DNA from: Nanobdellota archaeon
GTDB taxonomy: Archaea; Nanobdellota; Nanobdellia; Nanobdellales; Nanobdellaceae
NCBI GenBank assembly: GCA_042850255.1
Contig: AP031373.1
Span: 480,001 to 512,000, forward strand
Direction of reading: 5' to 3'
DNA length: 32,000 bases
In this document: positions 1-32,000 of the stretch, piece after piece
How the letters are laid out: the number at the start of each line of letters is the position of its first letter
Numbering within the stretch: the first letter of the stretch is position 1
Position numbers and translations under genes: made by a program
The notes under the pieces: generated by a model
Databases searched by the model: none
Told to the model about the DNA's origin: nothing
The model's input: only the letters and a program-made list of their open reading frames with translations

Positions 1-9
1 GTAGTTTAT

Positions 10-948
10 ATGTCTTATGATATTATAGGAGATATTGCAGTAATTAAAAAACCATTAAAATATTCTGAAGAAGAATATGTAAAAAGGATTTTAGAAAAGC
101 ATAAATTTATAAAAACAATTTTACTACAAGAAACAGATGTTTTACCCCCTTATAGAGTTCCTAAATATAAAATATTATATGGAGAAAATAAAACAGAAAC
201 AATAAATATAGAATATGGATTAAAATTCAAAGTAGATGTTGTTAGATCATATTATTCTCCTAGATTAAGTAATGAAAGATATAGAATTGCAAAAGAAGTA
301 AAAGATGAAGAAGAAGTATTAGTAATGTTTTCTGGAGTAAATGTTTATTCAATATATATTTCAAAATTTTCTAAGGCAAAAATTATATATTCTATAGAAT
401 TAAATCCTTTTGCAGTAAAATATGGAATAGAAAATGTAAAATTGAATAAAGTAAATAATGTTGTAACATTATTAGGTGATGTAAAGGATGTATCTCAATA
501 TATAGGATATTTAGAGGATAAAGATGGAATAATAAAAAATAATGAAGAATATATAAGAGATTTAATAGATTCGGAATTAGAATTGAATAATTTATATATT
601 TATGAATATAATGAATTATTAAAAAATGTAAAATATAAGAATTTAAAATATATAAAAGAATTAGAAAATTTAGAAAAATTTAATAAAAAATTTGATAGAA
701 TTATAATGCCATTACCAAAAGAAAGTCATACATTTTTAGAATATGCAATACCATTAATTAAAAATAATGGTATTATTCATTTATATCAATTTTTTAAAGA
801 AGAAGAAATAATAAATAATTCTCATAAATTATTGGATGAATACAGTAAAAAATTAAATTTTGAGTATGAAATATTAAATATATTAAAAGTTGGTGATATA
901 GCTCCAGGTACTTATAGGGTATGCATAGATTTCAGAGTAAAACTTTAA
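10..948 (+). CDS. trm5: tRNA (guanine37-N1)-methyltransferase, Trm5/Met-10 family, with a lineage-specific internal insertion
   Basis: 312-aa ATG ORF. DIIGDIAVI at the N-terminus, YYSPRLSNERYRIA, MFSGVN...SIELNP (class I SAM-MTase core) and DRIIMPLP match the Trm5/Taw22 pattern as I remember it. Confidence 0.7.
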   Translation: MSYDIIGDIAVIKKPLKYSEEEYVKRILEKHKFIKTILLQETDVLPPYRVPKYKILYGENKTETINIEYGLKFKVDVVRSYYSPRLSNERYRIAKEVKDEEEVLVMFSGVNVYSIYISKFSKAKIIYSIELNPFAVKYGIENVKLNKVNNVVTLLGDVKDVSQYIGYLEDKDGIIKNNEEYIRDLIDSELELNNLYIYEYNELLKNVKYKNLKYIKELENLEKFNKKFDRIIMPLPKESHTFLEYAIPLIKNNGIIHLYQFFKEEEIINNSHKLLDEYSKKLNFEYEILNILKVGDIAPGTYRVCIDFRVKL

Positions 949-973
949 TATGTTAAAGTTATTATTTTAAAAA

Positions 974-1432
974 ATGAGATCTGACGCGTTTACAATATTA
1001 ATAATACTACTTGGTATAATTTTAGGTATAGTAGTATATTTGGTATTATTTGTACCACCAAGTGAAATAGCAAAATATCTGGGAGGAGGAAGTAATAAAA
1101 ATTTACCAGTGTCATTCAAAGTATCTTTGATGTATTATACATCAAATAGTATAGGTGCATTTATATATAATCAAGGTCCAGGTACTGTTTATTTAAATAA
1201 TATGAATGTTTATGCAGAATATTATCCATATGGGGGAAGTTATAATTGTAATATAACAGCTTCTAACTATACGTTAAGTCCTGATAGTCAAGTAAGTGTT
1301 ATAATAAATTGTGAAAATGAAAATCAAATAATAAGTAATCTATTTTCAAATAATGGATACTACATATTTTATTTCAATTATAAAAACTATGAACAAACAT
1401 ATAATTTGACAACTATAACTGCTCCAAAATAA
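974..1432 (+). CDS. hypothetical membrane-anchored protein with an N-terminal hydrophobic helix and an Asn/Tyr-rich beta-type domain; possibly pilin-like
   Basis: 152-aa ATG ORF. N-terminus MRSDAFTILIILLGIILGIVVYLVLF is followed by a polar N/Y/S-rich domain. It shares a PY..YNC motif with ORF 13499-14095. Confidence 0.5.
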   Translation: MRSDAFTILIILLGIILGIVVYLVLFVPPSEIAKYLGGGSNKNLPVSFKVSLMYYTSNSIGAFIYNQGPGTVYLNNMNVYAEYYPYGGSYNCNITASNYTLSPDSQVSVIINCENENQIISNLFSNNGYYIFYFNYKNYEQTYNLTTITAPK

Positions 1433-1590
1433 TTTTTGATTAATATTTTTAAAAATAAATATTAAGGGTAAATTTATATGAAGATTAATTATCCTTTATG
1501 ATTAGATTTTAAAGAACCATATTTAGAAGATAATAAATGGATTTGTCCTTATTGTAATGAAAAATTTGGTAATAAAAACTTTTTTTAAAT

Positions 1591-1628
1591 TATCCATAAG
1601 ATAATTGTATTATAATTTCTTATGGATA
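1591..1628. terminator. perfect 11-bp stem hairpin between convergent genes, preceded by a T7 run
   Basis: tatccataaga (1591-1601) pairs with tcttatggata (1618-1628) across a 16-nt loop. ttttttt lies at 1580-1586. It sits between the 3' ends of 974-1432(+) and 1657-1986(-). Confidence 0.25.
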
Positions 1629-1656
1629 TTTTATAATAAAAATTTAATGTTATTGA

Positions 1657-1986
1657 TTATTTTATGCTTTCTTGTTTAAATCTACGCTTTCGATATAGAT
1701 AGACTCCAATAATAAATGGTATTAATCCTAACCACATTAAGAATAAGGCTAGTAAGTATACTATTATCCAATCTTTTTTAGAAACTTTTTCTAATTTTTC
1801 ATAAAAATCAATCATCACTAGCATAGTTAAGAATAATGCCGTACCTAAGAATATTATTAGAAAGAAAATTATTTCCAATATATAAGATCCTAAGAAATTA
1901 TTGGATAAGCCTATCCACATGAATATCATAACTGCTAAAAATTCTAATATGCTTCCTAAAAGTAATTTTTTAGATATTGGCTTCAT
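1657..1986 (-). CDS. hypothetical small integral membrane protein
   Basis: 109-aa ATG ORF with about 3-4 hydrophobic helices. No family recognised. Confidence 0.5.
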   Translation of the reverse strand: MKPISKKLLLGSILEFLAVMIFMWIGLSNNFLGSYILEIIFFLIIFLGTALFLTMLVMIDFYEKLEKVSKKDWIIVYLLALFLMWLGLIPFIIGVYLYRKRRFKQESIK

Positions 1987-2106
1987 TTAAGTATTATTTT
2001 GATAGTAAAATTTTTGATTTTTTATTTATGAATAATATAGGTTATATATGCTTTGTTTTCACAAAAAATATTCAAAACTTTAGTTTTTAGTATTTTTGAA
2101 CTAAAG

Positions 2107-2181
2107 CGGACCCGGGGGGATTCGAACCCCCGACCTACGGCTTAGAAGGCCGTCGCTCTATCCATGCTGAGCTACGGGTCC
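2107..2181 (-). tRNA. tRNA-Arg (anticodon UCU)
   Basis: The minus strand reads GGACCCG-TA-GCTC-AGCATGGATA-GAGC-G-ACGGC-CTTCTAA-GCCGT-AGGTC-GGGGG-TTCGAAT-CCCCC-CGGGTCC-G. This is a full cloverleaf with a GTTCGAATC T-loop and a CU-UCU-AA anticodon loop. No CCA is encoded. It is a G+C-rich island in AT-rich DNA. Confidence 0.93.
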
Positions 2182-2206
2182 AATAATATCTTTTTTATTA
2201 TATCTA

Positions 2207-2213
2207 TTATAAA
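2207..2213 (-). promoter_or_regulatory. putative TATA box for tRNA-Arg
   Basis: The minus strand has TTTATAAT about 25-32 nt upstream of the mature tRNA 5' end. The same geometry occurs at tRNA-Pro. Specificity is low in DNA this AT-rich. Confidence 0.3.
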
Positions 2214-2217
2214 CTTA

Positions 2218-2267
2218 TCTGCATATCGATGTTTCATCATATCTTCAGTAATGCCTTGCCTCTTCAT
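2218..2267 (-). ncRNA. candidate archaeal box C/D sRNA (2'-O-methylation guide) with non-consensus terminal boxes
   Basis: The minus strand reads ATGAAGA(C-like)-GGCAAGGCATTA(12 nt)-CTGA(D')-AGAT-ATGATGA(C')-AACATCGATATG(12 nt)-CAGA(D-like). The spacing matches the canonical 12-nt-guide archaeal architecture. It is relatively G+C-rich and intergenic. Confidence 0.5.
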
Positions 2268-2408
2268 TATTTAATACTAATTTTATATAATCTTAAAAGA
2301 TAAATTATTTATAATAATTTTTTAAAATTAAAAGAAAGAAAGTTAAATTTATTGTATTTTTTATAGATTTAGTTAAAATCTTTTAAATATAAAGACAAAT
2401 TGGACAAT

Positions 2409-2687
2409 TTATAAAAGATGTAGAACAATTATTATAATTAATATTATACTAATTACTATAGAAATTGCTACTATAAAATCTGATAAAAAATAAAGAACAA
2501 TACCAATTATTAATAATATTACTCCTAAATTAATTATAAATAATGGAAAACCTGCTATTAAAGTAATAATAATCAATACTAAAAATAATAATCCTAATTT
2601 TATTTCTTTAATCATGCTAAATGTTAATAATGCAAATGCTATAATAGTAAAGAATTCTAATGTTGATAAAGTTGGTAATATGATCAT
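2409..2687 (-). CDS. hypothetical small integral membrane protein
   Basis: 92-aa ATG ORF that is almost entirely hydrophobic (I/L/F-rich helices). Confidence 0.4.
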   Translation of the reverse strand: MIILPTLSTLEFFTIIAFALLTFSMIKEIKLGLLFLVLIIITLIAGFPLFIINLGVILLIIGIVLYFLSDFIVAISIVISIILIIIIVLHLL

Positions 2688-2739
2688 AAAAATCTATTAT
2701 TAAATAACTTTAAAAATGTTGTTATTTAATAGTAGCAAA

Positions 2740-2967
2740 TTATTTTAAAAATGATATATCTGTAAAAATTCCTTCAGCAATCAAATCTGCAGCTAATTGT
2801 TCTAAAGATACTATTTTATATCCTTGTAATATAAAACTTCCATATTTAATATGATTATCGTATAATATAATTTTTATTCTCCCAGTTCTTTTCTTTTTAA
2901 ACTCCTTTAATAGTTCTAAATATAGTTCTTTATCAAAAATATAAACCCATAAATTATTTCCTGAACT
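2740..2967 (-). other. 75-codon open frame continuing in phase past the TAA of ORF 2968-3297; a pseudogene half or readthrough extension
   Basis: Directly after the TAA at 2968-2970 the same frame stays open: SSGNNLWVYIFDKELYLELLKEFKKKRTGRIKIILYDNHIKYGSFILQGYKIVSLEQLAADLIAEGIFTDISFLK, then a stop at 2740-2742. It contains no ATG. An open run this long is unlikely by chance in DNA this AT-rich. Confidence 0.45.
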
Positions 2968-3297
2968 TTAATTATATATTAAATTTTCTAAAAATTGTCT
3001 AGAAATTACGTAGTCTTTTTTACTTAATTCAGATAAAAAATCTTCTAAAAATAAAGTATCTGTTAAAAAATAATTTACTCTTTTTAAAATTTCTCTTTTT
3101 TCTATACCCAAAAATCTAATAAATTCTTCTAAATCTATTATCTCTATTTCACCATCTTTTAAAACTAAATTATTTCTTGCTAATTTATTAATTATTTTTG
3201 ATACATAAGATTTCGATGTATTAGATTCTTTAACTAAATCATTAAATGATATTTTTCTTTTAATCCCTAATACTCTATATATTTTCTCTTTTTCCAT
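2968..3297 (-). CDS. winged-helix DNA-binding protein, probably the N-terminal part of a gene disrupted by an in-frame stop
   Basis: 109-aa ATG ORF. ISFNDLVKESNTSKSYVSKIINKLARNNLV looks like an HTH recognition segment. It is divergent from the hsdM operon. Confidence 0.5.
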   Translation of the reverse strand: MEKEKIYRVLGIKRKISFNDLVKESNTSKSYVSKIINKLARNNLVLKDGEIEIIDLEEFIRFLGIEKREILKRVNYFLTDTLFLEDFLSELSKKDYVISRQFLENLIYN

Positions 3298-3417
3298 ATA
3301 TTTACTTGTTTACTGATATTTATAGATAAAAGTGAATAAGGAAACTACATATTAAGGGTTCTAAGAATTTTGTTTATAAATTTTCAATATATAAGTTTTT
3401 TTAAAATCATAAATATT

Positions 3418-5130
3418 ATGAATAATACTAATTCTGTATATAATAAACTTCTACAACAATTTGGAGATAAAGAATTTTCTATTAATGATATATTAAATAA
3501 AAAAATATTTGGAGATAATGAAAAAGATATTTTAGAAATATTAAATAAATTAAAAGAAAAAGGTTTATTAATTTTTGATAAAGAAAAAAATAAGTATAAA
3601 TTATTAATAAAATCTTTTGCAAATTATTCTAATTTAAAATCATCATTAAAGAAAGCTGCCGATTTAGTAAGAAACATGTCAGATGGTTATAAAATCCTTT
3701 TAGTTTTATTATTTTACAAAGCATTTAGTGATATATGGAAGAAAGAATATATTGAAGCAAAAGATCAATTAATAAAACAAGGTTTGCCCGAAAAGGATGC
3801 AGAAAAATTATCTAAATTAGAAGGATATCATATTATTAATATACCAGAAGAATATTTATGGGAAAATATATTAAGAACTAGAGAAGGATTAATTGAAAAA
3901 CTTATAAAAGCATTAAGAACTATTTCGGAGAGAAATCTAAAATTATCAGATTCTATTAATAGATTATTAAGATATATAGAAGATTTAAGAAATAAAGAAG
4001 GTTCTGACTTACTTATAAGACAAGCCATGGAAGTATTTAATAATATAGATTTTTCAAATTTAGATTTTGATGCTTTGGGATATGCATATGAATGGTTAAT
4101 AGAACAATTTATGCCAGCTCAGAAGAAGGCAGGAGAATTATTTACTCCTAGAGAAGTTATAGAAGTTTTAGTTAGAATATTAGATCCTTCTAAAGAAAGG
4201 AGGAAAATATTAGATCCGGCTGCAGGATCTGGTGGTATGTTAATAGAAGTATATAAATATGTTAGAAATAATTATGGAGAAGATGTTGCAAAAGAATTAA
4301 TATTAGTTGGACAGGAAATTAATGATGATACATATGCAATATTAGAATTAAATTTTCTTTTACATGGTATAGAATTGGGAAAAAATGTAAAATTATATAG
4401 AGGAGATTCTATATTAAATCCAGGATTTAAAAATGATGGACCATTTGATATTATTATATTTAATCCACCATGGAATGATGATAGATATAATGAAGAAGTT
4501 TTAAAAAAATCTGCAATAAAAGAAATATTTGATAAATATGGATTTCCCCCAAAAACCTCTGCAGATTGGGCTTGGATATTGTTATCATTAAATTACGTAA
4601 ATGATAATGGAAAAGTTGGTATTGTTATAGATAATGGAACTTTATTTAGAGGTGGTAGAGAAAAAACTATAAGAAGTAAAATAATTGAAAATGATTGGGT
4701 AGAGTGTGTAATATTATTACCAGATAAGTTATTTTATAATACTGGAGCACCAGGTGCTATAATAATTTTTAATAAGAATAAACCTGAAAATAGGAAAAAG
4801 AAAATATTATTTATAAATGCTTCCAATTATTATGAAAATCATCCAGATATAAAGAAAATGAATAAATTAAGTAGAGAGGGAATAGAGAAAATTGTAGAAG
4901 TTTATAAAGAATGGAAAGAAATACCAGAATTTTCTAAAACAGTTTCTATAGAAGAAGTAATTAAAAATGATTATAGTTTAAATGTTACTTTATATGTATA
5001 TAATAATTTACAAAATGAAGAAATAAATATAAAAGAAGTATGGGAAGAATTAGAAAAAGTTAATAAAGAATTGAACGAATTGGAAGGAAAAATAAATGAA
5101 TGGATAAATGAAATTACTAAAATAATATAA
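3418..5130 (+). CDS. hsdM: type I restriction-modification system, methyltransferase subunit HsdM (N6-adenine), with an N-terminal winged-helix-like extension
   Basis: HsdM N-domain pattern LKKAADLVRNMSDGYKILLVLLFYKAFSD; FTPREV; SAM motif ILDPAAGSGGML; catalytic NPPW. The track ORF starts at a TTG (3370). The first ATG is at 3418. Confidence 0.9.
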   Translation: MNNTNSVYNKLLQQFGDKEFSINDILNKKIFGDNEKDILEILNKLKEKGLLIFDKEKNKYKLLIKSFANYSNLKSSLKKAADLVRNMSDGYKILLVLLFYKAFSDIWKKEYIEAKDQLIKQGLPEKDAEKLSKLEGYHIINIPEEYLWENILRTREGLIEKLIKALRTISERNLKLSDSINRLLRYIEDLRNKEGSDLLIRQAMEVFNNIDFSNLDFDALGYAYEWLIEQFMPAQKKAGELFTPREVIEVLVRILDPSKERRKILDPAAGSGGMLIEVYKYVRNNYGEDVAKELILVGQEINDDTYAILELNFLLHGIELGKNVKLYRGDSILNPGFKNDGPFDIIIFNPPWNDDRYNEEVLKKSAIKEIFDKYGFPPKTSADWAWILLSLNYVNDNGKVGIVIDNGTLFRGGREKTIRSKIIENDWVECVILLPDKLFYNTGAPGAIIIFNKNKPENRKKKILFINASNYYENHPDIKKMNKLSREGIEKIVEVYKEWKEIPEFSKTVSIEEVIKNDYSLNVTLYVYNNLQNEEINIKEVWEELEKVNKELNELEGKINEWINEITKII

Positions 5131-5132
5131 AG

Positions 5133-5876
5133 ATGATTAATTATAAAATAAAAGATCTAAAATATAATGAAAACTGGAGATATGATCCGGAGTTTAAGAT
5201 ATTTATAGATTCTAATATTTTAGTAGATGGATCACTTAATAATTTTAGGTTTAAATCTTATAAAAAATTATTTGATGATCTATTTATAAAATCTAAGTTT
5301 ATTATCCTTGAAACTAATGTCATTAATATAGTCGAAGCAATTAAGATTCTTATGGACAAAGCAAAAGTTCATTTTTTTATAGATGAATTTGCTCATAATG
5401 TAAATGAACTAAAACATTTACCAGAAAAATATAGAAATTTTATTAATAAGTATTATAATGATATAAGAGAATCATATGGAAAACTATATATTAATAAGCT
5501 CGAAAAGTTTTTAAATTCATACAGAATCTCTGTAATTGATAATGTCAAAATAATATATAAGGATGAAGGTATTTCAGAAAATTGTCAATTTTTGTTAGAA
5601 GACGATGGTTTACTAAATCTCTTTATAATATATGATAAAAGAATAGAATATAATGATTTTATAAGTTTGGCTACTGCTAATCAATTAAAAGACAATATAT
5701 TCATTACTACTGATAACAGATTAGCTGATTCAGTAAAAGATTATAGAATAAATCATTCGAATAATTTTCGATATGTATATTCGCTTGCAGATAGAGGACA
5801 TATAGAAGATCTATTAAAAGATTTAATGAATTGGGGAATAATCGAGAATTATAAAATAGAAGATATCAGACAGTAG
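5133..5876 (+). CDS. PIN-domain-like putative nuclease embedded in the type I R-M operon
   Basis: 247-aa ATG ORF starting 3 nt after hsdM. The acidic motifs appear in PIN/VapC order: KIFIDSNILV, FIILETNV..VE, NDFISLATANQL, NIFITTDNRLA. A large insertion lies between the second and third motifs. Confidence 0.5.
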   Translation: MINYKIKDLKYNENWRYDPEFKIFIDSNILVDGSLNNFRFKSYKKLFDDLFIKSKFIILETNVINIVEAIKILMDKAKVHFFIDEFAHNVNELKHLPEKYRNFINKYYNDIRESYGKLYINKLEKFLNSYRISVIDNVKIIYKDEGISENCQFLLEDDGLLNLFIIYDKRIEYNDFISLATANQLKDNIFITTDNRLADSVKDYRINHSNNFRYVYSLADRGHIEDLLKDLMNWGIIENYKIEDIRQ

Positions 5877-5877
5877 C

Positions 5878-7212
5878 ATGTTAAATAAATTAGTTTTCTA
5901 TAAGGAGATAAAATTTAAAGATATTCCAGAATTAGGAATAAAAATTCCTGAAGATTGGAGAATTAAAAGATTAGTAGAAATATGCTCAAAAATAAGAGCA
6001 GGAGGCACACCTAAAAGAGAAGTTTCAGAATATTGGGGAGGAAGTATACCATTTGTAAAAATAGAAGACATAACTAAAAGTGGCAAATATCTTTATAAAA
6101 CGGAAGAGACAATTACAGAGTTAGGTATAAAAAATTCGAATGCTTGGATGATACCAAAAAATTCTCTACTTTTAGCTATGTATGGTAGCTTAGGAGAAAT
6201 TTCTATAAATAAAATTGAAGTAGCTACGAATCAAGCTATTTTGGGGATTATTCCAAATCCAAATAAAATATATCTAGAATATTTATATTATTGGTACCTA
6301 TTTTTTAAGCCTAATTGGAAAAAATATGCTAAACCTACAACTCAAGCCAATTTGACAGCCGAAATCGTCAAAAATTCTTTGATTCCTCTTCCTCCTCTCG
6401 AAGAACAAAAAGCTATTGCAGAAATATTAAGTACTATAGATAAAACAATCGAAAAGATTCAAGAGAATATCGAAAAAACTGAAAAATTAAAAAAAAGTTT
6501 AATGCAAAAATTGTTAACGGGAGAAATAATAGTTAAAGAAGAAAATGGAAAATATATATTTTATAAGGAGATAAAATTTAAAGATATTCCAGAATTAGGA
6601 ATAAAAATTCCTGAAGATTGGAGAATTAAAAGATTAGATGATAATGAAATTTCTTTAAATATAAGATCAGGAACTACGCCATCTAAAAGAAAAGAATCAT
6701 ATTGGAATGGAAATATTTTATTTGTTACAATTAGCGATATGACTAAAACAAATAAATACCTTATAGATACAGAAAATAAGATAACAGAACTAGCTCTGAA
6801 AGAATCTAAAGTACTTTTAATTCCAGAAGAAAATATACTTCTATCTATGTATGGAACTATAGGGAAAGTAGTTATTAATAAGAAACCAGTAGCTATAAGT
6901 CAGAATATTGCTGGTATTATAGTAAATAAGCAATATGTGGATATTAATTACTTATTCTATGCTTTAAAATATTATTCATATCAATTTGACCGAGCTAAGA
7001 TCATTACTTTAAAACATTTAGATATAAAAATCGTCAAAAATTCTTTGATTCCTCTTCCTCCTCTCGAAGAACAAAAAGCTATTGCAGAAATATTAAGTAC
7101 TATAGATAAAAAAATAGAACTATTAAAACAGAAAAAAGAATTATTAGAAATAATTAAAAAATGGTTTATGAAAAAATTGTTAGCAGGAGAAATAAGAGCA
7201 AAATATGGATGA
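5878..7212 (+). CDS. hsdS: type I restriction-modification system, specificity subunit HsdS (two target recognition domains)
   Basis: 444 aa in two tandem halves of about 221 aa. Each half has a TRD followed by the conserved IPLPPLEEQKAIAEILSTIDK helix typical of HsdS. Confidence 0.9.
   Translation: MLNKLVFYKEIKFKDIPELGIKIPEDWRIKRLVEICSKIRAGGTPKREVSEYWGGSIPFVKIEDITKSGKYLYKTEETITELGIKNSNAWMIPKNSLLLAMYGSLGEISINKIEVATNQAILGIIPNPNKIYLEYLYYWYLFFKPNWKKYAKPTTQANLTAEIVKNSLIPLPPLEEQKAIAEILSTIDKTIEKIQENIEKTEKLKKSLMQKLLTGEIIVKEENGKYIFYKEIKFKDIPELGIKIPEDWRIKRLDDNEISLNIRSGTTPSKRKESYWNGNILFVTISDMTKTNKYLIDTENKITELALKESKVLLIPEENILLSMYGTIGKVVINKKPVAISQNIAGIIVNKQYVDINYLFYALKYYSYQFDRAKIITLKHLDIKIVKNSLIPLPPLEEQKAIAEILSTIDKKIELLKQKKELLEIIKKWFMKKLLAGEIRAKYG
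5899..5974. repeat. 76-bp perfect direct repeat, copy 1 (start of TRD1)
   Basis: Identical to 6562-6637: tataaggagataaaatttaaagatattccagaattaggaataaaaattcctgaagattggagaattaaaagattag. Confidence 0.9.
6362..6445. repeat. 84-bp perfect direct repeat, copy 1 (conserved region after TRD1)
   Basis: Identical to 7028-7111: aaatcgtcaaaaattctttgattcctcttcctcctctcgaagaacaaaaagctattgcagaaatattaagtactatagataaaa. Confidence 0.9.
6562..6637. repeat. 76-bp perfect direct repeat, copy 2 (start of TRD2)
   Basis: Identical to 5899-5974, at an offset of 663 nt. Confidence 0.9.
7028..7111. repeat. 84-bp perfect direct repeat, copy 2 (conserved region after TRD2)
   Basis: Identical to 6362-6445, at an offset of 666 nt. 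Confidence 0.9.
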
Positions 7213-8290
7213 TAAATATTATATATATGGAGAATATCTTTTATATGTTTTTATAATAATTATTATTTTTTCTTATATATTTCTAGTTATATTTAGAATA
7301 ATATATAATAGTATTTTTTATATTTTAAACCCTAATCTGTTAAATATAACCTTAAATATACTAAATAAGCAGATTTTAAATAGTTTAATTATATCTATAT
7401 TGTCGGTCTACATTTATCAGTTATATATCATTTTTAATAAAAAGTCTCATTTTTCAGATATATTTGAACAAAATAAAATATATATAAATATTGGTAATTT
7501 ATTTACGAACTTAGCAGGAATGGTTTTATATAACCCCTTTATTAATTTTGTATTTTTATTTTTGATATATTATTATGTATATATTATTTTTGGAAATCTT
7601 CCATCTTTACTATTTATAGTAGTTTTTTATGTTTCCCTTCTTTTAATAGAGTTTATTTTTAGAAATTTATTGTACTTAGATATTACAATAAAGTCTAATT
7701 ACAGTTCTCTCAAAGAATTTTATGATCCTTATATAAACAAAAAGATACAAGTAGATAATAAAGGTTATCTGATAGCCTCAGCTTTAATCATAAGTATAAA
7801 TACAGCATTTTTTTATATTATCCGATGTTTTTCGATATTTATTATAAGTATATTATTTGTGGTTTTGCTTATAATGGTCGTATTTACGATTTTGGTAGCT
7901 ATAAAAAAATTGAAAAAAGAGTATCTTATCTATTTTTATCGAGAACTATATCCTAATTTAAATATTTTTTATTCTTTGTTAAGGTTTTTCGAATATATGA
8001 TAATAATAGTTATTCCTTTTTTACTTTATTATATTTTTTACTATATGAATCTTTTAGAAATCATCAAAATTATAATTGCCTTTATTATAATAGAAGTTAT
8101 GTTGGATATAATAACTGTTTTTAACAAAATATTAAAAATTCCTTTCCTTATTAAATATTTAGAATTAGAAAACGGTATATTTTATGCCAATATCTTGCTT
8201 CTCGAAGAAACAAAAGATTATTTAATTATTTTAGATCAATCTAATAATATAATTAGAGTCTATAAAAATAAAATTATTGAAATGTATTAA
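7205..8290 (+). CDS. hypothetical polytopic membrane protein embedded between hsdS and hsdR
   Basis: 361-aa ATG ORF whose start overlaps the hsdS stop (ATGGATGA). It has roughly 7-9 hydrophobic helices by eye and a short soluble C-terminal tail, LELENGIFYANILLLEETKDYLIILDQSNNIIRVYKNKIIEMY. No family recognised. Confidence 0.55.
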   Translation: MDDKYYIYGEYLLYVFIIIIIFSYIFLVIFRIIYNSIFYILNPNLLNITLNILNKQILNSLIISILSVYIYQLYIIFNKKSHFSDIFEQNKIYINIGNLFTNLAGMVLYNPFINFVFLFLIYYYVYIIFGNLPSLLFIVVFYVSLLLIEFIFRNLLYLDITIKSNYSSLKEFYDPYINKKIQVDNKGYLIASALIISINTAFFYIIRCFSIFIISILFVVLLIMVVFTILVAIKKLKKEYLIYFYRELYPNLNIFYSLLRFFEYMIIIVIPFLLYYIFYYMNLLEIIKIIIAFIIIEVMLDIITVFNKILKIPFLIKYLELENGIFYANILLLEETKDYLIILDQSNNIIRVYKNKIIEMY

Positions 8291-8326
8291 GTTATATAAA
8301 AGGTATTACAAATATATTAAATTATA

Positions 8327-11300
8327 ATGAATGAGCAACAAATCAAACAAAAAGTATTGGAAATTTTAAAATCAAATAATTGGAATTATATTGAAAGTAA
8401 AAATTTAAACAAATCATCAAAAGAGATTATTATAGAAGATATCTTCTTCAAAAAAATAAGAGAATTAAATAAAAATTTAGAATTAACTGATAAAGATATA
8501 GAAAAAGTTTTAGATAAATTATTAAATTCTGATGGTAAAGAAGTTTTAAGATATTTAAAGAAGGGAATTTCAATTAAATTAGAAAAAACAAATAATATAG
8601 AAACAATAAAGATAATAGATTATGAAAATATAGAAAATAATTCCTTTATTGTATCTGATGAAGTTAGATTTAAACAAATGGAAAATGAGATTTATGTAGA
8701 TTTAGTACTGTTTATTAACGGAATTCCTTTTATTATAATAGAAAATGAAAGTATGAAAGATGGAGAGTGGAAAAAAGGATTTCAACAAATAGTTAATTAT
8801 ATTAAACTTATACCAAAATTAGCAAATATAAGTCAAATAGGTTTAGTTATTGCAGATAATATATATTATTTTCCAATTGATGAAGAATTTATTAAAAAGG
8901 AAGAATCTAAATTAGAAGGAAGATTGCAAATATGGAAACCTGATGAAAATAGAAAAACTAACGATTGGAATACAATATTAAATTCAACTATTGGCTATTT
9001 ATTAAAACCTGAAATATTATTAAAAATAATAAAATATTATACTTTTTATCAAATAAAAGAGAATAGAAAAATATTGCCAAGATATTTTCAATTTTATACT
9101 GTTGAAAAATTATATAATAAATTTAAAGAAAGATTGGAAGGAAAATCTAGTGATAAAAGTTGGGTTGTATGGCATTATCAAGGATCAGGAAAATCTATGA
9201 CAATGGCTTATTTATCTAAAATAATATTAAATAAATTGGGTAAAGAATTTTCAATAGATCCTGTAATATTAATTGTGGTTGATAGATTAGAATTACAAAA
9301 TCAAATGGATGAACAGACTTTTAAAAATGTAGATTTAGATTTAGAGCATCCTGAAAAAGTTATCGATAATTTAAGAGAATTATTAATTGATATATTAAGA
9401 AAAGGAGAAAAACCACAATCTGGTGTATATATTGTAACTATACAAAAGTTTGGGAAAAGTAGTTCAGAAGAATCTGAAGATGAAGATTTAAATACAGACG
9501 ATTTATATAATTCAGTAAAAGGTGTTGGATTAACAGAAGAAGATATAAAAAGAATTTCGGGAAGAAAAGATATATTTATATTAATAGATGAGGCGCATAG
9601 GAGTCATTATGGAAAATTGGGAAAAATACTAAATTATATATTTGGATCTGCATTTTATGTTGCATTTACAGGTACTCCATTATTAGGTAAAGATAAAAAT
9701 ACATTTAGATTATTTGGAGAACCTATAGATATATATTTTATTGATGAAGCTGAAGAAGATAAATATATAGTTCCTATCTTTTATAGAGCAGAATATGATA
9801 TAATAAATTTGACTTTAGATATACTTAAAAAAGAAAAAGAAATAAAAGATAATGAAGAATATAATAAAGTTATTACTGAAGTATTAGAAGGATATTTACC
9901 AGAAAATTTAGAAAATATAGAAAAAATTTATAATTTAAATGAATCTTTAAAGAGAAAATTATTAGATTTAAGAAGATTAGTATTTGAGAATGATTATAGA
10001 ATTAAAGAAATTAGTAAGAAAATATCTGAACATTTTAAAAATGAAGTAGAGCCTTTAGGTTTTAAAGCAATGGTAATAGTAGCTACTAGAAAAGCTGCAG
10101 TTAGGTATGTAAAAATATTAAAAGAATTGTTGGGAGAAGATACTGTAGAAGCAATTATAACATATCAAGGAACAGAAGATGATACTGAAATTTTGAATTA
10201 TAGGGAATATTTAATAAAAAAATATGGAAAAGGATTGAAAGATTATAATGAATTAAATGATATAATAAAAAATAAGTTTAAGGAAGATGAAAATCCAAAA
10301 ATATTGGTAGTAGTAAATAAATTAATAACAGGTTTTGATGAGAAGAAATTACAAACAATATATATAGATAGGTTTATGGTTAGTCATACATTATTACAAG
10401 CTATAGGGAGATGTGATAGACCATATCCTGAAAAGAATAAAGTTAATGGCTTAATAGTAGATTTTGTTGGATTAATAGATAGATTAAAAAAAGCCATTGA
10501 TTTATATTTTGGAACTAAAGATATAAAATTGGATCAATCAATATTATTGGAATATAAAGATATAAAAAGCGAATTAAAGAAAATTATAGATAAAATAAAT
10601 GAAAAAATATTTAATATTGTAGATATGGACCTAAATAAGGAGTTATCTAATTATAAGAAATATTTAGAGAATAATAATGTAGAATCTATAAAAGATTTAA
10701 TAGACGATATAATATTAGATATACTAGAAAATGGTTTAGATGGAAAATTTAGGGAAATTTTTAGAGAATTTGAAAGTACTTTATTTTCTCCAGTAACAGA
10801 TTTAAATATAAGGGAAGAATTTTATATATATTATGAGTTTTTATTATTAATTAAAAGTCAGATAGATTCTTTAAAAGAAAATGAAATAAAAACAGTTGAT
10901 GATATTAAAAGAATAGCAAATATTAAGGCTGAAGAAATTTTAGATAAATTATATAAAAATACAACGATACAACAATTTTTAACTTTTGAAAAGAAAGAAC
11001 TATCAGAAATAGTATCTGATGTAAAATCTGGAAAATATATAAATATTATAGATTTAAATAAGTTATCAAATAACGAAAAAGAGAGTAAAAAGGTATTGGC
11101 AAAATCTGTAAAGGCAATGATAATACTAAAAGAAAATGAACCGGCTTTTGTAGATATAATAGACAAAATAATAAAGAAAATTCAAGATTATAATAGAAAG
11201 AAGTATAATTCTTATATGATATTAAGTGAATTAATACCAGAAATTAAAAAGATACAAGAAATAGAAGATATAAAAAATAAATATAATTTTGATAGTGATG

Positions 11301-11581
11301 GATTGTTTATCTATAATTTATTATCAGAATCAATTAAAGATTTAAATGAAGAAGAGTTAATAAACATATCTAAGAAAATAAGAGAAAAGATATTGGAAGC
11401 TGAAGAACATAAAGAAAGTAATGATTTTTGTAGAATATTAAGTAGGAATATACAATTTGGGGTTGTTATATCATTATTAAATAAAAATATTGATGAAAAT
11501 ATAAAAGAAAATATAGTAAAAAGGATAAAAGAGCATTTTGCTAATAAATATAAGGAATGTCAGGACGAACTATTAAGATAA
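8327..11581 (+). CDS. hsdR: type I restriction enzyme, restriction/helicase subunit HsdR
   Basis: 1084 aa. The N-terminal PD-(D/E)xK-like nuclease region is VDLVLFINGIPFIIIENESMK. SF2 helicase motif I is GSGKS, motif II is LIDEAHRSH (DEAH), and the later motif is QAIGRCDR. Confidence 0.92.
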   Translation: MNEQQIKQKVLEILKSNNWNYIESKNLNKSSKEIIIEDIFFKKIRELNKNLELTDKDIEKVLDKLLNSDGKEVLRYLKKGISIKLEKTNNIETIKIIDYENIENNSFIVSDEVRFKQMENEIYVDLVLFINGIPFIIIENESMKDGEWKKGFQQIVNYIKLIPKLANISQIGLVIADNIYYFPIDEEFIKKEESKLEGRLQIWKPDENRKTNDWNTILNSTIGYLLKPEILLKIIKYYTFYQIKENRKILPRYFQFYTVEKLYNKFKERLEGKSSDKSWVVWHYQGSGKSMTMAYLSKIILNKLGKEFSIDPVILIVVDRLELQNQMDEQTFKNVDLDLEHPEKVIDNLRELLIDILRKGEKPQSGVYIVTIQKFGKSSSEESEDEDLNTDDLYNSVKGVGLTEEDIKRISGRKDIFILIDEAHRSHYGKLGKILNYIFGSAFYVAFTGTPLLGKDKNTFRLFGEPIDIYFIDEAEEDKYIVPIFYRAEYDIINLTLDILKKEKEIKDNEEYNKVITEVLEGYLPENLENIEKIYNLNESLKRKLLDLRRLVFENDYRIKEISKKISEHFKNEVEPLGFKAMVIVATRKAAVRYVKILKELLGEDTVEAIITYQGTEDDTEILNYREYLIKKYGKGLKDYNELNDIIKNKFKEDENPKILVVVNKLITGFDEKKLQTIYIDRFMVSHTLLQAIGRCDRPYPEKNKVNGLIVDFVGLIDRLKKAIDLYFGTKDIKLDQSILLEYKDIKSELKKIIDKINEKIFNIVDMDLNKELSNYKKYLENNNVESIKDLIDDIILDILENGLDGKFREIFREFESTLFSPVTDLNIREEFYIYYEFLLLIKSQIDSLKENEIKTVDDIKRIANIKAEEILDKLYKNTTIQQFLTFEKKELSEIVSDVKSGKYINIIDLNKLSNNEKESKKVLAKSVKAMIILKENEPAFVDIIDKIIKKIQDYNRKKYNSYMILSELIPEIKKIQEIEDIKNKYNFDSDGLFIYNLLSESIKDLNEEELINISKKIREKILEAEEHKESNDFCRILSRNIQFGVVISLLNKNIDENIKENIVKRIKEHFANKYKECQDELLR

Positions 11582-12237
11582 ATAATTTGGAATTTAATAT
11601 AAAGGTAGAAAAAACAAATTCTAAATATACATACATAAAATTTAATGGTAATAATATAATAATAAAAACGAAGTTTAATAATGTTGATAATATAATACCA
11701 ATTATAGAAAAAAATTTGGAAAAATTAGAATTATATTCTTTACCAAAAGAGATATTCGAAGAATTACCAATATTTGGAATTCCATATAAATTAATTATAA
11801 AAAATATAAAAAGAAAATATTTAATATTTCATAAGAAAAGATTAATTATATTAAATCCAAATTATAAGGAAGATTTTATTAATTATCTATCGAAATTATT
11901 AATTAAATATTGTAGTAAAGAGATTAAGAAGTTTTTAAAATTATTAGACATAAATATAAATCCAGAGATAGAAATAAAAATTATGAAATCTAAATATGCT
12001 TATGTAAAGGATAATAAAATATATTTGAGTATAATAAATGTATTTTTTCCAAAATATTTGATAGATTATATTTTATTTCATGAAGTTATACATTTTAAGA
12101 TTAAAAATCATGGCTATCAATTTAAAAAGTTATTAGAAATGCTTTATCCAAATTATAAAGAATTAGAAAAAGAATTAAAAAAGTGGACAATTGCAATATT
12201 CTATAACAAAAATATAAATAATTTATTAAATATCTAA
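11557..12237 (+). CDS. DUF45/YgjP-like zinc metallohydrolase (HExxH), a family frequently linked to type I R-M loci
   Basis: 226-aa ATG ORF overlapping the hsdR 3' end by 25 nt. The C-terminal ILFHEVIHFKIKNHGYQFKKLLEMLYPNYKE matches the DUF45 HExxH...H..F signature. Confidence 0.7.
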   Translation: MSGRTIKINNLEFNIKVEKTNSKYTYIKFNGNNIIIKTKFNNVDNIIPIIEKNLEKLELYSLPKEIFEELPIFGIPYKLIIKNIKRKYLIFHKKRLIILNPNYKEDFINYLSKLLIKYCSKEIKKFLKLLDININPEIEIKIMKSKYAYVKDNKIYLSIINVFFPKYLIDYILFHEVIHFKIKNHGYQFKKLLEMLYPNYKELEKELKKWTIAIFYNKNINNLLNI

Positions 12238-12323
12238 TTATCCAGAATTTTTAATTGTTTCGAAAATATAGACTTTCCAAATAAGAGGATTAAAAAAAGA
12301 TAAAAGATCTATTAGGTTTAATT

Positions 12324-12506
12324 ATGCTGATATCTTTTACTAAATATGATATAAGTGTTGTAAAAGAATTAATAAAGAAATATGAATTATATCCTAAAAT
12401 TATAATAGAAGAATTCGATATTGTAAAAGATTTATTAGAATATTTTGATTTTTCTCAAGAAGAGATAAATAATTTGAGAAAAATTTTAATGATCATAGAA
12501 GATTAA
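12324..12506 (+). CDS. hypothetical small acidic protein
   Basis: 60-aa ATG ORF, helical and acidic. No family recognised. Confidence 0.35.
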   Translation: MLISFTKYDISVVKELIKKYELYPKIIIEEFDIVKDLLEYFDFSQEEINNLRKILMIIED

Positions 12507-12523
12507 GATAAAAATTCTTTGTA

Positions 12524-12742
12524 ATGTTTGATAAATTAAAAATAATTATGGCAAATGAAATAATCCAAATATCGAAAGATGAGTTGATTCGAATATTTGA
12601 GGATAAATTGAAAGAAGTATTGTTACAAGCATTTATTGAATTAATTCCATATGTATCTGAAAAAGAACAAAAAGAAATAGAAGAAATAGTAGGTGATATA
12701 TCAAAATATAAGAAAGAAAATTTTGAAGATCTCTATATATAA
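12524..12742 (+). CDS. hypothetical small acidic protein (possible antitoxin-like or regulatory protein)
   Basis: 72-aa ATG ORF. The ELIPYVSEKEQKEIEEIVG segment resembles small thermophile proteins I cannot name with certainty. Confidence 0.35.
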   Translation: MFDKLKIIMANEIIQISKDELIRIFEDKLKEVLLQAFIELIPYVSEKEQKEIEEIVGDISKYKKENFEDLYI

Positions 12743-12835
12743 AAATAAATTTTAAATTAGTATAATTAAAAATTAAATTTTTTATTATCCATTTTTTATT
12801 ATTTCATATTTTTTAATTTAAATTTGACATAGTAA

Positions 12836-12881
12836 GACCGCGGGGATTCGAACCCCGGTCCCTGGGACCCAAACCCAGTAG
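12836..12881 (-). repeat. tRNA-Pro 3'-portion fragment (positions about 26-71), a putative att-type duplication
   Basis: gaccgcggggattcgaaccccgGtccctgggacccaaacccagtag matches 14202-14247 at 45 of 46 positions in the same orientation. It covers the anticodon arm, variable region, T arm and most of the 3' acceptor strand. Similarity stops abruptly on both sides. Confidence 0.8.
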
Positions 12882-12984
12882 TAAAGAAAAATTTCGCATT
12901 TTCATATTCAAAAAGCTTTAAATCATTGAATAAGATTATTTTACATATTATGTAAATTTTAACATGTATAGCAGTTTAATTATT

Positions 12985-13347
12985 CTATTTTTTTATTGTT
13001 ATTATCCTTATCTCCATATTTCTAGGTTTATCTTCCACAGCATTCTTGTGTATCTCGAAGAACCAACTCTTTTTGTATTTTTTTGCCATCTCTTTTGAAT
13101 TCGAAAAAATTTTAATAACAGTATTACATTTTTCACAGATTATTCCATAAAAATCGGGCCAATATCTAAATATTATGACGATAAAAAGATATATTGGGAT
13201 TTTATATTTTTTATATACATATACTAATATTTGTGGTGTTTGCTCTTTACATATAGGACAGTATCCTTCAAATTTTTCTAGAACTTGTAATTTTCTTTTT
13301 ACTGAAATAACCTTTATATTTTCATTATTTATAGTATTATTTTTCAT
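12985..13347 (-). CDS. hypothetical zinc-ribbon protein with a central hydrophobic segment
   Basis: 120-aa ATG ORF with two CxxC pairs (CPICKEQ ... CEKCNT) flanking IPIYLFIVIIFRYW. Confidence 0.45.
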   Translation of the reverse strand: MKNNTINNENIKVISVKRKLQVLEKFEGYCPICKEQTPQILVYVYKKYKIPIYLFIVIIFRYWPDFYGIICEKCNTVIKIFSNSKEMAKKYKKSWFFEIHKNAVEDKPRNMEIRIITIKK

Positions 13348-13498
13348 AAAATTATTTTTTAGGATTATTAATAAAAATTTTACTTAATTAGTTTTTAGGT
13401 AATTATCCCAATAAAAATTATTGTATCAAATTATAATAAAACTACGGGAAGACGAGATTTAAACAATATATTTAAATGTTTCTAGTAATAATTAATGT

Positions 13499-14095
13499 AT
13501 GGAAAGTAAACAAGATAGATATAAATGGACAACTAGAGAAATAGTATTTTTGACAATTGCAATAATATTTGCTATTCTTACTGTTGTCTTTGGTTTTCTT
13601 TATGTGAATAATAATAATGTTAATAAAAATACAATTTCGATAAATCAATATAATGCATTATTATCTAACTATACTAGTTTACAAGAACAGTATAATGCTA
13701 TATTACAAGGAATGCAGGGTGGTTTGGGATCATCAACTCTTATACAACCTGGTTATATGGATGCACTTACAACACTTTATGTACCATATAATTGTATAGC
13801 AACTGCTACCCTGAGTGTAAATGCTAGTGGTTTTGTTTATGTATATATTATGGGTTTATATAATACTATATATAACCAGGTAAATAACTATTCAATATCT
13901 CTTGGATTGCCACCTCCTTATAATATTAGTTATTATTATCAATTTAATGGAACCTACATAAATCAGATTATAACTTTAGAACCAAATTACGCTGGTGGAG
14001 ATTATTATTTTGTATTTGTAGATAATGAAGGAACATCGCCAGTTTATGCAATAGCGGATATTTATTTGGACAATCTTTCATGTTATATAAGTTGA
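13499..14095 (+). CDS. hypothetical membrane-anchored, Asn/Tyr-rich secreted-type protein
   Basis: 198-aa ATG ORF. TM helix IVFLTIAIIFAILTVVFGFLYV is followed by an N/Y/S-rich domain with several N-x-S/T sequons. It shares a PYNC motif with ORF 974-1432. Confidence 0.5.
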   Translation: MESKQDRYKWTTREIVFLTIAIIFAILTVVFGFLYVNNNNVNKNTISINQYNALLSNYTSLQEQYNAILQGMQGGLGSSTLIQPGYMDALTTLYVPYNCIATATLSVNASGFVYVYIMGLYNTIYNQVNNYSISLGLPPPYNISYYYQFNGTYINQIITLEPNYAGGDYYFVFVDNEGTSPVYAIADIYLDNLSCYIS

Positions 14096-14198
14096 AATAC
14101 ATAGATTTTATTGTTAATTTTTATTTGCGTATATTATAATTTAAGTCCATTATTTTTAAGTTTAGCTATTTTCTTTATTAGAAATAAGAAATAAAATC

Positions 14199-14269
14199 TG
14201 GGACCGCGGGGATTCGAACCCCGATCCCTGGGACCCAAACCCAGTAGCCTTCCACTAGCCTACGGTCCC
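14199..14269 (-). tRNA. tRNA-Pro (anticodon UGG)
   Basis: The minus strand reads GGGACCG-TA-GGCT-AGTGGAA-GGCT-A-CTGGG-TTTGGGT-CCCAG-GGAT-CGGGG-TTCGAAT-CCCCG-CGGTCCC-A. The anticodon loop is UU-UGG-GU with G37. No CCA is encoded. Confidence 0.9.
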
Positions 14270-14292
14270 TATCTAATAAGAATTTTTAGAAA

Positions 14293-14300
14293 ATTTAAAA
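14293..14300 (-). promoter_or_regulatory. putative TATA box for tRNA-Pro
   Basis: The minus strand has TTTTAAAT at about -31 to -24 relative to the tRNA 5' end. Specificity is low in AT-rich DNA. Confidence 0.3.
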
Positions 14301-14323
14301 GAATTTTCAAGACAATATTATCA

Positions 14324-15301
14324 ATGCCACAGCATGGTAGAAATAAACCTAGAAGTGTATCAATGCAATTCTGGCCTAGAGTTAGAGCTAAAAGAATTTA
14401 TCCAGAAATAAAGACCTGGCCTAAAATAGATAATATTCAACCAGTAGCATTTGCTGGATATAAAGTTGGTATGACTCATATAATAACAAAAGATAATAAA
14501 TTCGTTCCAGTTACTGTATTAGAAACTCCTCCATTAAAAGTTTTTGGAATTAGATTATATAAAAGGGATATAAATAAAGGATATTTAGCATTAAAAGATA
14601 TCATATCAAATAATATTGATCAAAATTTATTAAGAAAAATAAAAACATTAGAAATCAATGAAGATTTTGATAAAGATTTACAAGAAGCTGAGCAATTATT
14701 AGATAAAGTCTCTTTAATAAAATTAATAGTTCATACACAACCTTGGTTAACTACTTTAAGTAAAAAGAAACCTGAAGTATTTGAAATACCAATAGGAGGT
14801 AATAATGTTAAAGAAATATTTAATTATTCAAAAGAATTAATAGGAAAAGAGTTAAATATAACTGATGTATTTAAAGAGGGAGAATATATAGATACAATTG
14901 GAGTTACAAAAGGTAAGGGATTCCAAGGTGAAGTAAAAAGATTTAGAGTAAAAATACAACCAAGAGAAGTAAAACATAGTAAATCTCCAAGACACGCATC
15001 TGCAAGGGGTGCAAGAGGAATGAGAAGAATATTCCCAACAACACCAATGCCAGGTCAATATGGATTCTTTAGAAGAACAGATTATAATAAATTATTGATA
15101 AAAATATCTGATAACCCTGAAGAAATAAATCCAAAATCTGGATGGCCTCATTATGGTATTGTAAAGAATAAATATATATTATTAAAAGGATCTGTACAAG
15201 GACCTGCAAAAAGATTAATAATATTAAGGAAAGCAATAAGACCAAGGAAGAATCCTGAAAAGCTAAGTATAGAATATATATCTTTATTACCAAAGAATTA
15301 A
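14324..15301 (+). CDS. rpl3: 50S ribosomal protein uL3
   Basis: 325 aa. The N-terminus PRSVSMQFWPRVRAKRIYPEIKTWP, then FAGYKVGMTH and GVTKGKGFQGEVKRF, are archaeal L3 hallmarks. Confidence 0.9.
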   Translation: MPQHGRNKPRSVSMQFWPRVRAKRIYPEIKTWPKIDNIQPVAFAGYKVGMTHIITKDNKFVPVTVLETPPLKVFGIRLYKRDINKGYLALKDIISNNIDQNLLRKIKTLEINEDFDKDLQEAEQLLDKVSLIKLIVHTQPWLTTLSKKKPEVFEIPIGGNNVKEIFNYSKELIGKELNITDVFKEGEYIDTIGVTKGKGFQGEVKRFRVKIQPREVKHSKSPRHASARGARGMRRIFPTTPMPGQYGFFRRTDYNKLLIKISDNPEEINPKSGWPHYGIVKNKYILLKGSVQGPAKRLIILRKAIRPRKNPEKLSIEYISLLPKN

Positions 15302-15302
15302 A

Positions 15303-15599
15303 ATGGAGGTAAAAATATATAGAGTTGAAGGGGAAATATATAAAGTAAAAATTATTAGAAAACATAGGAAAAAAGAAGGTATTGATACTAAAAGAAAAAT
15401 AAAATATAAATTTGTCAAAGAAATGCTGGGAACAAGTGAAAAAGATGTATTAGAAAGAATATATTCATTATTTGGAAGTGTTTATAATGTTAAAAGAAAT
15501 AAAATAAGAATATTAAAAATTGAAGAGATAAAAGAAGAAGATATAAAGGATAAGAACTTAAAGAAATTTATAGAATTAGTAAAAAATGGAGGAATATGA
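15303..15599 (+). CDS. rplX: 50S ribosomal protein LX (eL20 family)
   Basis: 98 aa. MEVKIYRVEGE... and ERIYSLFGSVYNVKRNKIRILKIEEI match the archaeal RplX pattern. It is followed by pfdA, as in the conserved archaeal cluster. Confidence 0.6.
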   Translation: MEVKIYRVEGEIYKVKIIRKHRKKEGIDTKRKIKYKFVKEMLGTSEKDVLERIYSLFGSVYNVKRNKIRILKIEEIKEEDIKDKNLKKFIELVKNGGI

Positions 15600-15924
15600 C
15601 GAATTATTAGAATACTTATATCAACAAAAAGAAGAATTAGAAAAAAGATTATTAGAATATTCATTAATTAAACAATACATAACAGATTTGAAGAAACAGG
15701 ATCAAACATATATTAATTTAGGTGGATATATATTTGTAAAAGGTTCTATATTAGATGATAGTAAATTGTTGATAAATGTAGGCAGAAATATATTTATAGA
15801 AAAAAATAAAGAAGAAGTATTAAAATTAGTTGATGATGTGGTAAATAAATTAAATCAGGAATTAGATAATATTAATAAAAAGATAGTGGAAATAACTAAC
15901 CAGAGAAAAACTCTTCAATCTTAA
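15586..15924 (+). CDS. pfdA: prefoldin alpha subunit (short form)
   Basis: 112 aa. Coiled-coil ends flank the beta-hairpin core YINLGGYIFVKGSILDDSKLLINVGRNIFIEKNKEE. Synteny with rplX supports the call. Confidence 0.55.
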   Translation: MEEYDELLEYLYQQKEELEKRLLEYSLIKQYITDLKKQDQTYINLGGYIFVKGSILDDSKLLINVGRNIFIEKNKEEVLKLVDDVVNKLNQELDNINKKIVEITNQRKTLQS

Positions 15925-16528
15925 TAATTTCGTGTCCAGTACTATATTTTCCTATTATTATATAATCTTTGTTTATTTCTATTCCATATCTTAAATAGGG
16001 ACTACCGAAATTAATAGATCCTATATCTATTTTATATCCGGATATTTCTCCAATTTTTTCTATTATCTTATCATCAATTTCTTGTGATATCAATAATTTA
16101 TTCTTATATATTTTTGAAATACTTCCAGCCAAATATTTCATTTTTATTCTATAGGCGGGTAATGATAAAACTTTTGATAATATCTCTACATCTTTTTCTT
16201 TTCCTTTAGAATATATTATTCCATTTTTTCCAATTATATATAAATTACCAATTAAATTTTCTATAGTATTAATCTCTATTAAATCAAATTTTTCTTTTAA
16301 AATTTTCTTTAATTCATCTGGAGAATTTTTACTTATTATAATCTTCCCATCATATTCTATAAAATATGGGGAAATTATTGGAGAATCAATATAATATTTA
16401 TTCATATCAATTCCTAATTTTTCAATTTTATTTTTTTCTTTAATATTAGCAATTAAAAAATCATCAAATAAATGTAAAATTAAACCAATTGATGGAGTTT
16501 CAATATCATTAGCTTTTTTTATTATCAT
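15896..16528 (-). CDS. eif6: translation initiation factor 6 (aIF6/eIF6)
   Basis: About 210 aa with pentein-like repeats. The N-terminal ETPSIGLILHLFDDFLIA and C-terminal GSPYLRYGIEINKDYIIIGKYSTGHEIIKIEEFF resemble aIF6. The track ORF starts at a TTG (16534). The first ATG is at 16528. Confidence 0.6.
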   Translation of the reverse strand: MIIKKANDIETPSIGLILHLFDDFLIANIKEKNKIEKLGIDMNKYYIDSPIISPYFIEYDGKIIISKNSPDELKKILKEKFDLIEINTIENLIGNLYIIGKNGIIYSKGKEKDVEILSKVLSLPAYRIKMKYLAGSISKIYKNKLLISQEIDDKIIEKIGEISGYKIDIGSINFGSPYLRYGIEINKDYIIIGKYSTGHEIIKIEEFFSG

Positions 16529-16591
16529 AATCAATATTGATAATCAATAAAATTATAAAGATTTATATTTATCCAAATATCCTATTAAGAT

Positions 16592-17332
16592 ATGAATATA
16601 TTTTCTAAGATATTTAAAAGAAGTAATGAAAATAACAAAGAATTTGTACCTGTCCAAACTCAAAATCCTATCCAAAATCCTGTTCCCAACTATGATTCAG
16701 AAATAAAAAGTATTGCAAATTCAATAGAAGGATTAGCTAAATCTGTAAGGGATTTAGAAAGCAAAGTTTCAGATATTTCTAATAAATTTTCAGATTTAAA
16801 TACAAAAGTAGAAAATAATCAAAATGAAATAAATAATATAAAAAATAATATGGAAAAAATATTTTCAATATATGAGTTATTAATAAAAAACTATAATCCA
16901 TTTGTTGAAGATGAAAATATAGAAAATAAAGAGATAAATATAGAAAATAATAAAATAATAGAAGAAGAAAAAGAAGAAAATGTTTTACCTTTAAGTAATT
17001 TAGATAATAATCCTACAGTTGCTTCTATTGTTATAGGATGGTTATCATATTTAATGAGAAAATCTAATTTAGAAGAAGTGGACAAATCTTTAGATTATTA
17101 TGAAGAAATAAATTGGATAACAGAAGATGTTAAAATAAAATTAAAAGAATATTTGAAAGGATTGGAAAATATAGAAGGAGAAAATAAAAAATTGACACCT
17201 ATGGATCATATAGTAAGTTTATACATAATTTATAAATTATCTCAATTAAGAGGAGAAGGAAATATTGAAAGATTAAAGGATTTATATAAAGAGCTAATAC
17301 AAAAAGGATATATATCTCCAGTTAAACAATGA
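16592..17332 (+). CDS. arlD: archaellum protein ArlC/D/E-like (FlaD/E domain)
   Basis: 246 aa. An N-terminal coiled coil is followed by the C-terminal segment NPTVASIVIGWLSYLMRKSNLEEVDKSLDYYEEINWITEDV, which matches the FlaD/E W..FL....YYe..gWIs pattern. It lies upstream of arlH and arlI. Confidence 0.55.
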   Translation: MNIFSKIFKRSNENNKEFVPVQTQNPIQNPVPNYDSEIKSIANSIEGLAKSVRDLESKVSDISNKFSDLNTKVENNQNEINNIKNNMEKIFSIYELLIKNYNPFVEDENIENKEINIENNKIIEEEKEENVLPLSNLDNNPTVASIVIGWLSYLMRKSNLEEVDKSLDYYEEINWITEDVKIKLKEYLKGLENIEGENKKLTPMDHIVSLYIIYKLSQLRGEGNIERLKDLYKELIQKGYISPVKQ

Positions 17333-17715
17333 TAAGAGAATTAATATTTTTGATAATATTATTTGTAGCAGGATTTTTTGTTTTACAAGCATTTTATAGT
17401 TTTTATAATTCTGCAGGAAAAATAATTGCTAGACAAGTTGAAAATTTAACTAATAATGTTAACTATGTTTCTCAAGTTAATTATGTAATAAATGAACAAA
17501 ATTTCAATGGATATTCAATATTATACTTAATACAAAATCAAATAAAAAATGAATGTATAAAAAATATAGATATAAATAATAATCCTGTAAACTTTTCATA
17601 TAAAATATTAAATAAATATACTATAGAATTAAATGTAAGTACAAATGTATATGCAGGAAATAATATGACTGTAACATTTTGTAATGGCCAATCTTATAAT
17701 TATATGATATCATAA
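17329..17715 (+). CDS. archaellum stator-like protein ArlF/ArlG-like
   Basis: 128 aa with an N-terminal TM helix and a beta-rich domain. The position between the arlD-like gene and arlH matches the canonical operon order. Confidence 0.4.
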   Translation: MIRELIFLIILFVAGFFVLQAFYSFYNSAGKIIARQVENLTNNVNYVSQVNYVINEQNFNGYSILYLIQNQIKNECIKNIDINNNPVNFSYKILNKYTIELNVSTNVYAGNNMTVTFCNGQSYNYMIS

Positions 17716-17716
17716 A

Positions 17717-18421
17717 ATGACAGAATATATAGAAATATTTATTGATAGAGATGAATTTTCCGATAGAATTGGAGGAGGAATACCAAAAGGTAGTTTATTT
17801 ATAATTGAGGGAGATGATGGAACTGGAAAAAGTATAGTTTGCCAAAGAATATTATATGGAGCTTTAGTTAATAATCATAAAGTATCATATATATCTACAG
17901 AATTATCTATTATAGATTTTATTAAACAAATGGATTCTTTAGGTTATGATATAAAAGATTTTATATTAAATGGAAAATTATTATTTATTCCAACATTGAA
18001 TGTATTTGGAAAAATAAAAGAAAAAGAAAATTTAATATTTGAATTAACAAAAGAAAAAGCTAAGAAAATATTTGAAAACGAATTAATTATTATAGATTCT
18101 TTATCATATCCATTAATAAATGGATTGACAAAAATGGATTCTATAAAATTAATAGAATTTTTAAATAAGGTAAAAAATTTAGGAAAGACAATAATTGTTA
18201 CATATAATCCTTCTGAAATAAATGAATTTTTTGTTAAAAATGTAAGAAGAGTTTCTGATATTTACTTTAATTTAAGGTATAGTTCGTTGGAAGAGGGGTC
18301 TATGCTAAAAGTAATAGAAGTAAAAAGGTTTAGATATCCTAAAGGAATATATAATAATTTAATACCATTTAGAGTAGAGCCAAATATAGGGCTAATAATT
18401 GAAATATCTTCATATGTATAA
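17717..18421 (+). CDS. arlH: archaellum protein ArlH (FlaH), a RecA/KaiC-like ATP-binding protein
   Basis: 234 aa. GGGIPKGSLFIIEGDDGTGKS (Walker A) has the KaiC/RecA-like layout. The TAATG junction overlaps the arlI start. Confidence 0.75.
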   Translation: MTEYIEIFIDRDEFSDRIGGGIPKGSLFIIEGDDGTGKSIVCQRILYGALVNNHKVSYISTELSIIDFIKQMDSLGYDIKDFILNGKLLFIPTLNVFGKIKEKENLIFELTKEKAKKIFENELIIIDSLSYPLINGLTKMDSIKLIEFLNKVKNLGKTIIVTYNPSEINEFFVKNVRRVSDIYFNLRYSSLEEGSMLKVIEVKRFRYPKGIYNNLIPFRVEPNIGLIIEISSYV

Positions 18422-21400
18422 TGCCTGAGGAACAGATACAGAAATTAGAAAATAAGCAAGAATATGTTATAAAGAGAGATAAGGTTAATGTAATAAATAA
18501 TGATATAACTAAAAATTTTGATGAAGCATTAGCGAAATATTCTCATTTAAGATCTTATATAAATGATATTTCTAGAAAAATTGGATTACCAGAATGGATG
18601 ACATCTTTAGACTTTTCATTAAAATCTAGGGAAGAATTTAACATATTATATCCTGTAGGAGATCCTATATTTATACATATATATAAATTATCTAGCGGAG
18701 AATCTTATTATAATGTAATAGAACCTGAGTTAACAAAAGATGAAAAAGAAAAATTAGAAAAAATACAAACAAAAATTGTTAAGTATGCTGTTGAGAATAT
18801 AAATTTAAATAATATAGAAGAAGTTAAAAAAACTGTAATAGATTTATTTAATAGAGTTGTAGAAGTTGGAAGAAGATCTTTATTTTCTGATAAAGTATTT
18901 ATTAAAAATAAGGAAGAATATGATAGATTATTGTATTTCTTAATTAGAGAAAGATTTGGTTATGGATTTTTAGAACCATTTTTAAGAGATCCATATTTAG
19001 AAGATGTACATATATTGGGAATGGGTCCTATTTATGTTGTTCATAAAATATTTGGTATGTTACAGACTAATAGAAAATTTGAAGATGAAAAAGATTTAAA
19101 TAGATATATAATAAGGTATTCTGAAATTGTAGATAGACCTGTTTCTGAAACAAGACCAATTGTAGATGCAATATTACCAGACGGTTCAAGAGTTAATTTT
19201 ATTTATGGAAAAGATATATCTCTACATGGATCTTCATTTACAATTAGAAAATTCTCTGCTAAACCTTTAAGTATTACACAATTAATTTCCTTTGGTACTA
19301 TTTCACCAGAAGAAGCTGCTTATTTATGGTTAGCAATTGAAAATGGAATGAATATTGTTGTATCTGGAGAAACTGCTTCAGGTAAGACTACATTATTAAA
19401 TGCTTTAACTACATTTATTAGACCAGATGCTAAAGTATATTCTGTAGAAGATACTCCTGAATTAAATATACCCCATCCAATTTGGCAAAGATTGGTTACT
19501 AGAGAAGTTGGAAAAGCTGCAGATGTAAGTATGTATGATTTACTTAGGGCAGCATTAAGGTCTAGACCTAATTATATATTAATAGGTGAGATAAGAGGAA
19601 AAGAAGGATATGTAGCTTTCCAGGCGATGCAGTGTGTAAAAGATGCAAAAGTTGTTTTAGGTGATGAAGTAAAAAATATAAAAGATTTATTTGAAGAATA
19701 TAAAAATAAATATGGAGTTAAAATAATTGATGGGAAAGAAGTTGTTGAAATAAAAGATAACTTTGAAATACCATCTTATAATGGTAAAGAAATAACAAAA
19801 GCAAAAGTAAAAGCAATTTTAAAAATGCCAAAAAGTAAGTTAATAAGAGTTATTTTAGAGGATGGAAATGTATTTGAAGTAACGCCAAATCATAAGTTTA
19901 TAACAAATTATGGTGAATTATCTGCTGAAGAATTATATGAAGCATATAAGAAAAATTTAAATATATATGTAAAAAGAGTGAATAATTTTGAAAAGAAAGA
20001 AGAAAATGGTATAAAATTTAAAGAAGAAAAGTTAGAATTATCAAATCCATGGTTCTGGTATGGATTAGGAAGATTATTAGGAGATGATTCTATATTTATT
20101 TATTATAAAAATGATAAAATTAAAGGATTTATATGGCAAGCAAAAACAACTCATAAAGATGAGGCAAAATGGATGGAAATAATGGACAAAGTATTACCAA
20201 ATAATTCTAAAAGCAAAATAAAAACAGAAGGAAACACTTATATAAAAAGAATATATTTAAAATGGTGGTTTGTAGATTGGTTAATAAAAAATGGATTTAT
20301 AGAAATACCTGAAAAGAAAAATGAATATGCATCTGCAGTAATTAAACATGTTGGAAATATACCTAAAGAAGCATTAGGACCATTTTTAGCGGGTATGTTT
20401 GATTCTGACGGTTCTATATTATGGGTAAATAAGAAAACAATGTTATTTAGATTTGCATTAGATTTAAATAGAAAAAATAGAGAAGATTATCCATTAGCTA
20501 TAGAACAAATAAAATTATTTAAGAAATTGAAAGGAAAGTTACCAAAAATATTAGAAGTAGTCTTTAGATATTCCTCAGAATATGAAGATTTAGTAAAAAG
20601 ATATAAAGAAGAAATAGAAAAGAATGGAGTAAAAGTAAAGATGAAAAGATATGATAAAAGAAGGGGAATATATGGATATGTAATATTTTCAACTAAAAGG
20701 GAAAAATTAAGATGGTTTGCAGAAAATGTAGTTCCATATATGTTAAGAGAAGATAAAAAAGAAAATATATTAAGAAAAATAAATGTAGAAATTAAAAGAA
20801 AAGATAAATTAAATATAAATGATTATGAAGTGAAATATATTGAGGTAAAAGATAAAGATGTAGATAAAATGATAGAAAAATTATGGTTAAGTGGATATGA
20901 TTTCTCCTTAGATTCGATATTTAATAGAAAGAGAATAATTTATTTAGATAACCGTGAATATGTAAAAGTAATTAAGGTTGAAGAAGCTGGAGAGGATTAT
21001 ACTTATGATATATTATTAGAGGGGGGAGGAAAATATTATGTAGGATTTAATGGAGGTGGTGCAATTGCAATAGAAGATACAGGACATCCTGTAATGACTA
21101 CGTTTCACTCAGGTAATATTGCTTCATTAATAGAAAGAATGACTGGAGAACCAATAAATATTCCAATAACATTTATAGATAACTTAAATATAGCGGTATT
21201 TACATCTACTGTAACTGTAAAAGGTAGAATGGAAAGAAGAATAACAAGTATATATGAAATAGAAAGATATATTGCAGAATTAAAGAAAGTAGCAGTTAGA
21301 AGAGTATTTTCTTGGGATAGTGTTAGAGATAAACATATGTTTTCTGGAAAATATAATAGTTATATATTAGAAAGAAAAATTGCTCCTTTAATGAAAATAG

Positions 21401-21552
21401 ATGATAAAAGGAAAATGTATGAAATATTGGATTATAGAGCTAGAATATTAAAAAGGATGGTTGATGAACAAATATTTGATTTCTTCGAAGTTTGGGAAAT
21501 ATTAAAGAACTTTTATATAAATGGACCATCTGCTTTACCATTTTCAGTATAA
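18421..21552 (+). CDS. arlI: archaellum assembly/motor ATPase ArlI (FlaI), interrupted by an intein
   Basis: 1043-aa ORF. Walker A is GETASGKTTLLNAL and Walker B is RPNYILIGEIRG. The conserved motif FQAM-x-TGH is split as AFQAMQ|C...IED|TGHPVMTTFHSGN. The extein total of 561 aa is a normal FlaI size. Confidence 0.9.
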   Translation: MPEEQIQKLENKQEYVIKRDKVNVINNDITKNFDEALAKYSHLRSYINDISRKIGLPEWMTSLDFSLKSREEFNILYPVGDPIFIHIYKLSSGESYYNVIEPELTKDEKEKLEKIQTKIVKYAVENINLNNIEEVKKTVIDLFNRVVEVGRRSLFSDKVFIKNKEEYDRLLYFLIRERFGYGFLEPFLRDPYLEDVHILGMGPIYVVHKIFGMLQTNRKFEDEKDLNRYIIRYSEIVDRPVSETRPIVDAILPDGSRVNFIYGKDISLHGSSFTIRKFSAKPLSITQLISFGTISPEEAAYLWLAIENGMNIVVSGETASGKTTLLNALTTFIRPDAKVYSVEDTPELNIPHPIWQRLVTREVGKAADVSMYDLLRAALRSRPNYILIGEIRGKEGYVAFQAMQCVKDAKVVLGDEVKNIKDLFEEYKNKYGVKIIDGKEVVEIKDNFEIPSYNGKEITKAKVKAILKMPKSKLIRVILEDGNVFEVTPNHKFITNYGELSAEELYEAYKKNLNIYVKRVNNFEKKEENGIKFKEEKLELSNPWFWYGLGRLLGDDSIFIYYKNDKIKGFIWQAKTTHKDEAKWMEIMDKVLPNNSKSKIKTEGNTYIKRIYLKWWFVDWLIKNGFIEIPEKKNEYASAVIKHVGNIPKEALGPFLAGMFDSDGSILWVNKKTMLFRFALDLNRKNREDYPLAIEQIKLFKKLKGKLPKILEVVFRYSSEYEDLVKRYKEEIEKNGVKVKMKRYDKRRGIYGYVIFSTKREKLRWFAENVVPYMLREDKKENILRKINVEIKRKDKLNINDYEVKYIEVKDKDVDKMIEKLWLSGYDFSLDSIFNRKRIIYLDNREYVKVIKVEEAGEDYTYDILLEGGGKYYVGFNGGGAIAIEDTGHPVMTTFHSGNIASLIERMTGEPINIPITFIDNLNIAVFTSTVTVKGRMERRITSIYEIERYIAELKKVAVRRVFSWDSVRDKHMFSGKYNSYILERKIAPLMKIDDKRKMYEILDYRARILKRMVDEQIFDFFEVWEILKNFYINGPSALPFSV
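19633..21078 (+). mobile_element. 482-aa intein with a LAGLIDADG homing-endonuclease domain inside arlI
   Basis: Cys1 (CVKDAKVVLGD). Block B is EVTPNHKF. The two LAGLIDADG motifs are YGLGRLLGDDS and FLAGMFDSDGS. Block F-like is YTYDILLEGGGKYYV. It ends ...AIAIED with Thr at +1. Boundaries are set by the split FlaI QAM/TGH motif. Confidence 0.85.
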
Positions 21553-21632
21553 TTTTTAAATATTAAAAATAAATTTTTCATAATGATTACTCATCGGTAT
21601 TGAAAAGGCAAAAAATTTTAATTATATAATTT

Positions 21633-22904
21633 ATGATGGATAAAGATATTATTAGAGTTCTTTTATGGAAAAAACCTAGTATAGAGATATTGGGAGATGA
21701 AAAAGTAAATAGAATAGAAAAATTTAAGCATTATATAGGTTATGAAATATCTGGATATGTACATATAGGTACTGGAGTAGTTTCTGGATATAAAATAATT
21801 GATATATCAAATTTTGGAGAGGCTACAGTATTCTTAGCAGATTGGCATTCTATGATAAATAATAAATTGGGTGGAGATATTGAAATAATAAGGAAGATTG
21901 CTAAAGGATATTTTTCTGAAACTATAAAACAAAGTATAAAAGCATTGGGAGGAGATCCTGATAAAGTAAAATTTGTATTAGCTTCAGATATATATAATAA
22001 TGATTATTGGGGGGAAGTAATTAAAATAGGAAAAAATACTACATTAAACAGGGTTTTAAGGTCTATTACAATAATGGGAAGAAAGGGGGAAGAATCTATA
22101 CCATCTGCATGGTTAATATATCCATTAATGCAGGCTGCTGATATAATATTCCAAAAAGTTAATATTGCACATGCTGGAATTGATCAAAGAAAAGCTCATG
22201 TAATTGCAATAGAATATTCAGATAAAATAGATTATCCATTAATCGCTATGCATCATCAATTAATTACAAACTTACAATTATCATTTGAAGTATTTCAAAA
22301 ATTGAAAGAAGGTAATAAAAGAGAGGCAAAAGAAGAATTATCTGAATTAAAAATGTCGAAATCAATACCAGGATCTGCAATATTTGTTCATGACAATCCT
22401 AACGATATTATGGAAAAAATAAATAAGGCATTTTGTCCTGCAAAAGAATTAGATTTTAATCCTATATGGGAAATAATAGAATATTTAATATTTAGAGGAC
22501 AAGAAAATTATGGATTAATAAAAATATTATTAGAAAAAGGATATAAAATTGAAGGATTAGAAAAATTAGATTATAATATTTATGAAGAACTAAAAAATAA
22601 TAATAAAATAGATTGGGAAAAAATATATGAATTTGCTAATAAAGAATCAAATGATCTATATAAGTATTCATTTGAGGAAATAGAATTTGAAATTATCAAT
22701 GGAAAAACTGGAGAAAAGAAAGTTTATAATAAATTATGGGATTTAAGAAAAGATTGGATAGAAGGGAAAATACATCCTTTAGATTTAAAGAATGCGGTAG
22801 GTAAATGGTTAGCAAATAAATTAGAACCTGTTTATAAATACTTTAATGAAGGTCCTGGTAAAAAATATAAAGAAGAAATAGATAGTGTTAGAATAACTAG
22901 GTAG
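21633..22904 (+). CDS. tyrS: tyrosine--tRNA ligase with lineage-specific insertions
   Basis: 423 aa. The class I HIGH-like motif is YEISGYVHIGTG; LADWHSMINNKLGG; KMSKS is followed by AIFVHDNPNDIMEKINKAFCP; the C-terminal HPLDLKNAVGKWLANKLEPV matches the archaeal TyrRS pattern. Confidence 0.7.
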   Translation: MMDKDIIRVLLWKKPSIEILGDEKVNRIEKFKHYIGYEISGYVHIGTGVVSGYKIIDISNFGEATVFLADWHSMINNKLGGDIEIIRKIAKGYFSETIKQSIKALGGDPDKVKFVLASDIYNNDYWGEVIKIGKNTTLNRVLRSITIMGRKGEESIPSAWLIYPLMQAADIIFQKVNIAHAGIDQRKAHVIAIEYSDKIDYPLIAMHHQLITNLQLSFEVFQKLKEGNKREAKEELSELKMSKSIPGSAIFVHDNPNDIMEKINKAFCPAKELDFNPIWEIIEYLIFRGQENYGLIKILLEKGYKIEGLEKLDYNIYEELKNNNKIDWEKIYEFANKESNDLYKYSFEEIEFEIINGKTGEKKVYNKLWDLRKDWIEGKIHPLDLKNAVGKWLANKLEPVYKYFNEGPGKKYKEEIDSVRITR

Positions 22905-22938
22905 TACTATTTATAAATATTTTTTTCAATGATTATTT

Positions 22939-23271
22939 ATGAAGATTGACAAAATGGTTAACAATATAACACTCTTCTTATATTTATATAGATTACATGC
23001 TAGAAAATTATTTAATAAAATGAAAAATCAAGAAGCTAAAGCTTTGTTATTAATATCATATAAAGAAGATGATATAGTAGATTTATTAAACCAAATATTA
23101 CAAGAAAAAGAATTATTTAGAGATCTAGTAGAAAAAAATGAATTAGATCATGCTTACAAAGTATATAAAGATATAGAATATAAGTATAAATTAGCGGAAA
23201 ATATATTGACAAATAGGATAGAAGAACTAGTAAAAATTAGAGCATTTGATATTATGAAGTCAGGTCATTAA
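22939..23271 (+). CDS. hypothetical helical protein
   Basis: 110-aa ATG ORF. No family recognised. Its 3' end overlaps the convergent phosphohexomutase gene by 20 nt. Confidence 0.4.
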   Translation: MKIDKMVNNITLFLYLYRLHARKLFNKMKNQEAKALLLISYKEDDIVDLLNQILQEKELFRDLVEKNELDHAYKVYKDIEYKYKLAENILTNRIEELVKIRAFDIMKSGH

Positions 23272-24535
23272 ATATTTTGTTTATATCTATATTTTTATCA
23301 TAGCTTTCTATTATTACCCTATATATAGGTTCCGTTTGTGATTCTCTCACTAATATCCTTATATTATCTTTCAATAATTCTATTCCATCCAAATTTCCAT
23401 TTAGATCATTTAGTTCATAATTATTTTTTTCTCCATATTCTTTTGCTTTTTTAATTAAATCTATATTTTTTGGAACTTCTTTTCTTATAATATTAAATTC
23501 TGGAACTTTTATATTATTAATATCAAAACCCTTCTTGATTTGTTTTAATAACATTAACCCTCCAAATAACCCATCATCTATATAATCATTTTCCATAAAA
23601 TATATATGTCCAGAATATTCTATACCCATATAACTATCATTTTTTCTACAATTTTCTTTTACAAATGTATGACCAGTTCTAGATAATATATATTTTCCTC
23701 CATTATTTTCTATATATTTTCTAATATAGACTGGTAATGAAATTTCTACTACAAATTTTCTATTTTCTTTTATAAATGGTACTATATATTTATCCATCTT
23801 TATTATATTTCCATTACTATCTACTATTCCAATTCTATCTCCGTCTCCATCAAATCCAAATCCAATATCCAATTTTTTATTTTTTACTAAATCAATTAAT
23901 TGTTTTAAATTTTCATCTACAGAAGGATCTGGAGAATGAGAAGGAAAATTTCCATCTAATTTTTCATTTATAATATATACATCATTACCTAAATCTTGTA
24001 AAATATCTTTCATTAGAGATAAAACAGAATTTGCAGGATCATATCCTATCCTAAATCCTTTTATATCTTTAAACTTTTTTCTCATATACCATTTGTATAA
24101 TTCTATTCCATTTTCTTCTTCAACTTTTCCAATTATTTCAGATGGTTTTTTGATATTATTTGTTATATCTTCAATTTTCTTAATTTCCGCAGAAGACAAA
24201 TCATCTCCATTATTTCTAATAGGTTTTATTCCATTATATTCAGGTGGATTATGAGATGCAGTGATCATTAATACTGGAATAGAATATACCTTTGCAATAT
24301 AATGTGCCTCTGGTGTTGATCCAATTCCAAAGTCTAATACATTATGAGTATGTAATAAAGAATTTACTAATATATTTTTTATTCTTTCAGAATGAACTCT
24401 TATATCTCTTAATATACCTATTGTTTCGAAATTATTGAAATATTCTCCAAATGCTAACCCTATTTTATATATTAATTCATCTGTTAATTCTTTTCCATAA
24501 ATTCCTCTAATATCATATGCTTTGAATACGCTCAT
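23252..24535 (-). CDS. phosphohexomutase (phosphomannomutase / phosphoglucomutase / GlmM-like)
   Basis: 427 aa. FKAYDIRG; the active-site serine loop TASHNPPEYNGIK; the Mg-binding FDGDGDRIG. Confidence 0.85.
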   Translation of the reverse strand: MSVFKAYDIRGIYGKELTDELIYKIGLAFGEYFNNFETIGILRDIRVHSERIKNILVNSLLHTHNVLDFGIGSTPEAHYIAKVYSIPVLMITASHNPPEYNGIKPIRNNGDDLSSAEIKKIEDITNNIKKPSEIIGKVEEENGIELYKWYMRKKFKDIKGFRIGYDPANSVLSLMKDILQDLGNDVYIINEKLDGNFPSHSPDPSVDENLKQLIDLVKNKKLDIGFGFDGDGDRIGIVDSNGNIIKMDKYIVPFIKENRKFVVEISLPVYIRKYIENNGGKYILSRTGHTFVKENCRKNDSYMGIEYSGHIYFMENDYIDDGLFGGLMLLKQIKKGFDINNIKVPEFNIIRKEVPKNIDLIKKAKEYGEKNNYELNDLNGNLDGIELLKDNIRILVRESQTEPIYRVIIESYDKNIDINKIFNDLTS

Positions 24536-24540
24536 AAAAA

Positions 24541-24759
24541 TTATTTTATTTTAACTCTATATAAAGGAAATTTACCCTTATATGATAAATAAATATATAT
24601 GTTTATAATTACCATTAATACAATTATTAAAATTGATATTGGATATAGATTTTGATAAGGATTCATATATAAATTTGTAATAACTATTAAGAATACAATA
24701 AAAGTTATTATTAATGATAAATATAATTCATATTTAGTTGCATATAATTCTTGTTCCAT
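24541..24759 (-). CDS. hypothetical small membrane protein
   Basis: 72-aa ATG ORF with two hydrophobic helices, lying 5 nt upstream of the mutase gene. Confidence 0.4.
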   Translation of the reverse strand: MEQELYATKYELYLSLIITFIVFLIVITNLYMNPYQNLYPISILIIVLMVIINIYIYLSYKGKFPLYRVKIK

Positions 24760-24797
24760 AAAATATTTTACTAAAAAATATTTTTAATTTTAAAAAA

Positions 24798-24846
24798 TCT
24801 GTGCTCAAGACCCTCATCATATATCAGCCGATGAGTTTGTCTTCAT
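24798..24846 (-). ncRNA. candidate archaeal box C/D sRNA with the same non-consensus terminal boxes as 2218-2267
   Basis: The minus strand reads ATGAAGA(C-like)-CAAACTCATCGG(12)-CTGA(D')-TAT-ATGATGA(C')-GGGTCTTGAGCA(12)-CAGA(D-like)-TTTTTT. It is a G+C-rich island. The C-like box overlaps the TGA stop of ORF 24843-26123. Confidence 0.5.
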
Positions 24847-26123
24847 CCTCCCCATGGGAATGGATAATTATTAGAATTTTGATTATTATTAGAATTTGTA
24901 TTAATATTTACAGATGCTGATGCTTGTGTACTAGAATTATTTTTAGCAATTGAAGATCTTTCTTCTCCTTCAATTTCCATTATACTAGAATTTAATCCTT
25001 CCTCCTCTCCAATTTCTACTTCTATTTTATATCTTATTTTATCAAAATGTTCTTCTTCAACATTTTCTTGAAATCCTTCACCTACTGATCTAACCACATT
25101 CCAGTCGTCCATTTCCAAATTATTTTGTAAGGACATTAAATAAGGAATTGCTGTAACATTTCCAGATTTTAATTCTTGAATTGTTTGTTGTAATGATTGA
25201 TTTAATTGTGGTAGTACTGTACAAATTGGTAATGAATTATTTGTTACATTACATATTAATGCAAATTTATATACTAATAGTACTTGTTGATCTATTAATC
25301 TATTTATATGCTTTTCTATAATATATGATACATTTATATTATTATTTCTATATTTCATAAAGTCGTCATCTATTTCTTTTTCTAACTCATCTTTTTCTAA
25401 TGTAACATTTACTGGTTGATTTACAACATATGGTACTATACAAGCTCCATGTAATTCTCCTATAAGTAAATATCTTATATCCTCCCAAGAAGTATTATCA
25501 GTAATATTTACATATATATAGCTATTACATTGTACAGAAGGAGTAATATTTGGGGTATATATAGTATATTTAATACCTAAGCTATTTAATTGATCTGTAA
25601 TATTTCCTAAGTCTCCAATATTTCCAGTAAATATGTATACATTACTTACGTTTAATTTTTCTAATGTATAAACAGTTTCTGTAGGTAATACACCATCAGG
25701 AACAATCAATAATGGTATATTATTTGATTCTGCAGTTTCTACAGCTTCTGTTACTAGTTTTAGTTTATAACCTTTAACATTATGATTTACAAGATCTCTT
25801 GTAATTAATACTGCAGAACTGGAACTATTCCAGAAATATAATGCAACATCTGCAGATGTATCATACCTTGTTGCTCCCCAAATCCATGTATATTTTATAT
25901 CAGATTCATTTAAATCTTGTAATAATAAATTTGATATTACTGCAGGACCTCCTATTACAATTACATTTGTTACATTATTTTGTAATAACATTTGTACCGT
26001 TTCATTTATCGATGACGGATTTTGCCTTACAGTATAAATTGGTATTTTATATACTTCCCCTACTACGCTAGCTGTTATATAATCTGCATATGTAATATTT
26101 GTAACCAAGATTGCAGTAACCAT
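24843..26123 (-). CDS. putative surface glycoprotein with cell-wall-binding repeat 2 (CW_binding_2)-like modules
   Basis: 426 aa. ADYITASVVGEVYKIPIY...VIVIGGPAVIS...WGATRYDTSADVALYF resembles the PF04122-type repeat. It carries about 18 N-x-S/T sequons and an Asn-rich C-terminus. Confidence 0.5.
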   Translation of the reverse strand: MVTAILVTNITYADYITASVVGEVYKIPIYTVRQNPSSINETVQMLLQNNVTNVIVIGGPAVISNLLLQDLNESDIKYTWIWGATRYDTSADVALYFWNSSSSAVLITRDLVNHNVKGYKLKLVTEAVETAESNNIPLLIVPDGVLPTETVYTLEKLNVSNVYIFTGNIGDLGNITDQLNSLGIKYTIYTPNITPSVQCNSYIYVNITDNTSWEDIRYLLIGELHGACIVPYVVNQPVNVTLEKDELEKEIDDDFMKYRNNNINVSYIIEKHINRLIDQQVLLVYKFALICNVTNNSLPICTVLPQLNQSLQQTIQELKSGNVTAIPYLMSLQNNLEMDDWNVVRSVGEGFQENVEEEHFDKIRYKIEVEIGEEEGLNSSIMEIEGEERSSIAKNNSSTQASASVNINTNSNNNQNSNNYPFPWGG

Positions 26124-26170
26124 TAATGTTTAATATATTTAAATTTTATAAATATTTAATATATAAGAAT

Positions 26171-27037
26171 TTAAATATTTTCTAGTATGTTACTAATTTT
26201 TTGATATAAAATATTCTCATTTTCATAGCTAAATCCTGCAGCAAATTTATGACCTCCTCCATTTAATTCTCTAGCCATTTTTCTTACATCCTTATTATTT
26301 AAAGTCCTTATTTCTCCTCTTTTTGATTTTTCATATAAAGTTATTATGAAATCTGGGTTATCTTTTAAATAATTTTTTATATATTCTAATATATAATTAG
26401 AAGGTATATTTTCTTCCATTTTTATTATATAAGTTTTATACTTTCCATTAATAATTTTTATATTCTTATCTAACTTTAAATATATCTCATTTAATTTTTT
26501 TCTAAATTTTTTTACTATATCATAATCAATTATATTTTTTATATTTTCTTTCAATAATTTTTTAGCAATTGAAATAAAATATATTTCAAATGTTTTTTGA
26601 TAAAAATATCTTATACCTACGATCATATCTAAGAAATCTTTTTCTAGATCATTTTTTATTTCTCCAGAATCTATATCATCTATAATATCCAAATAATCAA
26701 TATTTATATTAAGATATTCTGACAATACTCTAGCTGCAGATTTGTATCTTTTTATATATACATTTATTCTCGAAGTTAATTCATTATAATTTTCTTCATG
26801 ATGATCTATCCAATATACTTTTTTAAAATATGAAGATAAATATATAGATTCCTGATTTATTGCAATATCTGTTATATATAATTCATTATTTTTATCATTA
26901 TCTTCTATTATTTTTAATAATGTTTTATTTATTAATCTAGGACTTGAAAAATATACTTTGAAATTATCTCCAAATTTTTTATATAATATAGATAAACATG
27001 CTATCCCATCTATATCCCAATGGGTAATATTTATCAT
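26171..27037 (-). CDS. DHH-family phosphoesterase (NrnA/RecJ-like, DHH plus DHHA1)
   Basis: THWDIDGIAC (motif I), WIDHH (DHH motif) and GGGHKFAAG (DHHA1). The track ORF starts at a TTG (27103). The ATG at 27037 sits just before motif I. Confidence 0.7.
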   Translation of the reverse strand: MINITHWDIDGIACLSILYKKFGDNFKVYFSSPRLINKTLLKIIEDNDKNNELYITDIAINQESIYLSSYFKKVYWIDHHEENYNELTSRINVYIKRYKSAARVLSEYLNINIDYLDIIDDIDSGEIKNDLEKDFLDMIVGIRYFYQKTFEIYFISIAKKLLKENIKNIIDYDIVKKFRKKLNEIYLKLDKNIKIINGKYKTYIIKMEENIPSNYILEYIKNYLKDNPDFIITLYEKSKRGEIRTLNNKDVRKMARELNGGGHKFAAGFSYENENILYQKISNILENI

Positions 27038-27067
27038 TATATAAATTTTTAATAATAGTTTATATAA

Positions 27068-27346
27068 ATGGTCGAAGTATTTGTTGTACACATGCCTTCT
27101 CAAGAGAAATTAGAAAAGGCAAAGGAAACATTAAATAAGGTGGTAGAAATGGCAAAAAATAAAAAATTACCCCAAGGATTAAAATTAAAAGAGATGTATT
27201 TTGATGATAAAAATAATGTTGCAGTTTGTAAATGGGAAGTAGATGATCCAAATAAATTAATGGATGCTGCAAAACAATTAGGAGTAGATTGGGATATAAA
27301 AGTATTAGTAGATCCTAAAGAATTGTATAAGAAAGGTTTATTTTAA
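27068..27346 (+). CDS. hypothetical small protein
   Basis: 92-aa ATG ORF, divergent from the DHH gene. No family recognised. Confidence 0.4.
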   Translation: MVEVFVVHMPSQEKLEKAKETLNKVVEMAKNKKLPQGLKLKEMYFDDKNNVAVCKWEVDDPNKLMDAAKQLGVDWDIKVLVDPKELYKKGLF

Positions 27347-29587
27347 TTTTTTATATTCTTCTTCAAATACCTTTTTTATTCTTTCTGCTTTCTTTTCTCC
27401 TACTATATTTTCTAAATCTGTTTTATTTGCTAAAAATATATTTTTTAATGATCTAAATTTTTCTAATAATTTTAATGCTAGGTTTTCTCCGATTCCTGGT
27501 ATAGTCTTCAATATTTCTAATTTTACTTCATCTAAATCCTCAAAATTTTTAACTTTTTCAGGTATTTTTGGAAATTTCTGATAATTTTTTGCTAATAAAT
27601 ATAAATAGTTGGCAGTTTCTAGAAAATCTTCAGTTCTTATTATCGGTATTCTATATTCAAGCATAATCTTTAATATTAATGTCCTTAAATAATTTATTGA
27701 AAATTCTGTACTTATTCCCAAATTATCTTCATTACCTTCTAAAATTAATATAGAATTTTTATCTTTTAATTTTTCCAATTGATTATATAGCCTTCCATCT
27801 AATAATGAGTTTATGAAATCTAATATATTTTTTCTCTCAATAATATAATCTCCTATTATATAATCACCGACATCTAAGTTTTCTAACTTTACTAATATAT
27901 CAGTATTTGCTAAAGTTTGTATAACCCCTGATTCTTTTTCTTTATAATCAGCAATTATTGTTGGAACATCAAATTTATTATTTAATACAGTATTTTCCTC
28001 TTTTTTAATCTCTTTAACAGTTTCTTGAGTACCTTGAGATATAAACTTAATTATTCCTTCTTTTTTCTCTAATTTTTCTTTTTCCATTATATTATTTTTA
28101 CTTTCTATATTATCATTTATTCTAAGATATTTTTTTAATCTTTTAATTAATAAAAACATCTTTTTTTCCTTTCTTATAGCAATCCAATAAAATCTTTCAT
28201 CTAATGTATTTTTTGTAACTAAAATTATTACCCTCCCAATTTCTCCTCTTCCAGTTCTTCCTCTTCTTTGTATATACCTTATTTCAGATGGTACAGGTTC
28301 ATAAAATATTACAATATCTACTTTTGGTATATCAATCCCTTCTTCACCAACTGATGTTGATAATAAAACATTAAACTTACCTTCTGCAAATTCTTTTAAT
28401 AATTTAACTTGCTCTGTTCTATTCATTTCCTTTTTTCCTACAAATTTTCTACTATTAATATTATTTTTATCGCAGTATTCTTTTATTCTATCTAAAGTTT
28501 TTCTTATTTGTGCAAAAACAATTATTTTCTTATCTTTATTTTCTTTTATTATTTCAATTAATTTATTTAACTTTGGATGCTCTATATTTTTATTTATATA
28601 TTCTTTAGCTAAATATATTGCTTTTTTTATCCTTAGATCATTTAATACTTCATAATCTGCTCTAGTTTTTTTGAATTGATTTTCCAAATCTTCAAAGTAT
28701 TTTATAAAGGTATATAATGTTTGGGTTTCTAATACTTCTAATGCATGAGAAATCTTTAATGTTTCTGCAAGATTCTCTAATATTTCCCTTAATTTATAAT
28801 TTCTTTCTCTTATTTGCATATTCTTCTTTATTTCTTCTATCCATTCTAGTATATCTTTTTTTCCTTTTCTTATTTCTATGGAAGGATCTAATTCTTTTAT
28901 TCTATCTATTCTAATCTGAATAGCTTTTTCTAACAATTCCTTTATTTGTTTTAATTCATTACTTAATTCTACCTCTATTTTTTCTACTTCTATATCCTTA
29001 ATATATGGAGCTATATCATTTTCTTTTCCAGTTCTTATTTCAATATTTTTTATATATAAATTATTTATTACTTCTTGTATTCTATCTATATTCCAACCTG
29101 GTGATGCGGTTAAACCAATTATCCTTCCATCTTTTGCTTGTTCTACAAATTTTTTAGCTATAAAAGTATAAGAATATTTTTTTACTGCTCTATGAGCTTC
29201 ATCAAATATTATTGTAGAAGCATCATAAAATGTTACTTTTCCATTTATTAAATCATTTTGTAATGTTTGTGGTGTTATGAAAAATATTTGTCCTTGTTTA
29301 TATAAATATGTCCTTCTCTCATTATGTATATCTCCAGTAATTAATATACATCTATCTTTATATTCTGGAAATAATTTTATGAAGTTGTTATAATGTTGAG
29401 ATACTAAAGGTTTTGTTGGTGCTAAAAAATATATTTTTTTATTTTCATACTGTTTCAATCTTTCTATAATTAAAAAAAATGCTATTATCGTTTTACCAGT
29501 ACCTGTAGGTAATATAACTAATGTATTATCCCTTAAGCATGTATCTAATATATTTTTTTGGTATTCTCTTAATTGAATAGAAGACAT
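27338..29587 (-). CDS. hef: Hef/FANCM-like helicase-nuclease (SF2 DEAH helicase, ERCC4/XPF nuclease and HhH2 domains)
   Basis: 749 aa. LPTGTGKT, FDEAHRA and RRGRTGRG are helicase motifs. The ERCC4 core is GDYIIGDYIIERK. The C-terminal HhH is IPGIGENLALKLLEKF. Confidence 0.85.
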   Translation of the reverse strand: MSSIQLREYQKNILDTCLRDNTLVILPTGTGKTIIAFFLIIERLKQYENKKIYFLAPTKPLVSQHYNNFIKLFPEYKDRCILITGDIHNERRTYLYKQGQIFFITPQTLQNDLINGKVTFYDASTIIFDEAHRAVKKYSYTFIAKKFVEQAKDGRIIGLTASPGWNIDRIQEVINNLYIKNIEIRTGKENDIAPYIKDIEVEKIEVELSNELKQIKELLEKAIQIRIDRIKELDPSIEIRKGKKDILEWIEEIKKNMQIRERNYKLREILENLAETLKISHALEVLETQTLYTFIKYFEDLENQFKKTRADYEVLNDLRIKKAIYLAKEYINKNIEHPKLNKLIEIIKENKDKKIIVFAQIRKTLDRIKEYCDKNNINSRKFVGKKEMNRTEQVKLLKEFAEGKFNVLLSTSVGEEGIDIPKVDIVIFYEPVPSEIRYIQRRGRTGRGEIGRVIILVTKNTLDERFYWIAIRKEKKMFLLIKRLKKYLRINDNIESKNNIMEKEKLEKKEGIIKFISQGTQETVKEIKKEENTVLNNKFDVPTIIADYKEKESGVIQTLANTDILVKLENLDVGDYIIGDYIIERKNILDFINSLLDGRLYNQLEKLKDKNSILILEGNEDNLGISTEFSINYLRTLILKIMLEYRIPIIRTEDFLETANYLYLLAKNYQKFPKIPEKVKNFEDLDEVKLEILKTIPGIGENLALKLLEKFRSLKNIFLANKTDLENIVGEKKAERIKKVFEEEYKKLK

Positions 29588-29614
29588 AATATAGTAATAT
29601 ATAAAAATTTTATA

Positions 29615-29920
29615 TTATTTTAAATATTTAGTTATATTTTCTTGAACATCGTTTTGAAAAATTATATTAAAATAATTCTTATACTTTTCTATTATATTTT
29701 TATCTATATTTCCAATTATTATTATATTCATTTTATTTTTCTTCTTAAATGTTTCTTTATACTTTTTTAATGCTTCTAAGATTTCCTCTATATTATTTTT
29801 ATCTTTTACTATTTGATTAATATACCATAATAAATCTGGATTTCCATTAATAGAGATTTTATTATCAATTCTTATCAATAAGCTATATCTCATAATATTT
29901 TTAGATTTTAGGATATTCAT
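29615..29920 (-). CDS. hypothetical protein
   Basis: 101-aa ATG ORF overlapping the trm1 3' end by 20 nt. An alternative ATG at 29893 would remove the overlap. Confidence 0.35.
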   Translation of the reverse strand: MNILKSKNIMRYSLLIRIDNKISINGNPDLLWYINQIVKDKNNIEEILEALKKYKETFKKKNKMNIIIIGNIDKNIIEKYKNYFNIIFQNDVQENITKYLK

Positions 29921-30983
29921 AAGTTTTTATACCATAATCTGAAAAATGAGTTCTACATCCGTTATTATTTTTTATAATTTCATCTATTTTTGGTAAATTT
30001 TTCTTATAATATGAAGAAATTTTTCTTATATCATAATAGTACCATATATTCATTTTTGAGTCACATTCAAAAATTCTATTAAATATTTTTTCTTCTTCCT
30101 TATTTATATCTATTAGATTTAAATTTTCTTTTATTTTTTCTAAAAATCTATTATCATATAAATTACCTATATATATTGGTCCTAATTTTTTCATATCACT
30201 ATTACATATCTTGCATTTTTTATCTTCCAAAGATTTATATCCACAATTATTACAATAATAGATTTCCTTTATATTTTCTAATAAATATTTAATATCTTTG
30301 CTTTTTCTACTTTTTATAATATATATCCTATAATGATGTTTATAATAATAAGCAAAAATTGGTATAAATGCAATATCATATTTTAATCCTTCTATTATAA
30401 TATATTTTGCTAAATTTCTAATACCAAATTCTAAATAAAAATCTGTTTTTATTCCTATAGTATTATATTTTCTTAAACAAGATTTAGATTTAGAACCAGA
30501 TAATGATGATACATCTGTAGCAGTTATTCCAGCAATACCATAATTTTTTAAAGATAAAGGTAATAATTCTATAAAACCAATGGGAGTACCAAATGGATCT
30601 ATATCTATATAATCAAATTTTTCTTTTATTAATAATTCTCTACAATCTTTATTTAATATCTTTATGTTTTCATTTAATTCTATGTTATTTAATTTAATAT
30701 TTTCCAATATATTTTCATAAGCTTCTTTTTTTATATCATTTATATATATTTTATCTATTACTTCAGGTATTTCTTTTATTATTCTAATAGATCTTATCCC
30801 AGTAGCACTCATACAATCTAAAATTTTTAATTTTTTTCTAAATAAATCATAATAAGATTTTAATATTAATATTGTTGTATCTCTATTTATTTTCATTAAT
30901 GGATTATAAAATACTGGTAATTTTGAAGAAAGTTTATTTAAAAAATCTGGATTATAATTTATTATTGCTTTACCTTCATTCAT
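29901..30983 (-). CDS. trm1: tRNA (guanine26-N2)-dimethyltransferase Trm1
   Basis: 360 aa. VFYNPLMKINRD, DCMSATGIRSIR and the Cys4 cluster CNNCGY...CKICNS match the Trm1 pattern. Confidence 0.8.
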   Translation of the reverse strand: MNEGKAIINYNPDFLNKLSSKLPVFYNPLMKINRDTTILILKSYYDLFRKKLKILDCMSATGIRSIRIIKEIPEVIDKIYINDIKKEAYENILENIKLNNIELNENIKILNKDCRELLIKEKFDYIDIDPFGTPIGFIELLPLSLKNYGIAGITATDVSSLSGSKSKSCLRKYNTIGIKTDFYLEFGIRNLAKYIIIEGLKYDIAFIPIFAYYYKHHYRIYIIKSRKSKDIKYLLENIKEIYYCNNCGYKSLEDKKCKICNSDMKKLGPIYIGNLYDNRFLEKIKENLNLIDINKEEEKIFNRIFECDSKMNIWYYYDIRKISSYYKKNLPKIDEIIKNNNGCRTHFSDYGIKTYEYPKI

Positions 30984-31347
30984 CTAGATCTACATATATT
31001 GTATTTTCTTTTTTAATTATTCTTAATTTATATTTTGTTGGAGGTTTTTTAATTCCTCTTGACCATATATAATTATTTAACTTTATAGATAATTTTACTT
31101 CATTACCTTTATATCTTTTCTTAATTATTTCTTTTATTATCTTACTAGCTTTTTTGGCTCTTCTATATAAAGGTGTCCTTAATATCCATTTTCTTATATT
31201 TATCTTTATATGGAATTCCTGAATATTTTCTTGTTTTGTTTCTTGATTATTTACTTGTTGTAAATTTTCTTGATTAGTTTGTTGATTTTGTTCTTGAACA
31301 TTTTGTATATTTGTTTGATACATTTGAGTAACAGTTTCTTCTGGCAT
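30976..31347 (-). CDS. rpl31e: 50S ribosomal protein eL31 with a Q/N-rich N-terminal extension
   Basis: The core IKINIRKWILRTPLYRRAKKASKIIKEIIKKRY...LNNYIWSRGIKKPPTKYKLRI matches L31e. The track ORF starts at a TTG (31431). The ATG at 31347 (MPEETV...) is the more likely start. Confidence 0.75.
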   Translation of the reverse strand: MPEETVTQMYQTNIQNVQEQNQQTNQENLQQVNNQETKQENIQEFHIKINIRKWILRTPLYRRAKKASKIIKEIIKKRYKGNEVKLSIKLNNYIWSRGIKKPPTKYKLRIIKKENTIYVDLDE

Positions 31348-31382
31348 TATGATATTTAAATAACAAAATCTTATAAAGCAAT

Positions 31383-31907
31383 ATGCTAAGGAAATTTTAC
31401 TATATTCTACATCCAAGACCTGCATATGCAATAGGTTCTGGTAGTATGGATAATAATGAAATAAATTTTATGAGTGCTTCATGGGTAATGCCCTGTGATG
31501 ATGCAATTAAAGCAGTAGTTTTAGCATGTGAAAAAGAAAATAGAACGTTTGAATTAATAGAAAAATATAAACAATATTCTGTGAATGTTATAGATGATTA
31601 TAAATTATTATGGAAGTTAGGAACAAATTCTGGAAAAAATATAGATAAAGTAAAAGAATTTAATTTAAAAGTAAAAAGAGGAAATAAATCAGATTTACCA
31701 GTATTAGAAAATGCTTTAGCAGTTATAGAAACAGAAGTAATTAATTTTATTGATGTAGGTGATCATAGATTATATATAGGAGAAGTTGTTGATTATTACG
31801 GTGATGTAGAAGAATATGGATTAAGAGAATTTTGGAAGGTACCTTTACATAAAGGAGGGAAGGCTTTTGCTTCTATTAATAAATATTTAAATTTTATAAA
31901 AGATTAA
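31383..31907 (+). CDS. flavin reductase-like FMN-binding split-barrel protein
   Basis: 174 aa. LHPRPAYAIGSG...NFMSASWVMP...YSVNVI...GDHRLYIGEVVDY matches the flavin reductase domain pattern. Confidence 0.65.
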   Translation: MLRKFYYILHPRPAYAIGSGSMDNNEINFMSASWVMPCDDAIKAVVLACEKENRTFELIEKYKQYSVNVIDDYKLLWKLGTNSGKNIDKVKEFNLKVKRGNKSDLPVLENALAVIETEVINFIDVGDHRLYIGEVVDYYGDVEEYGLREFWKVPLHKGGKAFASINKYLNFIKD

Positions 31908-32000
31908 TATTTTTTTATATTTTCTTTTGCAATTCTTAAAACACCCATTAATAATGAATATTCTCTTTTACTAATCATTGCCTTACCTATTAAATTTTTT
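31904..32000 (-). CDS. 3' end of an unidentified gene that runs off the window
   Basis: The minus-strand frame is open from the window edge and ends ...LIGKAMISKREYSLLMGVLRIAKENIKKY with a stop at 31904-31906. The fragment is too short to identify. Confidence 0.3.
   Translation of the reverse strand, partial: KNLIGKAMISKREYSLLMGVLRIAKENIKKY

Follow-up and report, generated by a model that had tools for sequence, protein, structure and literature searches.

The window analysed here, a 32,000-nucleotide stretch of nanoarchaeal DNA with a GC content of ~22%, carries two short minus-strand elements that add to the known archaeal C/D box sRNAs and had so far gone unannotated: sRNA1, located upstream of a tRNA-Arg gene, and sRNA2, located nowhere near any tRNA. 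The window belongs to the Nanopusillaceae, and its phosphomannomutase is 85% and 74% identical to homologues in Nanopusillaceae MAGs, 66% identical to that of Nanobdella aerobiophila, and 53% identical to that of Nanoclepta.

A first-pass annotation of this DNA had read, at 2267..2218(-), the succession of box C, guide, box D', loop, box C', guide and box D that defines a compact dual-guide methylation guide, and we find this layout to be exact, with every box as described. The same annotation had pointed to an identical double change in the terminal boxes of a second candidate at 24846..24798(-), and the AUGAAGA/CAGA pair is indeed present there, within a minus-strand sequence that reads ATGAAGA-CAAACTCATCGG-CTGA-TAT-ATGATGA-GGGTCTTGAGCA-CAGA and has a 3-nt loop. 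Both elements combine guides of 12 + 12 nt with perfect internal CUGA and AUGAUGA boxes. The terminal boxes retain the GA dinucleotides and the G6-C1 pair and deviate at just two sites, the fifth position of box C and the second of box D, which do face each other as had been proposed, being positions 3b and 3n in k-turn nomenclature.

Table 1 Positions of the two C/D box sRNA genes, their parts and neighbouring features in the window
Feature	Position	Strand	Evidence
sRNA1, 50-nt dual-guide C/D box sRNA gene	2218..2267	(-)	Sequence, pattern statistics, covariance model, orthologues
sRNA1 box C AUGAAGA (position 5 = 3b = A)	2261..2267	(-)	A/GUGAAGA in orthologues
sRNA1 D' guide, RNA GGCAAGGCAUUA, DNA GGCAAGGCATTA	2249..2260	(-)	23S complementarity
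sRNA1 box D' CUGA	2245..2248	(-)	Sequence
sRNA1 loop AGAT (RNA AGAU), 4 nt	2241-2244	(-)	Sequence
sRNA1 box C' AUGAUGA	2234..2240	(-)	Sequence
sRNA1 D guide, RNA AACAUCGAUAUG, DNA AACATCGATATG	2222..2233	(-)	Orthologous guide vs. 23S
sRNA1 box D CAGA (position 2 = 3n = A)	2218..2221	(-)	Same CAGA in all orthologues
Candidate promoter box A TTTTAAGATT, -31 to -22 from sRNA1 box C	2289..2298	(-)	Positional conservation
tRNA-Arg(TCT), 36 nt downstream of sRNA1, same strand	2106..2181	(-)	ARAGORN, Rfam
sRNA2, 49-nt dual-guide C/D box sRNA gene, AUGAAGA/CAGA terminal boxes	24798..24846	(-)	Sequence, covariance model, orthologues
sRNA2 D' guide CAAACUCAUCGG	24828..24839	(-)	Pairing to N. equitans tRNA-Leu
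sRNA2 D guide GGGUCUUGAGCA	24802..24813	(-)	Pairing to tRNA-Leu(CAA) of a related nanoarchaeon
TGA stop of ORF 24843..26123 (CWB2-domain protein), within sRNA2 box C	24843..24845	(-)	ORF list, Pfam
T6 run immediately 3' of sRNA2 box D, likely archaeal terminator	24792..24797	(-)	Sequence; T-run in all orthologues

Two kinds of computational search distinguish these elements from their surroundings. The pattern AUGAAGA-N12-CUGA-N3/4-AUGAUGA-N12-CAGA has 2 matches in the window vs. 0 in 100 dinucleotide-preserving shuffles, in line with the earlier argument that two such loci exceed chance expectation. A covariance model trained on 24 other nanoarchaeal sRNAs, with the window sequences excluded from training, scores sRNA2 at 43 bits and sRNA1 at 40 bits (E ~1e-6), with the next match in the window at 14.8 bits. 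Relaxed regular-expression scans of the window found no further double-guide C/D layout, canonical or variant. At the Rfam gathering threshold, just the two tRNAs pass in the window and no C/D family does, the best sub-threshold C/D scores being 15 bits for snoPyro_CD (threshold 45) and 26 bits for sR52 (threshold 50); the sub-threshold Rfam matches of sRNA1 and sRNA2 are almost all C/D-box s(no)RNA families, mostly archaeal.

Orthologues of both elements occur across relatives. For sRNA1, these lie between tRNA-Pro(TGG) and tRNA-Arg(TCT) in the sister MAG KM4331-08, in at least 4 Nanopusillus MAGs and in Nanobdella; for sRNA2, they were found among the matches listed in KM4331-08, Nanopusillus, Nanobsidianus, Nanobdella and Nanoclepta. 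Aligned orthologues keep the boxes and the guide cores (GCAAGGCAUU and ACAUCGAU in sRNA1, ACUCAUCG and GGUCUUGAGC in sRNA2), and all four GA dinucleotides that form the G•A pairs, the spacing and both guides are retained over four to five genera whose flanking DNA can no longer be aligned. The first-pass reading of sRNA1 as a compact dual-guide C/D sRNA is thus upheld by orthologues, covariance model and guide complementarity alike, and we consider it very probable that sRNA1 and sRNA2 are genuine C/D box sRNA genes, with predicted rRNA and tRNA guides and a tolerated, co-varying A•A at 3b•3n.

As had been noted, sRNA1 lies upstream of a tRNA-Arg gene, and this pairing with tRNA-Arg(TCT) is preserved at all orthologous loci. 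Such proximity lends some appeal to the idea that the motif is part of the tRNA-Arg promoter or leader, whose promoter region sRNA1 abuts, or else a chance arrangement in AT- and purine-rich DNA; the genome is very AT-rich, and a scan of 596 Gb of genome sequence (described below) returned ~28 chance-like bacterial matches among those listed. Both versions of this idea are effectively refuted, by sRNA2, which has the same architecture far from any tRNA, by the 0/100 shuffles with a match, by the covariance-model E ~1e-6 from an independent training set, and by conservation at the level of the guides combined with their complementarity to rRNA and tRNA.

The two genes appear to differ in how they are expressed. 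The motif TTTTAWRA occurs at an equal distance (-31 to -22) upstream of sRNA1 in KM4331-08, Nanopusillus, Nanobdella and the window, i.e., in four genera, and the N. equitans box A consensus has been reported as TTTAAA at -27 (Randau 2012, PMC3491384). Given this conserved position and the match to the N. equitans box A, we prefer TTTTAWRA as the sRNA1 promoter element and infer, in DNA that is very AT-rich, that it is the box A of this gene. The TATA-like sequence singled out earlier, TTATATAAAA (2290-2281), is present at -23 to -14, but we rejected it as a TATA box on account of its spacing, which is too close to box C. Accordingly placed, sRNA1 would probably have its own promoter with box A at ~-27. 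[quoted passage not shown]

We next consider the predicted targets of sRNA1, which were tested on the rRNA of the relatives KM4331-08 (L242) and Nanopusillus (L154) rather than on that of the window genome itself. These rRNA sequences were obtained by a metagenome scan with the predicted D' target (four Nanopusillus contigs carry GCGUAAUGCCUUGCC). The L154 contig contains a complete 23S and a complete 16S, together with a FlaI-like ORF 98% identical to Ca. Nanopusillus MAG proteins, and L242, reached via the homologous FlaI-like gene, contains 23S, 16S and RNase P RNA. The target scan passed a simple control, in which a Nanoclepta guide falls on the universally methylated G2251.

The D' guide of sRNA1 forms 12/12 Watson-Crick pairs with UAAUGCCUUGCC at 2005-2016 of the KM4331-08 23S, a sequence that is identical in Nanopusillus, and its score against the KM4331-08 23S is reached by 0/300 shuffles. 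This segment corresponds to E. coli 1936-1947, with N+5 at G2009 (KM4331-08 numbering), the equivalent of E. coli 1940; the complementarity to relatives' rRNA establishes this G in domain IV of 23S as the predicted target of the D' guide.

For the D guide of sRNA1, the site is GACAUCGAUGUC at 23S 2551-2562 (KM4331-08), a perfect palindrome in which A replaces C2499 and which is equivalent to E. coli 2496-2507 on the peptidyl-transferase strand, with N+5 at U2555, the equivalent of E. coli U2500. The KM4331-08 version of the guide, GACAUCGAUGUA, forms 11/12 pairs with its own 23S at 2551-2562, and 0/300 shuffles do as well. The guide AACAUCGAUAUR found in the window, Nanopusillus and Nanobdella forms 8 contiguous pairs and one further pair, its third nucleotide being left in a C•A mismatch, and taken alone this is not significant (194/300 shuffled guides score equally well). 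The assignment gains support from the two substitutions in KM4331-08, both of which add Watson-Crick pairs at this site. The U2500-equivalent is therefore established as the predicted D-guide target for the sister genome and is a weaker prediction for the window guide; in this organism, the 23S target motif is predicted to read (G/C)A(C/U)AUCGAUGU(C/U). A separate nanoarchaeal sRNA family, with D' guide AAUCGAUGUCGA, places its N+5 on the C2498 equivalent, two nucleotides from U2500, and methylation hotspots have been described in the literature in H68-71 and H90-93.

The first-pass annotation had pointed to a different 23S segment as a possible partner of the D guide. That segment does exist in the H89 loop of E. 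coli (CAUAUCGAC, 2475-2483), 20 nt upstream of the site described above, but since it reads CCCAUUGAC in Nanopusillaceae 23S, where the guide scores poorly, it is not the sRNA1 D target. On relatives' RNAs, complementarity of at least 9 bp is present for the sRNA1 D' guide (12/12) and the sRNA2 D guide (11 bp), and the sRNA1 D guide of the window reaches 8-9 bp.

The predicted targets of sRNA2 both lie in one tRNA. Its D guide forms 11 contiguous pairs with GCUCAAGACCC in the anticodon arm of tRNA-Leu(CAA) of nanoarchaeote MC-1, with N+5 at C34, and in N. equitans tRNA-Leu its D' guide covers positions 40-51 with 10 Watson-Crick pairs and 1 G-U, which places N+5 at U44. Since no tRNA-Leu(CAA) of Nanopusillaceae was found in ~360 kb of relatives' loci, these assignments are based on the MC-1 tRNA-Leu(CAA) and the N. 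equitans tRNA-Leu(TAG). On such related tRNAs, pairing establishes C34 of tRNA-Leu(CAA) as the predicted target of the D guide, and the target sequence in this organism's own tRNA-Leu(CAA) is predicted to be GCUCAAGACCCGAUGAGUUU; U44 of the same tRNA is the probable target of the D' guide, for which 23S at ~position 633 offers a weaker alternative. Position 34 of tRNA-Leu(CAA) is also a reported target of Pyrococcus sRNAs. Viral contigs scanned for the predicted tRNA-Leu and 23S targets yielded chance matches, with no tRNA or rRNA among them.

Having assigned guides to both genes, we turn to the A•A combination in their terminal boxes. A strong propensity for U:U at 3b•3n has been reported for archaeal and human C/D k-turns. 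To place the variant in a set of expressed genes, we parsed 25 of the 26 RNA-seq-verified N. equitans sRNAs (Randau 2012, PMC3491384, Additional file 2), and inspected sRNA16 by eye. Across the 50 motifs, 3b•3n is U•U in 31, A•A in 12, A•U in 5, U•A in 0, and another combination in 2, an association of 3b = A with 3n = A that is highly significant (Fisher p = 8.9e-8). The A•A occupies the terminal motif in 8/25 sRNAs and the internal motif in 4/25, and never both motifs of one sRNA. A•U motifs are found in the expressed N. equitans sRNAs 2, 10, 21 and 25, as well as at the loci L006, L020 and L029. The most abundant N. equitans sRNA, sRNA8 (207,100 reads), has a terminal A•A.

These data also bear on whether sRNA1 and sRNA2 might be decaying, non-functional relics, either pseudogenes or mobile sRNA-like elements, whose boxes have degraded. 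In favour of decay are the departure of their boxes from consensus, the weak pairing of the sRNA1 D guide in most species, and the mobile or MITE-like sRNA copies described from N. equitans and Pyrobaculum; it is nonetheless very improbable, given that GA dinucleotides, spacing and guides have persisted in four to five genera despite flanks saturated with changes, that the D' guide of sRNA1 still pairs 12/12 at a conserved 23S site, and that the most highly expressed N. equitans sRNA has the same box variant.

Within families, too, U•U and A•A replace each other. Seven genomes have AUGAUGA/CUGA as the internal motif of sRNA2 and KM4331-08 has AUGAAGA/CAGA, with unchanged guides, and members of the family with ACAUCGGUUCUU show, for terminal/internal motifs, AA/UU (L010), UU/UU (L014) and UU/AA (L024). 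Together, conservation among orthologues, covariation in N. equitans and these within-family switches bear out the earlier suggestion that the two changes are concerted. On the sequence evidence, the A•A variant is real, co-varying and compatible with high expression.

The variant had further been proposed to be specific to this lineage, and here the data point the other way. We scanned 185,579 species genomes (596 Gb) for TGAAGA-N11-13-CWGA-N3-5-RTGAWGA-N12-CAGA and obtained at least 117 blocks; ~40 of those listed belong to Thermoproteota, with families conserved over Vulcanisaeta and Thermoproteaceae (such as those with GUCAGAGUUA guides). The same variant boxes occur in conserved sRNA families of Desulfurococcaceae and Pyrodictiaceae, the remaining archaeal lineages contribute a few blocks among the matches listed, and the ~28 bacterial matches among those listed, mostly without R before UGAAGA, look like chance. 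The Thermoproteota families rule out a variant exclusive to Nanoarchaeota, and the boxes were moreover already present in N. equitans sRNAs; judged by these sequences, A•A is enriched and very frequent in Nanoarchaeota and sporadic in other thermophilic archaea. As sequence, the concerted A•A is not new, being already contained in the published N. equitans sRNAs. A search of the main text of Randau 2012 (PMC3491384) for box sequences found the A/A box variant unmentioned, and in the literature we searched we came across no paper that describes the AUGAAGA/CAGA (A•A) variant explicitly, which does not prove that none exists.

By analogy with known C/D sRNAs, each RNA of ~50 nt would fold by pairing box C with box D and box C' with box D', each through two sheared G•A pairs, into two k-turn or k-loop motifs that would recruit L7Ae, Nop5 and fibrillarin. 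Once a 12-nt guide has paired with its target RNA, fibrillarin would 2'-O-methylate the target nucleotide opposite the fifth guide nucleotide, counted upstream from box D or D'. In the AUGAAGA/CAGA motif, A•A would replace the U•U stacked on the G•A pairs as a co-varying and functionally tolerated state. By base-pair isostericity, A•A can take a sheared geometry and would extend the G•A/A•G stack; we infer that it forms a third sheared-type purine pair in a motif that still needs L7Ae to fold. In the window as in the orthologues, the nucleotides preceding box C show no consistent complementarity to those following box D and hence form no terminal stem, and N. equitans sRNA termini have likewise been reported as unpaired (Randau 2012, PMC3491384). 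The missing stem suggests that the terminal motif is k-loop-like, or dependent on circularisation or on protein, rather than a textbook k-turn.

Experimental data on the 3b•3n position are available for Kt-7, for which all 16 combinations have been tested and ion-induced folding is favoured by 3n = G or 3b = C (McPhee 2014, PMC4382518), with the worst-folding variant (G-C) folding once L7Ae is added. Having neither 3n = G nor 3b = C, A•A would be expected from Kt-7 to depend on L7Ae as U•U does. Work on eukaryotes ties the stem with the 3b•3n pair to binding of the Nop proteins and not of the L7Ae homologue, so that any effect of A•A would be just as likely to concern Nop5 as L7Ae.

Two accounts of how A•A became so frequent deserve consideration. 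We give about even chances to A•A being a nearly neutral alternative, fixed by mutation pressure at 22% GC and not by adaptation: if A•A and A•U are both acceptable to the RNP and U•A is not, the apparent concertedness would reduce to purifying selection against one intermediate. The A•U motifs in expressed N. equitans sRNAs 2, 10, 21 and 25 and at the three further loci are as this account would have it, as are the presence of the variant in unrelated archaeal lineages and the ability of even the worst Kt-7 variant to fold in vitro with L7Ae. It sits less easily with the strong over-representation of A•A vs. A•U (12 vs. 5) where U•A is absent, with the stable inheritance of A•A over genera, and with the fact that U-to-A changes leave GC content unchanged, so that AT pressure alone is insufficient. 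The other account, which we regard as doubtful though far from negligible, holds that A•A is under selection in Nanoarchaeota as a state with a function of its own, with Nop5 or L7Ae showing matching lineage-specific features. One possibility is that a third sheared purine pair lends stability to the non-canonical stem in these stem-less, hyperthermophilic sRNAs; alternatively, A•A might mark one of the two motifs and thereby bias RNP assembly or guide usage, an idea suggested by the finding that the two motifs of an N. equitans sRNA are never both A•A.

Since standard finders keyed to RUGAUGA/CUGA miss A•A genes, C/D guides are under-annotated in DPANN and Nanoarchaeota; snoscan, for instance, cleanly predicted 2/8 N. 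equitans sRNAs with a terminal A•A. A simple variant pattern or a small covariance model recovers such sRNA genes family-wide. The variant also offers a clean natural covariation between U•U and A•A, in the complete absence of U•A, at a k-turn position known to tune folding, and the predicted ribose methylations, on the peptidyl-transferase strand (E. coli 2498 and 2500 equivalents), in 23S domain IV and on the tRNA-Leu(CAA) wobble base, concern organisms with minimal genomes. The general understanding of C/D RNP function is unchanged by these findings.

Several known systems provide points of comparison. E. coli 23S carries a Cm2498 made by RlmM, on the same PTC strand that would be targeted here by the AAUCGAUGUCGA family (at the C2498 equivalent) and by sRNA1 (at U2500), although RlmM is a stand-alone protein enzyme whereas the nanoarchaeal sRNAs would act by an RNA-guided mechanism. 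The H. marismortui Kt-7 (3b•3n = A•G; McPhee 2014, PMC4382518) resembles the terminal motifs in having tandem G•A/A•G pairs followed by a non-Watson-Crick 3b•3n that tunes folding; the motifs in the window differ in having A•A, without 3n = G or 3b = C, and the Kt-7 data come from outside the C/D context. Pyrococcus and other archaeal C/D sRNAs (snoPyro_CD RF00095, sR families; Omer 2000, Gaspin 2000) share the box order, the spacing and the N+5 rule, and include Pyrococcus sRNAs predicted to methylate tRNA-Leu(CAA) position 34. They differ in their near-invariant RUGAUGA/CUGA boxes, U•U at 3b•3n and terminal stems, and against the corresponding Rfam families the window sequences score 15-26 bits vs. 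gathering thresholds of 36-50.

The closest counterparts are the C/D sRNAs of N. equitans (Randau 2012, PMC3491384). These belong to a different family from the window, which is Nanopusillaceae at ~22% GC, and they have been verified by RNA-seq, whereas sRNA1 and sRNA2 are predicted from DNA sequence. N+5 positions also differ, and the tRNA-Leu guide occupies the D' slot beside an rRNA guide in N. equitans but the D slot in sRNA2. In other respects, the two sets are much alike: the N. equitans sRNAs measure ~50-59 nt, lack a terminal stem and have 12-nt guides and a loop of 3-4 nt, 12/25 of those parsed have [A/G]UGAAGA and CAGA boxes, and tRNA-adjacent gene arrangements are found there as well. 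The resemblance extends to the targets, with sRNA9 and sRNA5 directed at the 23S segment that the sRNA1 D' guide also matches, sRNA9 at 5 nt upstream and sRNA5 at 4 nt downstream of its position, and with sRNA12, whose tRNA-Leu guide PLEXY had assigned to a poor 23S match (Randau 2012, PMC3491384), carrying the same guide to C34 of tRNA-Leu(CAA) as sRNA2.

We compared gene order around sRNA1, the C/D box sRNA gene upstream of tRNA-Arg(TCT), with that in the sister MAG KM4331-08, where tRNA-Pro(TGG), a 90-aa membrane ORF, sRNA1 and tRNA-Arg all lie within ~600 bp, whereas in the window tRNA-Pro and the orthologous 92-aa ORF are ~11.5 kb apart. The intervening stretch carries a type I restriction-modification system, together with a MarR-like gene, small ORFs and a gene for a YgjP-like peptidase, and looks like an island inserted next to tRNA-Pro, on its 3' side. 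The tRNA-Pro gene is also duplicated in its 3' part, from the anticodon stem through the acceptor end, over 46 nt with 1 mismatch (12836-12881 vs. 14202-14247); the copy has the orientation of the intact gene and lies 1.3 kb away from it. The copy looks like an att-type duplication that an integrating element would have left behind; no integrase was recognised in the interval by Pfam.

Coordinates of features in the window and in two 23S rRNA genes
Feature	Location	Strand	Remark
92-aa ORF	window 2409-2687		orthologue of KM4331-08 90-aa membrane ORF
Inserted stretch (candidate island)	window 2688-14198		gene order vs. KM4331-08
hsdM	window 3370-5130		
hsdS	window 5878-7212		
hsdR	window 8327-11581		
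tRNA-Pro	window 14199-14269		
FlaI/T2SSE-type ATPase gene	window 18421-21552	+	1043-aa product
GACAUCGAUGUC site	L242 (KM4331-08) 23S 2551-2562		
GACAUCGAUGUC site	L154 (Nanopusillus contig) 23S 2552-2563		

A second length difference affects the FlaI/T2SSE-type ATPase, whose KM4331-08 orthologue has 561 aa (85-90% identity). The additional residues (~405-886) begin with a Cys immediately after ...FQAMQ and end before TGHPV, and they come with a weak match to Pfam Intein_splicing; this points to an intein, probably containing a homing endonuclease, inserted in the ATPase core.

The peptidyl-transferase strand of Nanopusillaceae 23S rRNA reads GACAUCGAUGUC, a perfect 12-nt palindrome, so that guides against it look like their own target. 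Where E. coli has the near-universal C2499 the strand carries A, and in place of G2509 it carries U. The C2498 and U2500 equivalents are predicted targets of two different sRNA families.

Scans for the C/D pattern also returned an identical match with identical flanks, GGGGCG-GTGAAGA-GCGGACGCCAAG-CTGA-CAG-GTGATGA-TACCAGTATGCA-CAGA-GCCGAACA, in L005, L007 and L061, MAGs from one project (MFD bins) assigned to three different bacterial phyla. This sequence is not an sRNA; candidate explanations are a conserved gene, a mobile element and contamination during binning. Separately, a Nanopusillaceae MAG (L065 1932-2027, +) carries two C/D sRNA genes head to tail without a spacer, probably a dicistronic pair, with the A•A variant pair (k-turn position 3b•3n, in place of U•U) terminal (boxes C/D) in gene 1 and internal (C'/D') in gene 2.

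Finally, KM4331-08 encodes an archaeal RNase P RNA (L242 16263-16497, -; Rfam RF00373, 86.6 bits, barely over threshold), adjoined by the ProRS gene. This match indicates that the window's family retains RNase P, unlike N. equitans, which is known to do without it.

Follow-up and report, generated by a model that had tools for sequence, protein, structure and literature searches.

Introduction

The type I R-M operon of Nanobdellota archaeon YN1, a tiny symbiotic archaeon (DPANN), raises the question of whether two additional genes nested among its hsd genes, one for a candidate PIN-fold nuclease and one for a polytopic membrane protein, act together under the guard of the R-M complex or represent separately acquired cargo. 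The original prediction, drawn from a 32,000-nucleotide stretch of the genome (hereafter the window), leaned toward the first answer and regarded the pairing as novel. Under the term "guilt by embedding", defense genes have already been described within Hma, BREX, DISARM and type I R-M systems (Payne et al. 2024, bioRxiv 10.1101/2024.01.29.577857), and these embedded genes include many defense systems, PIN- and NYN-type RNases among them (Payne et al. 2024). The YN1 operon is a further example of this established pattern and does not represent a new kind of system. As an overall explanation we favor, with somewhat better than even confidence, an operon with cargo slots that carries an R-M-dependent PIN effector and an independently acquired membrane cargo.

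Layout of the YN1 operon and its core genes

Judged by its gene content, the region from 3418 to 12237 is a complete type I R-M operon that encodes HsdM, HsdS and HsdR together with a YgjP-like metalloprotease (Table 1), and Pfam assignments agree with the earlier reading of such an operon in which hsdR and a YgjP/DUF45 gene overlap. The ORF coordinates and junctions likewise match the six same-strand genes with tight gaps and overlaps first described: read from sequence and coordinates, a 2-nt gap separates hsdM from the PIN gene and a 1-nt gap the PIN gene from hsdS, the membrane protein gene starts over the hsdS stop in an 8-nt overlap (ATGGATGA), a 36-nt gap precedes hsdR, and hsdR overlaps the YgjP-like gene by 25 nt. 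The operon region adjoins a tRNA-Pro integration scar, which points to local gene flux.

Table 1. Genes of the YN1 type I R-M operon, in window coordinates
Gene or product	Coordinates	Strand	Length (aa)	Basis
hsdM, N6-adenine DNA methyltransferase subunit	3418..5130	+	570 (from ATG 3418)	Pfam, PADLOC
YN1_5500, slot-1 cargo, predicted solo PIN-fold nuclease	5133..5876	+	247	Family profile, AlphaFold2/Foldseek, conservation
hsdS, specificity subunit, two target-recognition domains	5878..7212	+		Pfam, PADLOC
YN1_5520, slot-2 cargo, orphan polytopic membrane protein	7205..8290	+	361	Hydropathy, stop-free length
hsdR, restriction/translocase subunit	8327..11581	+	1084	Pfam, PADLOC
YgjP-like (DUF45) zinc metallopeptidase-fold protein	11557..12237	+	226	Pfam YgjP-like 4.3e-20

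HsdM matches Pfam N6_Mtase (2.9e-101) and HsdM_N (1e-08) as well as PADLOC MTase_I (4.3e-87), carries the SAM motif DPAAGSGG (nt 4213-4236) and an NPPW motif (nt 4462-4473), and has an N-terminal extension of ~70 aa ahead of HsdM_N. Its ORF opens at TTG 3370, and relatives align from ~residue 5-8 of the product that begins at ATG 3418. HsdS is covered by Pfam Methylase_S in two stretches (1e-58) and by PADLOC Specificity_I (1.2e-84), and its gene contains internal direct repeats at 5887-5974 and 6550-6637 (94%) and at 6362-6537 and 7028-7203 (84%). HsdR combines HSDR_N (8.1e-26), SWI2_SNF2 (7.9e-50), ResIII and T1R_D3-like Pfam matches with PADLOC REase_I (3e-75), and displays a nuclease motif D125...E138-N-E140 (nt 8696-8752), QxxxY at residues 153-158, a Walker A sequence QGSGKS (nt 9179-9196) and DEAH (nt 9587-9598). 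The YgjP-like protein bears a HEVIH motif at residues 175-179 (nt 12079-12093), and the overlap of its gene with hsdR recurs in almost every related locus whose hsdR is full-length.

A candidate PIN-fold nuclease restricted to type I R-M operons

The product of the gene between hsdM and hsdS, YN1_5500, most likely adopts a PIN fold of the VapC type. The protein itself scores 18.7 bits against Pfam PIN, below the cut-off of 23.6, and stays under the threshold of every Pfam PIN model; its relative P0005 aligns to profile positions 1-116 of 120 and, with 30.2 bits, clears the same cut-off. An AlphaFold2 model built with 8 sequences (pLDDT 77.2, pTM 0.78) was compared with the PDB by Foldseek, and the top 18 matches are all PIN proteins, among them PAE0151, PAE2754, PH0500 and VapCs, with target TM-scores of 0.49-0.69 and modest E-values of 3e-3 and weaker. 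The predicted catalytic residues are D26 (IFIDSN, nt 5208-5210), E68 (IVEAI, nt 5334-5336), D175 (YNDFIS, nt 5655-5657) and D194 (TTDNR, nt 5712-5714). The first three are invariant in the family, and D194 is kept in seven of the eight members, N replacing it in P0006. The P0005 match, the Foldseek results and these conserved acids together bear out the PIN/VapC fold with four acidic motifs that had been proposed from a single protein.

The nearest structural neighbors are VapC toxins of the VapBC type II systems (PAE0151, PAE2754, R. felis VapC2 and M. tuberculosis VapCs), with which YN1_5500 has the four-acidic-residue site in common. However, it is nearly twice the size of VapC, and the model places a helical insert of ~100 aa (residues ~63-170) between E68 and D175 and a C-terminal alpha/beta extension (~205-247) that pairs with the N-terminal strand. 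Furthermore, whereas VapC is paired with VapB, no VapB-like gene lies upstream in any PIN locus because the PIN gene abuts or overlaps hsdM; no antitoxin gene was found beside the family PIN genes in the loci examined, nor is there room for an antitoxin ORF.

The family to which this protein belongs is strikingly small. A profile search of a 5.8-billion-sequence collection recovered 8 proteins in total; 1.84 billion cluster representatives, searched exhaustively with HMMER, yielded only 3 at E <= 0.001. In each member whose contig reaches far enough, the gene is located immediately 3' of hsdM and 5' of hsdS, with junctions that are overlaps or gaps of <= 24 nt, which upholds the presumed tie of the PIN gene to the R-M operon; members outside type I R-M operons were not found among the 5.8 billion sequences. 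PIN identity follows that of the neighboring HsdM (Spearman 0.81), and the two co-diverge down to ~45% HsdM identity.

Cargo slots in the HsdM lineage

To compare operons, we refer to the hsdM/hsdS junction as slot 1 and to the hsdS/hsdR junction as slot 2. In a survey of the loci of the 80 best HsdM matches, for which gene labels came from our own ORF and HMM pipeline, slot 1 was occupied in 40 of 44 loci, by 90 genes that fall into about 55 clusters, and slot 2 in 20 of 31. The cargo comprises mostly known defense or toxin families, including SLFN_AlbA_2, SIR2_2, KAP NTPase, AbiEii, AbiJ, Shedu SduA_C, Fic, PIN_2, PIN_3, NYN, HEPN with nucleotidyltransferase, GIY-YIG and MazE. Of the operons for which both are known, the four nearest in HsdM carry four unrelated slot-1 genes. 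The two slots are thus very probably hypervariable cargo sites in an HsdM lineage spread over Archaea and Bacteria, and within this set of loci the PIN gene appears as a recurrent but replaceable cargo.

The closest available operon, that of Nanobdella aerobiophila MJ1 (NZ_AP019769.1, locus L010), illustrates this exchange. Its HsdM is 64% identical to that of YN1, its HsdS 45%, and its HsdR and YgjP 44% each, and the two operons share the hsdR-YgjP overlap and the E-x-E variant of the HsdR nuclease motif. However, a 112-aa Mrr_cat/NERD-like protein takes the place of the PIN protein in its slot 1, hsdS and hsdR share 17 nt at the junction where YN1 has the membrane gene, which leaves slot 2 empty, and the genes flanking the operon are not syntenic with the YN1 window. 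The pattern across the 80 loci is the same as that described as "guilt by embedding"; here the host is a DPANN archaeon, and the YN1 PIN and membrane proteins match no PADLOC-DB 2.0.0 model.

The orphan membrane protein

YN1_5520 is a genuine ORF and not a product of chance: it runs for 361 codons without a stop, whereas the longest such run among 2000 shuffles was 139, and the five remaining frames contain 27-51 stops. A hydropathy scan delineates ~9-10 hydrophobic/transmembrane segments followed by a soluble C-terminal tail of ~40 aa from ~residue 320 (nt 8162). The protein has no match in Pfam, PADLOC, NCBIfam or PHROGs, and is its own sole match in a word-filtered search of the 5.8-billion-protein collection. 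Scans of metagenome and viral contigs turned up no relative, nor did the 89 fetched loci or the surroundings of the seven other PIN family members; there is no PDB sequence match, and a faint echo of a TRAP small permease (E = 0.22) is not significant. Its description as a multi-pass protein with a soluble tail and no known family is therefore sustained by hydropathy and by the null database searches, and comparison of the loci marks it as a variable, lineage-specific cargo.

We view the membrane protein as a co-expressed cargo. The other membrane proteins found in the slots suggest, by analogy, a possible function as a membrane effector; a defense role may be proposed by pure analogy. A serious competitor, to which we assign a likelihood a little short of even, is that it is a hitch-hiking non-defense gene, for example for a symbiont envelope or transport protein, lodged in a permissive junction. 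Orphan membrane proteins are abundant in DPANN genomes, and this one matches no defense family, has the TRAP permease as its only echo and lies near the tRNA-Pro scar with its indication of local gene flux. Against a hitch-hiker, the overlap of its start with the hsdS stop favors co-expression with the R-M genes, identified slot-2 cargo elsewhere is overwhelmingly toxin or defense related, and non-homologous membrane proteins recur in the slots of other loci.

How the PIN protein might be controlled

In the mechanism that we propose, synthesis of the PIN protein would be translationally coupled to that of HsdM and HsdS. The protein, probably an RNase, would be a nuclease effector without an antitoxin and would need the methylase core for its activity or its stability. 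In one version it would be a PrrC-like latent second-line nuclease released upon inhibition of the R-M complex; in another, an addiction element that penalizes loss of the operon. Such R-M-dependent control is advanced tentatively and is, taken singly, rather doubtful: the position of the gene is in itself compatible with functional dependence or with mere shared expression.

PrrC is held latent by the EcoprrI type IC R-M complex of the E. coli prr locus (Loenen et al.) and has seldom been found other than nested in a type I R-M system (Payne et al. 2024). The two cases are alike in that a nuclease gene is nested in a type I hsd operon without a separate antitoxin, and the PIN family is as exclusive to such operons as PrrC. 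However, PrrC joins an ABC-ATPase to an anticodon-nuclease domain, whereas the YN1 protein has a predicted PIN fold without an ATPase and no homology to it, and prrC is located between hsdS and hsdR, as opposed to the hsdM/hsdS position of the PIN gene. Earlier work reported PIN genes that are presumably transcribed together with hsdM, hsdS and hsdR and that sometimes lack an antitoxin, which was taken to imply another mode of control (Matelska et al. 2017). As a rule, close species do not share such arrangements (Matelska et al. 2017); the present family, in contrast, keeps the hsdM-PIN-hsdS order in all its known members, over the whole range of HsdM divergence noted above.

Less likely than not, yet a serious alternative, is that the PIN protein is instead an autonomous embedded defense or selfish toxin that uses the operon only for expression and co-transfer, is linked to the R-M complex neither physically nor by regulation, and is controlled by its own insert and C-terminal extension. 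Unrelated autonomous systems occupy the slots by the dozen (Shedu, SIR2, AbiE and HEPN-MNT among them), slot-1 content turns over among close relatives, the modeled helical insert and C-terminal module could be auto-regulatory, and embedded candidates defended alone when tested (Payne et al. 2024). Yet systems of this type normally occur outside R-M operons as well, which is at odds with the exclusive distribution of the PIN family among the 5.8 billion sequences and with its co-divergence with HsdM.

Are the two cargoes a conserved pair?

The proposal that the PIN and membrane proteins form one R-M-guarded two-effector abortive-infection module now appears very unlikely and is, on the loci compared, largely refuted. 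Its attractions are the tight packing of both genes in one operon (2-nt gap, 1-nt gap, 8-nt overlap) and a pair formed by PIN_2 and a small membrane protein in three archaeal operons (L013, L031 and L045), which indicates that PIN-membrane combinations do occur in such operons. That pair, though from the same HsdM lineage, differs from the one in YN1 in that both of its genes lie in slot 1, whereas the YN1 genes occupy different slots with hsdS between them. Against the module, the membrane protein lacks detectable relatives, also next to the seven other PIN members; in the PIN-bearing loci L003 and L007 hsdS runs directly into hsdR, leaving slot 2 empty; the PIN-bearing L006 has four unrelated genes there; and MJ1 has neither cargo. 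Of the synteny originally envisaged, the hsdM-PIN-hsdS order thus recurs in related operons, whereas the membrane gene at the hsdS/hsdR junction is variable, and these comparisons favor independent acquisition of two genes that form no conserved pair. The novelty claimed for this cargo was also overstated, since embedding and antitoxin-less PIN links to R-M have been published and the PIN_2-membrane pair recurs.

The HsdR nuclease motif

A motif alignment of the YN1 HsdR against 25 homologues revealed E-x-K in 24 of them but an E-x-E variant in YN1, and the catalytic-site lysine is absent from both Nanobdellota HsdRs (YN1 E-N-E, MJ1 E-I-E); with this substitution, the activity of the YN1 restriction arm is not certain. 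E-x-E is an active variant in BamHI, and D125, E138, QxxxY and the motor motifs of the YN1 protein are all intact. For the PIN structural neighbor PAE2754, DNA exonuclease activity has been reported. That the PIN protein supplies or assists DNA cleavage for a drifted HsdR, as restriction machinery and not a second-line effector, would accord with this activity and with the presence of a slot-1 nuclease in both Nanobdellota operons, but is highly improbable given the active BamHI precedent, the intact HsdR residues and the canonical E-A-K of HsdR in the PIN-bearing L003, L006 and L007, by which the PIN association is independent of the HsdR change.

Core genes and layout of the operon

The Nanobdellota archaeon YN1 is among the few DPANN archaea growable in co-culture. 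It is a cultivated ectosymbiont of Sulfurisphaera ohwakuensis whose genome has 889 coding sequences and lacks a CRISPR array, yet it spends ~8.8 kb on the operon described here, which is therefore probably a main antiviral barrier; its authors listed the R-M systems of the genome only as "types I and IV". The original prediction proposed a six-gene layout, and the ORF list of the window (G+C 19-28%) returned the same coordinates, gaps and overlaps. Junctions were taken from direct reading of the sequence or from ORF coordinates. The hsdM and PIN genes are separated by 2 nt (TAA-ag-ATG) and the PIN gene and hsdS by 1 nt, hsdS and the membrane protein gene overlap by 8 nt (ATGGATGA), a 36-nt gap precedes hsdR, and hsdR overlaps the YgjP-like gene by 25 nt. 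Homologues of HsdM begin to align at about residues 5-8 of the product started at ATG 3418, not of that started at TTG 3370.

Features of the R-M operon and its surroundings in the window
Feature	Position	Strand	Remarks
tRNA-Arg(TCT)	2106-2181		other flank of the operon
109-aa ORF	2968-3297	-	divergent from hsdM, ~120 nt upstream
hsdM	3418-5130		ATG start 3418; 5' frame opening TTG 3370
HsdM N-terminal extension	3418-3630		~70 aa, upstream of the HsdM_N domain
Imperfect tandem repeat	3459-3501 / 3507-3549		43 nt, within the HsdM N-terminal extension
PIN gene	5133-5876		247 aa; YN1_5500
hsdS	5878-7212
hsdS internal direct repeat	5887-5974 / 6550-6637		88 nt, 94%
hsdS internal direct repeat	6362-6537 / 7028-7203		176 nt, 84%
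Membrane protein gene	7205-8290		361 aa; YN1_5520
Gap upstream of hsdR	8291-8326		contains TTATATAAAA
hsdR	8327-11581
HsdR nuclease motif	8696-8752		residues 124-142
YgjP-like gene	11557-12237
tRNA-Pro(TGG), 3'-half copy	12836-12881	-	46 nt
Segment between tRNA-Pro copies	12882-14198
tRNA-Pro(TGG)	14199-14269	-

The four R-M-associated genes have very strong Pfam and PADLOC scores. HsdM matches the Pfam families N6_Mtase (2.9e-101) and HsdM_N (1e-08), and both its SAM motif DPAAGSGG and its NPPW motif were located; HsdS matches Methylase_S (1e-58) in two stretches and has two target-recognition domains, the duplicated conserved regions being visible in the DNA. Judged by the sequences of these two subunits, the operon is assigned to the type I R-M systems. 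In HsdR, Pfam matches to HSDR_N, SWI2_SNF2, ResIII and T1R_D3-like domains are all above threshold, and the Walker A and DEAH motifs are intact. The last gene is predicted to encode a YgjP-like (DUF45) metallopeptidase, with 73.0 bits against PF01863 (cut-off 26) and an HExxH zinc motif, HEVIH, at residues 175-179.

Several minor features accompany the core genes. The direct repeats of hsdS encode its duplicated conserved regions; they are possible substrates for recombination, by which the specificity gene could be rearranged or reduced to half. The N-terminal extension of HsdM, for which a family search gave no confident match, is common to most of 80 related HsdMs and absent from the shorter (~510-520 aa) proteins of Thermococcus and Archaeoglobus. 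The divergent 109-aa ORF has weak winged-HTH matches (MarR, Rrf2, Lrs14-like), all under threshold, and could be a candidate operon regulator. The sequence TTATATAAAA, ~30 nt upstream of the hsdR ATG, would suit an archaeal TATA box for a near-leaderless hsdR transcript, and may well be chance in a genome of 22% G+C.

A rare PIN-fold family at the hsdM/hsdS junction

The 247-aa YN1 protein reaches 18.7 bits against the Pfam PIN profile (cut-off 23.6) in a match confined to its C-terminal third. Its distant relative P0005 scores above the cut-off (30.2 bits, profile positions 1-116 of 120), and three other relatives (P0007-P0009) have weak or faint precomputed PIN-family matches only. An AlphaFold2 model made with three sequences was unusable (pLDDT 48) and was superseded by a run with an eight-sequence alignment (pLDDT 77.2, pTM 0.78). 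When this model was compared with the PDB by Foldseek, the top 18 matches were all PIN proteins (probability 0.87-1.00, target TM-score 0.49-0.69, E-values a modest 3e-3 and weaker); PAE0151, PAE2754, PH0500, Rickettsia VapC2, mycobacterial VapCs and AF1683 were among the top matches, and PIN proteins of the protein-only RNase P (HARP) type ranked lower. The Foldseek ranking and the score of P0005 bear out the PIN fold that had been proposed from the sequence. The four acidic motifs said to follow PIN order likewise recur in the eight-protein alignment, with D26, E68 and D175 invariant in 8/8 and D194 kept in 7/8 (N in P0006). The modelled protein is thus predicted to be a PIN-fold nuclease of three-layer alpha/beta/alpha architecture, its four acidic residues standing in canonical order.

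Beyond a plain VapC, the model has a ~100-aa helical insert between E68 and D175, a C-terminal helix-plus-strand element and a conserved N-terminal strand. PIN-family profiles compared with PDB sequences matched an ESCRT-III winged helix at E = 0.08-0.41 only, which is not significant, and a Bre1 coiled coil over the helical insert at an E-value of 0.002 that is not meaningful; because these matches carry no meaning, no winged-helix domain is claimed for the C-terminus. The family is absent from PADLOC-DB 2.0.0, PHROGs matched neither the PIN protein nor the membrane protein, and a search of the window returned no paralogue of either.

A three-sequence profile, searched exhaustively with HMMER against 1.84 billion cluster representatives, recovered one close and two distant relatives, and a five-sequence profile enlarged the family to eight proteins of 242-310 aa. 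All eight occupy the hsdM/hsdS junction as far as their contigs reach: each member with known context is directly 3' of hsdM, and directly 5' of hsdS where the contig continues. Their junctions overlap or leave a gap of ≤24 nt with no intervening ORF, and thus offer no room for an antitoxin gene. No member outside this context was found in the searches made. Of the PIN-bearing loci, L007 reads hsdM - PIN - hsdS - hsdR - YgjP, L003 reads PIN - hsdS - hsdR - YgjP, and L006 has four unrelated genes between hsdS and hsdR in an otherwise identical order to L007. The PIN loci span 27 to 47% G+C, and the hosts are therefore diverse. Pairwise identity of the PIN proteins follows that of the adjacent HsdMs (Spearman 0.81 over 21 non-independent pairs), and in the HsdM tree the PIN-linked genes form two basal groups, a placement that fits co-inheritance with the operon and subsequent replacement in some branches. 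A scan of GTDB species representatives with PIN patterns found no relatives, viral contig scans found nothing, and a metagenome scan for the close PIN group also returned nothing; the last missed two known JGI contigs as well, so that either the collection or the patterns were not exhaustive.

A 207-aa slot-1 protein of a Thermococcus sp. (L054, 10176-10796) and of an uncultured Thermococci archaeon (L035, 11713-12336) gave the sole marginal match of the YN1 PIN profile (E = 7e-4) among the 80 loci surveyed by HsdM match. By hhalign, the PIN family and the Thermococcus slot-1 PIN proteins align over the D175-D194 segment only, at 26% probability, a consistent but weak result, and the 207-aa protein may be distantly related to the YN1 family. 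In L054 it is followed by a protein of 117 aa that has a single transmembrane segment.

Cargo slots across the HsdM lineage

To place the locus, an HsdM alignment was scanned over GTDB species-representative genomes, which yielded 80 loci spread over many phyla of Archaea and Bacteria; hsdM, hsdS, hsdR and YgjP genes were labelled by iterated HMMs and the layouts then read off. At the hsdM/hsdS junction (slot 1), 40 of the 44 loci having both genes have one or more further genes in between, with 90 genes in ~55 sequence clusters, and at the hsdS/hsdR junction (slot 2) cargo occurs in 20/31 loci, for a total of 34 genes. Overlap of hsdR with YgjP is near-universal across the surveyed lineage. 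Slot-1 families include Schlafen/AlbA_2 with HATPase_c_4, SIR2_2, ORF6N, KAP NTPase, PIN_2, PIN/PIN_3, AbiEii, AbiJ, Shedu SduA_C, Fic, HEPN and NYN; those of slot 2 include HEPN with nucleotidyltransferase, HepT, UPF0175, PIN_3, NYN, GIY-YIG, MazE and wHTH regulators. Membrane proteins that are mutually non-homologous recur in both slots.

The closest operon, L010 of Nanobdella aerobiophila MJ1, has homologues of all four core genes (64, 45, 44 and 44% identity for hsdM, hsdS, hsdR and YgjP), but differs from that of YN1 in holding a 112-aa Mrr_cat/NERD-like protein in slot 1, in its empty slot 2 and in flanks that are non-syntenic with the window. The next two HsdM relatives (L011, L012) have other, unrelated slot-1 genes. 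Given the slot survey and these differing contents, the YN1 arrangement exemplifies a common cargo pattern with fast turnover. The locus thereby joins a widespread lineage of type I R-M operons in which both internal junctions act as defence-gene exchange sites. Candidate defence genes can readily be drawn from these slots, many orphan membrane proteins among them.

Different PIN-membrane cargo recurs in slot 1 of three archaeal operons of this HsdM lineage (L013, 6281-7632; L031, 5956-7314; L045, 15717-16760), from Thermoplasmata, DHVE2 and an unclassified archaeon. The cargo is a PIN_2 protein of ~350 aa whose one or two transmembrane helices lie around residues 204-232; in two of the loci, L013 and L031, it stands directly before a protein of ~100 aa with 3-4 transmembrane segments, which itself is just 5' of hsdS. 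These two proteins form a genuine PIN-plus-membrane pairing that is unrelated to the YN1 genes.

The 361-aa membrane protein

The 361-aa ORF is genuine and not a chance product: it runs for 361 stop-free codons, where shuffled sequences reached 139 at most, and 27-51 stops interrupt the other frames. Its product combines ~9-10 hydrophobic segments with a ~40-aa soluble tail, and has short loops of positive charge such as KKLKK at 233-237. No family was matched in Pfam, PADLOC, NCBIfam or PHROGs, and the earlier description of a polytopic membrane protein without recognised family thus stands. The best match to PDB sequences had E = 0.22, with nothing significant; a protein collection gave only the protein itself among the 8000 candidates sharing most words, a search of limited sensitivity; and no relative appeared in metagenome scans, viral contig scans or the 89 fetched loci. 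By these comparisons, it is classed as an orphan membrane protein. That it is a non-defence hitch-hiker has a chance somewhat short of even.

Possible control of the PIN nuclease and rival readings

Embedded genes in type I R-M operons have a published history, and the original prediction overstated the novelty of the locus. PrrC in EcoprrI is the classical case, "guilt by embedding" has systematised embedded genes with type I R-M explicitly included (Payne et al. 2024, bioRxiv 10.1101/2024.01.29.577857), and type I R-M subunits have been described as coupled to PIN-like nucleases, of which some are without antitoxins, in arrangements usually not conserved (Matelska et al.). Our results extend these observations and do not overturn current understanding. 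What is new is modest: a very rare PIN family, below the Pfam threshold in YN1 and unusually faithful to the hsdM/hsdS slot, plus an orphan membrane protein.

In VapBC modules a cognate small antitoxin gene lies 5' of the PIN gene, whereas in the YN1 family hsdM takes that place in each locus with an extending contig; because there is no antitoxin gene, the YN1 PIN gene is not part of a VapBC module. PrrC joins an ABC-ATPase N-domain to a C-terminal anticodon-nuclease domain, whereas the YN1 protein has a predicted PIN fold, and PADLOC and Pfam gave it no PrrC, ABC or ATPase match; with these different domains, it falls outside the PrrC family. Like prrC, the PIN gene is nested within a type I hsd operon, a setting to which both are essentially confined.

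The data back the architecture of the operon with its tightly coupled genes, the predicted PIN fold with its conserved catalytic residues, the strict slot fidelity, the lack of an antitoxin gene and the orphan membrane protein. Beyond these, the PIN protein would be made together with HsdM and HsdS, and its activity as a nuclease would be linked to the R-M core, either as a PrrC-like latent effector or through an addiction function; we advance such R-M-dependent control only tentatively. A more specific version, in our estimate unlikely, would make hsdM-PIN-hsdS the archaeal counterpart of EcoprrI/PrrC on a different fold, the PIN nuclease being a stoichiometric latent M2S partner that is made by translational coupling, silenced via the helical insert or the C-terminal module, and set free to attack cellular RNA once the R-M complex has been disabled by a virus. 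If true, this would be a second, independently evolved class of guarded nuclease, in a cultivable DPANN symbiont without CRISPR. Alternatively, the PIN gene may be an autonomous embedded defence gene, as is most slot cargo and as are the embedded candidates that work alone (Payne et al.), a reading that is possible but that we would not bet on. With regard to R-M-dependent control, a very small PIN family known only inside type I R-M operons, like PrrC, provides a concrete test case of whether R-M complexes guard nucleases besides PrrC.

The proposal that the PIN and membrane proteins form one two-effector module was set aside because their pairing is not conserved: the two genes sit in separate slots, slot 2 is empty in L003 and L007 and holds four other genes in L006, and MJ1 is without both, which makes such a module improbable. 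The YN1 HsdR nuclease motif reads D125...E138-N-E140 and that of MJ1 E-I-E, where the other 24 aligned HsdRs have E-x-K, and the E-x-E of these two proteins appears to be a lineage-specific, BamHI-like active-site variant; the YN1 and MJ1 operons also each hold a small nuclease gene in slot 1. That the PIN nuclease assists an HsdR with such a variant site, as the departure from E-x-K might suggest, is highly improbable, given that the HsdRs of PIN-linked L003, L006 and L007 have the canonical E-A-K and that E-x-E is active in BamHI.

Flanks of the operons

In the higher-G+C PIN operons (L003, 5444-9115; L006, 10397-12735; L007, 10186-12070), the YgjP-like gene encodes ~105 aa, half the YN1 size. 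It is followed on the same strand by a 1114-aa protein in L003 and by a small ORF and a transglutaminase-core protein in L006 and L007, with an EVE-domain protein also in L006; a conserved unit may extend beyond YgjP in these loci.

In YN1, the 3' half of tRNA-Pro(TGG), from anticodon stem to acceptor end, recurs 1.3 kb away as a like-oriented copy with a single mismatch, and the pair of copies resembles the att duplication that integrative elements leave behind. The R-M operon was considered as a mobile island and rejected as such, the sole att-like repeat bracketing the adjoining 1.3-kb segment and not the operon, which ends ~600 nt outside the scar. The bracketed segment contains a zinc-ribbon ORF of 120 aa that weakly echoes endonuclease VII, and also encodes a protein of 198 aa whose N-terminus bears a transmembrane helix.

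Follow-up and report, generated by a model that had tools for sequence, protein, structure and literature searches.

A site-specific family of predicted inteins ending in aspartate in the His box of the archaellum ATPase FlaI

Introduction

Can an intein that ends in Glu-Asp, rather than in the canonical His-Asn, be spliced out of the archaellum ATPase that it interrupts, or does such an end mark a decayed insertion? This question is raised by the flaI (arlI) gene in a 32,000-nucleotide stretch of DNA from a Nanobdellota archaeon (here called the window, to which all positions refer), in which a preliminary description had placed a LAGLIDADG-type intein with an atypical C terminus. Reviews treat ends other than His-Asn as a known polymorphism of inteins and not as a criterion for exclusion (PMC4031507, PMC2807308). 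We examined the junctions of this insert, its relatives at the same site, its divergence relative to the host gene, and the splicing chemistry that its residues would allow.

Results

The insert has the anatomy of a class 1-type intein in FlaI

The interrupted open reading frame matches the NCBIfam model NF058587 ("archaellum flagellar ATPase motor FlaI") in two stretches with 647.9 bits (cutoff, 550) and also matches Pfam T2SSE. This equivalog-level match, together with the FlaC/D/E-like and FlaH genes immediately upstream, identifies the host as FlaI/ArlI. The upstream archaellum gene order (16592 to 18421) recurs at the loci L034, L001, and L002. Scanned with Rfam and for tRNAs, the window yielded two tRNAs only, neither of them relevant to the intein. 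The features of the locus are as follows.

16592 to 17332, forward strand: FlaC/D/E-like gene upstream of flaI (Pfam Arch_fla_DE, FlaC_arch)
17329 to 17715, forward strand: 128-amino-acid open reading frame upstream of flaI, no family match
17717 to 18421, forward strand: FlaH (KaiC-like ATPase) gene upstream of flaI (Pfam KaiC ATPase)
18421 to 21552, forward strand: flaI/arlI precursor (N-extein, intein, and C-extein), 1043 codons plus stop
18421 to 19632, forward strand: N-extein, 404 codons, ending in ...GEIRGKEGYVAFQAMQ
19633 to 21078, forward strand: intein, 482 codons, Cys1 to Asp482
19633 to 19947, forward strand: N-terminal splicing region, intein residues 1 to 105 (TIGR01445 at residues 3 to 91)
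19882 to 19893, forward strand: block B TPNH (T84-P-N-H87), intein residues 84 to 87
20038 to 20790, forward strand: homing-endonuclease domain, approximate limits, intein residues ~136 to 386
20050 to 20097, forward strand: LAGLIDADG motif 1 region, WFWYGLGRLLGDDSIF, intein residues 140 to 155
20374 to 20421, forward strand: LAGLIDADG motif 2 region, LGPFLAGMFDSDGSIL, intein residues 248 to 263
20830 to 20997, forward strand: C-terminal accessory module, VKYIEV...WLSGYDFS...IIYLDNREYVKVIKVEE, intein residues 400 to 455
20998 to 21078, forward strand: blocks F and G, YTYD(F:4)ILLEGGGKYYVGFNGGGAIAIE-D482, F:4 being D459
21079 to 21552, forward strand: C-extein, 157 codons plus stop, opening at Thr+1 of the His box, TGHPVMTTFHSG

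The insert splits the His-box motif of FlaI between Gln404 and Thr (AFQAMQ/C...IED/TGHP, where slashes mark the junctions). Cys1 is encoded by TGT (19633 to 19635), and the last intein codon, GAT for Asp482 (21076 to 21078), is followed by ACA for Thr+1 (21079 to 21081). Once the intein is removed, a 561-amino-acid FlaI remains, and its alignment with Sulfolobus acidocaldarius FlaI (4II7/4IHQ; "vafqamqtgh," E = 6e-134) shows no gap where the exteins meet. Read without the intein, flaI runs ...GCTTTCCAGGCGATGCAG/ACAGGACATCCTGTAATG... across the insertion point. In the N-extein, the P-loop GETASGKTT is intact and the SSFTIRKF site is uninterrupted.

Within the insert, the NCBIfam N-terminal intein model (intein_Nterm, TIGR01445) is matched at 39.5 bits (cutoff, 24.5). 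LAGLIDADG motif 1 reads GLGRLLGDDS (residues 144 to 153), and motif 2 reads LAGMFDSDGS (residues 252 to 261), with the acidic residue of its "SDG" intact; the Pfam LAGLIDADG_3 match to residues 251 to 268 is weak, at 17.8 bits under a cutoff of 22.5. In the block F and G numbering of the KlbA comparison in PMC2807308, the window intein carries Lys and not His at F:13, Tyr-Tyr at F:14-15, Glu at G:6, and Asp at G:7; it ends in Glu481-Asp482, and both the canonical penultimate His and the terminal Asn are absent. The intein is Lys-rich and contains a single Cys.

Judged by these features and by the profile matches below, the insert is no chance resemblance but a real class 1-type intein, in which a LAGLIDADG endonuclease sequence is embedded. 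The preliminary description had its coordinates exactly right, and its account of a 482-codon insert with Cys1, block B TPNH, two LAGLIDADG motifs, and a Glu-Asp terminus is borne out; both motifs retain their acidic residues.

A family profile aligns with solved inteins through the splicing and endonuclease domains

We compared a profile of the same-site family (described below) with the PDB. The matches were the TvoVMA mini-intein 4O1S (1.9e-14), TliVMA 7QSS (5e-14), 2LQM (3e-10), and PI-PfuI 1DQ3 (5e-6), and the profile also matches the PhoRadA intein. TliVMA 7QSS aligned over its full length, endonuclease included; the endonuclease domains of both 7QSS and 1DQ3 are covered, and the motif 1 region is profile-aligned with the LAGLIDADG helix of 7QSS. 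Of 18 family members, 15 are recognized by TIGR01445 at E <= 0.01 and 14 by Pfam Intein_splicing. The C-terminal intein model TIGR01443 gave no match in the window intein or in any of the 18 family members, as expected from the atypical C-terminal end. An AlphaFold (AF2) model of the intein was poor (mean pLDDT of 53.6, from a 5-row alignment). In this low-confidence model, the endonuclease region is predicted as two alpha-beta-beta-alpha-beta-beta-alpha units, and Foldseek ranks PI-PfuI 1DQ3 and TliVMA 7QSS first, at TM-scores below 0.2, which lends the fold assignment weak support.

A terminal Asp is conserved among inteins at the same site

The family was gathered by scanning contigs from genomes and metagenomes for sequence patterns and by an exhaustive HMMER search. 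One of the two patterns used in the metagenome scan, DTGH[PG]V, was biased to Asp; this bias was countered by collecting loci through the N-junction AFQAMQC, by reading their C-junctions with a regular expression that did not require Asp, and by the unbiased profile search.

A terminal Asp is present in 29 of the 30 distinct in-group alleles at the QAMQ/TGH site, encoded by GAT or GAC and thus a single transition from the Asn codons. The penultimate residue in these 30 alleles is E, Y, M, N, F, Q, or S, and in none is it His. All 26 complete alleles tabulated from genome and metagenome loci have Thr at +1. In an 18-sequence family alignment, little or no variation is seen at C1, the block B T..H, the block F Y-D, the Y-Y pair, the terminal D, and Thr+1; C1, Y-D, Y-Y, and the terminal D are invariant. 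Across the family, F:13 and the penultimate position (G:6) both lack His. An absolute requirement for Asp is contradicted by allele P0012, which ends in Ser-Asn. Decay is also seen among the alleles: in the degenerate P0013, Tyr has replaced C1 and TGH has become TGA.

The hosts comprise DPANN archaea, Methanosalsum, and Caldarchaeales, with GC contents of 22 to 66%, and include high-GC metagenome-assembled genomes (MAGs) labeled Calditenuis/Caldarchaeales as well as the cultured strain Methanosalsum natronophilum AME2, whose allele (L009/P0014) ends in ...YVYD/TGHP. The window endonuclease domain is homologous along its length to those of four alleles in which both motifs are conserved (L006, L009, L011, and L020), and its motif 1 aligns with GRLxGDDS of the Methanosalsum and Woesearchaeota alleles. 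Alleles of 238 amino acids have lost the endonuclease and kept the accessory module (residues 400 to 455 of the window intein), and the mini-intein alleles L001 and L003 (158 to 162 amino acids) are without an endonuclease domain. Allele P0002 is a mini-intein of 162 amino acids.

At a second site, F/TIRKF, paralogous ATPases carry related Asp-ended inteins. Canonical ends also occur at the His box. A FlaI intein with Ser1 and a His-Asn end (P0039) lies at the same QAMQ/TGHP point, gives a weak full-length profile match (E = 2e-4), and served as the outgroup to the Asp-ended clade in a neighbor-joining tree; in a paralogue, a canonical Ser1...His-Asn intein (P0028) lies at the equivalent His-box point, GMA/SGHP. 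Because the more distant same-site intein P0039 ends in His-Asn, we take the Asp end to be derived and then retained.

On this comparative evidence, the Glu-Asp end is a conserved hallmark of a family and not a defect. The end is Glu-Asp, as first described, and is not peculiar to this organism. We place the window intein in a new family among the Asp-terminated inteins, a class that is known but rare. Literature searches on inteins in FlaI, ArlI, and the archaellum found no description of the Asp-ended family, which is apparently undescribed. The only intein that Podar et al. (2013) mention for Nst1 is a ribonucleotide reductase (RNR) intein, and a passage of Novikova et al. (2016) that gives no termini counts 21 inteins among the "VirB11" proteins (COG0630) of archaea.

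The FlaI intein differs from KlbA and VMA inteins in its insertion site

The preliminary description had named KlbA as an intein whose insertion site and termini should be compared with those in FlaI. The class 2 KlbA intein (Mja KlbA, MJ0781; PDB 2JMZ/2JNQ) also sits at the His box of an archaeal VirB11/FlaI-family (COG0630) ATPase, a paralogue of FlaI, and the HINT fold of 2JMZ is matched by the FlaI-intein family profile at E = 1.4e-4. The 2JMZ chain reads MNTGHDG/ALAYDEP...AVS(N to A)/(C to S)SGTLH. Its insertion site follows TGHDG, five residues downstream of QAMQ/TGH, and the two inteins are therefore not allelic. KlbA has Ala1, and so no N-terminal nucleophile, with Cys+1 and a Ser-Asn end, whereas the window intein has Cys1, Thr+1, and a Glu-Asp end. 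These differences in insertion site and in residues 1 and +1 rule out a KlbA-type identity.

By profile, the archaeal VMA inteins (the TvoVMA mini-intein 4O1S and TliVMA 7QSS, the latter with an endonuclease) are the closest solved relatives. Their host is the V-ATPase A subunit, and their insertion site, the P-loop, is unlike that of the FlaI intein; their termini are canonical.

The intein is less diverged than its host gene

We compared the window locus with its syntenic relative L034. The intein has a dS of 0.40 (bootstrap, 0.31 to 0.51), against 0.94 for the exteins (0.76 to 1.17) and 0.87 to 1.24 for seven neighboring genes. Because the intein is far less diverged at dS than the exteins and the neighboring genes, these values indicate that it was transferred horizontally, recently, and by homing. 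The corresponding dN/dS values are 0.19 for the intein, 0.15 for its N-terminal splicing region, 0.23 for the endonuclease, and ~0.2 for the exteins; purifying selection acts on both intein and exteins. Motif 2 reads DSDG in the window and DSNG in L034. The endonuclease of the window allele may still be active, and the earlier suggestion of active homing, extended here to homing in the recent past, gains independent support from both the dS contrast and the endonuclease dN/dS.

The extein dN/dS and the intact archaellum neighborhood suggest that the host function of FlaI has been retained. This function would depend on splicing, because the insertion splits the His box.

Asp cyclization is the likely route of C-terminal cleavage

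Inteins whose last residue is Asp, Gln, or Glu are held to use the same pathway as those ending in Asn, with that residue cyclizing, "although other mechanisms are possible" (PMC4031507, PMC2807308). In our judgment, the window intein, a member of a site-specific x-Asp family, is likely to be spliced by the usual four-step pathway with Asp cyclization. In step 1, a thioester would form at Cys1, assisted by the block B Thr and His. In step 2, Thr+1 would attack this thioester to give a branched ester, assisted by the block F Asp. In step 3, the side chain of the terminal Asp, in place of Asn, would cyclize on its own backbone carbonyl and release the intein, with succinic anhydride as the product instead of succinimide. 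Finally, in step 4, an O-to-N acyl shift would restore AFQAMQ-TGHP and an active 561-amino-acid FlaI. From the conserved residues and from purifying selection on the host gene, we infer that the intein splices itself; Asp cyclization would accomplish step 3.

The named precedent is the Chy RIR1 intein of Carboxydothermus hydrogenoformans, which ends in Asp and for which the accepted view is a standard pathway with Asp replacing Asn in step 3 (PMC4031507, PMC2807308). Its host is a bacterial ribonucleotide reductase and its insertion site is another, and what the FlaI family has in common with it is the terminal Asp; at the FlaI site, the Asp is conserved in a clade of at least 30 sequences, without the penultimate or block F His. 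To our knowledge, Chy RIR1 is the only Asp-ended intein that has been studied biochemically. Amitai, Dassa, and Pietrokovski (J Biol Chem, 2004; cited in PMC4031507 and PMC2807308) are said to have found that the Chy RIR1 intein is still cleaved C-terminally when it ends in Ala; Asp cyclization is therefore unproven even for Chy RIR1.

In the Pyrococcus Pol II (PolC) inteins and the CIV RNR intein, Asn is likewise replaced by a cyclizable residue, but that residue is Gln, not Asp. Gln-ended inteins have been studied as cases of slow or variant step 3 chemistry (PMC4031507, PMC8229266). In PhoPol-II, the block F His has been proposed to activate the Gln (PMC8229266), and this His is absent from the FlaI intein.

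Alternatives to an Asp-cyclizing, splicing intein

The most credible alternative, to which we assign a minor share of the probability, is that the C-terminal bond is cleaved without Asp cyclization while the remaining pathway is standard. Cleavage might then occur by direct hydrolysis, by general-base catalysis through Asp/Glu carboxylates, or with help from the block F Tyr-Tyr. Both of the His residues that assist Asn cyclization (F:13 and G:6) are absent family-wide and the Y-Y pair is invariant, but the F:15 aromatics are conserved for structural reasons in ordinary inteins (PMC2807308), so a catalytic role for Y-Y does not follow. According to the reviews, alternative mechanisms have been put forward for inteins ending in Asp or Gln (PMC4031507, PMC2807308). 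Retention of Asp over its one-step neighbor Asn in 29 of 30 alleles is nevertheless most simply explained by a side chain that acts as the nucleophile. The reported cleavage of the Chy intein with a terminal Ala points in the other direction.

It is improbable, in our view, that the intein serves as a conditional switch, with slow or pH-, temperature-, or redox-dependent splicing that regulates archaellum assembly and rotation posttranslationally. The precursor would not be expected to be an active ATPase, given the catalytic position of the His box, and conditional splicing is on record for other archaeal inteins, e.g., RadA. The persistence of the endonuclease-free mini-inteins L001 and L003 is compatible with a retained host benefit, but an intein less diverged than its host fits selfish mobility, for which no host benefit is necessary. 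Sequence data are silent on rate or conditionality. Calditenuis/Caldarchaeales are hot-spring lineages and M. natronophilum is a mesophilic soda-lake methanogen; a host range from Calditenuis-labeled MAGs to cultured M. natronophilum, with GC of 0.22 to 0.66, opposes a purely thermal rationale, and the single Cys excludes an intra-intein disulfide switch. Nothing in the analysis speaks for slow splicing or for the earlier proposal that motility is conditional on temperature, redox, or pH.

A broader formulation is comparably doubtful: the Asp-ended inteins at QAMQ/TGH and F/TIRKF might constitute a distinct subclass that lacks the assisting His and gates both splicing and archaellum activity by pH or temperature. 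Gating would follow because the chemistry depends on the protonation state of Asp/Glu. If this were true, the subclass would resolve its branched intermediate via an Asp anhydride or by carboxylate-catalyzed hydrolysis.

There is little reason to regard the insert as a degenerate, nonsplicing remnant in a flaI pseudogene or in a gene with an inactive product, a possibility that the preliminary description had itself raised. The insert has neither a His-Asn end nor the block F His, the C-terminal intein model finds no match, and one family member, P0013, is clearly decayed; yet the window frame is open across 1043 codons with all other catalytic residues intact, purifying selection acts on exteins and intein alike (dN/dS of ~0.2 and 0.19), and the flaC/D/E-flaH-flaI neighborhood is kept. 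Decay would not leave 29 of 30 deeply diverged alleles with the same terminus.

Finally, a misplaced junction, with the true intein ending in His-Asn elsewhere, is refuted to near certainty by the gapless spliced alignment to FlaI structures, by the last 120 intein residues, which contain neither HN nor an Asn before Cys, Ser, or Thr, and by a boundary that is identical in all alleles, the 158- to 162-amino-acid mini-inteins included.

Discussion

Of the readings considered, a self-splicing intein with a cyclizing terminal Asp remains the one that we favor. For the biology of these archaea, the window presents a clean case in which the intein is far younger than the gene that carries it, and it offers evidence for ongoing homing among DPANN-like archaea. 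The C-terminal intein model recognizes no member of the family, so FlaI genes that carry such inteins are likely annotated without a recognized intein boundary.

The variation within the family, with its varied penultimate residues, one Asn end, mini-inteins of 158 to 162 amino acids, and members with and without an endonuclease, constitutes a comparative system. How the C-terminal junction is cleaved without Asn and without either assisting His is a question that can be approached by comparison within the family, and protein engineering might draw on the same family for small, His/Asn-free splicing modules.

An intein with a Glu-Asp terminus in the archaellum ATPase

In the window, the reading frame of the archaellum ATPase FlaI (ArlI) is interrupted within its His box (AFQAMQ/TGHP; slashes mark splice junctions).

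Archaellum genes in the window
16592-21552, + strand: archaellum gene block, with a FlaC/D/E-like gene, a 128-aa ORF, FlaH (KaiC-like ATPase), and a 1043-codon ORF
17329-17715: 128-aa ORF flanked by the FlaC/D/E-like gene and flaH; no family match
18421-21552, + strand: the 1043-codon flaI ORF; NCBIfam FlaI equivalog, 647.9 bits (cutoff, 550), with the match split into two stretches
19633-21078: 482-codon insert in flaI

The insert opens with the Cys codon TGT (19633-19635), preceded by ...GEIRGKEGYVAFQAMQ, and closes with GAA GAT (Glu-Asp; 21073-21078), after which ACA GGA CAT CCT (TGHP) resumes the host gene. Its removal leaves 561 residues that align with crystallised S. acidocaldarius FlaI without a gap across the junction ("vafqamqtgh"; E = 6e-134). 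The final 120 insert residues contain neither His-Asn nor an Asn preceding Cys, Ser, or Thr, so no shift of the junction would give a canonical end.

The N-terminal splicing region scores 39.5 bits against TIGR01445 (curated cutoff, 24.5), and a profile of 18 family members (see below) matches several solved inteins; the match to 7QSS spans the full length, including the endonuclease.

Matches of the family profile to solved inteins
TvoVMA (4O1S): E = 1.9e-14
TliVMA (7QSS): E = 5e-14
PhoRadA (2LQM): E = 3e-10
PI-PfuI (1DQ3): E = 5e-6
Mja KlbA (2JMZ): E = 1.4e-4

The catalytic landmarks Cys1 and Thr+1 are present, as are block B (T84-P-N-H87) and block F (Y-T-Y-D459). Both LAGLIDADG motifs (GLGRLLGDDS and LAGMFDSDGS) keep their acidic residues and align with their counterparts in distant alleles; Pfam LAGLIDADG_3 scores below cutoff. 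The AlphaFold model is poor (pLDDT, 53.6), and the best Foldseek matches to it, PI-PfuI and TliVMA, are weak evidence. The sequence identifies the insert as an intein carrying a LAGLIDADG endonuclease. The preliminary description had proposed such an intein, with a TPNH block B, two endonuclease motifs that look intact, an atypical Glu-Asp end, and a 561-aa FlaI restored by its removal; these observations were correct, and the core interpretation stands.

Gene neighborhood

The window is very low in GC (approximately 0.19 to 0.28) and reads as part of a small archaeal genome. Besides two tRNAs, it encodes prefoldin, ribosomal protein L3, a helicase-nuclease of the Hef type, and methyltransferases that modify tRNA. 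The 128-aa ORF holds its position in L034, a syntenic locus from our genome and metagenome scans (130 aa; 28% identity), and may be a divergent FlaF/FlaG-type component. It had no Pfam match, nor did the ORFs at 13499-14095, 22939-23271, and 974-1432. The gene following flaI is not flaJ; it encodes a class I (Trp/Tyr-type) aminoacyl-tRNA synthetase (21633-22904), which also lies downstream of flaI in L034 and in another scanned locus, L001. Because none of the window ORFs scanned was recognised as FlaJ-like, the archaellum genes of this organism appear to be dispersed. Elsewhere, the window carries a complete-looking type I restriction-modification system (3370-11581), in which two interspersed ORFs (5133-5876 and 7205-8290) had no Pfam match.

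Type I restriction-modification system and associated gene
3370-5130: HsdM (N6_Mtase)
5878-7212: HsdS (Methylase_S)
8327-11581: HsdR (HSDR_N/SWI2_SNF2/ResIII)
11557-12237: YgjP-like metallopeptidase

A family of Asp-ended inteins

Relatives were gathered by pattern scans of GTDB genomes and JGI metagenomes (L numbers) and by searching 1.84 billion representative proteins exhaustively with HMMER (P numbers). C-terminal junctions were relocated in each by a pattern that did not require Asp, and removal of duplicates left 30 in-group core sequences. The insertion point in FlaI is identical across all relatives. Hosts, whose GC content ranges from 0.22 to 0.66, comprise metagenome-assembled genomes (MAGs) labelled Woesearchaeota or Nanoarchaeia, unclassified archaeal MAGs, Calditenuis/Caldarchaeales, and Methanosalsum, among them cultured M. 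natronophilum AME2. Calditenuis/Caldarchaeales are hot-spring lineages, and M. natronophilum is a mesophilic soda-lake methanogen.

Asp, encoded by GAT or GAC, ends 29 of the 30 core sequences, all of which have Thr+1; none has a penultimate His.

Penultimate residues in the family
Glu: clade of the window's intein; also P0008, from the Methanosalsum-type clade
Tyr or Phe: Methanosalsum-type clade
Asn: two alleles of Nanoarchaeia type
Met: Calditenuis clade
Gln: P0013 only
Ser: the sole Asn-ended allele

The single in-group Asn end belongs to P0012 (Ser-Asn; ...GYQSN/TGHP), which falls inside the Tyr-Asp clade in a neighbor-joining tree without bootstrap, rooted on P0039, a more divergent intein from the same FlaI site that has Ser first and the canonical His-Asn last. 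P0013, with Tyr for Cys1, TGA for TGH, and a truncated or garbled N terminus, looks like a decayed copy. A single transition separates Asp from Asn codons. That Asp has been retained at such depth, despite the strongly AT-biased composition of the window's lineage, implies selection for Asp itself. The Glu-Asp end is a family trait and no accident.

Block F, numbered after the KlbA comparison in PMC2807308, also departs from the norm: every allele but L016, the only one with the block F His, has one of Lys, Ser, Thr, Gly, and Arg at F:13, and Tyr-Tyr at F:14-15 is invariant throughout the family. The NCBIfam C-terminal intein model recognised none of 18 family members, and the N-terminal model recognised 15.

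Inteins related in sequence, with Cys first and Phe-Asp or Tyr-Asp last, followed by Thr, occupy a second site (...TF/C...(F or Y)D/TIRKF) in paralogous ATPases of the archaeal secretion type (P0021, P0022, P0026, P0028, and P0043), some of which hold two or three inteins. The Asp end thus marks a lineage of inteins that has spread to at least two sites in the ATPase family. Standard and Asp-ended inteins also coexist in one polypeptide. P0028 carries a canonical Ser1...LHN/SGHP intein at the His-box site alongside its Asp-ended one. FlaI of a "Candidatus Woesearchaeota" MAG (L003:798-4313) has two inteins: its P-loop holds a large canonical one (GETASGK/SVAGYEK...IIVHN/TTTLNA), and its His-box site holds a mini-intein of 158 aa that ends in Asp (...PIPLED/TGHP). 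An identical intein occurs in L015.

Mobility and selection

The closest relative, P0005, is the L034 allele (L034:3001-6111), in a syntenic block of prefoldin, FlaC/D/E, FlaH, FlaI, class I aminoacyl-tRNA synthetase, and phosphoglucomutase-like genes.

Divergence between the window and L034 (Nei-Gojobori estimates)
Intein: dS 0.40 (bootstrap, 0.31-0.51); dN 0.075; amino acid identity 85%
FlaI exteins: dS 0.94 (0.76-1.17); dN 0.21; amino acid identity 72%
Seven neighboring genes: dS 0.87-1.24

Because the intein is less diverged than the conserved ATPase around it, at both synonymous and nonsynonymous sites, and its dS is also far below that of the neighboring genes, these values are best explained by its movement between the two lineages after their split, through homing or equivalent gene conversion, and point to recent horizontal transfer between two related lineages. 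With dN/dS of 0.15 in the N-terminal splicing region, 0.23 in the endonuclease, and 0.12 in the C-terminal module, every part is under purifying selection.

LAGLIDADG motif 2 reads DSNG in L034 versus DSDG in the window, and the endonuclease motifs are degenerate in L016, L018, and possibly the Calditenuis clade. Two 238-aa alleles (L002 and L005) have lost the endonuclease and kept the C-terminal module, and L001 and L003 are mini-inteins of 158 to 162 aa. This range of alleles shows the usual intein life cycle.

A module of approximately 55 residues (VKYIEV...WLSG...IIYLDNREY...; 20830-20997) lies between the endonuclease and block F; present in the 238-aa alleles and missing from the mini-inteins, it may be the remnant of a DNA-recognition region or an extension of the HINT fold.

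Proposed splicing mechanism

The data show the anatomy, the conserved catalytic residues, selection acting on both intein and host, and recent movement; we infer that the window's intein follows the standard class 1 pathway. Cys1 would form a thioester, transesterification onto Thr+1 would give a branched intermediate, cyclisation of the terminal residue would resolve it, with Asp482 in place of Asn and succinic anhydride in place of succinimide, and an O-to-N shift would restore the peptide bond. The same scheme is accepted for Asp-, Gln-, and Glu-ended inteins, with other mechanisms possible (PMC4031507; PMC2807308). With both assisting histidines missing, a third step by a route other than Asp cyclisation is a serious alternative, if an unlikely one. 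Asp cyclisation is the route we favor.

An unspliced precursor, its His box split by the insertion, should have no activity, and the archaellum should therefore require splicing to function. Regulation of motility through splicing that is slow or responds to temperature, pH, or redox, as the preliminary description suggested, is speculation; an internal disulfide switch is excluded, since the intein has a single Cys.

Relation to known inteins

Novikova et al. 2016 (PMC4760082) counted 21 inteins in archaeal COG0630 ("VirB11"/FlaI-type) ATPases. Best known are the class 2 KlbA inteins. KlbA (2JMZ chain, MNTGHDG/ALAYDEP...AVS-A/S-SGTLH) is inserted in the same His box, five residues downstream of QAMQ/TGH, and has Ala1, Cys+1, and a Ser-Asn end, whereas the window's intein has Cys1, Thr+1, and Glu-Asp; site and termini rule out KlbA as an allele. 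Asp at the C terminus is known as a rare polymorphism (Chy RIR1; Amitai et al. 2004, as cited in PMC4031507 and PMC2807308). The literature searched contained no description of an intein at FlaI QAMQ/TGH or of a family-wide Asp terminus, though this does not prove that none exists. The Asp-ended FlaI inteins are best classed as a new family within the known rare class of Asp-terminated inteins. Comparative sequence evidence that this family is functional and recently mobile is good, and its members offer a natural experimental series on the chemistry of Asp-mediated C-terminal cleavage.

Follow-up and report, generated by a model that had tools for sequence, protein, structure and literature searches.

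Anatomy of the element at 24798-24846

The window, i.e. the whole stretch of 32,000 nucleotides that was analyzed, contains two minus-strand genes which flank a short A/T-rich spacer. The upstream gene (24843..26123) encodes a protein with cell-wall-binding (CWB2) repeats, the downstream gene (24541..24759) a hydrophobic protein of 72 amino acids. Where the upstream gene ends, the minus strand reads, from 24846 to 24798, AUGAAGA, 12 nt, CUGA, UAU, AUGAUGA, 12 nt and CAGA, and is followed by six U residues. Its sequence, the pattern statistics and the orthologs described below identify this stretch as the candidate core of a box C/D sRNA gene (24798..24846, minus strand), which, both terminal boxes included, measures 49 nt. 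At either end, the mature RNA would probably exceed this core by a few nucleotides.

All parts of the element lie on the minus strand. The C box AUGAAGA (24840..24846) deviates from the consensus RUGAUGA by an A for U at position 5 and includes the UGA stop codon (24843-24845) of the CWB2 reading frame. Next come the 12-nt D' guide CAAACTCATCGG (RNA CAAACUCAUCGG; 24828..24839), whose N+5 nucleotide is A24832, and the canonical D' box CUGA (24824..24827). The spacer UAU (24821..24823), the predicted loop of an internal k-loop, separates the latter from the canonical C' box AUGAUGA (24814..24820). The D guide GGGTCTTGAGCA (RNA GGGUCUUGAGCA; 24802..24813), likewise of 12 nt and with G24806 as N+5 nucleotide, leads to the D box CAGA (24798..24801), in which an A replaces the U at position 2 of the consensus CUGA. 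This variant A faces the variant A of the C box, one position past the two sheared G.A pairs. The run TTTTTT directly 3' of the D box (24792..24797) is likely to be an archaeal transcription stop signal. Hence, the element comprises everything that makes up the anatomy of a box C/D RNA, namely C and D boxes with the G and A residues for the sheared pairs, a k-loop and two guides of about 12 nt.

The first-pass annotation of this DNA had proposed just this succession of boxes and guides, and the layout was confirmed to the base. The sequence bore out both guide lengths, the canonical D' and C' boxes and the oligo-U tail, as well as the claim that the TGA of ORF 24843-26123 resides within the C-like box (24845-24843). 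The element is indeed a G+C-rich patch of the spacer, as had been stated: its G+C content is 43% versus 3% for 24760-24797 and about 22% for the whole window. A motif that had been placed about 18 nt upstream was recovered as TAATAATTAT, which ends 17 nt upstream of the C box.

Class membership and a second sRNA in the window

The window was searched for the pattern ATGAAGA-N10-14-CTGA-N2-8-ATGATGA-N12-CAGA, with 100 dinucleotide-preserving shuffles of the window as control. This variant-box pattern matched twice in the window, at 24798-24846 and at 2218-2267, and not once in the 100 shuffles. The second predicted sRNA (2218..2267, minus strand; AUGAAGA...CUGA...AUGAUGA...CAGA) is located 36 nt upstream of the tRNA-Arg(UCU) gene on the same strand, and orthologs of it were detected in the loci L055, L069, L102 and L110. 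The U-to-A changes in the C and D boxes are common to both elements, as had correctly been noted before. Scanning the window for canonical boxes yielded no further sRNA.

At gathering thresholds, Rfam recognized only tRNA-Arg(UCU) and tRNA-Pro(UGG) in the window, and the element did not match any family. With permissive settings it matched about 20 Pyrococcus C/D (sR) families weakly, over the full length and via the boxes only; the top score (sR52) was 26 bits versus a threshold of 50. Since these matches were weak and driven by the boxes, the element resembles the C/D class and lies outside every curated family. It is an ordinary, previously unannotated member of a known RNA class. The anatomy of the element, its conservation and its complementarity to a tRNA are the data from which we infer expression, protein binding and methylation. 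Taken together, they make it highly probable that the element is an archaeal box C/D sRNA gene whose product serves as guide for 2'-O-ribose methylation.

Orthologs and conservation

Orthologs beyond that of Nanobdella were retrieved by a variant-box scan of 185,579 species-representative genomes, from which copies are given as found among the matches listed. The same RNA was present in Nanobdella aerobiophila, Nanopusillus spp., Nanobsidianus stetteri and Nanoclepta minutus; further copies, among the matches listed, came from at least six Nanopusillus/Nanobsidianus assemblies and Nanoclepta minutus. In an alignment of eight sequences from four genera (A1), all four boxes, the guide cores ACTCATCG and GGTCTTGAGC and the T run after the D box, which comprised five to six residues in every ortholog, were invariant. 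Accordingly, ACUCAUCG (core of the D' guide) and GGUCUUGAGC (core of the D guide) were unchanged in all aligned orthologs. Differences were limited to positions 1-3 of the D' guide, position 1 of the D guide, the base beside each D-type box, the sequence between D' and C', and the flanking DNA; the spacing of the boxes was identical. Invariant boxes and guide cores combined with free guide ends are the pattern expected of a trans-acting guide RNA.

The first-pass annotation had made its proposal depend on the conservation of boxes and spacing in homologous regions of related genomes, and there both were kept exactly. The predicted sRNA gene is conserved across the Nanopusillaceae and Nanoclepta, and one of its guides is common with Nanoarchaeum equitans and Ignicoccus, as judged by sequence comparison.

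Neighboring genes and the shared stop codon

The DNA comes from a nanoarchaeon of the Nanopusillaceae. The relatives of the CWB2 protein all belonged to this family (Nanopusillus acidilobi, 61% identity; Nanobdella aerobiophila, 50% identity). The gene order Trm1, Hef helicase-nuclease, DHH protein, CWB2, 72-aa protein and phosphoglucomutase is common to the window, Nanobdella and Nanopusillus. The gene of the 72-aa protein was linked to the sRNA in every ortholog (nine of nine loci), with the sRNA 25-40 nt before its ATG. In the window as well as in Nanobdella, the gene upstream is that of the CWB2 protein. The Nanobdella sRNA, which spans positions 11179-11227 of the locus L003 (AP019769.1), occupies the same place, and the TGA of its C box again is the stop codon of the CWB2 gene. 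The Nanopusillus copies follow a different gene, which ends 37-44 nt before the sRNA, and the fetched stretches are devoid of a CWB2 gene. N. acidilobi and the loci L004-L006 lack the sRNA 3' of their CWB2 gene. In Nanoclepta, an upstream ORF reads through C box and D' guide as far as the TGA in the D' box, where it ends.

The UGA of the C box serves as stop of the CWB2 gene because the sRNA gene is located at the very end of the latter. At their C-terminal ends, the CWB2 proteins show no conservation (..NYPFPWGG* versus ..SNYYYYP*), which is consistent with a reading frame running on to the first stop codon, supplied by the sRNA gene. A comparable situation has been described for Pyrobaculum: in 23 cases, the upstream gene obtains its stop from the C box of an sRNA that follows on the same strand (Lui et al. 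2018, PMC6009581). As in our element, the 5'-end of these sRNAs supplies the UGA of an upstream ORF on the same strand, but they belong to a different phylum and possess canonical RUGAUGA boxes (PMC6009581). Two features had initially been regarded as unusual, namely the variant boxes and a C box that contains a stop codon. Both were already documented, in N. equitans and in Pyrobaculum, respectively.

Transcription from an own promoter or excision from the mRNA

There are two ways in which such an RNA might come into being. We slightly favor transcription from an own A/T-rich promoter about 25 nt upstream, ending at the U6 run, and consider this somewhat more likely than excision from the CWB2 mRNA. 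In the Nanopusillus orthologs, the intergenic region harbors the TATA-like sequence TTTTAAAATAAA at -31 to -20 (about -26) from the C box. The run of five to six U residues, which follows box D in all copies, would stop transcription before the 72-aa gene is reached. TATA-like A/T octamers also occur near -27 in the window and in Nanobdella. As indications of a promoter within the coding region we rejected these octamers, which are uninformative in a genome of 22-26% G+C and in the tail of a protein rich in Asn and Tyr.

It is quite possible, though, that the C/D sRNA is the 3'-end of the CWB2 mRNA, which L7Ae, Nop5 and fibrillarin would release or protect during decay of the messenger. The element overlaps the CWB2 gene on the same strand, and neither the window nor Nanobdella offers intergenic space for a promoter. 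[quoted passage not shown] Against an origin from the CWB2 messenger stands the observation that the upstream gene changes among the lineages while the sRNA is kept, the downstream gene being its only constant neighbor. In Nanopusillus, the other gene already ends 37-44 nt upstream, with the TATA-like TTTTAAAATAAA in between, and in Nanoclepta the upstream ORF terminates in the D' box. In addition, the 5'-ends of the N. equitans sRNAs reside at the C box or a few nucleotides before it and are preceded by A/T boxes (PMC3491384), which also argues for a promoter belonging to the sRNA gene.

The D guide and the anticodon arm of tRNA-Leu(CAA)

If the RNA is assembled in accordance with the established archaeal C/D RNP mechanism, from which our proposal is derived, its terminal C box AUGAAGA and D box CAGA would form a kink-turn, and the internal C' and D' boxes a k-loop. 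Each of these motifs would be bound by L7Ae and then by Nop5 and fibrillarin; binding of L7Ae to the k-turn or k-loop is to be expected, as the sheared G.A pairs are kept. Each 12-nt guide would pair with a target RNA, in which fibrillarin would methylate the nucleotide that faces guide base five, counted upstream from D or D'. Genes for L7Ae, Nop5 and fibrillarin were not found within the window. N. equitans encodes fibrillarin (NEQ125) and NOP56 (NEQ342) (PMC3491384).

The complement of the D guide, UGCUCAAGACCC, corresponds to the anticodon arm of tRNA-Leu(CAA) containing the loop CUCAAGA, and C34 occupies the N+5 position. When metagenomes were scanned for GCTCAAGACC with a T-loop behind it, dozens of archaeal genes for tRNA-Leu(CAA) emerged whose arm reads NNGGG-CUCAAGA-CCCNN, including some on low-G+C contigs of the N. 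acidilobi clade; on viral contigs, the tRNA pattern only detected phage tRNAs. Throughout the family, the tRNA-Leu(CAA) gene adjoins a phosphoglycerate mutase gene, by way of which it was reached in Nanobdella, in one MAG of the Nanopusillaceae and in the locus L253. For the window, the match refers to L253, the closest available relative, whose mutase is 71% identical to P0091 of the 773-kb contig that contains the window.

Between the D guide and G31-C41 of the tRNA-Leu(CAA) of L253 and Nanopusillus, there are 11 uninterrupted Watson-Crick pairs (-23.2 kcal/mol), compared with the minimum of 9 bp expected for a C/D guide and its target. This was the best pairing among 84 distinct tRNAs, and its energy is within the PLEXY range for N. 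equitans. The target site reads GCUCAAGACC, and C34 faces the fifth guide base before box D. In Nanobdella, the tRNA has the arm AUGGA-CUCAAGA-UCCAU (stem GGA/UCC) and the guide is unchanged, so that pairing is made up of seven Watson-Crick pairs, one G.U and one further Watson-Crick pair (-13.2 kcal/mol). The same guide is found in the sRNA sR12 of N. equitans, there in the D' position, and in sR37 of Ignicoccus hospitalis. Biochemical evidence for the site comes from Pyrococcus abyssi, whose sR47, by the guide upstream of box D, methylates C34 of tRNA-Leu(CAA) in vitro (PMC3413156), and the same C34 site has been predicted for P. furiosus (PMC7668247). We therefore regard it as likely that the D guide directs the formation of Cm34, at the wobble position, in tRNA-Leu(CAA).

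The sRNA could also be genuine and have another RNA as target of its D guide, for instance an rRNA with GCUCAAGACC, the match to the tRNA being a coincidence. In favor of this, the stem of the Nanobdella tRNA has diverged without a compensating change of the guide, and the RNAs of this family that we compared were tRNAs. Nevertheless, we deem this explanation unlikely, because a perfect match of 11 nt that puts the wobble base exactly at N+5 is improbable in about 3.5 kb of tRNA (an estimate for the tRNA set of one genome, about 46 tRNAs of 75 nt each, and not for the 84 tRNAs compared). Moreover, C34 of tRNA-Leu(CAA) has been proven to be a target of C/D guidance in Pyrococcus (PMC3413156), and PLEXY disclosed for N. 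equitans sR12, which carries the identical guide, only a weak match containing G.U pairs in the rRNAs of N. equitans, i.e. no good one (PMC3491384). At its 5'-end, the D guide starts with G in the window and Nanopusillus, facing C41 in the tRNAs of Nanopusillus and L253, and with A in Nanobdella, Nanoclepta and N. equitans. As the Nanobdella tRNA, the one tRNA compared from these latter three, also has C41, which is mismatched there, this base gives no evidence of compensation.

In bacteria and eukaryotes, Cm34 of tRNA-Leu(CAA) is made by stand-alone enzymes, TrmL and Trm7-Trm734, respectively. If the predicted function of the D guide is true, methylation of this wobble base would be RNA-guided in these archaea, which is a specific and testable statement.

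The D' guide

From the N+5 nucleotide A24832, the target of the D' guide is predicted to be the U in ..CCGA[U]GAGUU.., and the conserved core implies ..CGA[U]GAGU..; on the target side the sequence would read CCGAUGAGUU. A search of rRNA and tRNA for counterparts of the two guides had been suggested at the outset: for the D guide, one was found in the tRNA-Leu(CAA) of relatives, while for the D' guide CCGAUGAGUUUG no target was found in the available nanoarchaeal tRNAs or in 255 fetched loci, which include no rRNA.

Among tRNAs, the D' guide matched best the U44 site, where anticodon stem and variable arm of tRNA-Leu(CAA) meet, as present in two tRNAs from metagenomes (L249, -15.4 kcal/mol; L223, -12.2 kcal/mol). 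U44 was rejected as a general target since the variable arm differs in the tRNA-Leu(CAA) of Nanobdella, Nanopusillus and L253. The D' guide, with its invariant core, is under selection too and would have as target a U in ..CGA[U]GAGU.. that probably belongs to an rRNA. One conceivable place for CGAUGAGU would be behind the conserved AAACGAUG of 16S rRNA. It is conceivable, but rather unlikely, that this conserved guide is directed against a site that is not known to be methylated in other archaea.

Functions other than that of a trans-acting guide

The close linkage to the 72-aa gene (nine of nine loci, 25-40 nt before the ATG) might suggest that the element acts in cis, as an L7Ae-binding kink-turn in the leader of this gene or in the 3' UTR of the CWB2 mRNA, by which translation or stability is regulated. 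Regulation of translation by L7Ae via k-turns in archaeal leaders is known (PMC5539422, PMC6298567). Several observations render such a function of the element very improbable. In every ortholog, an oligo-T stop signal is situated between the element and the downstream gene. Both 12-nt spacers are conserved in the manner of guides, with invariant cores and free ends, which a k-turn acting in cis would not require, and one of the guides recurs in the unlinked sRNAs of N. equitans and Ignicoccus.

That box-like words, which are short and whose pattern also matched bacterial genomes by chance in a scan of 596 Gb, merely clustered in an A/T-rich spacer and have no function is effectively refuted by the conservation, as boxes and guide cores agree exactly among genera in which the surrounding DNA and the proteins retain 50-60% identity, and the two matches in the window face none in 100 shuffles.

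Relation to known C/D sRNAs

The element has much in common with the sRNAs of N. equitans, which are about 50-60 nt long, contain 12-nt guides, lack a terminal stem, are followed by a U run and often overlap mRNAs (PMC3491384). The D' guide of N. equitans sRNA12, AGGUCUUGAGCC, equals the D guide of the element; sR12 differs from the latter in having this guide in the D' position and in its second guide (PMC3491384). The guide ACUCAUCG was present in none of the N. equitans sRNAs of that set (PMC3491384). Outside the boxes and the shared guide, identity to sR12 is nil, so the two RNAs possess a related guide and are not demonstrable orthologs.

P. abyssi sR47 uses the guide upstream of box D to pair with the CUCAAGA of tRNA-Leu(CAA), which brings C34 to the methylation position (PMC3413156). 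Its activity was shown in vitro with L7Ae, Nop5 and fibrillarin (PMC3413156). Compared with the consensus of the Rfam family sR47 (RF01131), the element scored 14.7 bits versus a threshold of 40, and the consensus D guide of the family is different. The D guide of I. hospitalis sR37, AGGUCUUGAGCG, which is also located upstream of box D, is identical over 10-11 nt, but this sRNA of a crenarchaeal host organism has G+C-rich boxes (CGAUGAGGA...CUGA) and another D' guide (Dennis et al. 2015, PMC4644070).

The Nanopusillaceae, ectosymbionts whose genomes measure about 0.6-0.8 Mb, have hardly any annotation of their non-coding genes. With the element, the set of small RNAs of this family gains a conserved guide RNA that had not been annotated.

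Covariation of the variant boxes

In the terminal motif of the element, both sheared G.A pairs are kept and the adjoining U.U is replaced by A.A. The first-pass annotation had drawn attention to this paired substitution, and it turned out to be a real covariation that also exists in sRNAs of N. equitans validated by RNA-seq. Randau (2012, PMC3491384) lists 26 C/D sRNAs of this organism, each with more than 3,000 RNA-seq reads. Eight of them (sRNAs 8, 9, 14, 16, 17, 19, 21 and 23) have the terminal boxes [A/G]UGAAGA and CAGA; exact AUGAAGA...CAGA terminals together with canonical internal boxes are present in sRNAs 9, 14, 17, 19, 21 and 23. In a further four of the 26 (sRNAs 1, 5, 7 and 18), it is the internal C'/D' motif that contains the GAAGA/CAGA pair. 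No CAGA in this set is partnered by UGAUGA (Fisher p = 4e-5 for the terminal motifs). Because CAGA is always accompanied by GAAGA, we concluded that the change from U.U to A.A is a true covariation. Among the N. equitans sRNAs that have these boxes, several escaped prediction by snoscan (PMC3491384).

About 205 kb of Nanopusillaceae DNA had been fetched regardless of sRNAs, and all four well-formed sRNAs on it possess the A.A terminal motif. In a wider, biased set of Nanopusillaceae sequences, a few sRNAs have canonical terminal boxes, and one of these contains A.A internally (L057/L104). What appears to be new here is the dominance and strict covariation of the A.A kink-turn in this lineage, together with the conserved second guide. 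AUGAAGA/CAGA appears to be the common terminal motif of the lineage. Standard scanners based on RUGAUGA/CUGA will miss most of its sRNAs.

With regard to the structure, the tandem sheared G.A pairs of the box C/D k-turn studied by the Lilley laboratory are retained in the element (PMC5689011, PMC4382518). The difference concerns the position after the G.A pairs (3b:3n), at which archaeal and human box C/D motifs have 'a strong propensity to U:U' (PMC5689011), as opposed to A.A in our sequence. Folding of the A.A form or its affinity to L7Ae was not found described in these box C/D k-turn papers (PMC5689011, PMC4382518). The strict A.A/U.U covariation constitutes a natural data set for the sequence rules of k-turns. 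It is conceivable, but rather doubtful, that the C/D sRNAs of nanoarchaea make use of a deliberate asymmetry, with A.A in one kink motif and U.U in the other. If this were true, such a code would tell C/D from C'/D', or prevent mispairing of C with D' and of C' with D in RNAs without a terminal stem, and it may have co-evolved with L7Ae or Nop5.

Among the matches listed in the variant-box scan, AUGAAGA...CAGA was also found in N. equitans, Woesearchaeota, Desulfurococcaceae, Pyrodictiaceae, Thermoproteaceae, Thermococcus and others; the scattered matches in bacteria were due to chance. In the Nanopusillaceae, the A.A pair was almost always located in the terminal C/D motif.

Genes adjoining the two variant-box sRNAs

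The box C/D guide RNA at 24798-24846 (-), which carries AUGAAGA and CAGA as terminal boxes, has an ortholog in Nanoclepta minutus that was located at 1975-2023 (+) of the locus L074. There, the C box and the entire D' guide of the sRNA are read through by the upstream ORF, whose stop codon is the UGA of the D' box. Because this ORF runs on to the D'-box UGA, the D' guide is also a coding sequence in Nanoclepta. Downstream of the sRNA lies a gene for a hydrophobic protein of 72 aa (24541-24759 (-) in the window; protein beginning with MEQELYATKYELY), which was found at the same place in all nine orthologous loci, that of Nanoclepta included. A Pfam search with the protein gave no match.

The second sRNA of this architecture (2218-2267 (-)) reads AUGAAGA-GGCAAGGCAUUA-CUGA-AGAU-AUGAUGA-AACAUCGAUAUG-CAGA and is followed 36 nt downstream of its end by tRNA-Arg(UCU) on the same strand (2106-2181 (-)). 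Since its orthologs in L055, L069, L102 and L110 adjoin tRNA-Arg(UCU) and tRNA-Pro(UGG) as well, the gene order suggests a conserved sRNA-tRNA unit, which would resemble the tRNA-sRNA transcripts of N. equitans. Comparison of the guides GGCAAGGCAUUA and AACAUCGAUAUG with tRNAs disclosed no convincing target.

Distribution of the A·A pair and of the variant boxes

Many nanoarchaeal sRNAs contain the A·A pair, which replaces the usual U·U after the sheared G·A pairs, in exactly one of their two kink motifs. An sRNA of a Nanopusillaceae MAG (L057 / L104; ATGATGA-ATTTGCCGAGTT-CAGA-TCG-ATGAAGA-ATTCTACCCATG-CTGA) has canonical terminal boxes and harbors the pair in the internal motif, the same build as that of sRNAs 1, 5, 7 and 18 in the published N. 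equitans set.

Among the sRNAs with variant boxes, the family most widely recovered in Nanopusillaceae possesses the guides AAUCGAUGUCGA / AAAGAGGGUAUU (L014, L015, L024, L025, L034, L043, L080, L090, L101 and L116) and usually lies near tRNA-Ala(GGC) and tRNA-Gly(UCC). A pair of sRNA candidates with such boxes was detected back to back on opposite strands at L121 451-547, their C boxes overlapping within the palindrome TCTTCATGAAGA. DNA of the closest relative found, retrieved for an unrelated purpose, contained a further AUGAAGA...CAGA sRNA (L253 5109-5156 (+); guides CATCTATGTCGG / GGCTGTTATCCA), the D guide of which may, as we presume, be complementary to a GGAUAACAGCC-like segment of 23S rRNA.

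Other genes

In the N. acidilobi clade, the phosphoglycerate mutase adjacent to tRNA-Leu(CAA) is a protein of 314 aa in which PF01676 is the only domain (L137 833-1777). The counterparts encoded by Nanobdella, by the genome of the window and by other Nanopusillaceae measure about 412 aa and contain PF10143 and PF01676. Judged from this comparison of L137 833-1777 with P0091, the mutase of the window's genome, and the protein P0093, the N. acidilobi clade may have a truncated form of the enzyme.

The window of this reduced nanoarchaeal genome also harbors a type I restriction-modification system (3370-11581 (+)) with an N6 DNA methylase (3370-5130 (+)), a specificity subunit (5878-7212 (+)) and an ORF of 1084 aa (8327-11581 (+)), which may encode the restriction subunit. 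A YgjP-like metallopeptidase is encoded at 11557-12237.
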